A DNA stretch of 42,853 bases, taken from the NCBI GenBank assembly GCA_031555145.1, contig JAVBUR010000040.1, positions 1 through 42,853 on the forward strand, in the 5' to 3' direction. The translations under genes and the position numbers were made by a program. The stretch is from Tannerellaceae bacterium. GTDB taxonomy: Bacteria; Bacteroidota; Bacteroidia; Bacteroidales; Tannerellaceae. The notes beneath the pieces were generated by a model. That model made no database searches and was not told where the DNA came from. It worked only from the letters and a program-made list of their open reading frames with translations. This document shows positions 1-42,853 of this stretch, piece by piece (position 1 is the first letter of the stretch; the number at the start of each line of letters is the position of its first letter).

Positions 1-304
1 CGCTGACGCGGCGCATGATAATTGTTGTTATTCTAATTGACCGTGGGCTCGGCTTCGCCAGCACCCACGGCTACGAACACAATGCCCGTGACCGGGCATT
101 CATCGTCGCGGCGAACACCCATTACTTTCAAATTTCGTTGAATATGAATGTTGTGTATCTTGTAACCAGGCGATCTTTCGGACGGTTTTGTCCGGTTTCG
201 GACACATCAGCAAAATGGCAATTGATTTATTTTCAACCCATTGACATTTCGGCACGCCTGTTGCAGGTAAGGCAGCAAACATCAAACAAGATAAATTATA
301 GGAT

Positions 305-973
305 ATGGGAATCATAGAAATGGAGGGTATTAGCAAGAAATACCGTACGAAAGAAGTGGAAACACTTGCATTGGAGAATGTCAATCTGGAAGTAAAGGCT
401 GGCGAATTCCTGTCGGTTATGGGACCGTCGGGATGTGGAAAGAGTACGCTGCTCAACCTGATGGGGTTGCTCGATCTGCCGGATGAAGGAAACATACGGA
501 TCGCCGGTCAGGAGACTACCGGCATGAAAGACGGCGCCATGGCTGAGTTCCGTAATGAAACATTGGGATTTGTCTTCCAGAGTTTCCACCTGATCAACTC
601 GCTCAATGTGATTGAGAATGTGGAGATGCCCCTCCTCTATCGTTCATCGACAGAAAAAGAGCGGCGTGAAAAAGCGAAAGCCGTATTAGAAAAGGTCGGC
701 CTCTCCCACCGGATGAAACACTTCCCCAGCCAGCTCTCCGGCGGACAATGCCAACGTGTCGCCATCGCCCGTGCCCTGATCGGCAACCCGAAGATCATCC
801 TGGCCGACGAACCTACGGGTAACCTCGACAGCCGGATGGGTGCTGAGATCATGGACATACTGTTCGGCCTCAACCAGGAAGGCGCCACCATCGTCATGGT
901 TACCCACGACGAACGGATTGCCAAAGAGACCCAACGCATTGTTCGCTTCTTCGACGGAAGACGGATTGAATAG
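305..973 (+). CDS. ABC transporter ATP-binding protein (MacB/LolD-like ATPase subunit)
   Basis: Walker A GPSGCGKST, ABC signature LSGGQCQRVAIARAL and Walker B ILADEPT. Product is 222 aa. The N-terminus IEMEGISKKY is typical of LolD/MacB-type ATPases. It is followed directly by FtsX-type permease genes. Confidence 0.9.
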   Translation: MGIIEMEGISKKYRTKEVETLALENVNLEVKAGEFLSVMGPSGCGKSTLLNLMGLLDLPDEGNIRIAGQETTGMKDGAMAEFRNETLGFVFQSFHLINSLNVIENVEMPLLYRSSTEKERREKAKAVLEKVGLSHRMKHFPSQLSGGQCQRVAIARALIGNPKIILADEPTGNLDSRMGAEIMDILFGLNQEGATIVMVTHDERIAKETQRIVRFFDGRRIE

Positions 974-1025
974 AATGGGAGTAGTAAGTAGATCGTTGTT
1001 GGGAGTTAGTAGAATCACATTCATT

Positions 1026-2291
1026 ATGTATAAGATATATTTCAAACAGGCCCTTTATATACTGAAGAGCAATCCGTTGCTCAGTCTTATTTCCATTATA
1101 GGAACGGCATTGGCTATCTGCATGATCATGGTCATTATGATTCTGTATGAAGTCAATACGGCGGACATTACGCCGGAAGTAAACCGGAGCCGTTCGTATT
1201 ATGTGACGGTCATTGAATCGCTTAATAAGACGACAAAGCAACGATATTCCTATACATACCTCGGATACACATTCACCAAAGAGTGTCTGTATTCACTTAC
1301 ACAAGCGGAAACGGTTACCGCCACGATTCATGGCCATACCTCTTTTACTTCCACAATGGATCAGCAACAGGAGTATATGAGCAATGTGCTTTACACAGAT
1401 GTCACCTTTTGGAGTGCATACCAGTTTCATTTTGTGGATGGGCGCCCGTACAACGAAGCTGAATTCGCAAGCGGCCTCCGCAACATAGTGATCACAGAAA
1501 GCCTTGCCCGCAGGATGTTCGGTACGGAAAAAGCGGCCGGCAAACAACTGAAATTAAGTTATATCCCGTATACAATCAGCGGAGTAGTAAAGGATGTTTC
1601 AAAATTTGCAGATAAAGCGTATGCTGACATATGGCTTCCTTTTACCACCATGAAAAACATTCCGGATTGGAACGAAGGGGTCAATGGCGACATGCAATGT
1701 ACCATCATAGCAAAAGAAGGCGTAACCCGGAAAGGGTTGCAGGAAGAAATAGCCAACAAAATGGCGGTATTCAACTCCAAAACATCACAGGTTGAAGCCT
1801 TTATCAATGAGCAGCCGATGAGCCACGCTCAACTATGGCTAACAGGAGGAGGTACACACCAGGCTCCTAATATGCAAAACACCTTCTTCAGGTACGGATT
1901 CCTGATCCTTATGCTGCTACTGGTTCCCGCGCTCAATCTTTCCGGTATTATATTATCCCAAATGCAAAAACGGCTAGGAGAACTGGGCGTACGCAGGGCC
2001 TTTGGAGCCAAATCCAATCATCTGCTTTGGCAGGTTATAACCGAAAATGCCGTACAGACACTGATAGGCGGTTTTCTGGGATTAGTATTATCCTATTTGG
2101 GTTTGTATTTGCTTCGGAACTGGCTATTGACAACAACTATGGGAGTTGACAGCTTGACTGGCAGCATGTTCAGTATCACTGTATTCTTATACGCCTTTCT
2201 GTTCTGCATGGTGATGAACCTGCTGTCGGCCGGTATTCCGGCATGGAACGTCTCCCGTTCAAAAATTATAGATTCATTAAACACACTATAA
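1026..2291 (+). CDS. FtsX-family ABC transporter permease (MacB-like, A-type paralog 1)
   Basis: The long ORF 840-2291 overlaps the ATPase. The start was chosen at ATG 1026 (MYKIYFKQA...) because paralogs at 3576 and 6150 begin identically. One N-terminal TM, a large extracytoplasmic domain and a C-terminal 3-TM FtsX region ending ...LLSAGIPAWNVSRSKIIDSLN. Confidence 0.8.
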   Translation: MYKIYFKQALYILKSNPLLSLISIIGTALAICMIMVIMILYEVNTADITPEVNRSRSYYVTVIESLNKTTKQRYSYTYLGYTFTKECLYSLTQAETVTATIHGHTSFTSTMDQQQEYMSNVLYTDVTFWSAYQFHFVDGRPYNEAEFASGLRNIVITESLARRMFGTEKAAGKQLKLSYIPYTISGVVKDVSKFADKAYADIWLPFTTMKNIPDWNEGVNGDMQCTIIAKEGVTRKGLQEEIANKMAVFNSKTSQVEAFINEQPMSHAQLWLTGGGTHQAPNMQNTFFRYGFLILMLLLVPALNLSGIILSQMQKRLGELGVRRAFGAKSNHLLWQVITENAVQTLIGGFLGLVLSYLGLYLLRNWLLTTTMGVDSLTGSMFSITVFLYAFLFCMVMNLLSAGIPAWNVSRSKIIDSLNTL

Positions 2292-2296
2292 AAGTT

Positions 2297-3559
2297 ATGT
2301 GGACAACCGTAATCCGACAAATGTGGAACGAACGGAAAGGGAATAGCCTGATCTGGTTCGAATTAGTGATTGTGGCTGCTTTTATGTGGTACACTGTTGA
2401 TGCATTGTACATTGCGTATAAGAATTACACCCGACCGTTAGGCTTCGATATCAACCACACCTATCATATCTCACTCGCGGCAATAGATAAAGAGAGTGAA
2501 GCATACGATCAGGCGGCATCCGACGCTGAAACTCCCGGCGACTATTTCTTTACCATACTTGATCGTATCGGTCGGAATCCACAAGTGGAGGCCGTATGCT
2601 ATACCAGCAATAATCATTTTCATTATAAATGGAGTAACCAGTTCAGTACATTCAAAAATGATTCGCTGTCCCGGAATGGGTATGTACGGAATGTAAGTCC
2701 TTCCTATTTTCAGGTATTCAATGTACAATCTGCTAATGACAGGGATCGTGAGGAATTAGGAAAAGTATTGGAGAGAAACGAGATTGTGATTACCAACACT
2801 GTAGCCAATACTTTTTTTGGAAATACATCCAATGCTATGAGTAAGGAAATCCGATGCATTATCCAGAACGAAGACAGTGCCCTCTACAAGATCGGAGCCG
2901 TATGCGAAGCACAACGAACCAATGATTTCCGGGAATATGATTATGCATTTTACCGAAATATACCTGCCGACCAGTTAAGAAAGCATCTTGGAAGCCCGGC
3001 CTACATGAACATCTTCATCCGTATCAAGGCGAATAACGACAGTAAAGCCTTTCCGGAAAAATTCCGTAAAGAAATGCGCGAACAACTCCATGTGGGCAAT
3101 TGCTATCTGGCAAACATTACCCCCATGTCCGAATACAGGGAACAACAAATACGCGAGGGGCTGGATCAAATGCGTATGAACAGTTCTGTCATTGGCTTCT
3201 TTCTGCTAAATGTGCTATTAGGGGTAGTCGGCACCTTCTGGCTTCGCACCCAACGAAAACAAGGTGAAATCGGTCTCCGGTTGGCAGTCGGATCGTCGCA
3301 ATCAGGCATTGCCCGGTTACTTTTCCTGGAGGGAAACATCTTACTATTGGCCGCTTTTATTCCTGCCACCTTGATCTTCATCAACCTGCAATATGCCGGC
3401 GTCATAGAGAGTGTATACGGATTACCGTTTATCCCTCGTTTTCTGACAGGTATGATCATTACTTATTTGTTATTGGCCGGTATGATGGGGGTTGGCATAT
3501 CCTTCCCGGCATGGCGGGCGGTAAAAATTAGTCCGGTAAAGGCATTACATTACGAATAA
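2297..3559 (+). CDS. FtsX-family ABC transporter permease (B-type paralog 1)
   Basis: Start chosen at ATG 2297 (MWTTVIRQMWNERKGNS...) by analogy with the MIRHILTIIWNERK N-termini of paralogs at 4844 and 7421. C-terminal FtsX-like TM bundle ...PAWRAVKISPVKALHYE. Confidence 0.75.
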   Translation: MWTTVIRQMWNERKGNSLIWFELVIVAAFMWYTVDALYIAYKNYTRPLGFDINHTYHISLAAIDKESEAYDQAASDAETPGDYFFTILDRIGRNPQVEAVCYTSNNHFHYKWSNQFSTFKNDSLSRNGYVRNVSPSYFQVFNVQSANDRDREELGKVLERNEIVITNTVANTFFGNTSNAMSKEIRCIIQNEDSALYKIGAVCEAQRTNDFREYDYAFYRNIPADQLRKHLGSPAYMNIFIRIKANNDSKAFPEKFRKEMREQLHVGNCYLANITPMSEYREQQIREGLDQMRMNSSVIGFFLLNVLLGVVGTFWLRTQRKQGEIGLRLAVGSSQSGIARLLFLEGNILLLAAFIPATLIFINLQYAGVIESVYGLPFIPRFLTGMIITYLLLAGMMGVGISFPAWRAVKISPVKALHYE

Positions 3560-3575
3560 GAATAAACAAACAGGT

Positions 3576-4847
3576 ATGTACAAAATATATTTCAAACAAG
3601 CCATCCAGATGCTGAAACAAAACAAGTTTATCAGCATCGTAGCTATCATCGGTACGGCGTTAGCCATTATGATGATCATGGCTATCCTGGTATCCGAAGA
3701 AGTGAAAACGATCAGTGTAGCGCCGGAGGTGAACCGCGACCGGACGTATTACGTCAGTTATCAGGCCGTAAGGGATACCACCAGTGGCATGATGGTGAGT
3801 GGATTCGTCGATTATGATATCATACGCAAATACCTGGCGGAACTGAAAACACCCGAATGTGTATCGGCTGTTAATATGTATGATACACGAACCACCAAAC
3901 TAATCAACACGGAAGGTTCGAATACCTATGTCAATGCCATTGTGCGGATCACTGACGCGAATTACTGGAAGATAATGGCGTTCAATTTTATCGAAGGGAA
4001 ACCATTCGTTCAGGAAGAATTTGACTCCGGCATTCCGGTAGCTGTTATCAGCCAAAACATGGAACGAACGCTATTCAAAGGAGAGAAAGCGCTTGGACAA
4101 ATCATCTTGGTGGAGTTCAAGCCCTACCGGGTCATTGGTATCGTAAAGGATGTCTCACCGGTTTTCAGAATGGCATACGGCCAGGTATGGATCACATATA
4201 CCTCACAGAAAAAGTTTGAACATTCGGGATACCATGTCATGTTGCTAGCACGCAGCAACAATGACTACCCGGCCATGTATGAAGAGGTTCGGAATGTAGA
4301 GAAGAGGTATCATGCCGACAAGAATCCCTGGACCATGTATCTGCGCGGGCCTGAAAATCATCGCATCTACCAGATGGATGTTCGGGCGGGCAATGCCAAT
4401 TCCGTAGCCAAAGGAATCAAGACACAGAACAGGAAGATGGTGTTCATCCTGCTGATACTGCTGCTGATACCGGCCATCAACCTGTCGGGATTCAGTCTTT
4501 CACGTATCAAACGGCGTACCGCTGAAATCGGAGTCCGGAAAGCGTTCGGAGCCAAGCGGTACATCATCCTGATACAGGTGCTTTGTGAAAACCTGATCAC
4601 TTCGCTGATCGGGGGTATGATCGGGCTACTTTTCTCTTATTTGGTGATCTTCCAGATGCGGAGATGGTTGCTCGGAGTCCCGACTGGTAGTGATATTCCT
4701 GGCAGCACGCTTATTTCCCTGCCCGTTTTTATTGCCGTATTCGTCGTATGCCTGCTAATCAACCTGCTCTCTGCCGGTATACCGGCCTACCGGGCTTCCC
4801 AGATGAAAATAATCGATTCACTCAATCAAAACGATAAACAATCATGA
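3576..4847 (+). CDS. FtsX-family ABC transporter permease (A-type paralog 2)
   Basis: 423 aa. N-terminus MYKIYFKQAIQMLKQNKF. C-terminal conserved block RIKRRTAEIGVRKAFGAK...LLSAGIPAYRASQMKIIDSLN. 4-bp overlap with the next gene. Confidence 0.85.
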   Translation: MYKIYFKQAIQMLKQNKFISIVAIIGTALAIMMIMAILVSEEVKTISVAPEVNRDRTYYVSYQAVRDTTSGMMVSGFVDYDIIRKYLAELKTPECVSAVNMYDTRTTKLINTEGSNTYVNAIVRITDANYWKIMAFNFIEGKPFVQEEFDSGIPVAVISQNMERTLFKGEKALGQIILVEFKPYRVIGIVKDVSPVFRMAYGQVWITYTSQKKFEHSGYHVMLLARSNNDYPAMYEEVRNVEKRYHADKNPWTMYLRGPENHRIYQMDVRAGNANSVAKGIKTQNRKMVFILLILLLIPAINLSGFSLSRIKRRTAEIGVRKAFGAKRYIILIQVLCENLITSLIGGMIGLLFSYLVIFQMRRWLLGVPTGSDIPGSTLISLPVFIAVFVVCLLINLLSAGIPAYRASQMKIIDSLNQNDKQS

Positions 4848-6106
4848 TACGCCATATCCTCACCATTATCTGGAACGAACGGAAAACGAATGCCTGGATC
4901 GTTGTCGAATACACCCTTGTCTTCTGTATCCTATGGTTTTGTTGCGACTATCTGTACTTTATAGGGAAATCCTATATCGAGCCGTTGGGGTTTGATATCG
5001 AACATACCTATGCCATTGAGATGGGTGAGAAGGATCAGGAAGGAGATCCCAGTACGAAAGAAGACATATATGCAGATGCTATCACGTTAATGGAACGTGT
5101 CAAACGTTATCCGGGTGTCGAAAGTGTCAGTTTCAGTTCTTCTTCCGTACCCTATTTCCTGAGCTGGAGCGGTAACGGGTATATCGTCAATTCGGATTCC
5201 ACCTGGCAAACCATACAGCTACGAAGAGTAACACCGGGTTACTTTGACGTATTCAGGATAAAGATGGTATCAGGACGTGCCTTCACACCCGAAAACAGCA
5301 ATGATAATACGATACTGATCAGTCCGGACAGAAATAACATGTTTGGTAAAGACAAAAACACCATCCATGCCATATCAGATGTACGTACGCTCCGTACAGC
5401 AGAAGAAGGTGATGATACATATACGGTTACCGGTATCACTGATAAAATGAAAAGGGCATTTTACGAACCATACGAAATCAGTATATTTCAGCCACTAAGC
5501 AGAGATATGTACAACCCGTCATGGAATGAAATCACCATCCGGGTACGTCCGGAAGCCGACAAGAACTTCGCCGAACAATTTACACGCGACATGCGCGAAC
5601 AATTGATGATCGGGTCTTATTTCCTCACCTCCATAACATCCTTGGAGGAGATACGGGATTCCGCCGCCGAATGGAGTGGCATCTGGGCGAACCTGAACAG
5701 CATCTATTCTATCACCGCATTCCTGATCATCAATATCTTCCTCGGTATTATCGGCACCTTCTGGTATCGGACACAGGCACGGCGCAGTGAGATCGGGTTA
5801 CGTATTGCACTGGGGGCCACCAAACGGCAAATCAAGACAATACTCTGTACAGAAACACTGCTATTGTTACTCCTATCCAGCATTATCGGTATCAACATCT
5901 GTCTGAACATCAACCAGACCGACCTGCTGAAAACACTGGGGATCCCGGCAGCCGACAGCGTAGCGGCAGGCAGCGGCATCGAACAATACTTCATCAACTT
6001 TGCCCTCACCTTCGGTTTCCTTGCCCTGGTTTCCCTGGCTGCCGTATGGTACCCGGCACGACAGGCGGCAAATATTCCGCCGGTAGAGGCATTACGAGAA
6101 GAATAA
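4844..6106 (+). CDS. FtsX-family ABC transporter permease (B-type paralog 2)
   Basis: 420 aa. N-terminus MIRHILTIIWNERKTNAW. C-terminal FtsX TM region ...AVWYPARQAANIPPVEALREE. Confidence 0.85.
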   Translation: MIRHILTIIWNERKTNAWIVVEYTLVFCILWFCCDYLYFIGKSYIEPLGFDIEHTYAIEMGEKDQEGDPSTKEDIYADAITLMERVKRYPGVESVSFSSSSVPYFLSWSGNGYIVNSDSTWQTIQLRRVTPGYFDVFRIKMVSGRAFTPENSNDNTILISPDRNNMFGKDKNTIHAISDVRTLRTAEEGDDTYTVTGITDKMKRAFYEPYEISIFQPLSRDMYNPSWNEITIRVRPEADKNFAEQFTRDMREQLMIGSYFLTSITSLEEIRDSAAEWSGIWANLNSIYSITAFLIINIFLGIIGTFWYRTQARRSEIGLRIALGATKRQIKTILCTETLLLLLLSSIIGINICLNINQTDLLKTLGIPAADSVAAGSGIEQYFINFALTFGFLALVSLAAVWYPARQAANIPPVEALREE

Positions 6107-6149
6107 GGAGAGTATGCATTAGTACAGGTAAGAGACACTATTGTTAGCT

Positions 6150-7424
6150 ATGTATAAGATCTATTTCAAACAAGCTATCCAGATGCTGAAGCAGAACAAG
6201 TTCATCAGCATCGTAGCGATCATCGGCACGGCATTGGCCATTATGATGATCATGGCGATACTGGTATCCGAAGAAGTGAAGACGATCAGTGTGGCACCGG
6301 AAATCAACCGTGACCGGACGTTTTATATCCATTATCAGACAGAGCGGGATACGAGCGGCCTCAATCATACTTCAAATTCCGGTTACCTCACTTACAATGT
6401 AGTACGACACTATCTGTCAAACCTGAAAACACCCGAACAGGTATCTGCCATAAGCTCCGAAATATGCCTCACAAACCGAGAAGGGATGAGCGAATATGTC
6501 AATACAGTGGTACGCCAGATCGATGCCTCTTATTGGAAGATACTCGCCTTTACATTTATTGAAGGAAGACCTTTCAGTCAGGAAGAGTTCGAATCAGGCC
6601 TACAGGTTGCCGTGATCAATCAAAGTACCGCCCAACAGTTATTCAAAGGCGAGCAGGCAATCGGACAAACCATCCTGATCGAATTCAAGCCCTATCGGGT
6701 AGTCGGCATTGTTAGAGATGTATCGTCTGTCTTTACAATGGCTCACGGAGATATATGGATCGCCTATACCTCACAACAAAACAATGAATCCAGGAATGCG
6801 TCTATATTCAACCTGATGTTGCTGGCACGAAACACGGATGATTACCCGGCCATCAGTGAAGAAATACGCAAAATGGAAAAGAAATACCAGACAGACAACA
6901 CGGCTAAAACCCTCGAACTGATGGGACCGATAAGCCATCGTACCTATCGGATGAATATTCGAGGGGGCACGGCTGAGAGCATCGCCAAAGAGGTTCAAAT
7001 ACAAAACCGCAAACTGTTATTTATATTGTTGGTCCTGTTGTTGATCCCTGCCATCAACCTGTCAGGCTTCAGCCTGTCGCGCATCAAACGGCGCACGGCG
7101 GAGATTGGTGTCCGGAAAGCGTTCGGTGCCAAACAGTATGTCATCCTGTTCCAGGTACTTTGCGAGAATCTGGTAACCTCTCTAATCGGCGGTGTGATCG
7201 GGCTTCCGCTCTCGTATGTAGTGGTATTCATGATGCGTGACTGGTTACTGAATCTACCCGACGATAGTGTGATCCCAGTCAGCACACTGGTTTCGCTACC
7301 GGTATTACTGGCTGTATTCACCATATGCCTGCTGATTAATCTGTTGTCTGCCGGCATCCCGGCCTACCGGGCTTCATGCATGAAAATAGTCGACTCCATC
7401 AATCAAAACGATAAGCAAGCATGA
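6150..7424 (+). CDS. FtsX-family ABC transporter permease (A-type paralog 3)
   Basis: The ORF track begins at TTG 6141. ATG 6150 gives MYKIYFKQAIQMLKQNKF, identical to the 3576 paralog over about 50 aa. Middle domain diverged, C-terminus conserved. Confidence 0.85.
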   Translation: MYKIYFKQAIQMLKQNKFISIVAIIGTALAIMMIMAILVSEEVKTISVAPEINRDRTFYIHYQTERDTSGLNHTSNSGYLTYNVVRHYLSNLKTPEQVSAISSEICLTNREGMSEYVNTVVRQIDASYWKILAFTFIEGRPFSQEEFESGLQVAVINQSTAQQLFKGEQAIGQTILIEFKPYRVVGIVRDVSSVFTMAHGDIWIAYTSQQNNESRNASIFNLMLLARNTDDYPAISEEIRKMEKKYQTDNTAKTLELMGPISHRTYRMNIRGGTAESIAKEVQIQNRKLLFILLVLLLIPAINLSGFSLSRIKRRTAEIGVRKAFGAKQYVILFQVLCENLVTSLIGGVIGLPLSYVVVFMMRDWLLNLPDDSVIPVSTLVSLPVLLAVFTICLLINLLSAGIPAYRASCMKIVDSINQNDKQA

Positions 7425-8689
7425 TACGACATATCCTTACCATTATCTGGAACGAACGAAAAGCCAATAGCTGGATCGTGATAGAGTACACCTTTGTCTT
7501 TTGCATCCTGTGGTTCTGCTGCGACTACTTGTACTTCATCGGCAAATCATACATGGAGCCACTGGGTTTCAACATTGAACATACTTATCGCATCCAAATG
7601 AAAGAAAGAGACGGCGACAGGGATGCCCGAAAGCAAGAAGACACGTATGCCCATATCCGGCTCTTTCTGGAACGGGTCAAACGCCACCCGGCCATTGAAG
7701 GTGTCAGTATAAGCCAATCGGCGGCACCCTATCTCGGCAGTTTCTCCAGTACCGGTTTTAAAATCAATACGGACTCTGTCTGGCCAACCATACAACAACG
7801 AATGGTTACACCGGATTTTTTCGATGTATTTAAGATCAAGCTACAATCCGGACGCGCCTTTAACGAACAAGAAGACTGGAATAGTATTGTCGCCCTGATA
7901 GCCCCGAACAGGCATCAACGATTTGGAGCAAGAGGAGAACCCGGAATACCGGTTACGGAAGTACGCACAGTCTCCAAAGATTATGAAGAAGGTAAGCAGT
8001 TCCATTCGGTGATTGGTATCACTGCCCCTATAAAAACGACGTTCTATGACCCGTATCGTTGTTGTGTATTTCTACCGATGAACCTGACATATTCCGACCT
8101 GCGCTGGGCGGAAATCATTGTCCGTGTACGACCGAAAGCTGATCGGAACTTTGTCGAACAGTTCACCCGCGACATGCGTGAACAATTGATGATCGGCCCG
8201 TATTTCCTGACAACTGTTACCCCATTAACCAAATTGCGTGATAGCTTCATGAAAGGGCAAGGTATAACATCCAGCCTGAACAGCATCTACTCCATCACCG
8301 CCTTCCTGATCATCAATATCTTCCTCGGCATTATCGGTACCTTTTGGTATCGGACACAGGCACGACGGAGTGAAATCGGACTTCGCATCGCCATGGGTGC
8401 CAGCCGGCGACAGATCGAAACAATGCTATTCGCCGAGACACTACTGCTATTATTCATCGCCAGTGTGATAGGTCTCAACATCTGCCTCAATATCAATCAG
8501 ACTGACTTGTTGCAGGCACTCGGCATCCCTCAATCCGACCATGCACAGGCCGGTATTGGTATCGAACATTACTTTATCAACTACACACTGACCTTCGGTT
8601 TCCTGGCCATCATTTCCCTGGCAGCCGTATGGTATCCGGCACGGCAGGCGGCAAGTATACCACCGGTAGAAGCATTGCAGGAAGAATAA
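7421..8689 (+). CDS. FtsX-family ABC transporter permease (B-type paralog 3)
   Basis: 422 aa. MIRHILTIIWNERKANSW N-terminus. High similarity to the 4844 gene at both termini. Confidence 0.85.
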   Translation: MIRHILTIIWNERKANSWIVIEYTFVFCILWFCCDYLYFIGKSYMEPLGFNIEHTYRIQMKERDGDRDARKQEDTYAHIRLFLERVKRHPAIEGVSISQSAAPYLGSFSSTGFKINTDSVWPTIQQRMVTPDFFDVFKIKLQSGRAFNEQEDWNSIVALIAPNRHQRFGARGEPGIPVTEVRTVSKDYEEGKQFHSVIGITAPIKTTFYDPYRCCVFLPMNLTYSDLRWAEIIVRVRPKADRNFVEQFTRDMREQLMIGPYFLTTVTPLTKLRDSFMKGQGITSSLNSIYSITAFLIINIFLGIIGTFWYRTQARRSEIGLRIAMGASRRQIETMLFAETLLLLFIASVIGLNICLNINQTDLLQALGIPQSDHAQAGIGIEHYFINYTLTFGFLAIISLAAVWYPARQAASIPPVEALQEE

Positions 8690-8755
8690 ATACCAAATAA
8701 CACAACCCTATTCAATAAAATCTTTATTTTTACATGTTCAAGAAGTGAATGCCCC

Positions 8756-10117
8756 ATGATATTGATTTGTGACGACGATGTAACCGTTCGTACCACCCTC
8801 ACACTGGTACTCAAACGGGCAGGATATGAAGTAGCAACGGCTGCCACGCGGCAGGAGGCAATCGACTTTGTACGCCATACCGAGCCGCAACTCATCCTGA
8901 TGGATATGAACTACAGCCAGACGACCACGGGTGAAGAAGGATTGGAACTACTGGCGCAGGCCAAGGTGTTCCGTCCCGATGTGCCGGTGATCCTGATCAC
9001 GGCCTGGGGGTCGATCGGGTTGGCAGTACAGGGCATACGCGCCGGGGCATTCGACTTCGTCACCAAGCCCTGGAACAACGTGGCGCTACTGAACAGTATC
9101 CAGACGGCTATCCAATTGAACGAAGAAAGCCGGAAAGAGATTCCGGACAGCCTTACCTCCCCGGGTAAATCGTTGCGTAACGATAAGATCATCGGTCGTT
9201 CCCCACTCCTACAACAGGTAATGAACACAGTTGCCCGTATTGCCCATACCAGCGCACCTGTTCTGATCACCGGCGAAAGCGGTACAGGTAAAGAACTCAT
9301 CGCTGAAGCCATCCATGAAGGCAGCAACCGTAACAAAGGAACTTTTGTTAAAGTTAACCTGGGAGGTATCTCCCAGTCGTTATTCGAAAGCGAGATGTTC
9401 GGACACAAACAGGGAGCCTTCACCGATGCCCGGCACGACCGGGTGGGACGGTTTGAACTGGCGAACAAGGGTAGCATCTTCCTCGACGAGATCGGCGAAC
9501 TCGACCTCGTATGCCAGGTTAAGCTGTTGCGTGTATTACAGGATCAGACCTTCGAACCGCTTGGCGACAGTAAACCCCGGCAAGTGGATACCCGCATCAT
9601 CAGCGCCACCAATCGTAACCTGACCGAGATGGTCGCACAGGGATCATTCCGCGAAGACCTGTTCTACCGCATCAACCTGATTACCATCCGGATGCCTTCG
9701 CTGCGTGAACGGTTGGAAGATATTCCACTGCTGGCAGATCATTTTGCCCGGAAACAGACCAAACTGAATGGATTACCGCCTGTCGAAATAGCGCCGGACG
9801 CTATTCGATACCTGCAACAACTGCCTTTCCCGGGTAATATCCGCGAACTGAAGAACCTGGTAGACCGCACTCTACTGGTATCCGGCCACCAACGGATCAC
9901 AGAGGCCGACTTTCGCGAACAATACGTAGAGATACCCTCCGGGCACGAACCGGAAGCCAGTTCCGTGCAGTCGCTCGAACGAATTGAGAAGAACATGATC
10001 CTCCGGGCAATCAAACTCTATGGATCGAACCACTCTAAGATCGCTACCGCCCTGGGTGTGAGCAGGCAAACGCTCTACCGGCGCCTCGAGAAATACGATA
10101 TCAAACTCCCTGAATAA
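8756..10117 (+). CDS. sigma-54-dependent Fis-family response regulator (NtrC-like)
   Basis: N-terminal receiver domain (ICDDD...LILMDMNY...KP), AAA+ sigma54-interaction domain (GESGTGKE, GAFTDA, ESELFGH-like), C-terminal Fis HTH (KIATALGVSRQTLYRRLEKYDI). Confidence 0.9.
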   Translation: MILICDDDVTVRTTLTLVLKRAGYEVATAATRQEAIDFVRHTEPQLILMDMNYSQTTTGEEGLELLAQAKVFRPDVPVILITAWGSIGLAVQGIRAGAFDFVTKPWNNVALLNSIQTAIQLNEESRKEIPDSLTSPGKSLRNDKIIGRSPLLQQVMNTVARIAHTSAPVLITGESGTGKELIAEAIHEGSNRNKGTFVKVNLGGISQSLFESEMFGHKQGAFTDARHDRVGRFELANKGSIFLDEIGELDLVCQVKLLRVLQDQTFEPLGDSKPRQVDTRIISATNRNLTEMVAQGSFREDLFYRINLITIRMPSLRERLEDIPLLADHFARKQTKLNGLPPVEIAPDAIRYLQQLPFPGNIRELKNLVDRTLLVSGHQRITEADFREQYVEIPSGHEPEASSVQSLERIEKNMILRAIKLYGSNHSKIATALGVSRQTLYRRLEKYDIKLPE

Positions 10118-10118
10118 G

Positions 10119-11420
10119 ATGCGACGGAAGTGGTTATTCTGGATCATCGCCTGTATCCTGTCGGGATCACTGATCGGTATCGGTTGGGTATTTTTCCGCG
10201 AAGACATCACATCGTTATGGGTAATCGAAGGGATTGCGATGATCGCGATCCTGTTGGCAGTCCTGCTCTACCAGAAGTTGATCAAACCCTACAACCTGAT
10301 ACTAAGCGGTATGCAACTGCTGAATGAACAGGACTTCTCCACCAGCCTTCGTCCTGTTAAAAACAAGGATGCCGACCAGTTGATCAGTGTATTCAACCGG
10401 ATGATCACCCACCTCAGGCACGAACGGCTATTGGTTCGCGAGAAGAACCAGTTTCTCGACCTGCTGATCAATGCTTCGCCACAAGGTATCATCATTCTCA
10501 ATTTCGACCGCCGCATCACCGAAGCGAATGCTTCCGGACTCAAATTGCTGGGAGTTGACAGCCTGACCGATATACAAGGACTGCGCTTCGACGAACTGAC
10601 CTTCGAACTGGCACCTTCCCTCGCCGCACTGAAACCAGGCGAAGACGTCATCATCCGCGGTGCAGGAGGCTATGCCTACCGCTGTGTCTATTCGTCGTTT
10701 GTGGATAACGGTTTCGACCATCCCTTTATCCTGATTGAGGAACTCAGTCATGAGTTGATTAAGATCGAAAAGGCGTCCTACGACCGGATTATCCGCATGA
10801 TGTCGCACGAAGTGAATAATTCCGTCGGGGCTATCGGAGCTACATTGAATGTCGTTTCCGATATCTTCCGGCATGATGAGGCACAACGCTGGGATGACGT
10901 CCTGCCGGCCGTCGAAGCCTCTTATGAACGTTGTGGCCGGTTGGCACACTTTATCGGCAATCTGGCCGAAGTTGTCAAGATACCCGAACCGTCCCTGTCG
11001 GATATTTCCCTCAACGAGCAGGTTCGGTCGGTATACGCCCTCACCAGCAGCGAATGCCGACAACGCGACATCACACTAACACTATCACTGGCCGAGCCCG
11101 ACACCCTGATCCGGGTAGACGGTATTCAGTTCGAACAGGTGCTGGTAAATATTATCAAGAATGCCTATGAAGCCATCGGCACCCACGGTGAGATACGGAT
11201 TGCCACCACAGCCTCTCCCCTCTCCATCCGGATAGAGAACAACGGCCCTGCTATCGACGAGGCTGTCCGCCAGAAACTCTTCACCCCCTTCTTCACGACA
11301 AAGACTACCGGACACGGTATCGGACTGATGTTTGTTCGCGACGTCCTCATCAACCACCACTGCAAATTCAATCTCAGCAGTCAGGACGGATGGACACGGT
11401 TTGAAATCCTTTTTACCTGA
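10119..11420 (+). CDS. sensor histidine kinase (two TM helices with a minimal extracytoplasmic loop, PAS-like, HisKA, HATPase_c)
   Basis: TM1 LFWIIACILSGSLIGIGWVFF and TM2 WVIEGIAMIAILLAVLLY are separated by about 7 residues. H-box MSHEVNNSVGAI. G-boxes ...NNGPAIDE... and GHGIGL. The start is adjacent to the response-regulator stop. Confidence 0.85.
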   Translation: MRRKWLFWIIACILSGSLIGIGWVFFREDITSLWVIEGIAMIAILLAVLLYQKLIKPYNLILSGMQLLNEQDFSTSLRPVKNKDADQLISVFNRMITHLRHERLLVREKNQFLDLLINASPQGIIILNFDRRITEANASGLKLLGVDSLTDIQGLRFDELTFELAPSLAALKPGEDVIIRGAGGYAYRCVYSSFVDNGFDHPFILIEELSHELIKIEKASYDRIIRMMSHEVNNSVGAIGATLNVVSDIFRHDEAQRWDDVLPAVEASYERCGRLAHFIGNLAEVVKIPEPSLSDISLNEQVRSVYALTSSECRQRDITLTLSLAEPDTLIRVDGIQFEQVLVNIIKNAYEAIGTHGEIRIATTASPLSIRIENNGPAIDEAVRQKLFTPFFTTKTTGHGIGLMFVRDVLINHHCKFNLSSQDGWTRFEILFT

Positions 11421-11432
11421 TCACAAAAAGAA

Positions 11433-11454
11433 AGCCGGACATCAACATCCGGCT
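11433..11454. terminator. bidirectional hairpin terminator between convergent genes
   Basis: aGCCGGAcatcaacaTCCGGCt: a 6-7 bp GC-rich stem between the HK stop (11420) and the stop of the minus-strand lipoprotein (11487). Confidence 0.5.
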
Positions 11455-11486
11455 TCTCCTGTTAAACTAAAATGTACTTGCCAAAC

Positions 11487-11837
11487 TTATTTTACGCCTT
11501 TTTCTTTAACGGTCACTGACAATGTTACTGACTTACCATCCTTATCCTTTACAGTAACTGTAGCTGTTCCTTTCTTGACACCTTTTACGGTAAAGTCTTT
11601 CTTTGTATCCGCAACAGTAGCGATGTCTTTGCTGGACGATTCTACTTTATAAGGAGGAATACCACCTTTAATGTTGACCGTCTTTGATGTAGCACCTTCT
11701 GCCACTTCGATCTTGGTTTCGCTCAACGACAGTTTTACCGGTTTCGGATCATCTTTATCGCAACTTACCAGAAAAGCAGTTGCCAATACAGCCACACAGA
11801 AAACAGTTTTGATACCGGATAAATGGAAATTTTTCAT
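11487..11837 (-). CDS. small lipoprotein with bacterial Ig-like (BIG2) domain
   Basis: Start chosen at MKNFHLSGIKTVFCVAVLATAFLVSC (signal peptide with lipobox LVSC). Repetitive KGxKKGTATVTVKDKDGKSVTLSVTV is typical of Big_2. The ORF track extension to 11876 adds a non-signal N-terminus. Confidence 0.55.
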   Translation of the reverse strand: MKNFHLSGIKTVFCVAVLATAFLVSCDKDDPKPVKLSLSETKIEVAEGATSKTVNIKGGIPPYKVESSSKDIATVADTKKDFTVKGVKKGTATVTVKDKDGKSVTLSVTVKEKGVK

Positions 11838-11987
11838 GTTGAAATAATTAAATGTTAATAAATAAGATATTGTCAATTAAGTAAGGCGTTCGGCATGAAG
11901 GATCGCCTTTCATATATATTGATGCCAACCCGATGCTAAAGACTGCATGCCCGATGAAAAAAATAATCATTTATATTCGGGAATCTC

Positions 11988-13169
11988 TCAAAAGACATAC
12001 CGGATCCCGGAACCAATCCCTGGGAGCAAGGGCTTTTCCGTACGAATGCTGAGCGGTTGACTATTATTGAAATAATACGACAATTTGGGTTCCAGATAGA
12101 TTTCCCAATCTTTCGACAAACGATAGGATATCCCTGCCGACAGTTGTAACGACCATTGCCAGCCATCCATCCGGGCCTTCCGTTCGACCACCTTGTCAGA
12201 CGCATATAATCGCTGTGTCAATTCAGCCTGCAAACCTTTTTCAGCCATTATTCCGCCCGAAGTATACAACCGCCAACTCGGATGACTCTGCCACAGGTTG
12301 GCGGTGAATGACAAGGGAATGCCTATATAATGTAGTTTCAAATCGGCTTTATACATATAATTCACATCCCTGTAGGACGTTGAAAGATAGCTATACATCA
12401 CGCCTGTCTCCACACCGAATGTCTGGTTTAACTCTTTATGTACCAATACCCCGACTGAAAACGGCGGAGCAAACCCCAGGTCAGTGATTGCTGTTGGATC
12501 AGGCAAGAACTCGGGTCCCTGGCTCAGCAATGGTGAGTCATTATCAGTCTTACTGCCCGACATGGAGACAGTCGCCGCCAGCGTCCATGCCCGTGATGAC
12601 TTTGCCCGGTTCGGTTTATCTTGTTTTGTGTATGGACGGTATCCGGAAGGACGTTTACCGGAAGGAGTAGGCGGACCAACGGATTGATCCGCCCGGGGAA
12701 CTGCCAGTGTAGTCGCCTCGGCAGTTTCTCCCTCCCTTTCTTCCGGTACAGCAGATGTGTCAGGGGGAACATCTGCTGCTTCCCGTTCAGCAATTACAGC
12801 CGGAGCAACGTATCGTTCTTCCGACAGTAACGGAACGGAAGTTTCACTTCCGGAAGTACTTCCGATAACCTGTTCTTGTTTTTTAATATCCTGCCTGGCA
12901 ACTGTTCCTACGGGAAGAAGTTGATCATCCTCCGTTATCCTCGCCAGAGAAAATACCAGCAGAAAGAGTGCCGCGACCATAGCAGCTGATCCGACCACAC
13001 GCAGAAATAGTTTCGCTGTTCTCCTTCGGTTCAAGCTTCGGTCTATGCGTTTCCAACAATCCTCATCCACTTCAAACGAGTAGTTCTCGATCGTTTGCTG
13101 TATGTATTGATTGAATAGTTCCTGTTTTGCAGGAAAGTTGTTATTGTGCGTGTGCATACATTTGTTCAT
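11988..13169 (-). CDS. ECF sigma-associated membrane protein (putative anti-sigma factor) with C-terminal OMP beta-barrel-like domain
   Basis: Overlaps the stop of the upstream ECF sigma gene. About 55 aa cytoplasmic N-terminus, one TM (LFLRVVGSAAMVAALFLLVF), about 150 aa Pro/Ser/Thr/Glu-rich low-complexity linker, then a C-terminal ~170 aa region with alternating hydrophobic strands ending GIGSGIRYVF (OMP beta-signal-like). Confidence 0.6.
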   Translation of the reverse strand: MNKCMHTHNNNFPAKQELFNQYIQQTIENYSFEVDEDCWKRIDRSLNRRRTAKLFLRVVGSAAMVAALFLLVFSLARITEDDQLLPVGTVARQDIKKQEQVIGSTSGSETSVPLLSEERYVAPAVIAEREAADVPPDTSAVPEEREGETAEATTLAVPRADQSVGPPTPSGKRPSGYRPYTKQDKPNRAKSSRAWTLAATVSMSGSKTDNDSPLLSQGPEFLPDPTAITDLGFAPPFSVGVLVHKELNQTFGVETGVMYSYLSTSYRDVNYMYKADLKLHYIGIPLSFTANLWQSHPSWRLYTSGGIMAEKGLQAELTQRLYASDKVVERKARMDGWQWSLQLSAGISYRLSKDWEIYLEPKLSYYFNNSQPLSIRTEKPLLPGIGSGIRYVF

Positions 13170-13773
13170 TTACTGATGTTATCATTTTCTGGAGTATCTT
13201 CCGCGCCCGGGTCAATTGGGACTGTGAAGTACTTTCCTTGATATTCAACATAGCGGCAATCTCGCTATGCGAGTAACCTTCCACCACGTAGAGATTGAAA
13301 ACCGTACCATACCCCGCCGGCAGGCGGGCAATACAGTCATACAGTTCATCAGCCGATATCTTACTCAGCACCGAAGGATTCATATCGTCTTCCATCAGGG
13401 CACAATCTTCTACCGGTACATTCAGTTTAAAGACATTATTCTGGCGTAAATACTCAAGGGAGGTGGTTACAAAGATGCGTCTCACCCATCCGGCAAAAGA
13501 TCCCTCACCCTTATAGGATCCAATATGGGTAAAGAGTTTAACAAACCCCTCCTGTAAGAGGTCTTGTGCCGTGTCCGGATCATTATTCACATACCTGCGA
13601 CAGACCCCCAACATAACAGGAGCATATGTTGTATACAATAATCGTTGAGATTTGGCGTCACCTCGTAAGCATCCGTTAATCAAAGACTGTTCGTCCGTGA
13701 TTGAAGGCGTTTTCATCACATTCATAGTCATCCGGATGCGTTTGATACCGACATCCGATTTTATGATGCACAA
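13141..13773 (-). CDS. RNA polymerase ECF-type sigma-70 factor
   Basis: Region 2 (LLQEGFVKLFTHIGSYKGEGSFAGWVRRI) and region 4 HTH (VVEGYSHSEIAAMLNIKESTSQSQLTRARKIL). The true start may be an internal Met (MTMNVMKTPSITDEQ, around 13716-13731). The longest ORF is given. Confidence 0.75.
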   Translation of the reverse strand: MCIIKSDVGIKRIRMTMNVMKTPSITDEQSLINGCLRGDAKSQRLLYTTYAPVMLGVCRRYVNNDPDTAQDLLQEGFVKLFTHIGSYKGEGSFAGWVRRIFVTTSLEYLRQNNVFKLNVPVEDCALMEDDMNPSVLSKISADELYDCIARLPAGYGTVFNLYVVEGYSHSEIAAMLNIKESTSQSQLTRARKILQKMITSVNEQMYAHAQ

Positions 13774-13818
13774 AACGGACGAAACACTGCACGCCCATTC
13801 ATTAAATTTCAGAAAAAA

Positions 13819-14991
13819 TTATTCGTCGAGTTTATTCCGGTCGTACGACGGTCGAGTGAGGAATATATAGACAACAAGGGAGAGCAGGCAACAAACGGCG
13901 CCAACCAGATAGGCGGCAGCCAAACTGAACCAGGAAGAGATAAAGCCGGTAGCCAAGGTGCCGATACCCACACCCAGGTCGAAAGACGTCAGATAGGTGG
14001 AAGTAGCTGTTCCCCGCAGGTGATGGGGAGCCACATTGACAAATAAACACTGGAAAGCCGGTACACAAACACCGAAGCTTAACCCGATAGCCAATGCGCA
14101 AACAAAAAACGCAGCCTGCACATGCCACAAGGCAAAGACAGCGAATGAGATGGCCAGGCTGATAATGGCGCTAATCGCCACATGGTGAATCTTTCCCCGA
14201 TCCACCAATCGTCCCGATACCAAACGGGCCACACCTACTCCACCAGCAAAAAAAATAAAGAAGTAGCCCGGATCAGGCACATTGATTTCCCGTCCGTAAA
14301 GCACGACAAACGAGATGATCATCCCATAAGGTATTGCCACCAGCATATAGGAAAGGGCGGCGGGCAACGCCTTGACAAGGATAAAACGGTCGAGCGAGAA
14401 CGACGGCCGTTCCACTTTTTCGCGTTTCGGATACTGAATCATAGAGACAGAGAACACCCCCGCAACCGCCAATGCCAGACTCACACCCACCAACGGATGA
14501 AAACCATGGGCACCATAAAAAGCAACAGCAAACAACGGGGCAAGCGACATCGACAGATTGACCGTCAGTCCATAAAACCCCATTCCCTCACCTCTTCGTT
14601 GCGATGGGATCACGTCGATGGCAATCGTATTACCCGCCACGGAAGTCAATCCCATAAAACCACCCTGAATAAAGCGGACAGCCATCACCGTCAGCACACT
14701 GGCAGCAAAGAAATACCCACCAAACATCCCGGCAAACAGGATAAATGACAACAAATAGAGTGGCTTACGCGAAAACACATCCACGATATAGCCGGAAAAC
14801 GGACGGACACACAGCAACCCGATCGTATAACTCGACAAGGCGATTCCCACCTCCGACGTGTCGATCCCTAATTCCTCCACCAGATATACCGGCATAGTAG
14901 GCATCAACATATAGAAGGAAATATTCATCAGGAAGTATGAGATACAACACTGGATGAAGTTCTTGTTCCAAAGTACAGGCTTATCCGCCAT
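13819..14991 (-). CDS. MFS transporter
   Basis: 390 aa, about 12 predicted TM helices. MFS-like motifs (GYIVDVFSRKP, loop RLVSGRLVDRGK). Confidence 0.8.
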   Translation of the reverse strand: MADKPVLWNKNFIQCCISYFLMNISFYMLMPTMPVYLVEELGIDTSEVGIALSSYTIGLLCVRPFSGYIVDVFSRKPLYLLSFILFAGMFGGYFFAASVLTVMAVRFIQGGFMGLTSVAGNTIAIDVIPSQRRGEGMGFYGLTVNLSMSLAPLFAVAFYGAHGFHPLVGVSLALAVAGVFSVSMIQYPKREKVERPSFSLDRFILVKALPAALSYMLVAIPYGMIISFVVLYGREINVPDPGYFFIFFAGGVGVARLVSGRLVDRGKIHHVAISAIISLAISFAVFALWHVQAAFFVCALAIGLSFGVCVPAFQCLFVNVAPHHLRGTATSTYLTSFDLGVGIGTLATGFISSWFSLAAAYLVGAVCCLLSLVVYIFLTRPSYDRNKLDE

Positions 14992-15048
14992 CTGAATTCC
15001 TATCGACTAATACCTAATTAAGAACTACTAACTACCCTCTATACAACC

Positions 15049-16932
15049 TTACGCTAACTCGCTCAGTTCAAGCCAGCGCATGGTTTTTTCGTCAATTTCA
15101 TCCATTACCTGTGCGATACGAGCTGACTTGACCATCAGTTCATCGTTCGATAGGGTGCCGCTGCTCATAGCCACTTCCAACGCCACCTTCTCTTCTTCGA
15201 GACGAGGAATATCGGCTTCCAGCGCTTCAAACTCACGCTGTTCCTTGAAAGAAAGTTTCTTCTTCGGTTCGGACGACGAACGTTGGGGTTTCTCTGCCGC
15301 TACGGGCTGTTTGGTCTGACGGGCGGCTTCGGCTTCCTTCTCCTGTAAGAGCTGTACCTCCTGCCATTCGCGGTAGAGGGTGTAGTTACCGGGGAAGTCT
15401 TTAATATCGGCATCTCCACGGAAGACCAGTACATGATCGACTACCTTATCCATAAAGTAACGGTCGTGCGAGACTACGATCACGCAGCCTTTAAACTGTT
15501 GCAGGTATTCTTCGAGTACGTTGAGAGTAACGATATCGAGGTCGTTTGTCGGTTCATCCAGTACCAGGAAGTTGGGACTACCCATCAAGACGGTACAAAG
15601 ATAGAGACGACGTTTCTCTCCCCCGCTCAGCTTATAGACATAGCTATGCTGCTTCTCGGGCGTGAAGAGGAAATAGTTGAGGAACTGCGAGACACCCATC
15701 TTCCGACCATCACCGAGATCGACAAATTCGGCAATATCCTGCACGACGTCGATCACCTTCATCTGTTCGTCAAACTGCAGGCCATCCTGGCTGTAATAGC
15801 CGAAGCGAACGGTCTCACCAATATCAAAATGCCCGCTGTCGGGTACCACTTCGCCCATCAGCATCTTGATAAAAGTAGACTTACCGGTACCGTTGTTGCC
15901 CACAATGCCCAGTTTCTCGTAGCGGGCAAAGGTATAATTGAAATCTTCCGTGATGTGGACCGTATCGAACCGTTTGGAGACGTGTACGGCATCAAATATT
16001 TTGGAGCCGATATAGGCGGCTTTCACATCGAGGTTTACCCGGGCGTTGTCGCGCCGTTGCTTGGCTTGCTTCTCCAGTTCATAGAAAGCGTCGATGCGGT
16101 ATTTGGCTTTTGTGCCCCGTGCCTGCGGTTGGCGGCGCATCCAGTCGAGTTCCTTGCGGTAGAGGTTATTGGCACGTTCCACATCCGAATGGAAAGCATC
16201 GATACGCTCCTGGCGTTTTTCGAGGTAATAGCTGTAGTTGCCTTTGTATGGATACAACATGCCGTGATCGATCTCGATGATCTCGTTGCATACGCGGTCG
16301 AGGAAGTAGCGGTCGTGTGTCACCATCAACAGGCTGATATTGGCACGACTGAGGTAACCTTCCAGCCACTCGGTCATATCAAGGTCGAGGTGATTGGTCG
16401 GCTCATCGAGCAGAATCAGTTCAGGTTCGTTGATCAGGACGTTCGCCAGGGCGACACGTTTCAACTGGCCTCCCGACAGGGTTTCCACCTTCTGATCGAA
16501 ATGCACGATCTTGAGTTGGCCGAGGATCTGCTTAGCACGCTGCTCATAGTCCCAGGCCTTGTGATGATCCATCCGGGTGAGGATATCTTCCATATGGGAG
16601 GTATCTCCACCGGACATAGCAGCTTCATACTCGGCAATCAGTTGCACGGTTTCATTGGCTGCATAGAAGCAGGCTTGCAATACGGTCAGTCCGGCGGGAT
16701 AGGCGGGCGACTGTTCGAGGTAGCCTACACGAAGGTCATTGCGGAAGACGACCGACCCGCTATCATAATCTTCCTTACCGGAAATGATATTCATCAGGGT
16801 TGTCTTACCCGTCCCGTTCTTGGCGATCAGGCCGATCTTCTGCCCCTGCACCACTCCAAAGGTCATATCTTCGAAGAGAACTGTTTCACCAAAACTCTTT
16901 GTCAATTTATCGATTTGCAGGTAGCTGACCAT
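15049..16932 (-). CDS. ABC-F family ATPase (Uup/EttA-like, two ABC domains plus C-terminal coiled-coil)
   Basis: Two Walker A sites (GLIAKNGTGKTT, GIVGNNGTGKST), two signatures (LSGGQLKRVALA, LSGGEKRRLYL), no TM segments, charged C-terminal coiled-coil tail. Confidence 0.9.
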   Translation of the reverse strand: MVSYLQIDKLTKSFGETVLFEDMTFGVVQGQKIGLIAKNGTGKTTLMNIISGKEDYDSGSVVFRNDLRVGYLEQSPAYPAGLTVLQACFYAANETVQLIAEYEAAMSGGDTSHMEDILTRMDHHKAWDYEQRAKQILGQLKIVHFDQKVETLSGGQLKRVALANVLINEPELILLDEPTNHLDLDMTEWLEGYLSRANISLLMVTHDRYFLDRVCNEIIEIDHGMLYPYKGNYSYYLEKRQERIDAFHSDVERANNLYRKELDWMRRQPQARGTKAKYRIDAFYELEKQAKQRRDNARVNLDVKAAYIGSKIFDAVHVSKRFDTVHITEDFNYTFARYEKLGIVGNNGTGKSTFIKMLMGEVVPDSGHFDIGETVRFGYYSQDGLQFDEQMKVIDVVQDIAEFVDLGDGRKMGVSQFLNYFLFTPEKQHSYVYKLSGGEKRRLYLCTVLMGSPNFLVLDEPTNDLDIVTLNVLEEYLQQFKGCVIVVSHDRYFMDKVVDHVLVFRGDADIKDFPGNYTLYREWQEVQLLQEKEAEAARQTKQPVAAEKPQRSSSEPKKKLSFKEQREFEALEADIPRLEEEKVALEVAMSSGTLSNDELMVKSARIAQVMDEIDEKTMRWLELSELA

Positions 16933-16966
16933 ATCTGTTCTTCCTTTCTTTCTTCGTTTCGGAGGG

Positions 16967-16974
16967 CAAAGGTA
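16967..16974 (-). promoter_or_regulatory. candidate Bacteroidetes -7 box (TAnnTTTG) for ABC-F gene
   Basis: Minus strand reads TACCTTTG, about 35 nt upstream of ATG 16932. Confidence 0.35.
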
Positions 16975-17060
16975 GGCAAACGGAGGCGAAGAAGGTAAGA
17001 AACAGACGGGAAGTTTTCAGAAAAACGCTAAACAGTCAAAATAATATGGGTGATTATTCC

Positions 17061-17068
17061 TACCTTTG
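17061..17068 (+). promoter_or_regulatory. candidate Bacteroidetes -7 box (TAnnTTTG) for transporter-kinase-murQ operon
   Basis: TACCTTTG, 39 nt upstream of ATG 17107. Part of an 11-bp inverted repeat with 16966-16976. Confidence 0.35.
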
Positions 17069-17106
17069 CGGCGTTATAAAACTCACTAAATAAAGGAAAA
17101 ACCGTC

Positions 17107-18537
17107 ATGCTGACTGTAATGATTCTCGTATTCCTGGTCGGTTACCTGCTGATCGCACTGGAACACCCAATCAAAGTTAACAAGGCCGGAACAGCATTGC
17201 TGACCGGAACGATTCTCTGGGTTATTTACACTTTTATCGCACAAGACTACATCCCGACTGTCTCGGCAGATGCTTTCCGTCTCTTTCTGGAAGCCAATCC
17301 GGTGATGAAATCCATTCCGTTTGCGGATCAATGTTTCCACTTTGTGGTCGAGCACCAGATTTTGGAAACGATCGGTGAAATCTGCGAAACGTTAATCTTC
17401 CTTGTCGGAGCCATGGTAACGGTGGAACTGATCGACTCCCACGGGGGCTTCATGTTCATCATCAACCGGATAACCACACGCAACAAACGCAAGCTACTGG
17501 TGCTGATCGCCGTCATCACCTTCTTTATGTCGGCTGTATTGGATAACCTGACCACATCGATCGTTATGATTATGCTGATCCGTAAGTTACTGGGTAACTA
17601 TAAGGAAAGGTGGGTATTCGGCAGCATCATTATCATTGCCGCCAACAGTGGGGGTGCCTGGTCACCGATCGGCGATGTGACAACAATTATGTTGTGGGTA
17701 CGGGGAAATATCTCTACCTCTGCCACCATTCCGCACCTGATCATTCCAAGCATCGTTTCCGCACTGATACCGGTATTACTTATCCTGCCTCGTTTACATG
17801 GCAATATCACGCCTCCCAATACATTCGCAGTAGATAACAACGAACTACTATTGAAGGAACTGCCCAATAAAGATAAGTTATCTATCCTGATACTCGGGGT
17901 AGCTTGCCTGTTGTTCGTTCCCATCTTCAAGACGGTCACACACCTGCCTCCCTTTATGGGTATTCTGATGGGCGTAGGTCTATTGTGGGTATTCACAGAG
18001 ATTATGTATCAACGCAACACCATGGAAGAAAGTATGAAGCTGCGCCTGTCGAAAGTGGTACAGCGCATTGATGGTTCTACCCTGCTGTTCTTCCTCGGCA
18101 TCCTGTTGGCGGTGGATGCACTCCGATGCAGCGGTATCCTGGGTAGCTTTTCCACCTGGATGGATGAAACGATCGGGAATGTATATGCAGTCAACCTGGT
18201 CATTGGCGCCATGTCGGCTATTGTGGATAATGTGCCGCTGGTAGCCGGGGCAATCGGCATGTATCCGGTAGCCAATGAAGCGATGGTGGCGGCGGCTGCC
18301 GATCCCACCTATATGGCTCACTTTATGGAAGATGGCGCCTTCTGGCAATTCCTGGCCTATTGTGCCGGTGTGGGAGGCAGTATGCTGATCATCGGATCGG
18401 CTGCCGGCGTAGTCGTGATGGGACTGGAACGGATCAACTTCATCTGGTATCTGAAGCATATTTCCTGGATAGCCGCCCTCGGTTATCTGGCTGGTGCCGG
18501 TGTTTATTTGTTTCAGGAGTACTGCCTGTCCTTTTAA
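17107..18537 (+). CDS. NhaD/ArsB-superfamily membrane transporter (Na+/H+ antiporter NhaD-like; possible MurNAc transporter)
   Basis: 476 aa polytopic membrane protein. N-terminus MLTVMILVFLVGYLLIALEHPIKVNKAGTALLTG resembles NhaD/citrate-transporter-fold proteins. First gene of a tight operon with a sugar kinase and MurQ. Confidence 0.7.
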   Translation: MLTVMILVFLVGYLLIALEHPIKVNKAGTALLTGTILWVIYTFIAQDYIPTVSADAFRLFLEANPVMKSIPFADQCFHFVVEHQILETIGEICETLIFLVGAMVTVELIDSHGGFMFIINRITTRNKRKLLVLIAVITFFMSAVLDNLTTSIVMIMLIRKLLGNYKERWVFGSIIIIAANSGGAWSPIGDVTTIMLWVRGNISTSATIPHLIIPSIVSALIPVLLILPRLHGNITPPNTFAVDNNELLLKELPNKDKLSILILGVACLLFVPIFKTVTHLPPFMGILMGVGLLWVFTEIMYQRNTMEESMKLRLSKVVQRIDGSTLLFFLGILLAVDALRCSGILGSFSTWMDETIGNVYAVNLVIGAMSAIVDNVPLVAGAIGMYPVANEAMVAAAADPTYMAHFMEDGAFWQFLAYCAGVGGSMLIIGSAAGVVVMGLERINFIWYLKHISWIAALGYLAGAGVYLFQEYCLSF

Positions 18538-18552
18538 GTTTGTCCATCCACT

Positions 18553-19398
18553 ATGATACTGATTGCAGACAGCGGTTCCACCAAGACAGCCTGGTGTGTA
18601 TCCCAAAACGGGATACCTGTCCGGCAATTCCAGACAAACGGCACCAACCCATTCTTCCAATCGACGGAAGAGATTGAAGCCGAACTGGATCGCGTACTGC
18701 TACCTGCCATTGGCGACCTTCCGGTAAAGGCCGTCTTTTTCTATGGAGCTGGTTGTGCTTTTCCCGAACAACATCAGCGGATAGCCGGTTGCATACAAGC
18801 ACGGATACCTGTTCCTGTAGAAGTATATAGCGACCTGGTGGGGACTGCCCGTGCCCTGCTTAGCAGGGAGAAGGGTATCGCCTGCATCCTCGGAACAGGT
18901 TCTAACTCCTGCCTGTATGACGGGAACAGCATCATTCAACAAACCCCGGCCCTCGGATATATCCTCGGAGACGAAGGCAGTGGTGCCGTACTGGGAAAAC
19001 TACTGGTAGGCGACTGCCTGAAACGGCAACTCCCCCAACACCTCATTGACTCCTTTCTGGAGACTTATCAACTGACACAGGCAAGCATCCTCGAACGAGT
19101 CTATCGACAGCCGTTCCCAAATCGCTTCCTGGCATCGCTGGTACCCTTTCTGCATGCACATATGGAAGAGGAGGCTATCTACCAGTTGGTCTATAATAGT
19201 TTCTGTCAGTTCTTTATCCGCAATATCCTTCCCTACCCGGATGCCCGGACGTATCCGATCGGCTTCACCGGATCGGTCGCCTGGTATTTCAGTGAAGTAC
19301 TGCAGGATGCTGCCCACGCACAGGGATTCCACCTGGGCGAAATATTACAGACACCGATGGAAGGGCTGATCCGGTATCATCACACGACAACAACATAA
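18553..19398 (+). CDS. BadF/BadG/BcrA/BcrD-type ATPase sugar kinase (N-acetylglucosamine/N-acetylmuramate kinase, MurK-like)
   Basis: N-terminus MILIADSGSTKTAWCV is the phosphate-1 motif of the ROK-unrelated BadF-type GlcNAc kinase family. 281 aa. Immediately upstream of murQ. Confidence 0.7.
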   Translation: MILIADSGSTKTAWCVSQNGIPVRQFQTNGTNPFFQSTEEIEAELDRVLLPAIGDLPVKAVFFYGAGCAFPEQHQRIAGCIQARIPVPVEVYSDLVGTARALLSREKGIACILGTGSNSCLYDGNSIIQQTPALGYILGDEGSGAVLGKLLVGDCLKRQLPQHLIDSFLETYQLTQASILERVYRQPFPNRFLASLVPFLHAHMEEEAIYQLVYNSFCQFFIRNILPYPDARTYPIGFTGSVAWYFSEVLQDAAHAQGFHLGEILQTPMEGLIRYHHTTTT

Positions 19399-19400
19399 AC

Positions 19401-20231
19401 ATGGCTTTTCAAAAGATAACCGAATCGGAATCAGCGTACCACAACCTCGAACAGATGTCGGTACACGAACTTCTGGCAAACATCAATCGGGAAGATCAAC
19501 GGGTTGCCCTCGCCGTACAGAAGGAAATTCCAAAGATAGAACAACTGGTCGGCCTCCTCCTCGAACGGATGCAGCAAGGTGGCCGTATCTTCTATATGGG
19601 CGCAGGAACAAGCGGACGACTGGGTGTACTGGATGCATCGGAAGTCCCTCCCACCTACGGCATGCCGAACACTGTTGTAATCGGTCTGATTGCCGGAGGT
19701 GACATCGCCCTGCGCAACCCTGTGGAAGCCGCCGAAGATAACGACACCCGAGGCTGGCAGGAACTGGAAGAACATCATATTAACGAGCGGGATACCGTTA
19801 TCGGTATTGCCGCCTCAGGTACCACCCCATATGTCATCGCCGCCCTGCGTGAAGCCCGTAAACGGGGTATCCTGACAGCAGCCATTGCCTGCAATCCTGA
19901 TTCACCCATGGCCGAAGCTGCCGATATCGCCATCGAACCGGTGGTCGGTCCCGAATTTATCACCGGCAGCACACGTATGAAGAGCGGAACAGCCCAGAAG
20001 ATGGTGCTCAATATGATCACCACCTCCGTCATGATCAAACTCGGCCGTGTGAAAGGCAACCGGATGGTCAATATGCAACTCACCAACCAGAAACTGATCG
20101 ACCGGGGTACGCGTATGATCATGGACGAACTCCGCATGGACTACGAACAAGCCCGGCATTTACTACTGTTACACGACTCCGTACAGGCGGCCGTCGATTC
20201 ATATCACCGCCAATGGCGATTAAATCAGTAA
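19401..20231 (+). CDS. murQ: N-acetylmuramic acid 6-phosphate etherase
   Basis: SIS domain. GAGTSGRLGVLDASEVPPTYG and the C-terminal region match the MurQ family. 276 aa. Confidence 0.9.
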   Translation: MAFQKITESESAYHNLEQMSVHELLANINREDQRVALAVQKEIPKIEQLVGLLLERMQQGGRIFYMGAGTSGRLGVLDASEVPPTYGMPNTVVIGLIAGGDIALRNPVEAAEDNDTRGWQELEEHHINERDTVIGIAASGTTPYVIAALREARKRGILTAAIACNPDSPMAEAADIAIEPVVGPEFITGSTRMKSGTAQKMVLNMITTSVMIKLGRVKGNRMVNMQLTNQKLIDRGTRMIMDELRMDYEQARHLLLLHDSVQAAVDSYHRQWRLNQ

Positions 20232-20232
20232 A

Positions 20233-20258
20233 GAACATCGTCCCAATGGGATGTTTTT
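20233..20258 (+). terminator. hairpin plus T-tract terminator after murQ
   Basis: gAACATCgtcccaatggGATGTTttt directly after the murQ stop. Confidence 0.5.
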
Positions 20259-20259
20259 A

Positions 20260-20267
20260 TATCTTTG
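20260..20267 (+). promoter_or_regulatory. candidate -7 box TATCTTTG upstream of the 20296 gene cluster
   Basis: Matches TAnnTTTG, 29 nt upstream of ATG 20296. Confidence 0.3.
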
Positions 20268-20295
20268 CCCTCCGTCAATCATAATAACGTAAAAG

Positions 20296-20928
20296 ATGAG
20301 TATATTTTCCAAACTATTCGGTAAAAAACAAAGCGAAGAAGGAACAGGCGAACGCTCGGTAGAAGAGTTCATCATGCTAGTCCGTGTATATTATCAGGGC
20401 GTAATGGCCAGTAACCTGGGTATTACCAACCTCCAGATGTTGCCTGACCTGGCCTTGTTCAAACGCATGCTGAAGGTCCCAACACAGAACAACAAACTGG
20501 GCGTAGCTGAAAAATCGCGCGTACGTAAAATATTAATACAGGACTACGGCTTGACCGAAGACTTCTTCAAAGAGATCGACGCCTCCGTCAAAAAGAACTG
20601 TAAGACCCAACAGCATGTCCAGACCTATTTCTTCCAGTTCCAGGGCTTCTGCAACGACCTGTTCACCCAACTGGAAAGCCTGATGGGATTGAAGTTCCGC
20701 TTCTCCATCCTGGTTAAGAAACTGCTGCACGCCCAAACGGAGAAGACTGTCCACGAGATCATGACCAAACAGGAATGGAAAGAGGTCAAAGACCAGAAAG
20801 CCGCCTGGGCCATCCGCAAATACGCTGAAAACCTCGGCTTCTCCGAACAATGGATCGTCGCCCTCATCTACAACGTCGTCGTCCTCGCCCGCAAACAGGG
20901 CAAGCAAGACAAGAAGCAGGCGGATTAG
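20296..20928 (+). CDS. hypothetical cytoplasmic protein (Lys-rich, N-terminus MSIFSKLFGKK)
   Basis: 210-aa ORF with no TM segments and no recognisable catalytic motifs. First gene of the SPFH/zinc-ribbon cluster. Confidence 0.5.
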   Translation: MSIFSKLFGKKQSEEGTGERSVEEFIMLVRVYYQGVMASNLGITNLQMLPDLALFKRMLKVPTQNNKLGVAEKSRVRKILIQDYGLTEDFFKEIDASVKKNCKTQQHVQTYFFQFQGFCNDLFTQLESLMGLKFRFSILVKKLLHAQTEKTVHEIMTKQEWKEVKDQKAAWAIRKYAENLGFSEQWIVALIYNVVVLARKQGKQDKKQAD

Positions 20929-20969
20929 TATTCGTTACCACAATAAGTTAACCCTCTAAAACGGTAGTT

Positions 20970-22256
20970 ATGGCAATTATTGATGTTGTAAAATGGGATG
21001 GCAGTCCCGATATTTTCGCATGGAAATTCCCTGAAGAAAATCTGACAACATTCACACAGTTAATCGTGAATGAATCACAGGAAGCTGTATTCTTCCACAA
21101 AGGAGCGATTATAGCTGTATTCGGTCCGGGGAAACACGTACTCTCGACAGAGAATATACCTATTCTTGAAAAGCTGTATGGAATACCGTTTGGTGGTAAA
21201 AATCCTTTTACGGCGGAAGTATGGTTTGTCAACAAGGTAAAAGTACTGGATATCAAATGGGGGACCAACCCACCCTTCCAGATACGGGATCCGCAGTATC
21301 GTGTATTTGTCCCGGTCCGTGCATTCGGTCAATTCGGGATACAAATTACGGATGCCAAATCTTTTCTTGTTAAGTTAGTGGGTACAGTACCTGCATTCCG
21401 GCAGGAAGATATTTCCTCTTACTTCAAAGGATTACTGATGGCAGAATCGACTTCAATCATTGCGAAGAAAATAACCGAAGATAAAGTCTGCGTTCTTGAT
21501 ATTGCCACACAGATACTTCCTCTTTCGAAAGCATTAAAAGAGAATATACAGCAGGAATTTGCGGAATACGGAATCACCCTTGTCAACTTTTACATCAATT
21601 CCATTTCCATTCCGGAAGGAGACCCTGCAGTTTCACAATTAAAGACTCTCCTTTCCAGAAAGGCAGAAATGGAAGTATTAGGCTTTACCTATCAACAGGA
21701 AAGAGCTTACAACGTATTGGAAAATGCAGCCGGCAACCAAGGGACTGTCGGCAACACCATGGGAGCCGGTATCGGCATGGGAATGGGATTAGGAGTTGGT
21801 GGTATTATGGGAGGCATGATGCAGGAAGTAGGTCATCAGGTACGTGGAGAATCGGCCGTTTGCCCTCATTGCAAAAAGACCATTCCGGCAGGAGTCAATT
21901 TCTGTCCCGTATGTGGGAAGAAGATTACTTCCAGTGGCGCCACTGTTTCCACAGTAATTTGTAATAACTGCCAAAAGGAAATGCCGGCTACATCAAAATA
22001 CTGTCCTCATTGCGGCGACATCTACAATGCCTGCCCGGAATGCAAAACCGACAATCCAACAAATGCCACCCAATGCGTCAACTGCGGCTGTTTAATGCCT
22101 ATTCATTGCCCTAAGTGTAATGCAAAAGTAAACAGAGATGCCAGATTTTGTCCCGAATGTGGAGAACGGATTGCCCAAATATGTCCTAAATGCAATCAGG
22201 CAGTTAACCCTGGAAGCAAATTTTGTCCCTCTTGCGGGGAGAACCTGAGTAGATAG
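20970..22256 (+). CDS. SPFH/Band-7 family protein (YdjI-like, Band_7_1 type) fused to five C-terminal zinc ribbons
   Basis: N-terminus IIDVVKWDGSPDIFAWKFP...ESQEAVFFHKGAIIAVFGPGKHVLSTENIPIL...TAEVWFVNK follows the pattern of B. subtilis YdjI-type SPFH proteins. Gly/Met-rich linker (GAGIGMGMGLGVGGIMGG). Then 5 x CxxC-x(10-17)-CxxC. Confidence 0.7.
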   Translation: MAIIDVVKWDGSPDIFAWKFPEENLTTFTQLIVNESQEAVFFHKGAIIAVFGPGKHVLSTENIPILEKLYGIPFGGKNPFTAEVWFVNKVKVLDIKWGTNPPFQIRDPQYRVFVPVRAFGQFGIQITDAKSFLVKLVGTVPAFRQEDISSYFKGLLMAESTSIIAKKITEDKVCVLDIATQILPLSKALKENIQQEFAEYGITLVNFYINSISIPEGDPAVSQLKTLLSRKAEMEVLGFTYQQERAYNVLENAAGNQGTVGNTMGAGIGMGMGLGVGGIMGGMMQEVGHQVRGESAVCPHCKKTIPAGVNFCPVCGKKITSSGATVSTVICNNCQKEMPATSKYCPHCGDIYNACPECKTDNPTNATQCVNCGCLMPIHCPKCNAKVNRDARFCPECGERIAQICPKCNQAVNPGSKFCPSCGENLSR

Positions 22257-22266
22257 AGGTCTTTTT

Positions 22267-22995
22267 ATGGAGAAGAATATTGACTTCGTTAAAATATTAT
22301 GCTTAGGGAGAAAAGGACTTGGACCAATTATCGCACCTTGCTTAACGATAATTCTTGCTCCGCTCGGTTTTCTCTACAGCCTCTTTTATTGTACCAAAGT
22401 AAAGATACATAAGACACCTACCTGGTATATCGGAGATAATTTACATTTGGGTTATGCTCTCTTCTGGGGTTCCATTATTTTGTCATTAGGCTTTCTCTTT
22501 ATAATGGGATATTTTATTGATGACACCCCTGATGATCTTGAGGTCTTTTTTTATTCTATCGGATTGCCATTTACTTTAAGTGGCTTTTCTATCATACTCT
22601 ATCAATTCAGATACAAAGAGTATAAAGGAATCATGAATGCGCTTCTTGGTGAAATTGCATTCTCTCAGACTCAAGAGAAGAGAACTTTGGAGGAGAATAT
22701 CCGCATCAATATTATACGTCCATCCGCTTCTTTTAATCTTACAGAGATGCTGGATGATCTCAAAAAGAATGCCGTCATTAACTACAACATTTATGGCGAT
22801 TCTATTCACATTGAGGTTTTAAGTCCTACATTAAAAGAATATTGTTTTGACGAAAACGATCCTTCCCTTTACGAAGAATGGGAATGCAGATCATGCGGAG
22901 CAAACAACAGAGTAAGGAAAGTCCATGCTGAAAATATCCAATGCGTATATTGTGGTACAGAGAAACTCTCCAGTGCGGAGAGCCCAAGTAAATAA
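22267..22995 (+). CDS. membrane protein with C-terminal zinc ribbon (paralog 1)
   Basis: 242 aa. Two or three predicted TM helices after a short cytoplasmic N-terminus. C-terminal EEWECRSCGANNRVRKVHAENIQCVYCGTEK. Confidence 0.6.
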   Translation: MEKNIDFVKILCLGRKGLGPIIAPCLTIILAPLGFLYSLFYCTKVKIHKTPTWYIGDNLHLGYALFWGSIILSLGFLFIMGYFIDDTPDDLEVFFYSIGLPFTLSGFSIILYQFRYKEYKGIMNALLGEIAFSQTQEKRTLEENIRINIIRPSASFNLTEMLDDLKKNAVINYNIYGDSIHIEVLSPTLKEYCFDENDPSLYEEWECRSCGANNRVRKVHAENIQCVYCGTEKLSSAESPSK

Positions 22996-23006
22996 AACCC
23001 AGCCAT

Positions 23007-23699
23007 ATGGAGGAGAAAATTGATTTAGTAAAAAAACTGCATTTAAAGAAAGAAGGGATCGGACCGTATGTTCTACTCTGCTTTACAATAGTCCTTTCTC
23101 CTATTGCTTGTATCCACAGTTTTTATTACATGTCCAAAACGAGAATAAACAGGGTTCCAGCTTTGTATATTACAGATAATTTCCACTTGGGTTATTACTG
23201 GAGCCTTTTCATATTTTTAGCAGGTATCTACTTTTTTATATCCTACTCTAACAATCCGGCACCTGATGTTGCCGATCAACTCTTTTTCTATGCTGCAGTA
23301 TTACCTTGGCTATTAAGCAGTTTTCCTCTCATGATGTATCAAATTGCAAGTATACTTGATAGAGAGGCAAGGAATATACTCCTTAAGGATATCACAATAT
23401 CTCGTGTTCAGAAGAAAACTTCTTTGGAGAAAAACATACACAAGACGGGGTTTAAATACAATATCACAGACATGCTGAAGGATCTCAAAGAGAATGCAGT
23501 TATTGACTATAGAAACGATGATGAAACCATCTATATAGAAGTACTGAATCCCTATTTAAAAGGGTATTGTCTTGACGAAAACGATTCATCCTTATATGAA
23601 GAATGGGAATGTAAGTCATGCGGAGCAAATTACAGAACAAGTAAATTCTATACCGAAAACTTCCAATGCGAATATTGCGGGACAGAGAAACCCGCATAA
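23007..23699 (+). CDS. membrane protein with C-terminal zinc ribbon (paralog 2)
   Basis: 230 aa. Same architecture and conserved blocks as the preceding gene (DLKENAVIDY, EEWECKSCGANYRTSKFYTENFQCEYCGTEK). Confidence 0.6.
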   Translation: MEEKIDLVKKLHLKKEGIGPYVLLCFTIVLSPIACIHSFYYMSKTRINRVPALYITDNFHLGYYWSLFIFLAGIYFFISYSNNPAPDVADQLFFYAAVLPWLLSSFPLMMYQIASILDREARNILLKDITISRVQKKTSLEKNIHKTGFKYNITDMLKDLKENAVIDYRNDDETIYIEVLNPYLKGYCLDENDSSLYEEWECKSCGANYRTSKFYTENFQCEYCGTEKPA

Positions 23700-23816
23700 A
23701 GCATTCAAACGCGACCAAACGCAAAGTCTTCCAACATAGTTACATTTGTCAATACACATCCATCTATTCGAGTTCGTATATTGTGAAAAAATGCAATAAC
23801 GTAGCCCTTTATTCGT

Positions 23817-23824
23817 TATATTTG
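23817..23824 (+). promoter_or_regulatory. candidate -7 box TATATTTG upstream of OmpA-family gene
   Basis: Matches TAnnTTTG, 23 nt upstream of ATG 23847. Confidence 0.3.
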
Positions 23825-23846
23825 CACCACCATTTAGATACATCGG

Positions 23847-25823
23847 ATGAAAACGGGCGTTACACGGTATAGTCTTTTACTGCTTTTACTTGTTTCTATT
23901 TTTTCCTGCAAGACAGCCAAGCTGTCGGATGCGGAGGAGAAACAACGCATTGGCGAATACTATGAGGCAGCAGCCATCTACCGGAAAGTATATACAAAAA
24001 CGCCCGCCGCGAAAAAAGACCTCCGCGCCTATGTCGCCTACCGGATGGCTGAATGTAACCGGTTAGTGAACAATACGACCCGTGCCACATCGGCCTATAT
24101 GAATGCCGCCCGTTACAACTATCCCGACAGCATTGTCTATCTCCGCTTGGGACAGATGTACCAGCGGACCGGACGCTATGCAGATGCCATCAAAGCCTAC
24201 AATCAGTATCTCGAAAACAACCCCACCTCTACCCTAGCCCTCAACGGCATTAAGGGAAGTAACCTGGCGCAGGGATGGAGAAAAAACCCAACCCGCTACG
24301 ACGTAAGAAAGGCTGAAAAATTCAATTCACGCCGCAGCGAGTTCAGCCCGATGTTGGGTGGAGACCACTACAACCTGTTGTATTTTGCGTCTTCGCGCAC
24401 CAAAGATAAAGAGGCGAAGACCAGTGCCATTACCGGTTTGGTCAACAACAACCTGTTTGTGGTCAAACAAAACGAACAAGGCCAATGGCTTACTCCCGAG
24501 GAATTGGACGACCCGGTGAATACCGAGTTCGACGAAGGGACTCCATCCTTCTCGCCCGACGGCAGCACGATGTACTACAGCTATTGCGCTCAGGATCCCG
24601 AAAGTCCCCGCACTGCCGAGATCTATATCTCACAACGCAGCAATGCCAAATGGGGAAAGGGTACACGAGCTACCATCGTCAAGGATTCTGTGACTGCACT
24701 GGGACACCCGGCGGCCTCGCCTGATGGTAAATATCTCTATTTTGTATCGGATGCCGTGGGCGGATATGGCGGAAAAGATATTTTTCGTGCACGTATCGCC
24801 GGTAGCGACTTCGGTCCAATGGAGAACCTGGGACCGGAGATCAACACGCCGGGCGACGAAATGTTCCCCTATGTACGCGACTCCGTCACCCTCTATTTTG
24901 CCTCCAACGGACACCCGGGCATGGGTGGACTGGATCTCTTTAAAGCTACCCTCGGCAACGACGGACACTGGACGGTGGAGAATATGGGAGCTCCTATCAA
25001 CTCCATGGCCGACGACTTCGGTATCACCTTTGCCGGCCGGGCAGAAAAAGGCTATTTTTCGTCCAATCGGAACGATGCCAAAGGCTGGGACCACCTCTAC
25101 TCATTCGAATATCCGACTGTGACCATCTTTATCGAAGGCTTTGTATTCGATATCTCCGATAATCCGGTGGAAGATGCTGTGATCCGTATCGTCGGACGCG
25201 ATGGGCTGAACACCCGTGTGCCGGTGAAGAAAGACGGTTCTTACCGTGTGGAACTGAAGCGCGACATCAGCTACGTCATGCTGGCCAGCGCCCGCGGTCA
25301 CCTCAACCAGAATTTCGAACTGAAAACAGGGCCGGAAGAAAAGAACGAAACTTATACGGTAGACTTCTTCCTCACCCCGATCCTCGAACCGGTCGTGGTT
25401 GAAAATATCTTCTATGCCTTCGATAGCGCTTCCCTTCGTCCTGAATCAAAGAAGGCATTAGATGGGATGATCAAGATGCTGAACGACAACCCGAACGTCA
25501 CGATCGAACTTGGCGCCCATACCGACCGGAAAGGGACCGACGAATACAACGAACGCCTGGCACAACGCCGTGCGCAGTCGGTCGTAGACTACCTGATAGC
25601 CGGTGGCATCGCTAAAGACCGCCTCGAAGCCAAAGGATATGGGGAAAGCGTGCCGAAAAAGATCAACAAGAAGATGGCAACCGAATATCCGTTCCTGAAA
25701 GAAGGAGACATACTGACGGAAGAGTTTATCCTGACCCTGCCGCCGGAGCAACAGGAGGAAGCCGACCAGATCAACCGCCGTACCGAGTTCCGGGTACTAC
25801 GCACAAATTATAATCTATTCTAA
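23847..25823 (+). CDS. OmpA-family lipoprotein with TPR repeats and TolB-like PD40 beta-propeller repeats
   Basis: Lipoprotein signal (LLLVSIFSC). TPR-like N-terminus. Repeated PD40-type segments (FSPDGSTMYY, ASPDGKYLYFVSD). C-terminal OmpA domain (TIELGAHTDRKGTDEYNERLAQRRAQSV). Confidence 0.85.
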   Translation: MKTGVTRYSLLLLLLVSIFSCKTAKLSDAEEKQRIGEYYEAAAIYRKVYTKTPAAKKDLRAYVAYRMAECNRLVNNTTRATSAYMNAARYNYPDSIVYLRLGQMYQRTGRYADAIKAYNQYLENNPTSTLALNGIKGSNLAQGWRKNPTRYDVRKAEKFNSRRSEFSPMLGGDHYNLLYFASSRTKDKEAKTSAITGLVNNNLFVVKQNEQGQWLTPEELDDPVNTEFDEGTPSFSPDGSTMYYSYCAQDPESPRTAEIYISQRSNAKWGKGTRATIVKDSVTALGHPAASPDGKYLYFVSDAVGGYGGKDIFRARIAGSDFGPMENLGPEINTPGDEMFPYVRDSVTLYFASNGHPGMGGLDLFKATLGNDGHWTVENMGAPINSMADDFGITFAGRAEKGYFSSNRNDAKGWDHLYSFEYPTVTIFIEGFVFDISDNPVEDAVIRIVGRDGLNTRVPVKKDGSYRVELKRDISYVMLASARGHLNQNFELKTGPEEKNETYTVDFFLTPILEPVVVENIFYAFDSASLRPESKKALDGMIKMLNDNPNVTIELGAHTDRKGTDEYNERLAQRRAQSVVDYLIAGGIAKDRLEAKGYGESVPKKINKKMATEYPFLKEGDILTEEFILTLPPEQQEEADQINRRTEFRVLRTNYNLF

Positions 25824-25827
25824 AGGA

Positions 25828-27111
25828 ATGACGGCACTGAGACAGAACGAATCTATACTGACCCGACGATTATGGCTGCTGATCCTAACTGCCTGCTGGT
25901 TCGCCGGCAACCTGTCAGCACATACGTCGTTGCCTGCCGATTCGATGGGCACAGTCAAAAAGAGTTACCCACAGTTCTTTGCATTCAACACCATGGGCGG
26001 GATTGTTCTTCCCACCAATGATTATATCAAAGCCGGAAATAGTCTTCCCGCCTACAGTTCTGTTTCATTCAAATACGGAATCGGATCCAGGGGAGATACC
26101 TGGCAGGATGTTGCCTACGGGATGCCCTACTATGGTGTAGGTGTGTATGCAGCCAAATTCTACAATAAAAACGCGTTGGGTACGCCCATCTCCGTTTATC
26201 TCTTTCAGGGGGGAAACCTGGCTGAATACAACTCGAAATGGTCGCTCAAATACGAATTACAGTTGGGTATGTCGTTCAACTGGAAGCCGTTTGATGCATT
26301 CGACAATCCGGACAATATTGCCCTGGGGTCGGCTGTCAACGCCCATATAGGCGCTAACCTGTACCTGAAAAGGCAACTGTCACCCGTTTGGGACCTGAAC
26401 TTCGGGCTGGGACTGACACACTTCTCCAACGGCGCCAACCAATTACCCAACAAAGGGTTAAACTTGGTTGCCCCTTTCGTTGAACTGGCTTACAACTTTA
26501 ACCGCGATGCCCGACGCGACCCGGGTAAAGAGACATTCACCCCGCCCCCATTGGAAGACCGGATCGACTACGATATCATTTTCACTAGCAGTTCACGCCA
26601 GATCCGGGTGGATACGGCAGGTACGGGATTACCTTCCCGTCTGCTCGACAAGAACTTCAAGGTATTGGGGCTGAGCTATGCCACCATGTTTGTGCGCAGC
26701 TACAAATACAAATGGGGGCCCAGCTTGGAATTGGTATACGACGAGAGTTCCGGCGTCAAGGTATGGCGTCAGCAACATCCGGTGGACGGCATGTATTACG
26801 ACCGTATCAAACTGGGCGAATTCCACGAACGCTTCTCCCTGGGGCTCTCCATCAAAGGAGAAATGACTTTCCCTTACGTTTCGTTCTTTGCCAATCTGGG
26901 ATATAACATCCTTCATGGCAACGACTATGATTACCGGCTTTACCAGATACTCGGCGCCAAGGCGTATATCAAAGACAACCTCTTCGCCACCTTTGGCATC
27001 CGTGCCGCCCGGCTCAGTAAAGCCCAATACCTATTCTGGAGCATCGGCTATACGATCAACGGAAACCCTTTGAAGAAAAAAGACAAATACATCCATCATC
27101 TCCTACCATAA
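25828..27111 (+). CDS. outer-membrane protein, tentatively PagL-like acyloxyacyl hydrolase (lipid A deacylase family)
   Basis: Signal peptide. Beta-strand-rich. Motif LGLTHFSNGAN resembles the His/Ser HxSNG site of PagL-type lipid A deacylases. Assignment is by motif memory only. Confidence 0.4.
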   Translation: MTALRQNESILTRRLWLLILTACWFAGNLSAHTSLPADSMGTVKKSYPQFFAFNTMGGIVLPTNDYIKAGNSLPAYSSVSFKYGIGSRGDTWQDVAYGMPYYGVGVYAAKFYNKNALGTPISVYLFQGGNLAEYNSKWSLKYELQLGMSFNWKPFDAFDNPDNIALGSAVNAHIGANLYLKRQLSPVWDLNFGLGLTHFSNGANQLPNKGLNLVAPFVELAYNFNRDARRDPGKETFTPPPLEDRIDYDIIFTSSSRQIRVDTAGTGLPSRLLDKNFKVLGLSYATMFVRSYKYKWGPSLELVYDESSGVKVWRQQHPVDGMYYDRIKLGEFHERFSLGLSIKGEMTFPYVSFFANLGYNILHGNDYDYRLYQILGAKAYIKDNLFATFGIRAARLSKAQYLFWSIGYTINGNPLKKKDKYIHHLLP

Positions 27112-27126
27112 ACCGGAAGCCGGTTT
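27110..27126. terminator. bidirectional hairpin between convergent genes
   Basis: AAACCGGaagCCGGTTT, a perfect 7-bp stem overlapping both stop codons. Confidence 0.5.
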
Positions 27127-27766
27127 ACAGATAGATCTCTCCAAAAAATTCCGGCCGATGGAAATCGGGGTTCGGCGTCTCGATCGGATTCCAACTGACA
27201 AAATGCGGGCACTCAGTATTATCGGCGCATTTATAGAAATTACCCATGATCTTCTCGGGCAAATTCATCGGATCGAGTCCCATGACATCAAAAGGAATAC
27301 TGACGATCAGTTCCCAGGCATGCACTCCTTTCAGTTCGTCAAAAGGACGCGCCTCCAGCGAACTATGACGGCGGATAGCAGCATATTCTTCCTGCGAGAA
27401 AGAGTTCTTGATATCACGCGACTCCCGGTGGGCGGCATCGCAAGTACCGATACAGTTGAATTCGAAATTGATATACCGGGATTCATCCTCCTTGCGCATG
27501 AAGAATTCCACGCAACTGTCCGTATGAACCGGCGAATTATCAATCTCATAGGTGGCTTTTAAGGAATTACCCTTTACAAAGTAACGGATATATAAAGCCG
27601 TATTCGACCGGGCAATGTCAAAAACAACGATCGGTTTGTAAGGATATTCTTGCCAATTAATAGTGTCGATGTACTCCCGACGTGCTTTACTTTCCATCAG
27701 AAAACCGACAGAGGACAAATCAAGGGCGTCTAAGGCCGCCAAGTGGGGGACAATTAATTTTTTCAT
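27125..27766 (-). CDS. carbohydrate-binding family 9-like (DOMON-like) domain protein
   Basis: 213 aa, no signal peptide obvious. C-terminal GNFYKCADNTECPHFVSWNPIETPNPDFHRPEFFGEIYL resembles CBM9-like proteins of Bacteroidetes. Tentative. Confidence 0.4.
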   Translation of the reverse strand: MKKLIVPHLAALDALDLSSVGFLMESKARREYIDTINWQEYPYKPIVVFDIARSNTALYIRYFVKGNSLKATYEIDNSPVHTDSCVEFFMRKEDESRYINFEFNCIGTCDAAHRESRDIKNSFSQEEYAAIRRHSSLEARPFDELKGVHAWELIVSIPFDVMGLDPMNLPEKIMGNFYKCADNTECPHFVSWNPIETPNPDFHRPEFFGEIYL

Positions 27767-27770
27767 GTGC

Positions 27771-28430
27771 TCAATTATATATAATAACTAAAGGAAAACT
27801 GACATAAGAGGAAAAGACAACCGAAGCAATACCGACTGTTGCCACCAGCATGATAATACTTCCTGTTATCCGGTTTAACAACCAGATTCCCCGGATATTA
27901 AACCATTGCCGCAGTTTAGCGACCACCCAAGTGATACCAAACCACCAGGCAACGGCTCCCAGCGCGATACATCCTATGCCGCCAAGCATCATCCAGATCG
28001 AATAATCGGGGTTGACAAACCCAAAACGGGCAAACAATCCCACATACAGCAAGATGATCAATATGTTACTGAACGTAAGCAAAAAAGCAGAGGCAAAATC
28101 CTGTGTATAGGATATCTTGTTCTCCTTTCTTTTTTGCAATCCTTTTATCGGGTTCGTTTGGAATGTATAATATCCAAATACACCCAACACGACACTACCG
28201 AGTAATTGCAGAGGCGCTTGGTTAGCTTCAATGAAGCTGACTACGATCCCCATTCCCAGGCAGGTGATGGCGGCATAGACGATATCCGACAAGGTGGCTC
28301 CCAACCCGGTCACAAATCCGTGCCAACGGCCTTTGCTCAATGTTCGTTGGATACAAAGCATCCCAACAGGTCCCATCGGCGCAGATACCAGTATGCCGAT
28401 CATAATTCCTTTCCATGCAAATGACAACAT
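27771..28430 (-). CDS. LysE/RhtB-family amino-acid exporter
   Basis: 219 aa, 6 TM. N-terminal motif ...GILVSAPMGPVGMLCIQRTL... is typical of LysE-type translocators. Confidence 0.8.
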   Translation of the reverse strand: MLSFAWKGIMIGILVSAPMGPVGMLCIQRTLSKGRWHGFVTGLGATLSDIVYAAITCLGMGIVVSFIEANQAPLQLLGSVVLGVFGYYTFQTNPIKGLQKRKENKISYTQDFASAFLLTFSNILIILLYVGLFARFGFVNPDYSIWMMLGGIGCIALGAVAWWFGITWVVAKLRQWFNIRGIWLLNRITGSIIMLVATVGIASVVFSSYVSFPLVIIYN

Positions 28431-28438
28431 GCAATTTT

Positions 28439-30001
28439 TCAGCTCTTCGATTTAGGATAAAACGGACTATAGACCAACGTGGACGTGCGGACAACCAGCC
28501 GGCCGTCTTTCACAAACTCTTCTCCACGTTCGGCCAGATGCCCGACCATTAATTTCCGCCAGTCGGCCAAACGGGCGGCGTAGGCTTTATCAGCGGCACA
28601 GTCGTGCAATTCCATCGGATCGCGGACAAGGTCAAACAGTTGTTCCTTCCCGGTATGGTAATTCCAAATATATTTGATTTTGCCATCCGTCAGGGCACAC
28701 CAGTAGTTCTCTTCCCGGTAGCAAGTGGCATGTTCCAGATCGATAAAGGGACGCCAACCGGCCTGTCCTCCCTGCACCAGCGAACGAAGCGAGCGGCCAT
28801 CCATATCCGGCGGGACTTTGCCTCCCGCCAGGTCGATAAAGGTAGGGAGGAAATCACGCAGTTCAACGGGTTGCTCAATCGTTGCCCCATCAGGCACCGA
28901 CCGTTGCATGCCCACAGGCCATTTAATGATAAAAGGAACACGAGTCGAGCCTTCATACGGATACGTCTTCCGCCAGTGGTAATGGTCACCCAGCATATCT
29001 CCATGATCGGCAGTAAAGCAGATCACGGCATTGTCATACATCCCTTTCGCTTTCAACGCATCGACAATGTGACCGATCTGATCATCTATATAGGTAATGT
29101 TCGCGTAGTAATGACGGCGGGAATTGACAGCATAGTCATCCCCGAAATTACCGAAAGGAGCATCGGATGCCGCTTTCTGCGGATCCAGCCGTTCGGAAAA
29201 CTCTCTACACCAATCACCGACAACCGGTTTGGGGATAGGCGCATCTTTGTACATATCCAGGTAACGCTGCGGCGGATCATAGGGGCTATGCGGCCGGGCA
29301 AATGAGACTTTCAGGAAAAGGGGCTTGTCGTTTTCGTAGTTGCGGATCAACTCACAAGCCGTTTGTCCCGTCCAGGCAGTGGGATGAAGTTTCTCGTCCA
29401 ACTGATAAACACCTGCCCGGTGGTCGTTCCAGCCAATACCTGTAGCATCCGGATTTTTACCTGGCGCATGCAGTTGGAACCACTCGCGGTAGTCGCTGAT
29501 GAAATCAGGAGATTCACTCCGTCCGCTTTCATCCACCAGGGTGGTATGGAAACCATGCAGGGCCTTTTGCGGAAACCAGTGCATCTTGCCGATACCGAAC
29601 GTATAATACCCGAGATTACGGAGCATCTGAGGCATTTCATACCGGTATTTTTCCGCTACACGTCCATATCCCAACATACCATGATGCCAGGGAGACAAAC
29701 CGGTGAGCAGGCCGGCACGTGCCGGCGTACTGCTGGGCGTGGATGAATAACCGTGAACAAACAGGGAACCGGTCTTCGCCAGATGATCGATATGGGGGGA
29801 GATTACAGATGTGTTTCCCATACAACCAAGCGCATCACCCCGATGCTGGTCGGTCATAATAAATATAATGTGCGGCTTAGGGTTAGCAGGTTGTTGTTCT
29901 TGTTTTTCTGCATGGGCATTCGCCGCAGAAGAACGTGCATGTGCTGCTCCTAATCCGAACATAACAGACGATTGTATAAAAGATCTTCTTTTCATGATCA
30001 T
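28439..30001 (-). CDS. sulfatase (Ser-type formylglycine motif) with Tat-like signal peptide
   Basis: RRSFIQS twin-arginine signal. Sulfatase N-terminal domain IIFIMTDQHRGD. Signature S-T-P-A-R-A-G-L-L-T-G has Ser in place of Cys. Confidence 0.85.
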   Translation of the reverse strand: MIMKRRSFIQSSVMFGLGAAHARSSAANAHAEKQEQQPANPKPHIIFIMTDQHRGDALGCMGNTSVISPHIDHLAKTGSLFVHGYSSTPSSTPARAGLLTGLSPWHHGMLGYGRVAEKYRYEMPQMLRNLGYYTFGIGKMHWFPQKALHGFHTTLVDESGRSESPDFISDYREWFQLHAPGKNPDATGIGWNDHRAGVYQLDEKLHPTAWTGQTACELIRNYENDKPLFLKVSFARPHSPYDPPQRYLDMYKDAPIPKPVVGDWCREFSERLDPQKAASDAPFGNFGDDYAVNSRRHYYANITYIDDQIGHIVDALKAKGMYDNAVICFTADHGDMLGDHYHWRKTYPYEGSTRVPFIIKWPVGMQRSVPDGATIEQPVELRDFLPTFIDLAGGKVPPDMDGRSLRSLVQGGQAGWRPFIDLEHATCYREENYWCALTDGKIKYIWNYHTGKEQLFDLVRDPMELHDCAADKAYAARLADWRKLMVGHLAERGEEFVKDGRLVVRTSTLVYSPFYPKSKS

Positions 30002-30034
30002 TTGTTTCCCAGTCCTGATTGTTTAAGTATTTGA

Positions 30035-30042
30035 CAAAAATA
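30035..30042 (-). promoter_or_regulatory. candidate -7 box (minus strand TATTTTTG) for sulfatase-LysE-CBM9 operon
   Basis: 33 nt upstream of the minus-strand ATG at 30001. Confidence 0.3.
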
Positions 30043-30096
30043 CACTATTTTTACTACTTTATTTGGCTATTCTTTCACTTTTTTACCCGGAACAGC

Positions 30097-30104
30097 TATA
30101 TTTG
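30097..30104 (+). promoter_or_regulatory. candidate -7 box TATATTTG for lipoprotein gene
   Basis: Matches TAnnTTTG, 12-24 nt upstream of the clustered ATGs at 30116, 30122 and 30128. Confidence 0.3.
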
Positions 30105-30115
30105 AGGTTTAGTTG

Positions 30116-31234
30116 ATGAATATGCAGATGGGTAGGTTGTTTTTAGTACTGTCTTTCGTTATGGCAGTCAGTTCGTCCTGCATCAAGGATGAACCGTTAA
30201 ATCCGGAAGCGGATATACTTACATTTTCGTTGCCGGAGGGTGTGGCACTGTCAGCGGCGACATTTAATCAGGAGAATATATCGGTGGTGGTACGCGGTAC
30301 AGCCGATTTGTCTACGGTAGTGCCATCTATCACCATTACCGAAGGTGCAACCATCCTGCCGGCAGCTGATACGCCCCGTGATTTCACTCATCCGGTGACC
30401 TACACTGTTACGGCTGCCGACGGAAAACACAGCCGTACCTATACCATACAGGTCGTCACATACTCCCCCTTCAAATACAGCTTTGAGAATTGGGTACGCC
30501 TCGACAGCAACTATGCATATGAAACACCGGTCGAGTTCGATCCGGCAGGACAACAGTTGGTATTCTGGGATTCCAGTAACAAAGGGATTGCCATCTACCA
30601 GCAGCATGCAGACCCGACCTTATATCCCATTCACTCTACCACCCAAAGCCAAGCCGGTAAGTATGCTGCTGAAATGTCAACCAGCAAAGGACCGGGTTCT
30701 ATTCTGGGAATCATTAACATACCTGTCGTAGCCGGTTCGTTGTTCTCGGGTGTGCTGAATCCGTTATCTGCACTGAAAAACCCGTTACTAGCCACACAGT
30801 TCGGACGTCCTTGCGACGAGAAGCCCCTCCGCTTCCAGGGATATTACTATTATCGTGCCGGAACGGGCGACTACATTGATCCGAAAGGACAGGTGCTGCC
30901 CGGCGTAAAAGATACCTGTGCCATCTATAGTGTTTTCTATAAAGTAGATAAAGACACACAGGTGCTGGATGGTACAAACGTGTTGACGCATCCCAACATT
31001 GTAGCCGTTGCCATGCTGCCGGGTAACCTGCGGGCCGCTTCTCCCGGAAGCGGATTGGTTCCATTCGATATACCATTCGAATATAAGGGGGAAGCCATCG
31101 ATTTTGAGAAGAACCAATATAAGCTGGCCGTTATCTTTTCTTCCAGTTACTACGGCGACCGTTACGAAGGTGCTCCGGGAAGCCGGCTGGTCGTGGATGA
31201 AGTAGAAATAATTACCGAAACAAGCAAGCCATGA
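30116..31234 (+). CDS. hypothetical lipoprotein
   Basis: Signal peptide with lipobox (VSSSC). Start ambiguous (TTG 30113, ATG 30116, 30122 or 30128). Beta-rich with no recognisable catalytic motif. 4-bp overlap with the downstream OMP gene. Confidence 0.6.
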   Translation: MNMQMGRLFLVLSFVMAVSSSCIKDEPLNPEADILTFSLPEGVALSAATFNQENISVVVRGTADLSTVVPSITITEGATILPAADTPRDFTHPVTYTVTAADGKHSRTYTIQVVTYSPFKYSFENWVRLDSNYAYETPVEFDPAGQQLVFWDSSNKGIAIYQQHADPTLYPIHSTTQSQAGKYAAEMSTSKGPGSILGIINIPVVAGSLFSGVLNPLSALKNPLLATQFGRPCDEKPLRFQGYYYYRAGTGDYIDPKGQVLPGVKDTCAIYSVFYKVDKDTQVLDGTNVLTHPNIVAVAMLPGNLRAASPGSGLVPFDIPFEYKGEAIDFEKNQYKLAVIFSSSYYGDRYEGAPGSRLVVDEVEIITETSKP

Positions 31235-31989
31235 AAAAGAGATCGATCCTATTGACACTTGTCCTGTTGATTTGTGCCTGCATCGGACAAAAGGGGATGG
31301 CACAATCGAAATTCCATCAGTGGGAATGCCAGGTATTTGCCGGATTCAACTTCGGTGGAACCACCCCGGTGCCACTGCCTGCCGAGATCCGTTCGCTTAA
31401 CTCCTGGAGCCCGGGGTTGGCCGGGACACTTGCCTTCCGGGCTACCCGGTGGGTAACGCCTGAGTGGGGCATCACATCCGGCCTGGCCATTGATATCAAA
31501 GGAATGAAAGTCAGCGCCGATGTAAAATACTGGCACACCAGCCTGTTGGTCGGAGAAGGCGATAATACCGGCACATTTTCAGGCACATTCAGCGGCGAAA
31601 ACAGCACCACCGCCCGTAACGGATACGTACTGCTTCCTTTGATGGCCGCCTGGCATCCGGTGGATAAATGGACCTTCCGCCTCGGTGGTTATTTTGCGTC
31701 CTTGCAGGATGCACGCTTTGAAGGAACAGCTTCAGATGGCTACATTCGTAACGGCGGACCGACAGGCGACCGGATTAACATCGAACGGGCCTCGTATAAT
31801 TTTTCCGATCAGTTACGCAAGACAGACGCCGGACTTATGGCCTCGGCCGACTGGTCGTTCACCCGCCGACTGGCAGCAACAGGGCAATTCTCGTATGGCC
31901 TGGTGCCAGTCTTCCCTTCCGGCTTTGAAGGCATCTCCTATAAGATGTATAATGTATATCTGATGCTGGGGCTTGCCTATACACTTTGA
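31231..31989 (+). CDS. outer-membrane beta-barrel protein (PorT/OmpA-like porin family)
   Basis: Signal peptide, about 230 aa mature protein with alternating hydrophobic beta-strands and aromatic girdles (typical OMP_b-brl_2-like). Confidence 0.65.
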   Translation: MKKRSILLTLVLLICACIGQKGMAQSKFHQWECQVFAGFNFGGTTPVPLPAEIRSLNSWSPGLAGTLAFRATRWVTPEWGITSGLAIDIKGMKVSADVKYWHTSLLVGEGDNTGTFSGTFSGENSTTARNGYVLLPLMAAWHPVDKWTFRLGGYFASLQDARFEGTASDGYIRNGGPTGDRINIERASYNFSDQLRKTDAGLMASADWSFTRRLAATGQFSYGLVPVFPSGFEGISYKMYNVYLMLGLAYTL

Positions 31990-32017
31990 TTCCATTACCA
32001 CTTAAATCCATACAAAC

Positions 32018-33331
32018 ATGACAACACGCAGAGATTTTATTCGCCAGTCGGCTTTGCTGGGAGCCGGACTTACTATGAGCCCTTTCCTGATCAAGGCAGG
32101 AGGCAACAGTGTGAGTGCCAGCGACAAGATCAGGGTAGGCCTGATCGGCTGTAAAGGAATGGGGTTTGAAGACCTGAAAGCCTTCCTCCGCAACCCGGAG
32201 GTTGAATGCATCGCCCTCTCGGATATCGACGACGAGGTATTGACCACCCGTGCAGCAGATACGGAAAAGATCACCGGTAAAAAAGTGAAAAATCTGTATA
32301 AGGATTGGCGTAAGCTGATCGACAACAAAGATATTGATGTCGTGATTGTGGGTACCCCCGACCACTGGCATTGCCTGCAAATGGTTGCTGCCTGTCAGGC
32401 AGGCAAGGATGTGTATTGCGAAAAGCCGCTGGGCAACAGCATTGAAGAATGTAATATCATGGTGCGTGCAGCACAAAAGTATAACCGCGTCGTACAGGTG
32501 GGCCAATGGCAACGCAGCGATCCACACTGGCAGGATGCCATGGCTTTCGTACATAGCGGACAGTTGGGGAAAATACGTACCGTACGTGTATTTTCTTATC
32601 AGGGCTGGTGTCCTTCCATCCCTGTCCAACCGGACGAACCGGTTCCGGCAGGTGTGGATTATAATATGTGGCTCGGCCCGGCACCCGAACGGCCATTCAA
32701 CCGCAATCGTTTCCACTTCACCTTCCGTTGGTTCTGGGACTATGCCGGCGGTTTGATGACCGACTGGGGTGTACATCTCCTCGACTATGCTCTTTATGGC
32801 ATGAATGTGACGGCACCTGAATCAATCATGGCTTCCGGTGGCAAGTTCGGCTATCCTGACGACGCCTGTGAAACACCCGACCTGTTGCAGACCATCTATA
32901 CATTCAAAGACTTTACTGTGATGTGGGACCATGCCATCGGCATCGACGACGGCGCATACGGACGCAACCACGGACTAGGCTTTGTAGGCGAGAATGGCAC
33001 CTTGGTACTCAACCGCGGCGGTTGGGAAGTCATCCCCGAAAAAGTTAACGGCAAGCTTCGCATGGAAGCAGTCGAATTGAAGAAGGGTTATGGTGAAGGC
33101 GGGTTGAACCTTCACGTAAAGAATCATCTCGAATGTATCAAATCACGCAACTACAACTGCAATGCCAGTATAGAGATTGGCGCCCACATCGCCAAGTTCT
33201 CCCAGTTAGGTAATATTGCCTACCGTACCGGCAAGAAACTGTCATGGGACGGAAAATCATTTGGCGATGCTGCTGCCGACAAATACCTGGTGAAAGAATA
33301 CCGCGCACCGTGGGAATTGCCGAAGATTTAG
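32018..33331 (+). CDS. Gfo/Idh/MocA-family NAD-binding oxidoreductase with Tat signal (GH109-like candidate)
   Basis: MTTRRDFIRQSALLGAGLTMSPF twin-arginine signal. Rossmann motif VGLIGCKGMG. EKP motif (YCEKPL). C-terminal GFO_IDH_MocA_C-like region. Confidence 0.85.
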   Translation: MTTRRDFIRQSALLGAGLTMSPFLIKAGGNSVSASDKIRVGLIGCKGMGFEDLKAFLRNPEVECIALSDIDDEVLTTRAADTEKITGKKVKNLYKDWRKLIDNKDIDVVIVGTPDHWHCLQMVAACQAGKDVYCEKPLGNSIEECNIMVRAAQKYNRVVQVGQWQRSDPHWQDAMAFVHSGQLGKIRTVRVFSYQGWCPSIPVQPDEPVPAGVDYNMWLGPAPERPFNRNRFHFTFRWFWDYAGGLMTDWGVHLLDYALYGMNVTAPESIMASGGKFGYPDDACETPDLLQTIYTFKDFTVMWDHAIGIDDGAYGRNHGLGFVGENGTLVLNRGGWEVIPEKVNGKLRMEAVELKKGYGEGGLNLHVKNHLECIKSRNYNCNASIEIGAHIAKFSQLGNIAYRTGKKLSWDGKSFGDAAADKYLVKEYRAPWELPKI

Positions 33332-33358
33332 CAAGAGCAAGTTGGTAATCATAGATAA

Positions 33359-33916
33359 ATGAATAGAGAAAAAAACAAGGAAGAAGAAGCTGATTTATTA
33401 CTGAGGATCAAAGCGGGTGATCAGAAAGCCTTTAAGGCCTTATTCTATCTCCACAATACCCGGTTTTGCCTTTGGGCATACAAGATCACCGGTAATAAGC
33501 AGGCCGCTGAAGACATTGTCCAGGATTTTTTTATCCGGTTCTGGAATAAGCGAGAGTCCTTGTTTTTTTCTCCTTCTTTCCTTTCATATGCCTATCGCTC
33601 TATTTACAATGCGTCCCTGAACTACCTTCGCGACAATGAAAAATACGTCTATGATTTACCGGACGCCCATATACCGCTGAAAGTCGATACCGACGAAGAA
33701 GATCAAAATGAGTTGGAAGCCGAACTGATGGCTTCAATTGAACAGTTGCCGGAACGATGCCGGGAAATATTTGTTATGGTCGCCTTAGAGAAAAAAACAC
33801 ACGACGAAGTAGCCCGCCATTTCGGCATCTCCATCAATACCGTAAAGGTACAGGTATCCAAAGCCTACCGCACACTTCGGCAAAAATTCAACACCCTGCT
33901 TTTCCTGTTTTTCTGA
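33359..33916 (+). CDS. RNA polymerase ECF-type sigma-70 factor
   Basis: Region 2 (DIVQDFFIRFWNKRES) and region 4 (ALEKKTHDEVARHFGISINTVKVQVSKAYRTLR). Followed by a FecR-type gene. Confidence 0.85.
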   Translation: MNREKNKEEEADLLLRIKAGDQKAFKALFYLHNTRFCLWAYKITGNKQAAEDIVQDFFIRFWNKRESLFFSPSFLSYAYRSIYNASLNYLRDNEKYVYDLPDAHIPLKVDTDEEDQNELEAELMASIEQLPERCREIFVMVALEKKTHDEVARHFGISINTVKVQVSKAYRTLRQKFNTLLFLFF

Positions 33917-34016
33917 CGAATAAAAACCACAAAAAAATATTTTTTTTAATAGCGCGTAATACTTTTTAAAACTTCATGTGTTGATATGAATATAAACGTT
34001 AAAAAACACATCGAAG

Positions 34017-35177
34017 TTGAAAAAGGAAGAATATACCCACTGGCAATTGCTGATGCGTGTTCTGACAGGTGAATGGCCTGAAGATCATCCCGATTTTGTT
34101 GCCTGGTTGGAAGAAGACAAAAAACATATCGCTTTATATGAAGACTTAAAGAACGGGAAAACATCGGAAGGAATCAGCTTTGATACAGGCCGCATGTATA
34201 AGCAGATTGAGAGACAGCTTTTCCATCGTTCAAAACGTCGTTTGTATACCCACATCGGATATGCGGCGGCTGTTGCCCTGATACTATGTGTCCTAACTGT
34301 TTTTTACCAGTATCAGGCACACGACAACCAGCCAGCCCTTGTGGAAGTGATGGACGTTGATTCCATTGTTCCCGGCAGCAAAAAGGCTCAATTAGTACTG
34401 GCCGATGGGACGAAAGTCGGACTGGATAAGTCATTCGAACTAACCAGTACAACGAAAATCACCAACGACACAGTTGGACGCATTGTCTATTTCCCTCAGC
34501 CTCCTATCGAGGCTAACAAGAAACCGGAGACACACCGGATCGAAGTGCCTCTGGGTGGTGAGTATGAACTGAAGTTGGGAGACGGAACGCAGGTATATCT
34601 TAATTCCGGTTCATCGTTAACCTATCCTTCCTTCTTTGAGGGTGATGTCCGGGAAGTGATATTATCCGGAGAAGCTTACTTCGACGTAGCAAAGAGCGAC
34701 CGCAAATTTTCTGTCATAACAGAGGATGCGGTTATTCTGGTCCATGGGACCTCCTTCAACCTGTGTGCTTATAAAGAGGAAGAAGACGTCAATGCCACAT
34801 TGGTTACCGGCCGTATCCAGATGATAACCAAAACAGACGAAAACAGTGGAGATATCCACTCTCTAATCCCGGGACAAAATCTGACTTTCAACAAAACATC
34901 ACACAAGGTACAGGTTGAAAACGTAGATACAGAACTGTATACGGCCTGGATACGGGGTGAATATATCTTCAGAAACCAACCGTTAGAAGAGATCTTCAAC
35001 AAACTCTCCAAATGGTATAACTTCTCTATCGCCTTCGACTCGCCGGCTATGAAGCAGCTTCGTTTTACCGGAAGCGTGGAAAAGAAACGACCGATCGAAT
35101 ATTTATTAAATCAGATAAAACAAGTTACTAATCTTAAATTCGAACAACATGGGAATATGATACAAGCCTATTACTAA
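34017..35177 (+). CDS. FecR-family anti-sigma factor
   Basis: TTG start gives the canonical N-terminus MKKEEYTHWQLLMRVLTGEWPED (the next in-frame ATG is at 34053). One TM (IGYAAAVALILCVLTVFY). Periplasmic FecR domain and C-terminal DUF4974-like region. Confidence 0.8.
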   Translation: MKKEEYTHWQLLMRVLTGEWPEDHPDFVAWLEEDKKHIALYEDLKNGKTSEGISFDTGRMYKQIERQLFHRSKRRLYTHIGYAAAVALILCVLTVFYQYQAHDNQPALVEVMDVDSIVPGSKKAQLVLADGTKVGLDKSFELTSTTKITNDTVGRIVYFPQPPIEANKKPETHRIEVPLGGEYELKLGDGTQVYLNSGSSLTYPSFFEGDVREVILSGEAYFDVAKSDRKFSVITEDAVILVHGTSFNLCAYKEEEDVNATLVTGRIQMITKTDENSGDIHSLIPGQNLTFNKTSHKVQVENVDTELYTAWIRGEYIFRNQPLEEIFNKLSKWYNFSIAFDSPAMKQLRFTGSVEKKRPIEYLLNQIKQVTNLKFEQHGNMIQAYY

Positions 35178-35182
35178 AAAAA

Positions 35183-35203
35183 CCGGTGAACAAGGTTCAC
35201 CGG
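35183..35203 (+). other. perfect 9-bp stem hairpin in fecR-susC intergenic region
   Basis: CCGGTGAACaagGTTCACCGG immediately after the fecR stop. No downstream U-tract on the plus strand. Confidence 0.5.
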
Positions 35204-35284
35204 CGAAAAACATTCACAATCTATAAAATCGCTTCTCACACAGATTTTATAATCAGTTATTTACTTTTAAAACGTCACAAATGT

Positions 35285-38200
35285 ATGAAAAGACATGGTA
35301 AAAAACGTCTTGTCGGACTAATAGATGTTAATAGAATCCGACGACCTTTAGGAATTTTATTTCTCTTTGCACTCTTGGGTGTAAATACATTATGGGCCGC
35401 AAAAGCTTATGCACAAACGGTTCACTTCAATCTTCAGATGAAAAATGCTACGTTGGAACAGGTATTCGATGCCATACGTCAGCAAAGTGAATTTGAGTTT
35501 TTTTATAACAACGATCAGGTAAACACCAGCAAGAAAGTCACTGTTAATGTCAAAGATGCAACCATTGAGGAAGTGTTGGGCGATGTATTGGGCAACCAAT
35601 ACAACTACAAAGTGGAAGATCGTTATATCCTCCTAAGCAAAAATGAAAAGGCTGAGGCTCCGGCCGTTTCTGCTGTTAAACAACAGACAAATACCATTTC
35701 AGGTGTGGTAAAAGATCAGACCGGTGAAACGCTGATCGGTGTAAGTGTACTGGTAAAAGGCACGACGATTGGCACCGTAACCGACCTTGACGGACAATAT
35801 ACACTGCAGGCCAACGTAGGGCAGACGCTCGTTTACTCGTATATCGGATATAAAACGATCGAGAAGATAGTAGGCAGTGCCTCCGTTATCGATGTTTTGT
35901 TAGTGGAAGACACACAGGCGCTCGACGAAGTAGTCGTGGTAGGTTTCGGTAGCTTGAAAAAAGCCAACCTGACCGGATCGGTTTCTTCCGTGAAGATGGA
36001 TGATGTATTAGGCAGCCGCCCCGTATCATCTGCCGCACAGGCACTGAGTGGCGCCATTGCCGGGGTACGGGTAACAACCGGATCAGGCCAACCCGGCTCG
36101 GAAACCAAACTGAATATCCGTGGCGTCGGACGTATCCAATATAACACGACGGATGGTGTATGGCAGGCTCAAAATCCGAATCCGTTGATCCTCGTAGATA
36201 ACGTTCCCATTGAAGATATCTCCATGATCAACCCCAACGATATCGAAACAGTGACCGCCTTGAAGGATGCTGCCGCGTCAGCTATCCACGGTGCACGCGC
36301 TGCATTCGGGGTCATCCTCATCACCACTAAAAAAGGCGGTAAGGAACAAAAAGCACAGGTAAACTATTCAAATAACTTCACCTTCAGCTCACCGCTCGAA
36401 CTGGCCGATAAAGCAAGCACACTGCAAAACGTACAGGGATGGTTGGATGCCGGTAAAGTATCCAGTCCGTTCGGTGGCGGCCAGGATCTTGAAACATGGA
36501 AATCACTGCTACAGGGCTACAGCACCAACCCTTCCCAGTATCCTTTAGGTTATACGGAAGTAAACGGTGTACGCTATGACCTGAAAGATTATGATATCTA
36601 CGAAAACTTCCTGAACAACTCAGGGTTCCAGCAGTCGCACAACGTATCTATGGCTGGGGGCTCGGCTAAATCTACCTATCGTATTTCATTCGGTTATACG
36701 GACGAAGATGGTATCATGGTAACTGATAAAGACAGCTATACCCGCTATAATGCAAATATCTCCGCCAGTTCAGATATCACCAACTGGTTGAATATCCAGG
36801 GAGAAGCCATGTACAGCCAGTCTCGCAGGAGTACGCCGAACGGTAACTCCAACGGAAGCTACTGGGGCAAAGCCAATGGTGCGATCCCATCTGTACCGGA
36901 CGGTTTGACCGACTATGTGACTCCCGGCGAAATGCTGCCGATCGTCACACCGGCCAATCTGGTAAAATATGGCGACGTAAGTCAGACCCGTTATGACGAC
37001 CTCCGCCTGGTTGGACGCGCCGTAGTGACTCCTTTCGCCGGCCTCAAGGCTACAGGTGAAATCACCTACTACAACAACCGCTACAACTATACGAACTACG
37101 ACAAGGTAGTCAAGATGGTAGACCCGGACAAGTGGGGTATTGCTTATACCTCCAACAACATCTCGAAGTTCACCAAAAAGAACTATTTCAAAGACCACTT
37201 GGCTATGAACTTCTATGCCACCTACGAGAAGTCGTTCAATAGCGCTCACAACCTCTCGGTAACCGGTGGTTACAACCAGGAGTACCAGTATTACGAAATG
37301 CTTACAGCCAACAATACCGACATGATCAATGCCGACCTGCCTTCACTCCACCAGAGTACAGGAACAAAGGATGCAGACGATGATTATACGCAATACGGTA
37401 TCCGTGGTTTGTACTATCGTGTCAACTACGACTATCAGGGTAAATATCTGCTCGAAGCCAACGGACGTTACGATGGCTCCTCCAAGTTCCCGAAAGACGA
37501 CCGTTTCGGTTTCTTCCCCTCTTTCTCCGCCGGATGGCGTGTAACGGAAGAAGCGTTTATGGAACCGGTAAAACCCATCATGAATAACCTGAAAGTACGT
37601 GGTTCATGGGGTAATATCGGTAACCAGAATATCGACCTCTACCAGTATTACGAAACCATGGGATCGGGTAATGCACGCTGGGCTACGGCTGAAGGTATCC
37701 GTTACCGTTCACTGGGCGCACCGCTCAAAGTGAGCAATAGCTTCACCTGGGAAAAGGTACAGACGCTCGACTTCGGGTTCGACGCCGGTTTCCTGAATAA
37801 CCGCCTGAATGCCGTATTCGACTGGTACGAAAGCCAAACGTTGGGTATGCTTGCTCCGGGTATGGACCTCCCTGCCGTATTTGGTGCTTCTTCACCGAAT
37901 GAAAACACAGCCGACATGAAGACGACCGGTTGGGAACTGGAATTGACATGGAGAGATAAGATCGGTAAGGTTAGTTACCACATCGGCTTCAATCTCTATG
38001 ACGCACAGACCACCATTACACGTTTCGACGACAACGAAACAAAACTATTGAACAAGAATAACCTGTATCAAGGTAAAAAAGTAGGAGAAATCTGGGGGCT
38101 TACCGTGGATCGCTACTATACTGAAAATGACTTCGAAGACTATGCTACAGGTAAATTAAAAGAAGGCATCACTTCCCTGAAAGGACAATCCAGACATTAT

Positions 38201-38815
38201 GCCGGTGACGTCCTGTTCAAAGACCTGGATGGCGACGGCGTGGTAACCAAAGGTTTGGGCAATGGACAAACGGCCGACGAATCAGGCGACTACCGCGTGA
38301 TCGGTAACAGCACCGCTCGTTACAACTACGGTATCAACGGGGGCTTATCCTGGAATAACTTCGACTTCAGCTTCTTCCTGCAAGGTGTTGGCAAACGCGA
38401 CATCTGGTACGGACAAAACGAACGGACTGCCCCGTATGGTGTGTATGAATTCTCCGGTCTGTATGCCAACCTGCTCGACTACTGGACGCCCGAGAACCCG
38501 AATGCCAAGTATCCGCGTTTCTACAACAACAGCGGCAGCTACACATCCTACAACTACGACGAAGCCAAGACGGGTTACCTCTATAGCGGCGCTTTCCTAC
38601 GTATCAAGAACATCACGCTGGGCTACTCCGTACCGAAACAAGTGATTGCAAAGGCTGGTATCCAGAACCTTCGCCTATTCACCAGCATCGAAAACCTGCA
38701 TACCTTCAAGAGCACACCTGACGGGATGGAACCCGACCTGGATAAACAGGCCAACACCATCATGCAGTACCCCTTCATGCAAATGTTCTCATTTGGATTA
38801 AATGTTTCTTTCTAA
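35285..38815 (+). CDS. SusC/RagA-family TonB-dependent receptor with N-terminal STN signalling domain
   Basis: Signal peptide (ILFLFALLGVNTLWAAKAYAQ). STN-like domain (NATLEQVFDAIRQQSEFEFFYNND). Carboxypeptidase-regulatory-like domain, plug, and a long barrel ending with C-terminal F. The ORF-track start 35186 is a GTG inside the hairpin, so ATG 35285 is preferred. Confidence 0.9.
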   Translation: MKRHGKKRLVGLIDVNRIRRPLGILFLFALLGVNTLWAAKAYAQTVHFNLQMKNATLEQVFDAIRQQSEFEFFYNNDQVNTSKKVTVNVKDATIEEVLGDVLGNQYNYKVEDRYILLSKNEKAEAPAVSAVKQQTNTISGVVKDQTGETLIGVSVLVKGTTIGTVTDLDGQYTLQANVGQTLVYSYIGYKTIEKIVGSASVIDVLLVEDTQALDEVVVVGFGSLKKANLTGSVSSVKMDDVLGSRPVSSAAQALSGAIAGVRVTTGSGQPGSETKLNIRGVGRIQYNTTDGVWQAQNPNPLILVDNVPIEDISMINPNDIETVTALKDAAASAIHGARAAFGVILITTKKGGKEQKAQVNYSNNFTFSSPLELADKASTLQNVQGWLDAGKVSSPFGGGQDLETWKSLLQGYSTNPSQYPLGYTEVNGVRYDLKDYDIYENFLNNSGFQQSHNVSMAGGSAKSTYRISFGYTDEDGIMVTDKDSYTRYNANISASSDITNWLNIQGEAMYSQSRRSTPNGNSNGSYWGKANGAIPSVPDGLTDYVTPGEMLPIVTPANLVKYGDVSQTRYDDLRLVGRAVVTPFAGLKATGEITYYNNRYNYTNYDKVVKMVDPDKWGIAYTSNNISKFTKKNYFKDHLAMNFYATYEKSFNSAHNLSVTGGYNQEYQYYEMLTANNTDMINADLPSLHQSTGTKDADDDYTQYGIRGLYYRVNYDYQGKYLLEANGRYDGSSKFPKDDRFGFFPSFSAGWRVTEEAFMEPVKPIMNNLKVRGSWGNIGNQNIDLYQYYETMGSGNARWATAEGIRYRSLGAPLKVSNSFTWEKVQTLDFGFDAGFLNNRLNAVFDWYESQTLGMLAPGMDLPAVFGASSPNENTADMKTTGWELELTWRDKIGKVSYHIGFNLYDAQTTITRFDDNETKLLNKNNLYQGKKVGEIWGLTVDRYYTENDFEDYATGKLKEGITSLKGQSRHYAGDVLFKDLDGDGVVTKGLGNGQTADESGDYRVIGNSTARYNYGINGGLSWNNFDFSFFLQGVGKRDIWYGQNERTAPYGVYEFSGLYANLLDYWTPENPNAKYPRFYNNSGSYTSYNYDEAKTGYLYSGAFLRIKNITLGYSVPKQVIAKAGIQNLRLFTSIENLHTFKSTPDGMEPDLDKQANTIMQYPFMQMFSFGLNVSF

Positions 38816-38839
38816 ACTGTTAAATAAAGAAGTATAGAT

Positions 38840-40882
38840 ATGAAAAAATATATTCTTTGCTCGCTGATAGCAGCTGCAACCCTTTCGGTTACCTCATGTA
38901 ACGACGACTTCCTGGAATACGACCCGTTAGTGTCCCAGGTACCCACTACAGCCTTTACTACGTATGACAATTTCAAGACATACGCCTGGGGGCTTTATTC
39001 TACCTGTTTTGTAGGAGCGGCTTATGACGCCAGTTTAGGGAACACTCCCTATTCATATGCAGGCCCGTACGACCGTGGTACGGACGAAGTTCTGTTCGAG
39101 TCAGGTGCCCGTTCACCCTGGGGATGGCAAACGGCTACCAAGACAACTGCACCAAGCGATTTGAACGGTAACTGGAGTTTCAGCTTTATCCGTCAGGTGA
39201 ACGTAATGCTCGATAACATCGAGGGTTCAGCTATGAACCAGACCGATAAAGACCATTGGACAGCCGTAGGTTACTTCTTCAGAGCCTATAAGTACAGCCA
39301 GTTGGTTGCTAACTTCGGCGATGTGCCCTGGTTGGAACATGAAGTAAAAACAACAGACACCGACATTATTTATGGCCCGAGAACACCGCGTGACGAAGTG
39401 ACGAACAATATCCTCAGCAATTTGCAATGGGCTGAACAGCACATCAAGACAGAAGGTGAAGGAAAAGGGACCAACTCAATCACCGTACATGCCGTACGTG
39501 CGCTTATCTCCCGTTTCGGTCTGGTAGAAGGTACCTGGCGTAAATACCACCAGTTGGGCGATGTTGAAAAGTATTTGAATGCCAGTGCTGATGCTTCCAA
39601 GAAGGTAATCGACGCTTTCCCCACAGTACATGGCCAATATGACGCGTTGTATAACAGCGAAAGCCTGAGCGGCGTAGCAGGTATCATCCTGTTTAACGCT
39701 TTCTCTAAAGGACAGATGTACCACAACCTCTCGCGTTACGAACGTACCAGTGCCGGTAATACGGAGATGAGTAAAGCCGGTGTAGCCACTTATTTGACAC
39801 TGAACGGGCTGCCTGTCGCCAATGCCAGCAACCAAGTGTCAGCCGGTGGCCAGTATTATGGCGACGGCGACATGTTCAACGAATTCCGCAACCGCGACCG
39901 TCGTCTGTTGTACACCGTCACTCCTCCTTACCGCGTAAGTGTTCGCAATGGTATGGTGGCCTGGTCGGTCGTGGTAGCTCCGCGCGTAGAACCGGGTGAA
40001 ACCTATGGTTCTTCGGCCAAAGTGGCAACCGAAGCTGACTCCAAGAAGTTCAGCGAATATATTGACCTGATGAACACCATCACCAGCACTGCCCGTACGA
40101 CTGGCTTCCAATATCCCGCCGGTATCACCTATACCAACCTGTTGCCGATCCGCAACTGGGAAGGGAATGGTGTAACAGCCGTTCCTCACTTGAACAGCTA
40201 CAACGAAGGCCGTGGATTCTGCGTAACCCGTGGCGGTTATTACGTCTACAAGTATTACAACACCTCCGTCGACCCGAGTGGACAGAGCAGCACGAACGAC
40301 CTTCCGATCTTCCGCGTGGGAGAAACGATGCTGAACTATGCTGAAGCCATGTACGAACTCGGTCGTTTCGACCAGGCTGTGGCTGATCTCACGATCAACG
40401 TACTGCGTCCGCGTGCCGGCGTAGCTCCGATGAACGTAGCTGCTATCAATGCCAGCTTCGACCCGGATCGTGACAAGGGTGGTTATAGTAACCCGAGCGA
40501 TCCCGTTCAGATCACCGACTACGAAGTTGCGCCGGTACTGTGGGAAATCCGCCGGGAACGCCATGTAGAGTTGATGGGTGACGGTTTCCGCTTTACCGAC
40601 CTGAAGAGATGGCGGAAAGGTCATTACATGAATACCATCCAACTCGGTGCTACTGTCGACAATACAGACTACAACAACTCGTTGGCAATCTGGCCGTTCG
40701 ACATCAACCAAGGAGCCAAGACTGCTGCCAGCAACGGCCAGAAAGGCCCGATCGCATTGGCCGGTGACCCTGTGAAAGAAGGCAAAGGATGGAAATGGTA
40801 TTATTACTTCTACCCCATCCCTCCGACGGAATTGGCGCTCAATCCCCAATTGACACAGAACCCGGGCTGGGATCAGGACTAA
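38840..40882 (+). CDS. SusD/RagB-family nutrient-binding outer-membrane lipoprotein
   Basis: Lipoprotein signal (LSVTSCNDDF). 680 aa. TPR-like helical SusD fold features. Immediately downstream of SusC. Confidence 0.9.
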   Translation: MKKYILCSLIAAATLSVTSCNDDFLEYDPLVSQVPTTAFTTYDNFKTYAWGLYSTCFVGAAYDASLGNTPYSYAGPYDRGTDEVLFESGARSPWGWQTATKTTAPSDLNGNWSFSFIRQVNVMLDNIEGSAMNQTDKDHWTAVGYFFRAYKYSQLVANFGDVPWLEHEVKTTDTDIIYGPRTPRDEVTNNILSNLQWAEQHIKTEGEGKGTNSITVHAVRALISRFGLVEGTWRKYHQLGDVEKYLNASADASKKVIDAFPTVHGQYDALYNSESLSGVAGIILFNAFSKGQMYHNLSRYERTSAGNTEMSKAGVATYLTLNGLPVANASNQVSAGGQYYGDGDMFNEFRNRDRRLLYTVTPPYRVSVRNGMVAWSVVVAPRVEPGETYGSSAKVATEADSKKFSEYIDLMNTITSTARTTGFQYPAGITYTNLLPIRNWEGNGVTAVPHLNSYNEGRGFCVTRGGYYVYKYYNTSVDPSGQSSTNDLPIFRVGETMLNYAEAMYELGRFDQAVADLTINVLRPRAGVAPMNVAAINASFDPDRDKGGYSNPSDPVQITDYEVAPVLWEIRRERHVELMGDGFRFTDLKRWRKGHYMNTIQLGATVDNTDYNNSLAIWPFDINQGAKTAASNGQKGPIALAGDPVKEGKGWKWYYYFYPIPPTELALNPQLTQNPGWDQD

Positions 40883-40902
40883 ATCTATTTATTATATCAG
40901 AG

Positions 40903-40932
40903 GCCGGCTGCGAAATAGCCGGTCTCTTTTCA
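40903..40932 (+). terminator. rho-independent terminator after susD
   Basis: GGCCGGCTgcgaaatAGCCGGtC followed by TCTTTTC. Confidence 0.5.
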
Positions 40933-40975
40933 TTAAATAAGTATATATTTGCATCTCAATACCTAAATAGCAAAC

Positions 40976-42415
40976 ATGAAAACTAAACAAGCGATCCCTT
41001 ACCTGTTGACAGGACTTCTATTGCCTGTTGGCCTGGTATCGTGCGACACAAACAAACCGGCGGCTTCTGCATCGAAGCCCAACATCATCTATATCCTAGC
41101 CGACGACCTGGGATATGGCGACCTGAGTTGTTACGGACAGCAACGGTTCAGTACCCCCAACCTGGATGCCATGGCGGCCGAAGGGTTGCGTTTCACCAGC
41201 CATTATGCAGGCTGCACCGTCAGTGCCCCGTCGCGTTGCTCACTCATGACCGGTCTGCATACCGGCCATACCCCGATCCGGGGAAATCAGGGCGAACGCA
41301 TCGACGGTCAAACTTACGACACTCCCCTGCCTGCCTCCTACAAGACAATTGCCGAGTGCCTGAAAGAACAGAATTATGTAACAGGCTGTGTAGGCAAATG
41401 GGGAATGGGTGGCCCGGAAACGGAAGGGCATCCCAACAACCAGGGCTTCGACTACTTCTACGGTCATCTCGGTCAGGGACATGCCCACTTCTACTATCCG
41501 AAGTTCATGTTCGAGAACGAACAGATGATCACGCTCAATGAGAATCCGGCCGAAAAGAAGAACTATTCGCAAGACCTGTTCATGGAAAAGGCGGAAAAGT
41601 TCATCACTGAAAACAAAGACAAGCCATTCTTCCTTTATTTCTCCGTCACGATCCCGCATGCCGAACTGATCGTGCCGGATAATGAACTCGAAGTATTCAA
41701 AGGCAAATACGATGAGCCGAAGCCGTGGCCGGCCGGACAGCATTATGCCAGTGAATTTGGCGGACAGCCTTACCCGCGTGCCGCATTCGCCACGATGGTT
41801 AGCCGCCTGGACGGTGACGTAGGCCGTATTCGTACTTTATTGAAAGAGTTAGGCATCGACCAGAATACCCTGATCATCTTTACATCCGATAATGGCCCGC
41901 ATCTCGAAGGGGGTGCCGATCCGAACTTCTTCAACAGTGGCGGAGGATACCGCGGATTCAAACGCGACTTGTATGAAGGCGGCGTCCGCGAACCGATGAT
42001 CGCCTGCTGGCCTTCCGTGATCAAAGCTGGACGAACCACTGATCATCCCTCTGCTTTCTGGGATGTACTGCCTACTTTCTGTGAGTTGACAGGCGCCGCC
42101 ATTCCCGAAGGATTGGATGGTATCTCTTTCCTCCCCGAATTGAAAGGAGAAAAACAGGAAAAAGTACATGACTACTTCTACTGGGAATTCCACGAAAGCC
42201 CCAGCCAGGCCGTCCGCAAAGGCAACTGGAAAGCCATCCGTAAGCATGTCAATTCCGACAATCCGACAGTCGAACTTTACGACCTCTCTACCGACAAAGG
42301 CGAAACCAACGACATCGCCGCCGCCCACCCCGAAGTGGTTGCCGAGCTGACCGCACTCATGAACAGTTCCCACACCAATGACACCCAGTGGAAATTCCCG
42401 GAAGTCATTAAGTAA
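40976..42415 (+). CDS. sulfatase (Ser-type formylglycine motif), exported
   Basis: Signal peptide or lipoprotein (LLPVGLVSC). PNIIYILADDLGYGD. Signature S-A-P-S-R-C-S-L-M-T-G. Confidence 0.9.
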   Translation: MKTKQAIPYLLTGLLLPVGLVSCDTNKPAASASKPNIIYILADDLGYGDLSCYGQQRFSTPNLDAMAAEGLRFTSHYAGCTVSAPSRCSLMTGLHTGHTPIRGNQGERIDGQTYDTPLPASYKTIAECLKEQNYVTGCVGKWGMGGPETEGHPNNQGFDYFYGHLGQGHAHFYYPKFMFENEQMITLNENPAEKKNYSQDLFMEKAEKFITENKDKPFFLYFSVTIPHAELIVPDNELEVFKGKYDEPKPWPAGQHYASEFGGQPYPRAAFATMVSRLDGDVGRIRTLLKELGIDQNTLIIFTSDNGPHLEGGADPNFFNSGGGYRGFKRDLYEGGVREPMIACWPSVIKAGRTTDHPSAFWDVLPTFCELTGAAIPEGLDGISFLPELKGEKQEKVHDYFYWEFHESPSQAVRKGNWKAIRKHVNSDNPTVELYDLSTDKGETNDIAAAHPEVVAELTALMNSSHTNDTQWKFPEVIK

Positions 42416-42460
42416 GCACGTCCGACTGCAAGCCTGGACAACATAGCAAACAGCATAGAC

Positions 42461-42505
42461 GGTGGTGCCAAGGCGTAAGCCTTTGACACCACTGTTCTTT
42501 TTCTC
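42461..42505 (+). terminator. imperfect hairpin plus T-tract terminator after sulfatase
   Basis: GGTGGTGccaaggcgtaagcctttgaCACCACt followed by gTTCTTTTTCTCC. Confidence 0.4.
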
Positions 42506-42853
42506 CAAATCAGATTCAGATTTGGCCGTATTTGAAAGTTTTTGCGAAGATGTCATTTTTGAACAAATCCCCTGTCCCATAGGCTCTTCAGTCCAAAATA
42601 TGAAAAAGCCTACACCGCTACACTAACGGGATAACCATACTGATGTTCAGTAAGATAGCGGATGTACCATTCTCGAAAATGCTACACCTTCGCTACACCC
42701 CTGGCAAATAGTCCCCCCCCTGTAGCAATTGTATCAAGATACACTATTGTCGACAGCCAAAGGCAGTATTGTTTCTTTCTGGAAGATGTATTCCCGGAGC
42801 TTGAATGGTCTCTTCTCTCCACAAATGTGAAGCATTCGTATCACGGACGTGAA

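Follow-up and report, generated by a model that had tools for sequence, protein, structure and literature searches.

The genes at positions 305–11420 raise the question of whether they form a Bacteroidota counterpart of the Bce modules, in which a kinase would sense through its ABC transporter, as a sequence-only reading of this DNA had proposed. In the window, that is, the whole 42.8-kb contig that was analysed, ORF translations and a domain search place nine intact genes in this interval, all on the + strand and in the order ATPase, permeases A-B-A-B-A-B, NtrC-type regulator and histidine kinase (Table 1). The layout described in that reading, one ATPase with six FtsX permeases in three pairs followed by a regulator and a kinase, is thus borne out, and its statement that there is no second ATPase is correct within the operon; the ABC-F gene at 15049–16932 on the minus strand is unrelated. 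The starts of three permease genes (1026, 2297 and 6150) were shifted to fit the N-termini of their paralogues. Intergenic gaps across the operon range from −4 to 66 nt, the longest (8690–8755) separating permease B3 from the response regulator and being a candidate site for an internal promoter that would give regulator and kinase a basal expression, and no convincing + strand terminator was found within the operon. The nine genes would be co-transcribed as a single unit. A hairpin past the kinase gene is probably a terminator common to the operon and a convergent gene for a small lipoprotein; since its T-run lies on the minus strand only, termination of the operon at this site is presumptive. 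The contig covers only 304 nt upstream of the ATPase start.

Table 1. Features of the transporter operon and its adjoining regulatory DNA, numbered from the first nucleotide of the window.
Feature	Positions	Strand	Remarks
Predicted enhancer (UAS)	179-204	+	Half-sites CGGACG 179-184, TGTCCG 189-194, CGGACA 199-204; 10-bp phasing
Predicted sigma-54 (-24/-12) promoter CGGCACGCCTGTTGC	250-264	+	GG 251-252, GC 263-264; 41 nt before ATPase start codon
ABC ATPase, 222 aa	305-973	+	LolD/MacB/FtsE clade; PF00005 (ABC_tran) 122 bits
Permease A1, 421 aa, 4 TM	1026-2291	+	MacB_PCD between TM1 and TM2; matches N-terminal half of ADOP TIGR03434
Permease B1, 420 aa	2297-3559	+	MacB_PCD 31.4 bits, FtsX 24.6 bits (cut-off 25.5); C-terminal half of ADOP
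Permease A2, 423 aa	3576-4847	+	Top solved relative E. coli MacB 5nik, E = 1.1e-19
Permease B2, 420 aa	4844-6106	+	4-nt overlap of start with A2 end; LolE structure match
Permease A3, 424 aa	6150-7424	+	A2 paralogue; dN/dS 0.135
Permease B3, 422 aa	7421-8689	+	B2 paralogue; 4-nt overlap of start with A3 end
NtrC-family response regulator / sigma-54 enhancer-binding protein, 453 aa	8756-10117	+	REC + Sigma54_activat + AAA_lid_14 + HTH_8
Histidine kinase, 433 aa	10119-11420	+	TM1 6-24, TM2 32-50, HAMP-like linker ~52-110, PAS ~113-208, DHp with H230, CA
Hairpin AAAGCCGGACATCAACATCCGGCTTC	11431-11456		GC-rich, 11 pairs including 5 G-C; 10 nt past kinase stop codon

The translated ATPase carries a Walker A lysine (K46), LSGGQ at 144–148, Walker B D168–E169 and H201, and its top NCBIfam matches (DarD, LolD and MacB NBD) all lie under the equivalog cut-offs. 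Topology prediction gave four hydrophobic segments in every permease, with ~240 residues from TM1 to TM2. Profile searches, which the earlier reading had suggested as a check, matched both MacB_PCD and FtsX in each of the six permeases, the FtsX match of B1 being the sole domain match among them to fall below threshold. The permeases have the features that define MacB (type VII) transporters, a 4-TM FtsX fold with a periplasmic core between TM1 and TM2. A PDB sequence search with them matched MacB, YtrF and LolE, but no BceB.

Against the fused ADOP model TIGR03434, A-type permeases align with the N-terminal half and B-types with the C-terminal one. In related loci an A-type gene is always followed by a B-type gene, and both observations indicate that the A/B pairing is real. 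A2 and A3 are 68% identical and B2 and B3 64%, compared with 36–38% for A1 against A2/A3 and ~30% for B1 against B2/B3. Pair 3 is a duplicate of pair 2 that has since diverged: between the two pairs, identity has dropped to 50–57% in the periplasmic domains but stayed at 78–100% in the TM parts. In A2 and A3, residues 1–45 are 100% identical and the periplasmic domain 57%; over the same N-terminal 45 residues A1 and A2 share 62%. Compared with the nearest relative, locus L001, the ATPase is 93%, the regulator 92% and the kinase 89% identical, whereas the permeases reach just 63–72%, and the same contrast was seen over ~1000 locus pairs. With dN values of 0.20–0.29 versus 0.025–0.058 for ATPase, regulator and kinase, the permeases have evolved several-fold faster, their periplasmic domains fastest. 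Every dN/dS is at or below 0.19, and the operon genes are under purifying selection. This also answers the concern that the permeases might be pseudogenes, as all are full length with dN/dS of 0.11–0.19; even B1, the most divergent of the six, has an L001 orthologue with 63% identity and a dN/dS of 0.135.

The regulator matched PF00072, PF00158 (229.6 bits), PF25601 and PF02954, and contains D50 in REC, an AAA+ Walker A motif at 173 and a C-terminal HTH_8, which is the NtrC-family architecture of REC, AAA+ sigma-54 interaction domain and HTH. At residue 220, the loop that contacts sigma-54 has the sequence GAFTDA in place of the canonical GAFTGA. The regulator attains none of the NCBIfam equivalog cut-offs (AtoC 395 versus 714, NtrX 340.8 versus 600), and on the latter score an NtrY/NtrX identity was rejected.

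Upstream of position 305, where the earlier reading had begun its locus, lies regulatory DNA at 179–264. The palindrome TGTCCG-N4-CGGACA occurs as a single exact copy in the window. The 27 related loci in which it was found, ranging from Bacteroidales to a Zixibacteria MAG, likewise have exactly one copy each, and the first cassette gene always begins ~100 bp further on. In a Muribaculaceae locus (L044), all three enhancer positions are taken by the variant half-site GTACG/CGTAC. The enhancer is presumably bound by the sigma-54 activator that the operon itself encodes. The predicted promoter agrees with TGGCAC-N5-TTGC at 9 of 10 positions, placing the predicted transcription start near 276. 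An 8–10/10 match stands at the corresponding place in 21 of 44 related loci, about half of those with an upstream region available, the other half falling below that threshold. The match typically precedes the true start of the leading cassette gene by 22–45 nt, and a few of these promoters fall within over-extended ORF calls. The −24 GG/−12 GC element and the enhancer upstream of it together have the form of a sigma-54 target. Conservation of both in related loci makes it very probable that the operon is activated by the regulator it encodes, and the sigma-54-dependent control proposed earlier gains support. Two metagenomic ADOP genes (L090 and L203) also have this enhancer and a GG-N10-GC element upstream. 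Independently, a 2025 computational survey reported an enrichment of sigma-54 promoters at FtsX permeases (COG0577) of Bacteroidia (PMC12316311).

From the positions of its two hydrophobic segments, the loop connecting them in the kinase is ~7 residues long, and it measures 4–8 residues in ~80 homologues. The claim that the kinase has no periplasmic sensor domain therefore holds, and the feature is kept across phyla. That reading had not mentioned the HAMP-like linker and the cytoplasmic PAS. Domain search gave a PAS_8 match at residues 113–164, the PAS-DHp-CA part of ThkA aligned to residues 105–414, and the AlphaFold2 secondary structure comprises TM1, TM2, HAMP helices, a five-stranded PAS (sheet 123–208), DHp and CA, with a pLDDT of ~80–86 across PAS residues 120–180. 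LOV/PAS kinases head the fold matches, and the top sequence and structure matches are the PAS-DHp-CA kinases ThkA, YF1 and VicK. Column conservation is 0.56 for the PAS, 0.58–0.59 for DHp and CA and lowest (0.40) for the TM region; across 81 sequences, conservation reaches 90% or more at the PAS-region residues Y187, F194, G198 and F203. Since the PAS is about as conserved as the catalytic core, the kinase may have an input of its own. Intramembrane-sensing kinases, as delimited by Mascher in 2006, are reportedly minimal and without a cytoplasmic sensory domain; given the HAMP and the several lines of evidence for a PAS (domain match, ThkA alignment, predicted sheet and fold matches), assignment to this minimal class was rejected.

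We define the cassette as an ATPase, one to three A/B pairs, a response regulator and a histidine kinase. Its A and B permease genes precede the regulator–kinase genes in 58/58 loci that have a kinase homologue and 4.5 kb or more of flank before the regulator, confirming the proposed linkage of kinase and regulator to an FtsX-type transporter. The hosts are Bacteroidales, Cytophagales, Saprospiraceae, Ignavibacteriales and a Zixibacteria MAG, and the cassette is widespread in Bacteroidota. An ATPase gene is present in all 43 complete cassettes, as a single copy wherever gene lists were compiled, and this gene content supports the suggestion that one ATPase serves several A/B pairs. The three-pair layout is not unique, as it recurs in L013, L022 and L026; it reflects a lineage-specific duplication within a cassette in which one pair is the usual number. 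Among the 43 complete cassettes, 24 include a membrane-fusion protein (MFP), 24 an OEP and 22 both. In most of the distant relatives the cassette has an MFP and a TolC-like duct, which shows the ancestral machine to be a pump of three parts that included MFP and OEP. Neither component was found across the whole 42.8-kb contig, and both are absent in cis from the nearest clade (L001, L006–L012 and others). Trans-outer-membrane efflux would thus call for partners encoded elsewhere; otherwise the transporter would act at the inner membrane only. A search for experimental literature on the cassette returned none, the only report found being the 2025 survey (PMC12316311), and the cassette is apparently unstudied.

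Among characterized systems, the locus resembles MacAB-TolC in its 4-TM permeases with MacB_PCD, in having MacB as best solved relative, in the clade of its ATPase and in the MFP and TolC-like OEP of most of the distant relatives of its cassette. It differs from MacB in that the ATPase is a separate polypeptide and in having predicted obligate A/B heterodimers rather than a homodimer, with 1–3 pairs per ATPase. It further differs from MacAB-TolC in having no MFP or OEP in cis in this lineage and a dedicated sigma-54 two-component system within the operon; E. coli macAB is controlled by PhoPQ (PMC5985334). With neither MFP nor duct in the window or the nearest clade, the locus does not qualify as a MacB-type tripartite system. 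As in LolCDE, paralogous 4-TM MacB-type permeases would form a heterodimer with a separate LolD-like ATPase and be adaptor-independent (PMC5985334), but the variable copy number, fast divergence, predicted sigma-54-dependent induction and relatives with MFP and OEP set the cassette apart. Membership in LolCDE was rejected on scores below the cut-offs (lolCE 19–27 bits versus 362, LolE 20–24 versus 439–540, LolD 242.9 versus 307.75). ADOP proteins (TIGR03434), of unknown function, have been described in Acidobacteria and, as clusters of several paralogues, in Psychroflexus torquis (PMC3914696). Several paralogues per ATPase are a trait shared with the cassette (PMC3914696), but here the ATPase and the two-component system are encoded alongside and the permeases are not 'orphan'. 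With the halves in separate genes scoring 91–140 bits against a 622-bit cut-off set for one ~800-aa polypeptide with two MacB_PCD+FtsX repeats, ADOP membership was likewise rejected, although the A and B proteins are homologues of the respective halves.

Signalling in Bce modules depends on the transporter and its ATPase activity. BceR is an OmpR-type response regulator, whereas the regulator here is of the NtrC/sigma-54 type. The kinase differs from BceS by its extra PAS and resembles ThkA, FixL-type chimeras and ZraS, and the hosts are Gram-negative, Bacteroidota and their allies rather than Firmicutes, with MFP and OEP in the cassettes of relatives. BceB is a single 10-TM polypeptide with a 200–250-residue extracytoplasmic domain between TM7 and TM8 (PMC11009047), in contrast to the two 4-TM subunits found here, each with MacB_PCD between TM1 and TM2. 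Shared with BceAB-BceRS is an FtsX-fold ABC transporter whose genes are coupled to those of a two-component system (A and B permeases being present in 58/58 loci). In both, the kinase combines two TM helices, a short connecting loop and a HAMP-like linker, and the extracytoplasmic domain of the permease is highly divergent (PMC11009047). Identity as a Bce module was rejected in view of the 4-TM MacB/split-ADOP permeases, the NtrC-type regulator and the kinase with HAMP and conserved PAS. Of the proposed Bce analogy, the kinase's lack of a periplasmic domain and the transporter linkage stand, while permease, regulator and kinase class are all non-Bce.

We consider it likely that the locus is a ~11-kb sigma-54-dependent operon encoding a MacB-type (type VII) ABC transporter and its controlling two-component system. 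By analogy with LolCDE and MacB, one ATPase dimer would power the alternative 4-TM heterodimers A1B1, A2B2 and A3B3, each pair being a putative split version of an ADOP-type duplicated permease whose large periplasmic domains would handle substrate in the periplasm or outer leaflet. The TM-TM-HAMP-PAS-DHp-CA kinase would phosphorylate the regulator at D50, and the phosphorylated regulator would bind the three phased half-sites and activate the promoter. Transcription would cover the transporter genes and then, by read-through, regulator and kinase, giving positive feedback. Here we infer the heterodimer stoichiometry and the direction of transport as well as regulator binding and co-transcription. 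Because HAMP directly follows TM2 and the kinase exposes nothing on the periplasmic side, its input must come from the membrane or the cytoplasm, candidate routes being the transporter, membrane-partitioning compounds or the PAS domain.

As to which of these inputs is used, two readings deserve most attention. In many pump-regulating two-component systems the kinase senses alone and the pump is the output, and there is a real, if less than even, possibility that this applies here, the signal arriving via TM/HAMP (a membrane-partitioning compound or bilayer perturbation) or via the PAS (a cytoplasmic ligand or redox). The predicted PAS fold with its pLDDT of ~80–86, the PAS-DHp-CA kinases as top matches and the four PAS-region residues conserved at 90% or more all argue for it. 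However, no cofactor or ligand motif was identified in the kinase, a cytoplasmic sensor would be odd for a pump of periplasmic or outer-leaflet substrates, and why the kinase never occurs apart from the transporter in the 58 loci is left unexplained. The other reading, which we hold tentatively and by analogy, is a functional Bce analogue in which the kinase would be unable to sense by itself and, complexed with the transporter, would follow the conformational cycle of the latter (flux or need sensing), any busy pair thereby inducing the operon; it would refine the sigma-54 operon described above and is compatible with it. It has precedent (PMC11009047, PMC5985334) and draws on the 58/58 linkage, on the absence of a periplasmic domain in ~80 homologues across phyla and on the position of HAMP directly after TM2, from which signals via the TM helices are expected. 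The transporter would handle periplasmic substrates beyond reach of the kinase, and a shared transporter-mediated signal would reconcile one conserved kinase (89% to L001) with fast-diversifying permeases, whose unusually conserved A-subunit N-termini may offer a constant surface. Nevertheless, the linkage is expected equally if the transporter is output only, the kinase TM region is its least conserved part, the conserved PAS may be an independent input, and the permease, regulator and kinase classes are unlike those of Bce.

Two further explanations concern what the transporter does, or whether the parts belong together. LolCDE exports lipoproteins, DevBCA glycolipids, and MacB-type systems peptides and toxins. 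It is unlikely, though conceivable, that the operon similarly encodes an envelope-biogenesis or secretion exporter rather than a detoxification pump, moving lipoproteins, lipids or peptides made by the cell itself and controlled by sigma-54. Heterodimeric 4-TM permeases with a separate ATPase are the LolCDE architecture (PMC5985334), the B-types and A2 have weak LolC/E matches, B2 matches the LolE structure, and the lineage is without MFP and OEP, as are adaptor-independent MacB homologues. The LolC/E and LolD scores fall short of their cut-offs, however, the MFP and OEP of most of the distant relatives point to a trans-envelope pump, fast permease divergence and one to three pairs would be unusual for a housekeeping exporter, and among related loci no cargo or biosynthetic gene was found conserved beside the cassette. 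That the extra permeases are decaying duplicates, or that kinase and regulator are an unrelated NtrYX-like nitrogen/redox system adjoining the transporter, is very improbable. The weak Pfam scores of B1, a data source that labels the kinase homologues 'nitrogen fixation/metabolism regulation' kinase and NtrX as fourth-best NCBIfam match of the regulator point that way, but all six ORFs are full length and constrained, B1 has its L001 orthologue, NtrX scores well under its cut-off, and the linkage persists across phyla with conserved enhancer and promoter before the transporter genes.

Taken together, the most likely role of this sigma-54-dependent operon would be to clear envelope-active compounds of a variable class when induced, and by analogy the cassette may plausibly be a Gram-negative counterpart of the Bce-type 'transporter-as-sensor' modules.

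Nine co-oriented ORFs span positions 305-11420 of the window, which is the entire 42,853-bp contig, and the upstream context of this operon is known from relatives only. Pfam, NCBIfam and hydropathy analyses bear out the gene content proposed in the sequence-only reading, namely one ABC ATPase, six FtsX permeases in A/B pairs, a sigma-54 activator and a kinase. The permease genes encode proteins of 420-424 aa, all with MacB_PCD and FtsX domains and with the topology of MacB by hydropathy (6/6): TM1, ~240 periplasmic residues and three TM helices. The starts at 1026, 2297 and 6150 were set from the N-termini of the paralogues (A-types MYKIYFKQA..., B-types M..WNERK...).

Features of the window, with position, strand and supporting domains or methods
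Feature	Position	Strand	Evidence
Inverted repeat	79-102		
Enhancer half-site CGGACG	179-184		
Enhancer half-site TGTCCG	189-194		
Enhancer half-site CGGACA	199-204		
Sigma-54 promoter match	250-264		
ABC ATPase, LolD/MacB/FtsE clade	305-973	+	Pfam, NCBIfam
Permease A1	1026-2291	+	MacB_PCD + FtsX
Permease B1	2297-3559	+	MacB_PCD + FtsX
Permease A2	3576-4847	+	MacB_PCD + FtsX
Permease B2	4844-6106	+	MacB_PCD + FtsX
Permease A3	6150-7424	+	MacB_PCD + FtsX
Permease B3	7421-8689	+	MacB_PCD + FtsX
NtrC-type regulator	8756-10117	+	Pfam, NCBIfam
Histidine kinase	10119-11420	+	Pfam, NCBIfam
Hairpin	11431-11456		
Small convergent gene	11487-11837	-	
Outer-membrane beta-barrel-domain protein	11988-13169	-	
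ECF-type sigma-70 factor	13141-13773	-	
MFS transporter	13819-14991	-	
ABC-F protein	15049-16932	-	
SPFH/Band-7 protein	20970-22256		
ORF	22267-22995		
ORF	23007-23699		
TPR + PD40 + OmpA protein	23847-25823		
427-aa protein	25828-27111		weak PagL
Sulfatase	28439-30001	-	
ECF sigma	33359-33916		
FecR-like anti-sigma	34017-35177		
SusC-like TonB receptor	35186-38815		STN
SusD-like protein	38840-40882		
Sulfatase	40976-42415		

When aligned to the ADOP 'duplicated permease' model (803 positions), A-types match positions 7-404 and B-types 441-803; each A/B pair is thus the split equivalent of a single fused ADOP permease. This speaks for the two proteins forming an obligate heterodimer, in the manner of LolC and LolE. 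A2 and A3 are 68% identical and B2 and B3 64%, compared with 36-38% for A1 versus A2/A3 and about 30% for B1 versus B2/B3, and pair 3 derives from pair 2 by tandem duplication and divergence. In L001, a Tannerellaceae MAG locus and the nearest relative, A1B1 is accompanied by one A2/3-like pair only. Following the duplication, periplasmic domains have drifted to 57% (A) and 50% (B) identity, while the membrane parts of pairs 2 and 3 are still 78-100% identical and residues 1-45 of A2 and A3 are the same. Pseudogene status of the permeases, named by the sequence-only reading as counter-evidence, applies to none of the six, since dN/dS is <=0.19 in all comparisons.

The permeases also evolve faster than the remainder of the operon. 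Between the window and L001, amino-acid identity is 93% for the ATPase, 92% for the regulator and 89% for the kinase, but 63-72% for the permeases, and this ranking is the same in some 1000 pairs of loci. For pairs with a kinase identity of 80-100% (mean 89%), average identity is 77% for A permeases and 72% for B permeases. Permease dN is four to ten times that of the other operon genes. In the comparison of window positions 3576-8689 with L001 positions 6046-8573, pS is likewise higher for the permeases (0.63-0.75) than for the ATPase, regulator and kinase (0.43-0.56), which may stem from older divergence or paralogy, cassette exchange or codon constraints.

A sigma-54 promoter match, CGGCACGCCTGTTGC, lies 41 nt 5' of the ATPase start and agrees with TGGCAC-N5-TTGC at 9/10 positions, with correct GG-N10-GC spacing. 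The window holds 13 one-mismatch matches to this consensus versus 9.9 expected, so a single match is not significant alone. An 8-10/10 match occurs at the corresponding place in 21/44 related loci, typically 22-45 nt 5' of where the first cassette gene truly starts (a cassette being ATPase, one to three A/B pairs, regulator and kinase); a few of these fall within over-extended ORF calls. Situated 46 nt upstream of the promoter, and like it outside the interval covered by the sequence-only reading, are three half-sites, CGGACG, TGTCCG and CGGACA, in exact 10-bp phasing. The palindrome TGTCCG-N4-CGGACA occurs once in the window and, in 27/27 related loci that carry it, once per locus and always in the same place relative to the cassette that follows; Hymenobacter, an Ignavibacteriales MAG and a Zixibacteria MAG are among these loci. 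In L044, from Muribaculaceae, all three half-sites read GTACG/CGTAC instead, a coordinated change such as would be expected for a protein-binding site. The operon's own regulator probably binds this putative enhancer and activates the sigma-54 promoter. Near the contig start, 5' of the enhancer, is a GC-rich inverted repeat without mismatches, AATGCCCG-TGAC-CGGGCATT, that resembles the enhancer palindrome (2 mismatches) and may be the terminator of an unseen upstream gene.

Gaps between the operon genes range from -4 to 66 nt, no convincing terminator was found within the operon, and a hairpin lies 3' of the kinase gene. The 66-nt gap 5' of the regulator has no exact match to the Bacteroidetes-type promoter TAnnTTTG; a scan for sigma-70 and terminator consensus sequences gave background levels and is uninformative for this phylum. 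We infer that the transporter genes are transcribed together with the regulator and kinase genes 3' of them, and since this unit would be activated by its own regulator, the circuit would be positively autoregulated. Overall, a self-regulated sigma-54 operon of MacB type is a description that we hold with good confidence. The hairpin is common to the operon and a small convergent gene, whose product starts with MKNFHLSGIKTVFCVAVLATAFLVSCD, a lipoprotein-type signal peptide, and has no family match.

A search of species-representative genomes with an alignment of kinase homologues gave 590 or more matches, from which 80 loci were kept and annotated with phmmer, using as queries the window proteins and the membrane-fusion protein (MFP, adaptor) and TolC-like outer-membrane duct (OEP) of the related locus L002. 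A and B permeases are found upstream of the regulator in all loci with at least 4.5 kb of upstream DNA (58/58), and the ATPase gene, one per cassette in the gene lists, in all 43 cassettes lying fully within the fetched DNA. Both MFP and OEP are present in 22 of these 43 complete cassettes; neither is found in 15 single-pair and 2 two-pair cassettes, mainly from Tannerellaceae, Parabacteroides and some 'Bacteroides sp.', the neighbourhood of the window. Copy number varies from one to three permease pairs, with three also in L013, L022 and L026. It follows from this distribution of MFP and OEP that the ancestral machine was a tripartite pump like MacAB-TolC, equipped with its own sigma-54 two-component system. 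The form seen in the window is derived: it lacks adaptor and duct in cis, and its permease pairs have been amplified.

The system is a member of the MacB/type VII superfamily that falls in no named equivalog: LolC, LolD, LolE, MacB, DarB/DarD, ADOP, AtoC/AtoS and NtrX are all under NCBIfam cut-offs. For the permeases, ADOP is the closest named family, here split into two genes; in Psychroflexus torquis (Bacteroidetes), numerous ADOP paralogues have been noted in clusters whose function is not known (PMC3914696). When metagenomes were scanned for the enhancer with its three half-sites, 120 loci matched, most of them on high-GC soil contigs without a cassette; ~10 were true cassettes and 2 were ADOP genes. 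This agrees with a rough estimate that 16 specified bases give hundreds of chance matches in a collection of this size, and the scan is of little use for regulon definition. In two high-GC soil contigs, L090 (reverse, ORF 280-2685) and L203 (reverse, ORF 2-2204), GGAC-N5-TGTCCG-N4-CGGACA and then GG-N10-GC lie 5' of a fused ADOP permease (TIGR03434 scores of 940 and 671 bits, cut-off 622). These two cases among 120 mostly chance matches suggest that some 'orphan' ADOPs share the same type of sigma-54 regulon. In the metagenome contigs L086 and L124 the enhancer is directly 5' of a sigma-54 regulator gene, followed in L086 by a kinase gene; in L097, L100, L174 and L181 a 9-10/10 match to TGGCAC-N5-TTGC follows the enhancer by 41-76 nt, with downstream genes unrecognised or the contig too short.

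By analogy with MacB and LolCDE (PMC5985334), the ATPase dimer would act on each A/B heterodimer through mechanotransmission and so move a substrate of the periplasm or outer leaflet, and the three permease pairs would be alternative clients of one ATPase. The membrane segments of the kinase (residues 6-24 and 32-50, hydropathy) are separated by a loop of ~7 residues, in agreement with the sequence-only reading that it has no periplasmic sensor domain, and this design is kept throughout the related loci. Past TM2 come a HAMP-like linker and a PAS domain, both absent from that description: Pfam places PAS_8 at residues 113-164, the PAS-DHp-CA kinase ThkA aligns to residues 105-414, and a five-stranded PAS sheet is predicted at 123-208 in an AlphaFold2 monomer (pTM 0.38), used for secondary structure and PAS fold, not domain packing. 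The best fold matches are LOV/PAS kinases, with no BceS among the matches. Column conservation is lowest in the TM region (0.40), compared with 0.56 for PAS and 0.58-0.59 for DHp and CA. With no periplasmic part and HAMP right after TM2, input must enter from the membrane or through the cytoplasmic PAS domain; a membrane input would come from a partner protein or lipophilic compounds.

Bce response regulators are of the OmpR type, in contrast to the NtrC-type regulator of the window; the window kinase, unlike the Bce kinase, has a PAS domain; and Bce modules belong to Firmicutes, whereas the cassette belongs to Bacteroidota and allies. Bce permeases have 10 TM helices (PMC11009047), those of the window four. 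A Bce module as defined in PMC11009047 is thus ruled out by permease, regulator and kinase class and by taxa. From the Bacteroidota analogue of Bce proposed in the sequence-only reading, what stands is a kinase without periplasmic domain linked to a transporter; the 4-TM permeases, NtrC-type regulator and PAS domain speak against it. The analogy is attractive all the same, in that a kinase reading transporter activity would fit one conserved kinase facing fast-diversifying periplasmic domains and never found apart from the transporter (58/58 informative loci), but such linkage is equally expected with the transporter as mere output, and PAS could credibly provide an input independent of it; we regard transporter-coupled sensing as rather doubtful. 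Autonomous sensing by the kinase is only slightly less doubtful.

Elsewhere in the window, an ECF-type sigma-70 factor gene, with MFS transporter and ABC-F genes just upstream, is followed by an overlapping gene for a 393-aa outer-membrane beta-barrel-domain protein. An SPFH/Band-7 protein that carries several zinc ribbons at its C-terminal end precedes two ORFs without Pfam match; GC content drops to 0.38 over 22001-24000 from about 0.48-0.50 elsewhere, so this low-GC stretch in the 20970-23699 region may be foreign DNA. A TPR, PD40 and OmpA protein and a protein with a weak PagL (lipid A 3-O-deacylase) domain come next. The polysaccharide-utilisation-type locus with trans-envelope signalling at 33359-42415, together with the sulfatases, suggests use of sulfated glycans.

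No experimental study of the cassette was found in the full-text literature (sigma-54/RpoN, FtsX/MacB, Bacteroides, NtrC, efflux). The sole relevant paper, a 2025 computational survey (PMC12316311), reported an enrichment of sigma-54 promoters at COG0577 permeases of Bacteroidia, which it described as the first link of this kind. To judge by the literature that can be searched, novelty lies in the enhancer, in the invariant kinase-regulator-transporter cassette with its cross-phylum spread, in the split-ADOP pairing and in the rate asymmetry between permeases and the remaining operon; MacB-type pumps under two-component control are of an already known kind, and no new category arises here.

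A broader scheme, which we consider improbable, would make the cassette, which occurs in Bacteroidota, Ignavibacteriota and Zixibacteria and may extend to Acidobacteria, a Gram-negative equivalent of need sensing by Bce modules: the conserved ATPase and the kinase without periplasmic domain would form a signalling hub at which interchangeable, fast-evolving permease heterodimers dock, any engaged permease would signal to the sigma-54 promoter via the dedicated enhancer, and 'orphan' ADOP permeases, encoded in trans, would be served by the same ATPase and belong to the same regulon. Should the kinase read transporter activity, Bce 'flux-sensing' logic would reach beyond Firmicutes, to another permease architecture, another class of regulator and an envelope with two membranes. 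Few transporter families of Bacteroidota and Acidobacteria are as expanded, or as little understood, as the MacB/FtsX-type permease paralogues. With its specific enhancer, sigma-54 promoter and dedicated kinase-regulator pair, the cassette offers a way into their regulation, by which inducers and substrates can be tested directly in Bacteroidales of the gut and the environment. Because the periplasmic domains evolve fast and have been duplicated, the substrate is likely to be one subject to an arms race, for example bacteriocins, peptides of the host or bile-like amphiphiles, which would bear on colonisation and antimicrobial tolerance.

What the first reader, a model, noticed from the sequence alone, without database searches (positions are those of the whole stretch)
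3576..8689. Recent tandem duplication of an A/B permease pair with conserved membrane parts and diverged periplasmic domains
The gene pairs at 3576/4844 and 6150/7421 have near-identical N-termini (MYKIYFKQAIQMLKQNKFISIVAIIGTALAIMMIMAILVSEEVKTISVAPE... and MIRHILTIIWNERK...WFCCDYLYFIGKSY...) and near-identical C-terminal TM bundles. The roughly 250-aa extracytoplasmic domains have diverged strongly. This is the signature of duplication followed by diversification of the ligand-contacting domain. The first pair (1026/2297) is an older, more divergent copy. The 2.5-kb direct repeats could also drive copy-number change by homologous recombination.
Basis: seen in the sequence. Interest (0 to 1): 0.55.

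Follow-up and report, generated by a model that had tools for sequence, protein, structure and literature searches.

The report
Old duplicated ABC-transporter permease gene pairs
Two neighbouring pairs of membrane-transporter genes are real copies of each other, but the copying is ancient rather than recent, and their conserved-membrane, variable-outer-domain pattern is simply how this whole protein family evolves, so the finding is largely ordinary.

Summary
The repeat is real. Units 3576-6149 and 6150-8723 align over about 2.5 kb at 69.9% nucleotide identity. Each encodes an A-B pair of MacB/FtsX (type VII ABC) permeases (A2/A3 69% aa, B2/B3 64%). An older pair sits at 1026-3559.

"Recent" is wrong. 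Synonymous sites are near saturation in every domain (pS 0.55-0.78). Pair 2 groups with a pair from another species (97% bootstrap) and never with pair 3.

The domain pattern is real (N-terminus/TM1 90-98%, periplasmic 49-56%, TM2-4 about 80%). But orthologues show the same gradient. It tracks family-wide site conservation. Duplicated copies are no faster than single-copy ones. Close orthologues show purifying selection (omega 0.05-0.13).

The longest exact match between the units is 26 bp, so they are a poor recombination substrate.

Context: one operon, with a conserved enhancer-like palindrome, a sigma-54 promoter, one ATPase, (A-B)x3, a sigma-54 response regulator and a two-TM histidine kinase without a periplasmic sensor domain. 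Across 76 complete loci the pair number is 1 (66 loci), 2 (5), 3 (4) or 5 (1).

Verdict: an old lineage-specific expansion, a new member of a known kind, of modest interest.

The parts
180..204 (+). Putative enhancer (UAS): GGAC-N6-TGTCCG-N4-CGGACA, two overlapping palindromes. It is the likely binding site of the operon's own sigma-54 response regulator.
   Evidence: TGTCCGGTTTCGGACA at 189-204 is the only match in the window. GTCCG-N4-CGGAC lies upstream of the operon in 30 of the 35 sequences (window plus L001-L034). In the 15 Bacteroidales sequences where the strict -24/-12 pattern also matched, the two lie 58-61 bp apart; the spacing is 68-80 bp in the Massilia-type loci. The half-sites are invariant in a 12-locus alignment whose mean column identity is 58%. 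Binding itself is inferred.
250..264 (+). Sigma-54 type -24/-12 promoter element CGGCAC-N5-TTGC, 41 nt upstream of the ATPase start codon.
   Evidence: GGCACGCCTGTTGC at 251-264 is the only match in the window. The same element is conserved at the same position in related loci. Function is inferred.
305..973 (+). The single ABC ATPase (nucleotide-binding subunit) of the operon, of LolD/MacB/YbbA/DarD type.
   Evidence: Pfam ABC_tran, 2.9e-35. Best NCBIfam matches are DarD, LolD, the MacB NBD and YbbA, all below their equivalog cut-offs. Walker A GPSGCGKST, signature LSGGQ and Walker B ILADEPT are visible in the translation.
1026..2291 (+). A1: A-type MacB/FtsX permease, in the old divergent pair.
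   Evidence: MacB_PCD 7e-23 and FtsX 9e-16. Matches the N-half of the ADOP model. 37-40% identical to A2/A3. Groups with L002 pair 1 (100% bootstrap) and with the first pairs of L016 and L020.
2297..3559 (+). B1: B-type permease, partner of A1.
   Evidence: MacB_PCD and FtsX. Matches the C-half of the ADOP model. 31-33% identical to B2/B3. The start at 2297 is chosen by alignment with the B2/B3 N-termini.
3576..4847 (+). A2: A-type permease, repeat unit 2.
   Evidence: Pfam. AF2 model with pLDDT 84.5. Foldseek top hits are MacB 5GKO/5LIL/5NIK at about E 1e-19. 4-TM topology. Orthologue of the first L001 pair (97% bootstrap).
4844..6106 (+). B2: B-type permease. Its start overlaps the A2 stop by 4 bp (ATGA).
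   Evidence: Pfam. C-half of ADOP. PDB sequence hits to MacB, YtrF and LolE.
6150..7424 (+). A3: A-type permease, repeat unit 3.
   Evidence: 69% aa and 70% nt identity to A2; pS 0.66.
7421..8689 (+). B3: B-type permease. Its start overlaps the A3 stop by 4 bp.
   Evidence: 64% aa and 68% nt identity to B2; pS 0.65.
8756..10117 (+). NtrC-type sigma-54-dependent response regulator (receiver + AAA+ + Fis-type HTH).
   Evidence: Sigma54_activat 2e-68, Response_reg 4.5e-23, HTH_8 2e-9. A GAFTDA loop is visible in the translation. Always follows the permease array in related loci.
10119..11420 (+). Histidine kinase with two N-terminal TM helices joined by a loop of about 7 residues, then a PAS domain and the kinase core. 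There is no periplasmic sensor domain.
   Evidence: HATPase_c and PAS_8. Hydropathy segments 4-27 and 29-57. The same topology is seen in 25 diverse loci.
11431..11456 (.). GC-rich stem-loop after the kinase gene, between convergent genes. Probable end of the operon.
   Evidence: Terminator-like site (11 pairs, called on the minus strand). Its action on the plus-strand transcript is inferred.

Best explanation
Region 3576-8689 holds two copies of a two-gene cassette, A-B. The cassette encodes the two unlike halves of a MacB/FtsX-type (type VII ABC) permease. It was duplicated in tandem long ago, within a Tannerellaceae lineage and before the window's species split from its nearest sequenced relatives.

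The cassettes sit in one operon. In order it has an enhancer-like palindrome, a sigma-54 promoter, one ATPase gene, three A-B pairs, a sigma-54 response regulator, and a histidine kinase that lacks a periplasmic sensor domain.

The conserved parts of the paralogues are the N-terminal helix plus TM1, and the end of TM2 plus the segment before TM3. In MacB these are the parts that touch the ATPase. They are near-invariant across the whole family.

The periplasmic domain evolves about 2.5 times faster in all lineages, duplicated or not, and is under purifying selection. The domain pattern is therefore ordinary differential constraint, not a special post-duplication signature.

Inferred mechanism: the kinase and regulator activate the sigma-54 promoter. 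One ATPase dimer powers whichever A-B heterodimer it binds. By mechanotransmission the complex expels or extracts compounds from the periplasm or outer leaflet. Three pairs with different periplasmic domains probably widen the range of compounds handled.

Shown here: gene content, fold, age of the duplication, constraint pattern, conserved cis-elements, variation in pair number.
Inferred: A-B heterodimer, shared ATPase, regulation, substrates.
For: Family and fold:
- All six proteins pass the Pfam thresholds for MacB_PCD and FtsX.
- All six have the 4-TM topology with about 240 hydrophilic residues between TM1 and TM2.
- The A2 model has pLDDT 84.5. It matches MacB, LolCDE, YtrEF, HrtBA, YbbAP and BceAB.

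A-B as one unit:
- A proteins match positions 7-400 of the duplicated-permease model TIGR03434, and B proteins match 441-803.
- A is followed by B in nearly every locus.
- A-A and partner B-B distances correlate at r = 0.97; Mantel test 0 of 999 permutations reached this.
- The stop and start codons overlap by 4 bp within pairs 2 and 3.

Age:
- pS is 0.55-0.78 in all domains.
- dS of the paralogues is about 1.5-1.6, against 0.7-1.2 for the flanking ATPase, regulator and kinase genes between the window and L001.
- Pair 2 with the first L001 pair has 97% bootstrap. Window pairs 2 and 3 as sisters has 0%. The five Tannerellaceae pairs are monophyletic at 100%.

Ordinary constraint:
- Orthologues show the same gradient.
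- Paralogue identity tracks family conservation, r about 0.5 per site, with 100% identity at family-invariant sites.
- There is no rate acceleration in duplicated copies.
- Omega is 0.05-0.13 in the close orthologues L001/L002.

Operon and regulation:
- There is a single UAS and a single -24/-12 element in the window.
- Both are conserved, with fixed spacing, across loci.
- Gaps between genes are short.

Pair number: n = 1 in 66 loci, 2 in 5, 3 in 4 and 5 in 1.

The roles of the coupling helix and N-terminal helix in NBD contact, and mechanotransmission, are taken from PMC5985334.
Against: - No experiment or multimer model shows that A and B form a heterodimer, or that all pairs use the one ATPase.
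- No substrate is known.
- The window clade lacks an adjacent membrane-fusion protein and outer-membrane factor. Whether it works as a tripartite pump is therefore open.
- The window has only 304 bp upstream of the ATPase.
- With dS saturated, dN/dS between the paralogues is unreliable. Episodic or site-specific positive selection in the periplasmic domain cannot be excluded.
- The orthology of window pair 3 with the second pair of L001/L002 is unresolved (54% vs 44% bootstrap).
- A few short stretches have lower dS (A codons 16-45, 0.57; B codons 286-315, 0.41). These could be old, small conversion tracts or codon constraint.
Confidence: 0.7

Rival explanations
1. One reading: a recent tandem duplication whose ligend-contacting periplasmic domains were then rapidly diversified by selection, while the membrane parts stayed the same. 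Further copy-number change would be driven by recombination between the repeats.
For: The domain-specific pattern is real. Pair number varies between species. One stretch of B (alignment columns 151-195) has pN about equal to pS.
Against: - pS is 0.55-0.78 even where the proteins are identical.
- The duplication predates speciation.
- Orthologues show the same gradient.
- There is no acceleration relative to single-copy genes.
- Divergence sits at family-wide variable sites.
- Close orthologues have omega 0.05-0.13.
- The repeats are about 70% identical with at most 26 bp of exact match.
Confidence: 0.07
2. Concerted evolution: gene conversion between the copies keeps the N-terminal and TM segments alike, while the periplasmic parts escape conversion.
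For: The highest nucleotide identity (79-85%) lies in the N-terminal and TM blocks. dS is locally lower in A codons 16-45 and B codons 286-315. With N-terminus plus TM1 columns only, the window paralogues group together in 32% of bootstraps.
Against: - pS in the N-terminal/TM1 blocks is 0.55 (A) and 0.78 (B), far from what a recent conversion would leave.
- A tree from TM columns only still groups pair 2 with its orthologue (92%), not with pair 3 (6%).
- The same blocks are conserved family-wide.
Confidence: 0.05
3. Cassette shuffling: the array was assembled, at least in part, by recombination that imported A-B cassettes from other loci or other lineages, rather than by duplication in place. 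This applies above all to pair 1.
For: - Pair 1 belongs to a separate old clade. That clade also holds the first pairs of L016 and L020, and pairs from loci without the regulator and kinase (L023-L025).
- L001 and L002 are mosaic: 82% nucleotide identity over promoter plus ATPase, but 92.7% over the last pair plus regulator and kinase. They also carry different first pairs.
Against: Pairs 2 and 3, with their L001 and L002 relatives, form one lineage-specific clade (100% bootstrap). This fits duplication within the lineage. There are no mobile-element genes in the array and no compositional anomaly.
Confidence: 0.2
4. Redundant copies: the three pairs do the same job, as a dosage or robustness effect. 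Their periplasmic differences would be neutral drift without functional consequence.
For: Divergence is concentrated at sites that vary freely in the whole family. There is no rate change after duplication.
Against: - Both copies have stayed intact and under purifying selection for longer than the species split.
- All family-invariant residues are kept.
- Most lineages manage with one pair. Long-term retention of three pairs therefore suggests distinct roles.
Confidence: 0.15

Closest known systems
MacB of the MacAB-TolC tripartite efflux pump (type VII ABC transporter; PDB 5NIK, 5LIL, 5GKO)
   Same: Four-TM topology with a large periplasmic domain between TM1 and TM2. Pfam MacB_PCD plus FtsX. 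Best sequence and fold matches. Sister clades of this operon carry an adjacent HlyD-type adaptor and an outer-membrane factor.
   Different: The ATPase is a separate gene, not fused. The permease is two unlike proteins (A and B), not a homodimer. No adaptor or outer-membrane factor lies next to the operon in the closest relative (L001) or in the 304 bp available upstream in the window. Control is by a sigma-54 two-component system. [quoted passage not shown]
ADOP-family duplicated permeases (TIGR03434) and E. coli YbbP of YbbAP-TesA (PDB 9GE6; PMC12646458)
   Same: A matches the N-terminal half and B the C-terminal half of the ADOP model. The ATPase resembles YbbA. YbbAP is among the fold hits. 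ADOP genes are known for large paralogue clusters, for example ten in Psychroflexus torquis (PMC3914696).
   Different: Here the two halves are separate genes of about 420 codons each, not one chain of about 800 residues. Scores are far below the family cut-off (about 90-140 vs 622 bits). ADOP genes are 'orphans' without an adjacent ATPase, whereas this array has one. No TesA-like hydrolase is nearby.
LolCDE lipoprotein extractor
   Same: Two paralogous type VII permeases form a heterodimer served by one separately encoded ATPase. LolC and LolE are among the fold hits. The ATPase is LolD-like.
   Different: The scores for lolCE (27 vs 362 bits) and LolD (243 vs 308 bits) fail the equivalog cut-offs. 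Copy number is variable and the system is under two-component control, unlike an essential housekeeping system.
BceAB-BceRS antimicrobial-peptide sensing and resistance modules of Firmicutes
   Same: A type VII/FtsX-superfamily transporter is genetically tied to a two-component system whose kinase has two TM helices and essentially no extracellular loop. BceAB(S) appears among the fold hits. Transporter and TCS co-evolution is described in PMC5985334.
   Different: BceB is a single 10-TM protein. BceR, from my own knowledge, is an OmpR-type regulator, whereas this one is NtrC/sigma-54 type. This kinase also has a cytoplasmic PAS domain. No interaction between transporter and kinase has been shown here.
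Sigma-54 control of COG0577 (FtsX-like) permeases in Bacteroidia, predicted genome-wide (PMC12316311)
   Same: That study reported statistical enrichment of sigma-54 promoters upstream of ABC-type antimicrobial-peptide permeases in Bacteroidia. This operon is a concrete case with a -24/-12 element.
   Different: In the passages read, the paper does not mention the enhancer palindrome, the dedicated regulator and kinase pair, or the A-B cassette expansion. The supplements were not checked.

Membership tests
Type VII ABC transporter permease (MacB/FtsX superfamily) | Pfam FtsX C-terminal domain and MacB-like periplasmic core domain above gathering thresholds | tested here: met
   All six proteins pass both thresholds, except that B1's FtsX score of 24.5 bits is just under the 25.5 cut-off.
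Type VII ABC transporter permease (MacB/FtsX superfamily) | Four TM helices with a large extracytoplasmic domain between TM1 and TM2 | tested here: met
   Hydropathy shows TM1 at about 16-45, then TM2-4 at about 285-407, in all six proteins. The AF2 model has helices 17-45, 274-322, 328-360 and 382-409 around a beta-rich domain.
Type VII ABC transporter permease (MacB/FtsX superfamily) | Fold match to solved MacB-type structures | tested here: met
   Foldseek: 5GKO 1.3e-19, 5LIL 3.4e-19, 5XU1 4.9e-19, 5NIK 1.3e-18, probability 1.00. TM-scores are only 0.4-0.6, as expected for different conformations.
Type VII ABC transporter permease (MacB/FtsX superfamily) | Major coupling helix between TM2 and TM3 that contacts the ATPase | tested here: inconclusive
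   Family-invariant residues in and just after this stretch: S309, R314, E317, G319, R321-K327. The window of alignment columns 301-330 covering it is 100% identical in A2 and A3. However, the model has low confidence at 322-324 and does not resolve a separate helix.
MacAB-TolC-type tripartite efflux pump | Adjacent periplasmic adaptor (HlyD/MacA) and outer-membrane factor genes | tested here: not met
   None is found in the 42.8-kb window or upstream in the closest locus L001. They are present in sister clades: MFP-ATPase-(A-B)n-OMF in L013, L015-L022 and L058, and MFP-OMF-ATPase-A-B in soil loci. Partners encoded elsewhere cannot be excluded.
MacAB-TolC-type tripartite efflux pump | ATPase fused to the permease, which acts as a homodimer | tested here: not met
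   The ATPase gene is separate (305-973), and there are two unlike permease genes per unit.
LolCDE | NCBIfam equivalog scores for lolCE and LolD | tested here: not met
   lolCE scores 27.4 bits against a cut-off of 362, for B2 only. LolD scores 242.9 against 307.75.
ADOP family duplicated permease (TIGR03434) | Two FtsX-type halves in one polypeptide of about 800 residues that scores above the family cut-off | tested here: not met
   The halves are split into two genes. Scores are 91-140 bits against a cut-off of 622. A maps to model positions 7-404 and B to 441-803. It works like a split ADOP, but it is not a member by the model's criterion.
Sigma-54-dependent operon with a bacterial enhancer-binding protein | A -24/-12 promoter (GG-N10-GC) upstream, and an activator with a sigma-54 interaction AAA+ domain | tested here: met
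   CGGCAC-N5-TTGC at 250-264 is unique in the window and conserved across loci. Sigma54_activat 2.3e-68 in the regulator. Actual RpoN dependence is not testable here.
Bce-type transporter plus two-component sensing module | Kinase without an extracellular sensor domain (two TM helices, short loop), genetically linked to an FtsX-superfamily transporter | tested here: met
   (25 diverse loci); linkage.
Bce-type transporter plus two-component sensing module | 10-TM BceB-type permease and OmpR-type regulator | tested here: not met
   The permeases are 4-TM. The regulator is of NtrC type.
Bce-type transporter plus two-component sensing module | Physical and functional coupling of transporter and kinase | not testable with these tools
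   This needs two-hybrid, pull-down or reporter assays.
Recent tandem duplication | Low synonymous divergence, with paralogues as sister genes within the genome | tested here: not met
   pS 0.65-0.66 and dS about 1.5-1.6 overall. Window pairs 2 and 3 are sisters in 0% of bootstraps.

The most novel reading that the evidence does not exclude
The conserved module consists of an enhancer palindrome, a sigma-54 promoter, an ATPase, an A-B permease, an NtrC-type regulator and a kinase without a sensor domain. It could be a Gram-negative counterpart of the Firmicute Bce systems. In that reading the type VII transporter itself detects its substrate and signals through the membrane to the kinase, which then induces the operon through sigma-54. 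Lineages that added extra A-B cassettes, as here with three, would have widened both what is sensed and what is removed. The invariant TM1 and N-terminal segments of the paralogues would then be conserved to dock the shared kinase as well as the shared ATPase.
Probability: 0.25. Interest if true: 0.55.

Novelty: new member of a known kind. Interest (0 to 1): 0.3.

Why it matters
The result corrects a tempting reading. Conserved membrane parts with variable outer domains in paralogues do not by themselves indicate recent duplication or adaptive diversification, because single-copy orthologues show the same pattern.

On the positive side, the work defines a widespread module that I did not find experimentally studied in the literature I searched. 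It is a sigma-54 and two-component controlled, two-half MacB-type ABC transporter. It has a sharply conserved enhancer and promoter, and a cassette number that varies from 1 to 5.

If the pairs differ in substrate, such arrays would be a simple way for gut Bacteroidales to broaden resistance to peptides, bile compounds or other envelope-active molecules. They would also give a tractable system for asking what sets specificity in type VII ABC transporters.

Tried and rejected
- Exact-protein look-up of A2 found no contig. The large protein search showed that the window is the only record of this species, with the next relatives at 74% and 71%. The metagenome scan with the kinase found nothing closer than 72%.
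- My first UAS pattern, with an N5 spacer, gave no hits. The correct spacer is N4.
- The first bootstrap run drew the tree without support values. I repeated it with a faster script.
- dN/dS between the paralogues is unreliable because dS is saturated. I therefore relied on orthologue comparison, a family-profile test and a relative-rate test.
- Gene conversion was considered and rejected as the main cause of TM conservation.
- Horizontal acquisition of the whole array was considered. There is no compositional anomaly and there are no mobile-element genes.
- Seven of the ten allowed literature searches were run. None found an experimental study of this operon type. They yielded only a genome-wide promoter statistic and an ADOP cluster description.
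- No RNA-family, tRNA or tandem-repeat analysis was run, because the feature is protein-coding.

Full report
**1. What is at the coordinates.**
ORF listing and translation show six collinear plus-strand genes after an ABC ATPase gene (305-973). They are A1 1026-2291, B1 2297-3559, A2 3576-4847, B2 4844-6106, A3 6150-7424 and B3 7421-8689.
- Units 3576-6149 and 6150-8723 align end to end over 2,567 columns at 69.9% nucleotide identity, E = 0.
- At protein level, A2/A3 are 69% identical and B2/B3 64%. A1 is 37-40% identical to A2/A3, and B1 31-33% to B2/B3. A and B types are only about 20% identical to each other.
- The repeat is therefore real and far beyond chance, and pair 1 is indeed older.

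**2. What the proteins are.**
- All six carry Pfam MacB_PCD and FtsX domains.
- All six have the four-TM topology with about 240 hydrophilic residues between TM1 and TM2.
- PDB sequence searches hit MacB, the pneumococcal Spr0694-0695 permease, YtrF and LolE.
- An AlphaFold2 model of A2, built on 62 homologues, has mean pLDDT 84.5 and pTM 0.79.
- Foldseek against the PDB returns MacB (5GKO, 5LIL, 5NIK; E about 1e-19), then LolCDE, YtrEF, HrtBA, YbbAP, BceAB(S) and FtsEX. That set is the type VII ABC superfamily.
- NCBIfam adds a key detail. A-type proteins match positions 7-404 of the 'ADOP family duplicated permease' model TIGR03434, and B-type proteins match positions 441-803. An A-B pair therefore corresponds to the two halves of a duplicated permease, encoded as two genes.
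- A-A distances and the distances between their partner B proteins correlate at r = 0.97; in the Mantel test 0 of 999 permutations reached this value.
- Pairs 2 and 3 have 4-bp stop/start overlaps.
- From all this I infer an obligate A-B heterodimer that duplicates as a unit. The heterodimer itself is not shown.

**3. The duplication is not recent.**
- Nei-Gojobori estimates give pS 0.66 (A2/A3) and 0.65 (B2/B3), so dS is about 1.5-1.6.
- pS stays at 0.55-0.78 in each domain, including the N-terminal blocks where the proteins are 90-98% identical.
- For comparison, the flanking ATPase, regulator and kinase genes have dS 0.72, 0.86 and 1.18 between the window and its closest relative L001.
- In bootstrapped NJ trees of concatenated A+B, window pair 2 groups with the first pair of L001 in 97% of replicates. 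The two window pairs are never sisters (0%).
- The five pairs from the window, L001 and L002 form a clade in 100% of replicates.
- The duplication therefore happened within this Tannerellaceae lineage, but before these species diverged.
- Whether window pair 3 is orthologous to the second pair of L001/L002 is unresolved (54% against 44%).
- The longest exact match between the two units is 26 bp. The best ungapped blocks are 76-85% identical over 200-300 nt. RecA-type recombination between them should be inefficient; that last step is an inference from established knowledge.

**4. The domain pattern is real but not diagnostic.**
Paralogue identity by domain (N-terminus+TM1 / periplasmic / TM2-4) is 98/56/79% for A and 90/49/80% for B. 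Four tests argue against a special 'diversification after duplication' signature.
- (a) Orthologues between the window and L001 show the same gradient: A2 92/64/85% and B2 94/58/84%.
- (b) Per-site, A2/A3 identity follows the conservation profile of 58 other family members. It is 100% at family-invariant sites and falls to 30% at sites under 40% conserved (r = 0.52). The B proteins behave the same way (r = 0.50).
- (c) In a relative-rate test, periplasmic-domain distances to outgroups are 1.31 for multi-copy and 1.32 for single-copy A genes, and 1.46 against 1.49 for B genes. There was no acceleration after duplication.
- (d) The closely related L001/L002 orthologues (dS about 0.2) have omega 0.05 (A) and 0.13 (B) in the periplasmic domain, which is purifying selection.

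Gene conversion does not explain the conserved membrane parts. A tree from TM columns only still groups orthologues (92%) rather than paralogues (6%), and synonymous sites there are saturated. A few short windows with lower dS are not convincing.

The most conserved blocks are the N-terminal helix plus TM1, and the end of TM2 plus the segment leading to TM3 (with family-invariant residues S309, R314, E317, G319 and R321-K327). In MacB these correspond to the elements that contact the nucleotide-binding domain (PMC5985334). With one ATPase gene serving three pairs, their conservation is expected. That link is an inference.

**5. The operon around it.**
- Downstream of B3 lie an NtrC-type sigma-54 activator (8756-10117) and a histidine kinase (10119-11420).
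- The kinase has two N-terminal TM helices joined by about 7 residues, so it has no periplasmic sensor domain. The same topology is found in 25 diverse related loci.
- Upstream of the ATPase, the window has CGGCAC-N5-TTGC at 250-264. This is its only GGCAC-N5-TTGC match.
- The palindrome TGTCCGGTTTCGGACA lies at 189-204 and is also unique in the window.
- Across the window and the 34 genome loci, GTCCG-N4-CGGAC lies upstream of the operon in 30 of 35 sequences. Where the strict -24/-12 pattern also matched (15 Bacteroidales sequences, including the window), the two lie 58-61 bp apart; the spacing is 68-80 bp in the Massilia-type loci.
- In a 12-locus alignment, the half-sites GGAC-N6-TGTCCG-N4-CGGACA and the GGCA...TTG core are invariant, while the rest averages 58% identity.
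- Gaps between genes are 5-66 bp or overlaps, and there are no further such promoter elements. A stem-loop follows the kinase gene.
- I infer one sigma-54 transcript of about 11 kb, activated by the operon's own regulator. This is not shown.

**6. Comparative picture.**
A scan of species-representative genomes with A2 and a metagenome scan with the kinase gave 114 loci.
- Seventy-six sequences (the window and 75 of these loci) hold a complete ATPase-(A-B)n-regulator stretch. Of those, n = 1 in 66, 2 in 5, 3 in 4 (window, L010, L016, L020) and 5 in one (Prevotella sp. 10(H), L017). Many of the metagenome loci are probably redundant.
- The module occurs in Tannerellaceae, Bacteroides, Dysgonomonas, Prevotella and Alistipes, in Massilia (Betaproteobacteria) and in many environmental contigs.
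- In several clades it includes a HlyD-type adaptor and an outer-membrane factor, making it a MacAB-TolC-like tripartite pump.
- The window's clade lacks these next to the operon.
- Expansions arose independently in several clades and show differential loss.
- The nearest relatives have two pairs each, but different ones. L001 has pair 2 and pair 3-like cassettes. L002 has pair 1 and pair 3-like cassettes.
- L001 and L002 are mosaic: 82% nucleotide identity over promoter plus ATPase, but 92.7% over the last pair, regulator and kinase. Cassette content has therefore changed by loss and/or recombination over species-level time.
- Pair 1 belongs to an old clade shared with the first pairs of L016 and L020, and with pairs from loci that lack the regulator and kinase (L023-L025). 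It may be an ancient paralogue or an import.

**7. Mechanism proposed.**
- Shown: fold, architecture and cis-elements.
- Inferred: the sensor-less kinase responds to an envelope or membrane signal, possibly through the transporter itself, as in Bce modules. The regulator binds the palindromes and activates the sigma-54 promoter. An ATPase dimer binds an A-B heterodimer through the conserved N-terminal and coupling segments. ATP-driven mechanotransmission (PMC5985334) moves the periplasmic domains to expel or extract a substrate from the periplasm or outer leaflet. Three pairs with 49-56% identical periplasmic domains probably handle different substrates.
- The substrate class is unknown. Antimicrobial peptides or other envelope-active compounds are the usual guess for COG0577-type systems (PMC12316311).

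**8. Novelty.**
- Tandem clusters of MacB_PCD permease paralogues are already described, for example ten ADOP paralogues in Psychroflexus torquis (PMC3914696).
- A statistical link between sigma-54 promoters and FtsX-like permeases in Bacteroidia was reported in 2025 (PMC12316311).
- I found no experimental study of this particular operon type in the held library.
- The finding as stated is therefore a new member of a known kind.
- The conserved enhancer/promoter architecture and the cassette-wise expansion are useful descriptive additions.
- A Bce-like sensing role is an untested possibility.

**9. Limits.**
- The window is a complete 42,853-bp contig of a metagenome-assembled genome, with only 304 bp upstream of the ATPase.
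- No closer relative exists in any collection searched.
- Trees are NJ on modest alignments.
- dN/dS between the paralogues is unreliable because of saturation.

Noticed in passing
window 180-264: A sharply conserved cis-regulatory block lies upstream of the ATPase: GGAC-N6-TGTCCG-N4-CGGACA, followed by a sigma-54 -24/-12 element 58-61 bp downstream. The palindrome lies upstream of the operon in 30 of 35 sequences, including betaproteobacterial Massilia (spacing 68-80 bp there).
   Followed up: yes
window 10119-10290 (kinase N-terminus): The histidine kinase has two TM helices joined by about 7 residues and no periplasmic domain, followed by a conserved KEQDFS-type motif. The same holds in 25 diverse loci. 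This is the topology of intramembrane-sensing kinases such as BceS.
   Followed up: partly
L001 9201-17854 vs L002 6627-15252: The two closest relatives are mosaic. Promoter plus ATPase are 82% identical, but the last permease pair plus regulator plus kinase are 92.7% identical, and the first pairs are of different types. Their flanks outside the operon do not match each other.
   Followed up: partly
window 11421-13825: About 2.4 kb is present in the window but absent at this position in L001, where downstream synteny resumes (window 13826-17253 = L001 17887-21275, 83% identity). It holds a 129-aa ORF with no Pfam hit (11487-11876, minus strand), a protein with an outer-membrane beta-barrel domain (11988-13169, minus strand) and an ECF-type sigma factor (13141-13773, minus strand).
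   Followed up: no
L024 (Parabacteroides distasonis) and L025 (same MAG as L001): A second locus type lacks the regulator and kinase: adaptor-(A-B)-(A-B)-ATPase-(A-B), with an outer-membrane factor in L024. It carries relatives of the window's pair 1. The MAG that holds L001 therefore has at least five A-B pairs in two loci.
   Followed up: partly
L022 11269-13862: An Alistipes locus has A-B-B, two B-type genes after one A gene. This is an exception to the strict A-B pairing.
   Followed up: no
L017 4214-20638 (Prevotella sp. 10(H)): This is the largest array seen: five A-B pairs between one ATPase and an outer-membrane factor, then the regulator and kinase.
   Followed up: partly
window 33359-42415: A typical Bacteroidales polysaccharide-utilisation-type cluster: ECF sigma factor, FecR-type anti-sigma, SusC-like TonB receptor with an STN domain, SusD-like protein and a sulfatase. 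A further sulfatase lies at 28439-30001 (minus strand).
   Followed up: no
window 20970-22256: A protein that combines an SPFH/Band 7 domain with several C-terminal zinc ribbons. It is followed by two ORFs with no Pfam match (22267-22995 and 23007-23699), in a low-GC stretch (38% over 22001-24000).
   Followed up: no
L031 6224-7162 and 7845-8783 (Parabacteroides gordonii): Two Mfa2-like fimbrial anchor genes with identical N-termini sit in tandem just upstream of the transporter operon. They look like a much more recent duplication than the one under study.
   Followed up: no

What the first reader, a model, noticed from the sequence alone, without database searches (positions are those of the whole stretch)
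11988..13773. ECF sigma factor paired with a protein that could span the whole envelope: IM anchor, Pro-rich linker and OMP-like beta-barrel with a C-terminal beta-signal
The gene overlapping the ECF sigma stop encodes no classical zf-HC2 anti-sigma domain. It encodes a short cytoplasmic N-terminus, a single TM helix and a ~150-aa Pro/Ser/Thr/Glu-rich segment long enough to cross the periplasm. Its C-terminal ~170 aa have amphipathic beta-strand periodicity and end in ...GIGSGIRYVF, resembling the BAM beta-signal of outer-membrane proteins. By inference this is a single-polypeptide trans-envelope signalling device (an outer-membrane sensor barrel tethered to an inner-membrane anti-sigma anchor). 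That would replace the usual TonB-dependent transducer plus FecR pair.
Basis: inference. Interest (0 to 1): 0.6.

Follow-up and report, generated by a model that had tools for sequence, protein, structure and literature searches.

The report
Envelope-spanning anti-sigma factor (Dma/Reo type)

Summary

**Anatomy.** On the minus strand, an ECF sigma gene (13141-13731) overlaps the start of a 393-aa gene (11988-13169). That protein has:
- a conserved ~50-aa cytoplasmic N-terminus;
- one TM helix (about residues 54-76);
- an unconserved, disordered tether of about 115 aa;

**Conservation.** A homologous sigma gene lies directly upstream, on the same strand, in 75 of 75 related Bacteroidales loci with enough flank.

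[quoted passage not shown] Dma1 was shown to bind its sigma through residues 1-40 and to place its barrel in the outer membrane.

**New here:**
- A conserved ECF-type promoter. The family consensus is TGCAAC-N16-GCATC; the window's clade has TGCAGT instead, co-varying with an R-to-Q, F/Y-to-L change in the sigma 4.2 helix.
- The promoter occurs exactly twice in the window: before the sigma gene and before a small Big_2 lipoprotein gene, a predicted regulon member.
- Loop L4, probably extracellular, is the most conserved element of the barrel protein.

**Verdict.** New member of a known kind. Low interest.

The parts
13141..13731 (-). ECF sigma factor gene (196 aa from the ATG at 13731; the longest ORF runs from a TTG at 13773). 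It is a Das/EcfO-like partner of the barrel protein.
   Evidence: Sigma70_r2 50.4 bits, Sigma70_r4_2 58 bits, TIGR02937 96.8 bits. It is 35-64% identical to the sigma gene directly upstream of the homologous barrel gene in 75 loci. It is 41% identical to the sigma of a NigD1/2-linked locus, L081.
11988..13169 (-). Dma-type anti-sigma gene (393 aa; alternative start at Met5, 13157), stop codon included.
   Evidence: ORF. Exact protein P0001 exists in NCBI. Architecture.
13014..13169 (-). Residues 1-52: cytoplasmic N-terminal segment, the presumed sigma-binding region. The family motif is D.F...LE.H..PVD...W..I, and Trp39 is invariant.
   Evidence: Invariant W39 and motif conservation in 41 family members. 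AF2 helices 12-29 and 36-79. In Bt Dma1, residues 1-40 pull down Das1 (PMC10927553).
12942..13013 (-). Residues 53-76: single alpha-helical transmembrane anchor, N-in.
   Evidence: Kyte-Doolittle maximum 2.45. RRR lies on the N-terminal side and EDD on the C-terminal side. AF2 gives a continuous helix 36-79.
12594..12941 (-). Residues 77-192: disordered periplasmic tether rich in Pro, Ser, Thr and Glu.
   Evidence: pLDDT < 50 over most of 81-190. Only 12% identity to distant homologues, against 43% for the barrel. Composition.
11991..12593 (-). Residues 193-393: eight-stranded outer-membrane beta-barrel (OMP_b-brl_2) with C-terminal ...GIGSGIRYVF.
12030..12071 (-). Residues 367-380: loop L4 between strands 7 and 8 (FNNSQPLSIRTEKP), the most conserved element of the family.
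   Evidence: Mean majority-residue frequency 0.77, against 0.57-0.70 for the strands and 0.19-0.34 for the other loops, in 41 sequences. The extracellular position is inferred from OmpA-like topology.
13764..13791 (-). Predicted ECF promoter of the sigma-dma operon: TGCAGT-N16-GCATCA, starting 59 nt before the sigma ATG.
   Evidence: Best hit in the whole window for a PWM trained only on other loci. Exact pattern match. The homologous motif lies upstream of sigma in at least 50 loci.
11920..11947 (-). Second copy of the same promoter motif, in the 150-nt gap between dma and the Big_2 lipoprotein gene.
   Evidence: Second-best PWM hit in the window. It is one of only two matches at up to 1 mismatch, with 0.09 expected.
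11487..11837 (-). Small lipoprotein gene (116 aa; lipobox LVSC followed by DKDD; one Big_2-like Ig domain). It is the predicted local regulon member.
   Evidence: Big_2 20.5 bits, below the 22.8 threshold. It is 41-43% identical to the Big_2 lipoprotein of the NigD-Big_2-sigma-Dma loci L081-L083, and homologues lie directly after dma in L002, L012, L021, L032, L037 and L038.
11431..11456 (-). Intrinsic terminator closing the unit.
   Evidence: 11-bp stem followed by a T run. No terminator-like site lies between dma and the lipoprotein gene.

Best explanation
This is a sigma/anti-sigma pair of the Dma (Dual membrane-spanning anti-sigma; EcfO-Reo / Das-Dma) kind.

**Proposed mechanism**
1. The 393-aa protein inserts N-in into the inner membrane by one helix.
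2. Its first ~50 residues hold the co-translated ECF sigma at the membrane.
3. An unconserved, disordered tether of about 115 residues crosses the periplasm.
4. The C-terminal ~200 residues fold as an eight-stranded barrel in the outer membrane.
5. Damage to, or a ligand at, the outer membrane is sensed through the barrel or tether. The conserved L4 loop is a candidate site.
6. This leads to proteolysis of the anti-sigma and release of the sigma.
7. The sigma then transcribes from TGCAGT-N16-GCATCA promoters. These drive its own operon (positive autoregulation) and a probably surface-exposed Big_2 lipoprotein gene next door, plus unknown targets elsewhere in the genome.

**Shown here:** domain anatomy, barrel fold, synteny, promoter motif and its two sites.

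**Inferred from homologues:** sigma binding, dual localisation, stress trigger and proteolytic release.
For: - **Anatomy.** Pfam OMP_b-brl_2. TM helix and charge bias. AF2 gives helix, disordered stretch, then an 8-strand barrel at pLDDT > 90.
- **Coupling to sigma.** The genes overlap by 17-29 nt. A sigma homologue lies directly upstream in 75 of 75 loci with flank. Overlaps are typical in 42 extracted pairs.
- **Selection pattern.** The N-terminus (22-26% identity) and the barrel (43%) are conserved; the tether (12%) is not.
- **Link to characterised systems.**
  - Relatives P0083 and P0085 lie in loci ordered NigD, Big_2, sigma, barrel protein.
  - Their NigD scores 207 bits on NCBIfam 'BT4005_BT4719 NigD1/NigD2 family'. 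This is the published BT_4719-4721 layout.
  - NigD_C-like lipoprotein genes follow dma in 7 Rikenellaceae loci.
- **Promoter.**
  - ATGCAAC-N16-GCATC lies 31-53 nt before the sigma start in 27 loci with the exact motif, and in at least 50 by PWM.
  - The two best PWM hits in the window are the sites before sigma and before the Big_2 gene.
  - The exact pattern occurs twice, with 0.09 expected.
  - The -35 variant AGT co-varies with sigma 4.2 'SQSQL' (7 of 7); AAC co-occurs with 'SRSQ[FYL]' (49 of 49).
- **Literature.** PMC10927553, PMC9308784, PMC13114119.
Against: - Nothing was measured for this protein. Sigma binding, localisation and the signal all rest on homology of 26-33% overall identity.
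- An AF2 test of sigma with the N-terminus could not be run.
- Membership of the sigma in group ECF21 was not tested, because no ECF-group models were available.
- No NigD gene is in the window, and the characterised regulons centre on NigD.
- The L081-type (EcfO-like) loci show a different -10-like element, so this clade may be a paralogue with a different regulon.
- Each promoter site alone scores 9-10 bits on the cross-clade PWM, within the range of shuffled maxima. The case rests on their joint position, strand, identical variant and the covariation.
- That covariation is a single clade event.
- SLA|R after the hydrophobic stretch could in principle be a signal-peptidase site.
Confidence: 0.85

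Rival explanations
1. An ordinary small outer-membrane protein ('porin family protein', as relatives are annotated). Its N-terminal 76 residues would be an extended, cleaved signal peptide. It would be a target or neighbour of the sigma factor rather than its anti-sigma.
For: A source names a relative 'porin family protein'. The barrel alone resembles OmpA, OmpX and OprF. S-L-A precedes Arg77, which fits the -3/-1 rule for signal peptidase I (sequence).
Against: - The hydrophobic stretch is about 23 residues and is preceded by 52 hydrophilic residues. These carry a family-conserved motif with an invariant Trp. That is unlike a Sec n-region.
- Gene overlap with sigma, and 75 of 75 synteny.
- Natural fusions exist in which sigma is joined directly to the TM, tether and barrel (P0018, P0019, P0026).
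- Full-length Dma1 carrying both N- and C-terminal tags was detected in Bt membranes.
Confidence: 0.05
2. An inner-membrane anti-sigma factor whose beta-barrel is a soluble periplasmic sensor domain that is not inserted in the outer membrane.
Against: - The Pfam family is outer-membrane specific.
- One face of most strands is hydrophobic, and the C-terminus ends in an aromatic beta-signal-like motif.
- In Bt, only barrel peptides and fragments are found in outer-membrane vesicles.
Confidence: 0.05
3. A Dma-type protein that is constitutively cleaved in the tether, so that the barrel and the anchor act as two separate proteins. The barrel would not signal to the sigma.
For: C-terminal fragments of Dma1 occur in OMVs. 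Some relatives carry promoter-like sites inside the dma gene, about 375 nt before the stop, which could express a truncated product or the downstream gene.
Against: Full-length Dma1 is seen in cells. Transposon hits in the P. vulgatus gene, mapped in the paper onto its transmembrane and barrel regions (Fig. 6b), de-repress the regulon. No internal site of this kind is present in the window gene.
Confidence: 0.05

Closest known systems
Dma1/Das1 of Bacteroides thetaiotaomicron (BT_4721/BT_4720), with Reo/EcfO of B. fragilis and P. vulgatus (M0N98_03760/61)
   Same: - ECF sigma gene immediately upstream.
- Short N-terminal sigma-binding segment, one TM helix, long disordered linker and an OMP_b-brl_2 eight-stranded barrel.
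- Restricted to Bacteroidota.
- Lipoprotein genes alongside, including a Big_2 lipoprotein homologous to the window's.
   Different: - Only about 32% identity over the barrel and 41% for the sigma, measured against the NigD-linked representative L081.
- No NigD gene in the window.
- Promoter -35 is TGCAGT and -10 is GCATCA, whereas L081-type loci show TGCAAG ... AGATTTAAT.
- At 393 aa it is the shortest of the 22 family members whose tether was measured.
- Orthology versus paralogy with Dma1 is unresolved.
Dma3 of B. thetaiotaomicron (BT_2778) and the fused relatives P0018, P0019 and P0026
   Same: Same TM, tether and OMP_b-brl_2 barrel, including the conserved ...YYFN...IRTEKP... L4 motif.
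   Different: In those proteins the sigma domains are fused in cis directly to the TM helix, with no separate anti-sigma segment. Here the sigma is a separate gene.
FecI/FecR/FecA-type trans-envelope signalling (in Bacteroidota: ECF sigma + FecR anti-sigma + SusC with an STN domain)
   Same: It works similarly in that an outer-membrane barrel relays a surface event to an inner-membrane anti-sigma and an ECF sigma.
   Different: That route uses two proteins and depends on TonB. The anti-sigma has FecR and FecR_C domains, and the barrel is a 22-strand plugged transporter. No such domains are present here. A classical set exists separately at 33359-40882.
RseA/sigma-E envelope stress response of E. 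coli
   Same: The sigma is RpoE-like (1or7, E 5e-13). An anti-sigma holds sigma at the inner membrane, and release by regulated proteolysis on outer-membrane stress is the presumed logic.
   Different: RseA ends in the periplasm and senses unfolded OMP C-termini through DegS. Here the anti-sigma is itself an outer-membrane protein. There is no RseA-family match.
OmpA, OprF, OmpX and NspA small outer-membrane barrels
   Different: Those proteins have a cleaved signal peptide and variable surface loops. Here the N-terminus is an uncleaved inner-membrane anchor with a tether, and loop L4 is the most conserved segment.

Membership tests
Dma (dual membrane-spanning anti-sigma) family | Encoded next to, and co-transcribed with, an ECF sigma factor | tested here: met
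   The start overlaps the sigma stop by 17-29 nt. A sigma homologue lies directly upstream in 75 of 75 related loci with flank.
Dma (dual membrane-spanning anti-sigma) family | C-terminal eight-stranded outer-membrane beta-barrel (OMP_b-brl_2) | tested here: met
Dma (dual membrane-spanning anti-sigma) family | Single N-terminal alpha-helical TM segment with a cytoplasmic N-terminus | tested here: met
   Kyte-Doolittle peak at residues 54-76, with RRR before and EDD after. AF2 helix 36-79.
Dma (dual membrane-spanning anti-sigma) family | Long intrinsically disordered linker between the TM helix and the barrel | tested here: met
   Residues 81-190 have pLDDT < 50. 40% P/S/T/E. 12% identity to distant homologues. 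The measured span from TM end to strand 2 is 158-222 residues in 22 family members.
Dma (dual membrane-spanning anti-sigma) family | N-terminal ~40 residues bind and sequester the cognate sigma | not testable with these tools
   Only indirect support: the motif D.F..LE.H..PVD...W..I is conserved, with invariant W39.
Dma (dual membrane-spanning anti-sigma) family | Physical presence in both membranes | not testable with these tools
   This needs fractionation or tagging. It was shown only for Bt Dma1 (PMC10927553).
Dma (dual membrane-spanning anti-sigma) family | Restricted to Bacteroidota | tested here: met
   All 80 related genome loci are Bacteroidales or Bacteroidota. The window carries SusC and SusD genes.
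Dma (dual membrane-spanning anti-sigma) family | Partner sigma belongs to ECF group ECF21 | not tested
   No ECF-group models were available. The sigma is generic sigma70-ECF and 41% identical to the sigma of a NigD1/2-linked locus.
Dma1/EcfO-Reo orthologue group specifically | NigD-family lipoprotein genes adjacent or in the regulon | tested here: not met
   No NigD homologue in the 42.8-kb window at E < 0.01. The local predicted target is a Big_2 lipoprotein. The rest of the genome was not available. NigD_C-like genes follow dma in 7 Rikenellaceae relatives.
FecR-type anti-sigma / TonB-dependent transducer signalling | FecR and FecR_C domains in the anti-sigma; STN, Plug and TonB_dep_Rec barrel in the partner | tested here: not met
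   None of these domains is found in the 393-aa protein at E <= 1. They are present in a different locus of the window.
ZAS / class I anti-sigma (zf-HC2, RsrA/RslA-like) | HxxxCxxC zinc motif and a four-helix anti-sigma domain of about 80-90 aa | tested here: not met
   No Pfam or NCBIfam hit. The cytoplasmic part is only about 52 aa with 1.5 helices. Cys38 is not conserved.
Autotransporter (type Va) | 12-strand beta-domain (PF03797) with a passenger domain | tested here: not met
   PF03797 scores only 15.7 bits against a threshold of 26. The model has 8 strands.

The most novel reading that the evidence does not exclude
The window's pair may belong to a distinct Dma lineage (with L001, L002, L003, L012, L021 and L032) that has re-tuned its promoter specificity.

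- The -35 element is TGCAGT instead of TGCAAC, matched by R-to-Q and F/Y-to-L changes in the sigma 4.2 recognition helix.
- Its conserved local output is a small Big_2 lipoprotein, which is probably surface-exposed, rather than NigD.
- This would insulate the lineage from the canonical EcfO/Das1 circuit in genomes that carry several Dma pairs.
- The near-invariant L4 loop (FDNNQPxSxRT) would be the sensing site at the cell surface.
Probability: 0.35. Interest if true: 0.35.

Novelty: new member of a known kind. Interest (0 to 1): 0.22.

Why it matters
**Practical value.** These genes are usually annotated only as 'porin family protein' or 'hypothetical' next to an ECF sigma. They should be read as Dma-type trans-envelope anti-sigma factors.

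**Modest additions for the field.**
- A cross-genus promoter consensus (TGCAAC-N16-GCATC), with a clade-specific switch in both the -35 element and the sigma 4.2 helix. Given a whole genome, this lets the regulon be predicted from sequence.
- A recurrent Big_2 lipoprotein partner, found in two diverged Dma groups.
- The observation that the putative surface loop L4 is the most conserved part of the protein. That makes it the obvious place to look for the still unknown signal.

None of this changes the known picture of the family.

Tried and rejected
- **afdb50 fold search.** This could have hit the B. thetaiotaomicron Dma1-3 models directly, but the library was unavailable.
- **Bt sequences.** Dma1/2/3 sequences could not be obtained.
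  - The single genome-contig scan went to the family pattern and returned no Bacteroides sensu stricto locus.
  - The PNAS paper has no supplement held.
  - The EcfO paper PMC3536166 is not held.
  - The link to Dma1 therefore rests on the NigD1/2-linked loci L081-L083.
- **First search for related loci attempt.** The 18-sequence alignment failed for lack of a conserved stretch. It was redone with 8 sequences.
- **The look-up of encoding contigs for the window's own protein.** Nothing was returned, so the organism is known only as Bacteroidales-like.
- **Natural sigma-Dma fusions as a substitute.** Rejected, because they lack a separate anti-sigma segment.
- **The ~270-aa lipoprotein.** It heads the operon in L001, L003, L012, L021 and L032. 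It was tested as a divergent NigD and shows no similarity by BLASTP, Pfam or NCBIfam.
- **PDB sequence search with the family profile.** No solved relative.
- **Bacteroidetes O-glycosylation motif D-[ST]-[AILVMT].** None is present in the protein.
- **Large representative-protein search and the second AF2 job.** Deliberately not used, because they could not change the verdict.
Full report
**1. What is in the sequence**

Both genes lie on the minus strand. ORF 13141-13773 encodes an ECF sigma factor:
- Sigma70_r2 scores 50.4 bits and Sigma70_r4_2 scores 58 bits.
- TIGR02937 sigma70-ECF scores 96.8 bits.
- Its closest solved relatives are RpoE/AlgU-type sigmas.
- The listed TTG start at 13773 lies inside the predicted -10 element, so the ATG at 13731 (MTMNVMK...) is the likely start.

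ORF 11988-13169 (393 aa) begins 29 nt before the sigma stop codon. With the NCBI start at Met5 (exact protein P0001, 389 aa) the overlap is 17 nt.

No anti-sigma domain of any Pfam or NCBIfam family is detected at E <= 1.

The protein has one hydrophobic stretch, residues about 54-76. RRR precedes it and EDD follows it, which indicates an N-in orientation. Residues 77-230 are 40% P/S/T/E. Residues 188-367 match PF13568 OMP_b-brl_2 at 49.7 bits against a gathering score of 27. The protein ends GIGSGIRYVF.

**2. Structure**

An AlphaFold2 model built on an 18-sequence alignment gives:

| Element | Residues | Confidence |
|---|---|---|
| Helix | 12-29 | moderate |
| Helix, including the TM segment | 36-79 | moderate |
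| Disordered stretch | most of 81-190 | pLDDT < 50 |
| Barrel | 195-392 | pLDDT mostly > 90 |

The barrel has eight long strands. A 30-residue loop separates strands 1 and 2.

In most strands a hydrophobic face alternates with a polar or small-residue face. The C-terminus has G at -5, Y at -2 and F at 0. This fits the BAM beta-signal pattern as I know it from the literature.

**3. Conservation and context**

Homologues are few and distant in the word-indexed protein search (62% for one, then about 30%). A scan of species-representative genomes found 80 loci. All are in Bacteroidales or Bacteroidota: Dysgonomonas, Parabacteroides, Paludibacter, Muribaculaceae, Prevotellaceae, Tannerellaceae and Rikenellaceae/Alistipes.

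- **Sigma pairing.** A homologue of the window's sigma (35-64% identity) lies directly upstream on the same strand in 75 of these loci. The other five have fewer than 650 nt of upstream flank, so the count is 75 of 75 testable.
- **Overlap.** In 42 fully extracted pairs the sigma stop and dma start usually overlap by 17-35 nt.
- **Conservation within the protein.** The barrel is 43% identical to distant homologues, the cytoplasmic N-terminus 22-26% and the tether 12%.
- **N-terminal motif.** The N-terminus carries the family motif D.F...LE.H..PVD...W..I, with invariant Trp39.
- **Tether length.** The measured span from TM end to strand 2 is always long: 158-222 residues in 22 members. The window protein is the shortest. 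Even so, about 115 residues before strand 1 are ample to cross a periplasm if extended.

**4. It is a known kind**

Full-text search shows that this architecture is published.
- Evans et al. [quoted passage not shown]
- Pardue et al. [quoted passage not shown] They reported four main results:
  - Dma1 (BT_4721) residues 1-40 pull down the ECF21 sigma Das1 (BT_4720).
  - Full-length Dma1 is made.
  - Only its barrel reaches outer-membrane vesicles.
  - The family is confined to Bacteroidota.
- The 2024 paper also describes Dma2 and the sigma-fused Dma3.

My data tie the window to these systems in three ways.
- Relatives P0083 and P0085 sit in human-gut contigs with the gene order NigD, Big_2 lipoprotein, ECF sigma, barrel protein. 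Their NigD scores 207 bits on the NCBIfam model 'BT4005_BT4719 NigD1/NigD2 family'. This is the BT_4719-4721 layout.
- The window's sigma is 41% identical to that sigma, its barrel is 32% identical, and its downstream lipoprotein is 41-43% identical to that Big_2 lipoprotein.
- Sigma-fused relatives (P0018, P0019, P0026; about 500 aa) correspond to the Dma3 design.

**5. What the sigma probably transcribes**

*Family consensus.* K-mer enrichment in the 200 nt upstream of the sigma genes of 66 loci gave ATGCAAC (34 loci against 0.4 expected) and TGCATC. The two elements sit at a fixed spacing, GCAAC-N16-GCATC, 31-53 nt before the start codon in 27 loci with the exact motif. A PWM finds the motif in at least 50 loci. 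This has the form of an ECF promoter: an AAC-containing -35 element and a 16-nt spacer.

*Sites in the window.* A PWM trained only on other loci was used to scan both strands of the window.
- The top two hits were 13759-13794, just upstream of sigma, and 11915-11950, in the gap before the small lipoprotein gene. Both are on the coding strand.
- Both sites read TGCAGT-N16-GCATCA. At up to one mismatch this pattern occurs only at these two places, with 0.09 expected and 0 of 100 shuffles reaching two.
- Caveat: the exact pattern was defined after seeing the sites.
- Caveat: each site alone (9-10 bits) is within the range of shuffled maxima.

*Covariation.* The TGCAGT variant is shared by the window's closest relatives, L001, L002, L003, L012, L021 and L032.
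- All 7 AGT loci have 'SQSQL' in the sigma 4.2 helix.
- All 49 AAC loci have 'SRSQ[F/Y/L]'.
- This is one clade, hence one evolutionary event. It is still a coherent switch of protein and DNA specificity, and it supports the promoter assignment.

*Operon structure.*
- In the AGT clade the Big_2 gene usually follows dma within 26-50 nt.
- In several AGT-clade members the promoter precedes an extra ~270-aa lipoprotein gene at the head of the operon.
- In the window the Big_2 gene is 150 nt downstream and has its own promoter copy.
- A strong terminator follows the Big_2 gene (11431-11456). No terminator lies between dma and the Big_2 gene.

*Other family members.* The gene after dma is nearly always a lipoprotein gene, but a different one in different groups:

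| Downstream gene | Loci |
|---|---|
| LVIVD-repeat lipoprotein | 14 |
| NigD_C-like lipoprotein | 7 |
| Big_2 lipoprotein | 6 |
| Serpin | 6 |

The window's Big_2 lipoprotein has the lipobox LVSC followed by DKDD. To my knowledge this resembles the acidic surface-export signal of Bacteroidota lipoproteins. This was not tested.

**6. Mechanism**

*Shown here:* the anatomy, the membrane-barrel fold, obligate pairing with the sigma, and the promoter motif with its two sites.

*Inferred from Dma1 and Reo:* the N-terminus sequesters the sigma at the inner membrane, the barrel sits in the outer membrane, envelope stress leads to proteolysis and sigma release, and the sigma autoregulates.

*New inference:* loop L4 between strands 7 and 8 (FDNNQPxSxRT) is the most conserved element of the whole protein. 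Its majority-residue frequency is 0.77, against 0.57-0.70 for the strands and 0.19-0.34 for the other loops. By OmpA-like topology L4 faces outward or plugs the lumen. That makes it a candidate sensing site.

**7. Rivals**

Three alternatives were considered. Each is disfavoured but not excluded for this particular protein.
- An ordinary OMP with an extended, cleaved signal peptide. This is possible because SLA|R follows the hydrophobic stretch.
- A periplasmic soluble barrel.
- Constitutive cleavage that uncouples the barrel from the anchor.

The evidence for and against each is listed in the structured fields.

**8. Verdict**

The system is a new member of the published Dma/Reo family, not a new device. 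It coexists with a classical ECF/FecR/SusC set in the same window, so it does not replace that route. Whether it is the Dma1 orthologue or a paralogous lineage with changed promoter specificity remains open. Interest is low, and the small additions are the promoter consensus with its covariation, the Big_2 partner and the conserved L4 loop.

Noticed in passing
window 33359-40882 (+): A classical Bacteroidota trans-envelope set lies in the same window. It comprises an ECF sigma (33359-33916), a FecR/FecR_C anti-sigma (34017-35177), a SusC-like TonB-dependent receptor with STN, Plug and barrel domains (35186-38815), and SusD (38840-40882).
   Followed up: partly
window 305-11420 (+): An ABC ATPase is followed by six tandem MacB_PCD/FtsX permease paralogues (840-8689). 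Next come a sigma-54-dependent response regulator (8756-10117) and a PAS histidine kinase (10119-11420), convergent with the dma operon. A sigma-54 activator gene also flanks Dma loci L081, L011, L028, L029, L030 and L035.
   Followed up: partly
L023 ~5899, L048 ~5869, L052 ~5137, L056 ~1986, L058 ~1267: In Paludibacter-group relatives a strong copy of the ECF promoter motif (17.6-25.8 bits) lies inside the dma gene, about 375 nt before its stop. It could drive the next gene downstream, a ~151-aa ORF in L052, L056 and L058, or a truncated barrel product.
   Followed up: no
L018 (Parabacteroides sp. PM6-13), sigma hits at 4427-4954 and 8819-9343; L003 and L037 from one MAG; L059 and L066 from one MAG: Some genomes carry two or more sigma-Dma pairs of this subfamily, in one case in tandem. 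Paralogous expansion therefore occurs.
   Followed up: no
L081 1830-1870 and 2660-2700; L083 equivalents: The NigD-linked (EcfO/Dma1-like) loci share a different promoter-like motif, TGCAAG-N14/15-AGATTTAAT, before both the NigD gene and the Big_2 gene. The -35 element is similar to the window clade's, but the -10 is unlike its GCATC.
   Followed up: partly
L001 3139-3951, L003 3638-4456, L012 2674-3474, L021 3591-4400, L032 2814-3623: A ~270-aa lipoprotein family with no Pfam or NCBIfam match and no similarity to NigD is the first gene of the operon in the window's closest relatives, directly after the TGCAGT promoter. It is absent from the window.
   Followed up: partly
P0093 (572 aa, ENA): A distant relative carries the N-terminal 'PP..VW..IQ' motif twice in tandem before the TM helix, and it ends ...GSGIRYRF.
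   Followed up: no
window 22001-24000: GC content drops to 0.37-0.40, against about 0.50 elsewhere. The dip covers the ORFs at 22267-22995 and 23007-23699. This may be an acquired segment.
   Followed up: no
L004, L016, L031, L040, L042, L053 (downstream of dma): A serpin-family lipoprotein gene (Serpin, 372 bits in the L004 representative scanned) directly follows dma in six relatives, most of them labelled Paludibacter. This is an unusual candidate regulon member.
   Followed up: no

Follow-up and report, generated by a model that had tools for sequence, protein, structure and literature searches.

A three-gene cassette with a five-zinc-ribbon SPFH protein in a Tannerellaceae bacterium, a candidate PspA-independent analogue of the SamGHI system

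Four successive genes in a contig of a Tannerellaceae bacterium raise the question of whether they form a single Psp-like module, as an earlier note proposed, or, if not, which of them belong together and what they may do. The whole stretch of 42,853 nucleotides analysed is referred to here as the window. An ORF check confirmed the four as real open reading frames of one (the forward) strand, i.e. genes A (20296–20928), B (20970–22256), C (22267–22995) and D (23007–23699), with gaps of only 10 nt between B and C and 11 nt between C and D. They are preceded by genes for CitMHS, a kinase-like protein and MurQ(SIS) and followed by a TPR-PD40-OmpA gene and a PagL-like gene; no tandem repeats were found in the region. 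[quoted passage not shown] To our knowledge, SamI/YdjI is the only member of the Band_7_1 type that has been studied, and it has been interpreted mainly via PspA.

Concerning gene A, it adjoins the module without being a member of it. It encodes a conserved Tannerellaceae protein, modelled by AF2 as all-alpha (pLDDT 83) and of unknown fold, the best non-self match of which shares 89–90% identity with it. In six other Tannerellaceae genomes carrying orthologues (68–90% identity), none of the six adjoins B, C or D; upstream lie the MurQ cluster or other genes, and on the 3' side a terminator in two genomes and GNAT and/or 193-aa genes in four. Nor was a homologue of A present beside B in any of 79 B loci, taken from the best-scoring 80 of at least 591 hits. 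Gene A belongs to the vertically inherited core genes of Tannerellaceae, and the functional unit is B-C-D (20970–23699). Of the four-gene module of the earlier note, the B-C-D part thus stands as a conserved unit found also elsewhere, while A is excluded by synteny and by GC content at third codon positions (GC3).

The same evidence bears on the proposal that the four genes form a Psp-like operon, with A standing in for PspA by means of its N-terminal amphipathic peptide. The gap between A and B measures 41 nt and holds no terminator, and the only Bacteroidetes-type −7 box (TAnnTTTG) upstream of B, at 20260–20267, precedes A, so that A to D may be co-transcribed here; the promoter of A probably serves B-C-D, too, by read-through. 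A scan for sigma-70 promoters and terminators, with a model not suited to Bacteroidota, stayed at the background level. The N-terminus of A (MSIFSKLF), conserved in its orthologues, does resemble that of E. coli PspA (MGIFSRFA), but the likeness, taken previously as an echo of PspA/Vipp1, ends after the first ~8 residues: A was not matched by phmmer with the E. coli PspA query, it has no PspA_IM30 or other Pfam match, and its model gave no ESCRT-III match, though structures of both PspA and Vipp1 are in the PDB. Contradicted by synteny and composition, the four-gene operon is very improbable. The absence of PspA from the window was, by contrast, rightly noted; the E. coli sequence, validated as a query against PDB 4WHE and used in phmmer and jackhmmer, found none in the 42.8 kb by phmmer, and in the B-centred loci searched only one PspA-like ORF lies within ±7 kb of B (locus L069, ~5.6 kb upstream of B, E 7.5e-4).

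The composition sets the two parts apart just as clearly. GC3 equals 0.682 in A, 0.417 in B, 0.366 in C and 0.372 in D, the value for the window being 0.57±0.05; B, C and D thus deviate downwards by 2.8–3.7 SD from the remaining 30 genes in the window. The composition of A is host-like and that of B-C-D foreign. A 9-nt direct repeat, TATTCGTTA, occurs in the window only twice, immediately behind the stop codon of A (20929–20937, forward strand) and at 23810–23818 (forward strand), the two copies being the possible left and right edges of the cassette; the chance of such a 9-mer being common to both intergenic stretches is ~0.02 by a rough estimate. It should be noted that an empty site, i.e. 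A followed directly by the OmpA-like gene, was not found in the six related genomes, so the repeat is no more than suggestive of an insertion junction. The corrected annotation for the window would be a three-gene foreign cassette inserted behind an unrelated core gene. Because the cassette is an insertion and its contexts elsewhere are unrelated, the surrounding envelope genes, regarded earlier as a clue to function, are not supported as one.

Gene B, the core of the cassette, encodes a soluble SPFH protein of 428 residues. Its domain at aa 18–216 (21021–21617, forward strand) matches Pfam Band_7_1 (PF13421) with E 2.4e-51 and 174.8 bits (cut-off 24), the match to Band_7 (E 3.9e-06) being far weaker, and contains many invariant columns in an alignment of 22 sequences from several phyla. 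The Gly/Met-rich low-complexity linker, read from the sequence at aa 264–284 (MGAGIGMGMGLGVGGIMGGMM; 21759–21821, forward strand), exhibits the motif GxGxGMGxG, conserved in the same alignment. It is followed by an array of five CxxC...CxxC zinc ribbons (aa 298–425; 21861–22244, forward strand) of net charge +7, in which Pfam recognises five Zn_Ribbon_1/DZR stretches; among the 20 cysteines of its ten CxxC pairs (aa 298–422), 18 are invariant in the 22 homologues, and at least 90% of these share the remaining two. In a scan of hydropathy, cruder than a dedicated predictor, no 19-mer of B was hydrophobic enough to pass the threshold and serve as a membrane anchor. The protein search yielded at least 5179 full-length homologues, the best non-self match having 58–60% identity; a sequence search of the PDB gave no match, and in PHROGs B matched only zinc-ribbon entries, A, C and D nothing.

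[quoted passage not shown] It has no anchor of its own in the membrane, to which the integral proteins SamG and SamH recruit it (PMC8581546; 10.64898/2026.02.06.704340). As far as Pfam family and architecture, the only features compared, are concerned, B resembles it in the Band_7_1 domain, the missing anchor, the linker of the same kind (10.64898/2026.02.06.704340) and the C-terminal zinc ribbon, so the description of B as a YdjI-like protein with five ribbons holds; the difference is in the number of ribbons, five in B versus one in SamI. Since SamI already possesses a C-terminal zinc finger and the five-ribbon form is widespread, the idea that the zinc ribbon of YdjG has here been moved onto the SPFH protein was not borne out; the fusion is no local novelty.

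The proteins C (242 aa) and D (230 aa) are paralogues of the same architecture (46% identity, E 2e-74), each combining three hydrophobic segments with a single CxxC...CxxC ribbon at the C-terminus, and were correctly recognised before as membrane-anchored zinc-ribbon proteins. In C, three transmembrane (TM) helices (aa ~19–113) are followed by a predicted cytoplasmic domain resembling a winged helix (aa ~135–184) and by the ribbon (aa 205–232). While Pfam accounts for B, no family was found for A, nor for C and D in Pfam and NCBIfam, including TPM searched at E up to 1; since none of 60 scanned members of the C/D family has TPM either, C and D are not YdjH-like. C was at one point taken for an orphan, as a word-indexed protein search gave three matches, but a profile search (34 clusters) together with an HMM scan revealed a large diverged family. 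The HMM matches of C and D in the scan of B neighbourhoods span their whole length; both are of the long subtype—locus L004 having one short and one long—and the Bacteroidota representatives have one extra N-terminal TM helix in comparison with members from elsewhere.

The middle domain of C/D, with a modelled beta-alpha-alpha-beta-beta order, matches winged helices and not NTF2 folds, albeit at low model confidence (a weak AF2 model of C, pLDDT 64.6, from an alignment of four sequences). All top Foldseek matches of C are winged-helix DNA-binding domains (ArsR/SmtB, the CodY C-terminal domain, STIV F93) with probabilities of 0.85–0.99 but E-values of 0.02–0.2, i.e. below significance. C and D look like proteins of TM helices, a winged-helix-like domain and a zinc ribbon, and the family consensus is HTH-like ('SIDKLAEALGTSEEKVKKDLEKMIKKGY'), some members giving weak TrmB and PCI matches. 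This brings in a reading as membrane-tethered signalling, in which the winged helix and ribbon of C/D would bind either a regulator or DNA, with B holding them back or governing their release, and the output would be transcriptional instead of structural. It would be in line with the suggested regulatory role of the YdjG zinc ribbon (PMC9239133) and with the imbalance of SamG and SamH and the global transcription changes seen after loss of SamI in B. subtilis (10.64898/2026.02.06.704340). The net charge of the cytoplasmic domain, however, is not consistently basic (−7 and −5 in C and D; family median +2, range −9 to +11), and no conserved regulator gene or DNA target accompanying the module was found in the loci compared; together with the insignificant E-values this makes the signalling reading unlikely.

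The ~430-aa five-ribbon SPFH architecture is present in at least 591 species genomes. The loci compared are the best-scoring 80 of these hits, collected by a scan with the B alignment, ~40% of them from Paenibacillaceae, which leave 79 non-redundant loci. Using crude ORF calls, TM counts and BLAST clusters, the widely common protein clusters in them are B (79), a protein combining four TM helices with a coiled coil (4TM+coiled-coil; 69) and the C/D family (61 loci, 96 proteins), any further cluster being confined to at most 17 of the 79; the coupling of B to membrane-anchored zinc-ribbon proteins is thus a real one. Both partner genes stand 3' of the SPFH gene, those of the C/D family in 1–4 tandem copies whose small products have 2–3 TM helices, and neither this family nor the 4TM+coiled-coil family is covered by a Pfam model. 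B is a full-length member, at 44–60% identity, of the module of Bacillota, Deltaproteobacteria, Spirochaetia, Synergistota and one methanogen, with strand, gene order and tight spacing there being as in B-C-D; the module spans several bacterial phyla and one archaeon. In a second Bacteroidota contig a B homologue (58% identity) is followed by two TM–zinc ribbon proteins, in Parabacteroides sp. PM6-13 and Alistipes by one.

The 4TM+coiled-coil gene, found in 69 of the 79 loci, is missing from the window and from three other Bacteroidota loci (L004, L009 and L010), its HMM giving no match in any of them; B-C-D is a trimmed, Bacteroidota-type copy of a widespread uncharacterised module lacking the 4TM protein. 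A fusion of its function into C/D was considered and dropped, as hhalign of the two families reached only 27% probability. The module has rightly been called uncharacterised, since a search of the literature on SPFH with zinc ribbon, COG4260/PF13421 and SPFH with anti-phage systems found no description of it.

The distribution of the module among Bacteroidales is sporadic, which, together with the foreign composition, the 58–60% best identity of B as opposed to 89–90% for A, a partner evolving faster than B (67% versus 89% identity in one pair of loci) and its expansion in tandem, would suit a mobile conflict or anti-phage cassette of, e.g., the abortive-infection type, with the C/D paralogues sensing infection and the SPFH protein as scaffold or effector. 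The pair in PM6-13 has a DDE transposase on one side and a tyrosine integrase plus primase on the other, locus L001 is 1.4 kb from phage structural genes and 14 IMG/VR contigs carry relatives of B. Against this, PADLOC-DB 2.0.0 gave no match for A or B and only chance-level zinc-ribbon matches for C/D (E ≥0.035); the 136 flanking genes from 78 loci gave few defence-model matches (at most six per model, suspected to be lineage-linked), and the Pfam families they encode are ordinary (glucoamylase, ankyrin, beta-lactamase, AraC, MCP). Moreover, even a distant SPFH relative occurs in only 2 of 50,697 phage genomes, with no close copy of B there or in the plasmid collection, and in Paenibacillus the flanks are the same across many species, so that the module looks stably inherited and chromosomal in that genus. 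The phage-defence scaffold suggested earlier thus found no backing in defence models or flanks, and an anti-phage cassette is improbable.

As to the known relatives, B-C-D shares with SamGHI an SPFH gene adjoining genes of integral membrane proteins, at least one of them with zinc ribbons. The PspA-SamGHI operon includes pspA, whereas B-C-D has none in the operon or nearby; the SPFH gene is first here and last in the B. subtilis operon. YdjG/SamG possesses two N-terminal ribbons (TF_Zn_Ribbon), an NTF2-like domain and a C-terminal TM helix, unlike C/D with their N-terminal TM helices, single C-terminal ribbon and no TF_Zn_Ribbon match, and YdjH/SamH combines a TM part with the TPM domain (PMC11237479) that C/D lack. 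As neither C nor D is a homologue of SamG or SamH, the analogy is one of architecture only.

A trio of Bacteroides finegoldii—WP_007757965 (SPFH), WP_007757963 (hypothetical) and WP_022275465 (zinc ribbon domain-containing protein), in this gene order—is uncharacterised, too. Its SPFH protein shares Band_7_1 and a Gly/Met linker with B (39% identity over aa 2–257) but ends, judged by eye, in a GYF-like domain where B has ribbons; its membrane protein is a member of the 4TM+coiled-coil family (E 1.3e-14), and its zinc-ribbon protein, in which the ribbon is N-terminal, is soluble, unlike C/D. The classical SPFH operons (stomatin/flotillin with NfeD, of the YqiJ/YuaF type, and HflK/C-FtsH) also place an SPFH scaffold beside a dedicated small membrane partner; their SPFH proteins, however, have their own TM anchor and match Pfam Band_7 far better than B does, the partner being NfeD or a protease, neither of which was found accompanying B in the loci compared.

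Based on the above comparison, we favour, at a probability of roughly 55%, the reading of B-C-D as an acquired, reduced, PspA-independent analogue of SamGHI, in which C and D would dock the soluble B to the membrane. Both would reside in the inner membrane as the receptor, and their cytoplasmic domains would hold oligomers of the anchorless B at the cytoplasmic face, the acidic charge of these domains possibly complementing the basic ribbon array of B; the docking is inferred by analogy with SamGHI. Docking of this kind would give an SPFH assembly just under the membrane that serves to organise it or to report its state and works without a linked PspA; the developmental phenotype of a samI mutant is likewise independent of PspA (10.64898/2026.02.06.704340). 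With the usual 4TM+coiled-coil component missing, the Bacteroidota form may work differently. A more tentative possibility, and a doubtful one, is a distinct mobile PspA-free system of the five-ribbon SPFH protein and its two partner families, with the fast-evolving, tandemly duplicated TM–winged helix–zinc ribbon proteins sensing or transducing envelope damage or phage attack and an SPFH ring gating them; if true, such a ring would be a gate for sensors rather than a passive scaffold.

What the locus indicates is a much larger relative of the SamI system that does without PspA and has dedicated membrane partners outside Pfam. It may offer a simple two- or three-component system for the recruitment of an anchorless SPFH protein to the membrane and for the role of zinc ribbons in it, the module being present in culturable species of Paenibacillus, Clostridium and Parabacteroides.

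The four genes designated A, B, C and D all lie on the forward strand, A at 20296-20928 (210 aa), B at 20970-22256 (428 aa), C at 22267-22995 (242 aa) and D at 23007-23699 (230 aa). In B, the Pfam model Band_7_1 (PF13421) matches residues 18-216 (E 2.4e-51) and several zinc-ribbon models match as well, Zn_Ribbon_1 doing so in five separate stretches; for the ORFs and the domains of B, the observation made in the earlier note thus holds. The ten CxxC pairs of B fall within residues 298-422; ahead of them is a stretch rich in Gly and Met, MGAGIGMGMGLGVGGIMGGMM. No hydrophobic segment was found in the protein by hydropathy. In public records, B goes by the name "SPFH domain-containing protein" or "membrane protease subunit (stomatin/prohibitin family)"; the description of COG4260 includes a C-terminal Zn-ribbon domain. 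Concerning A, C and D, no family from Pfam, NCBIfam, PADLOC or PHROG was matched at meaningful scores.

B, C and D form a conserved module, and a large one. The ~430-aa five-ribbon architecture of B is conserved over its full length in 22 homologues from several phyla, with 18 of the 20 cysteines invariant and the other two present in at least 90% of the sequences. Thousands of proteins have it, and the species genomes encoding it number at least 591, the hosts including Paenibacillus, many Clostridia, Deltaproteobacteria, Spirochaetia, Synergistaceae, Alistipes and Parabacteroides sp. PM6-13, as well as the archaeon Methanimicrococcus stummii. The closest relative of B among those whose contig was examined (P0126, 58% identity), encoded on another Bacteroidota contig in a PorV/SusCD context, has directly after it two genes, for proteins of 213 aa and 223 aa, which share with C and D the layout of transmembrane (TM) segments and a C-terminal zinc ribbon. 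Ahead of each of two metagenomic homologues of C (67% and 63% identity) lies the final, C-terminal part of a B-like protein; in the one compared (locus L001, 1-1110, against window 20970-22995), this part is 89% identical to B and the C homologue only 67% identical to C, so that, judging from this pair of loci, the membrane partner appears to evolve much faster than the SPFH protein.

A profile of the C/D family retrieved just 34 clusters among 1.84 billion representatives at library-wide significance. Applied to the ORFs of 80 B-centred loci—the best-scoring 80 of at least 591 B matches, ~40% of them from Paenibacillaceae—it gave same-strand matches just downstream of B in most, usually covering the second TM helix through the zinc ribbon. 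BLAST clustering of the neighbours in 79 non-redundant loci, with ORFs called mechanically, TM segments assigned by simple hydropathy and clusters built by single linkage, revealed three common protein clusters: B itself (79/79 loci), a protein of ~243 aa combining four TM helices with a coiled coil of ~100 aa (69/79) and the C/D family (61/79; 96 proteins), the last being present in one copy in 36 loci, two in 17, three in six and four in two. All other clusters, such as ABC transporter, beta-lactamase, cupin and ankyrin, occur in at most 17 of the 79 loci and represent lineage-specific synteny. Pfam has no model for either the C/D family or the four-TM coiled-coil family, and the gene for the latter is absent from all four Bacteroidota loci, the window among them.

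Two variations of the locus should be mentioned here. On the chromosome of the methanogenic archaeon Methanimicrococcus stummii (L065, 7001-9900), a five-ribbon SPFH gene with 46% identity to B is accompanied by the four-TM coiled-coil gene and by a gene for a protein of 248 aa, in which six hydrophobic segments and two CxxC pairs were counted. This set suggests a transfer between domains of life. In metagenome-assembled genomes of Deltaproteobacteria (L079, L080, L087, L059), proteins of 415-752 aa encoded downstream of B replace the zinc-ribbon partner. Two CxxC pairs accompany ~3 TM segments in those checked, and two of the proteins match the C/D profile weakly, the one inspected at the ribbon only; they may be a fused or expanded variant.

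A, by contrast, stands outside the B-C-D unit, with synteny, composition and conservation in agreement. It has more than 5,000 homologues and, among the 120 best matches, every source-named protein belongs to Parabacteroides, Tannerellaceae or other Bacteroidales/Porphyromonadaceae bins and is annotated as hypothetical. In none of six other genomes carrying an orthologue of A (68-90% identity) are B, C or D adjacent to it. In five of the six, a kinase-like gene and then the MurQ(SIS) gene lie 5' of A, adjoining it or separated from it by an MgtC gene, and in four of these five the pair comes after a CitMHS gene; in the sixth, a thioredoxin gene precedes A instead. The genes on the 3' side differ, being those for a beta-lactamase, a TonB-dependent receptor, or a GNAT acetyltransferase and/or a 193-aa protein. 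The GC3 of A is 0.682, as against 0.417, 0.366 and 0.372 for B, C and D, respectively, the mean of the other 30 genes of the window being 0.567 ± 0.054, and among 5.8 billion proteins the best non-self full-length match reaches only 58-60% identity for B as against 89-90% for A. The four-gene module proposed in the earlier note has thus to be reduced to three genes: the neighbourhood is conserved elsewhere with regard to B, C and D, but A is not linked to them. Since the GNAT and/or 193-aa genes trail A elsewhere, often with overlapping stop and start codons (L089, L108, L109, L110), A, a conserved protein of Tannerellaceae, could be a member of another small operon. The N-terminal peptide of A, MSIxSKLFxKK, is conserved, and the predicted structure of the protein is a confident all-alpha model for which no solved fold was matched.

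The window copy of B-C-D is compositionally foreign by GC3. The Bacteroidota copies of the module occupy unrelated contexts, one of them lying between a transposase and an integrase with a primase and another adjoining phage structural genes, all of which are signs of mobility. The 42.8-kb window contains just two copies of a 9-nt direct repeat, TATTCGTTA, one at 20929-20937, directly after the stop codon of A, and one at 23810-23818, 37 nt ahead of the next gene, the pair thus bracketing exactly B-C-D; judging by how long the two intergenic stretches are, we roughly estimate its chance probability at ~0.02. A search for an empty site lacking B-C-D in the six other genomes returned none; the pair is possibly an insertion scar of the cassette, i.e. 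a target-site duplication or a recombination scar. In L001 (2010-2370) and L002 (2535-2903), paralogous genes of ~60 aa with the motif AIEEE..KGW.VKQI, one copy having a longer N-terminal extension, lie on the reverse strand, flanked on one side by the B-C pair and on the other by phage-like structural genes (PHROG 30639, E 1.8e-160). Elsewhere in the window, at 305-11420, six paralogous permease genes of the MacB_PCD/FtsX type (~420-480 aa each) stand in tandem after an ABC ATPase gene, and 3' of them lie genes for a sigma-54-dependent response regulator and a histidine kinase.

As for expression, the TAnnTTTG box marks Bacteroidetes promoters at position -7, and one is present 29 nt upstream of A, whereas none was found upstream of B. 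The clear terminator hairpin that follows A in the two closest relatives is missing in the window. B-C-D is therefore probably transcribed by read-through from the predicted promoter of A, which would explain why the four genes resemble one operon.

C and D are indeed two membrane-anchored zinc-ribbon paralogues, being 46% identical (E 2e-74) and each having three hydrophobic segments and one C-terminal CxxC...CxxC motif. The model of C, of modest confidence (pLDDT 64.6, built on a 4-sequence alignment), places three TM helices ahead of a beta-alpha-alpha-beta-beta unit and the ribbon. Its best PDB matches in Foldseek are all winged-helix domains—ArsR/SmtB, the CodY C-terminal domain and STIV F93—with probabilities of 0.85-0.99, albeit with E values of only 0.02-0.2. 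Together with the HTH-like consensus of the wider family and weak TrmB or PCI matches in a few members, this points provisionally to a winged-helix-like domain between the TM helices and the zinc ribbon. The net charge of this domain varies across the family; in the window it is acidic (-7 and -5), as opposed to the basic ribbon array of B (+7). No TPM domain was found in C or D, and the YdjH-like identity once ascribed to them can therefore not be kept. They differ in layout also from YdjG, which consists of two zinc ribbons, an NTF2-like domain and a C-terminal TM segment (PMC11237479).

A validated query with Escherichia coli PspA matched no ORF in the window, in accordance with the earlier note, and, of the B-centred loci searched, just one has a PspA-like ORF in the vicinity of B; by gene context, the module is thus independent of PspA. 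It is unlikely that B-C-D serves in conflict or defence, given that PADLOC returned nothing for A, B, C or D at meaningful scores and that the genes immediately on either side of the module (136 in 78 loci) are ordinary and rarely match defence models. Phage genomes argue in the same direction, relatives of B being found in only 2 of 50,697, and distant ones, and being rare in IMG/VR (14 loci).

The nearest parallel is Bacillus subtilis SamI/YdjI, an SPFH protein that has no anchor of its own, carries a low-complexity linker and ends in a zinc finger; it is recruited to the membrane by the integral proteins SamG and SamH, and its phenotype is partly independent of PspA (PMC8581546; 10.64898/2026.02.06.704340). 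B shares this build, although it has five ribbons. Because B is built in this way and consistently encoded alongside small membrane proteins, C and D may, by analogy, be its membrane receptor, which would dock B oligomers under the membrane; a signalling role for their winged-helix-like and ribbon domains is less probable. A related cluster from Bacteroides finegoldii (L106, NZ_OY725907.1, 'plasmid 5', 3935-6546), annotated though unstudied, also combines a Band_7_1 SPFH protein with a four-TM coiled-coil homologue (E 1.3e-14) and a zinc-ribbon protein; its SPFH protein, however, ends by eye in a GYF-like region instead of zinc ribbons, and its zinc-ribbon protein is soluble with the ribbon at the N-terminus. 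With obgE, adenylate kinase and dinB also on it, this 'plasmid' could be part of a chromosome. No published account of the five-ribbon SPFH module, or of the families to which its partners belong, was found; in kind, B-C-D follows a known arrangement, that of an SPFH scaffold with dedicated membrane partners.
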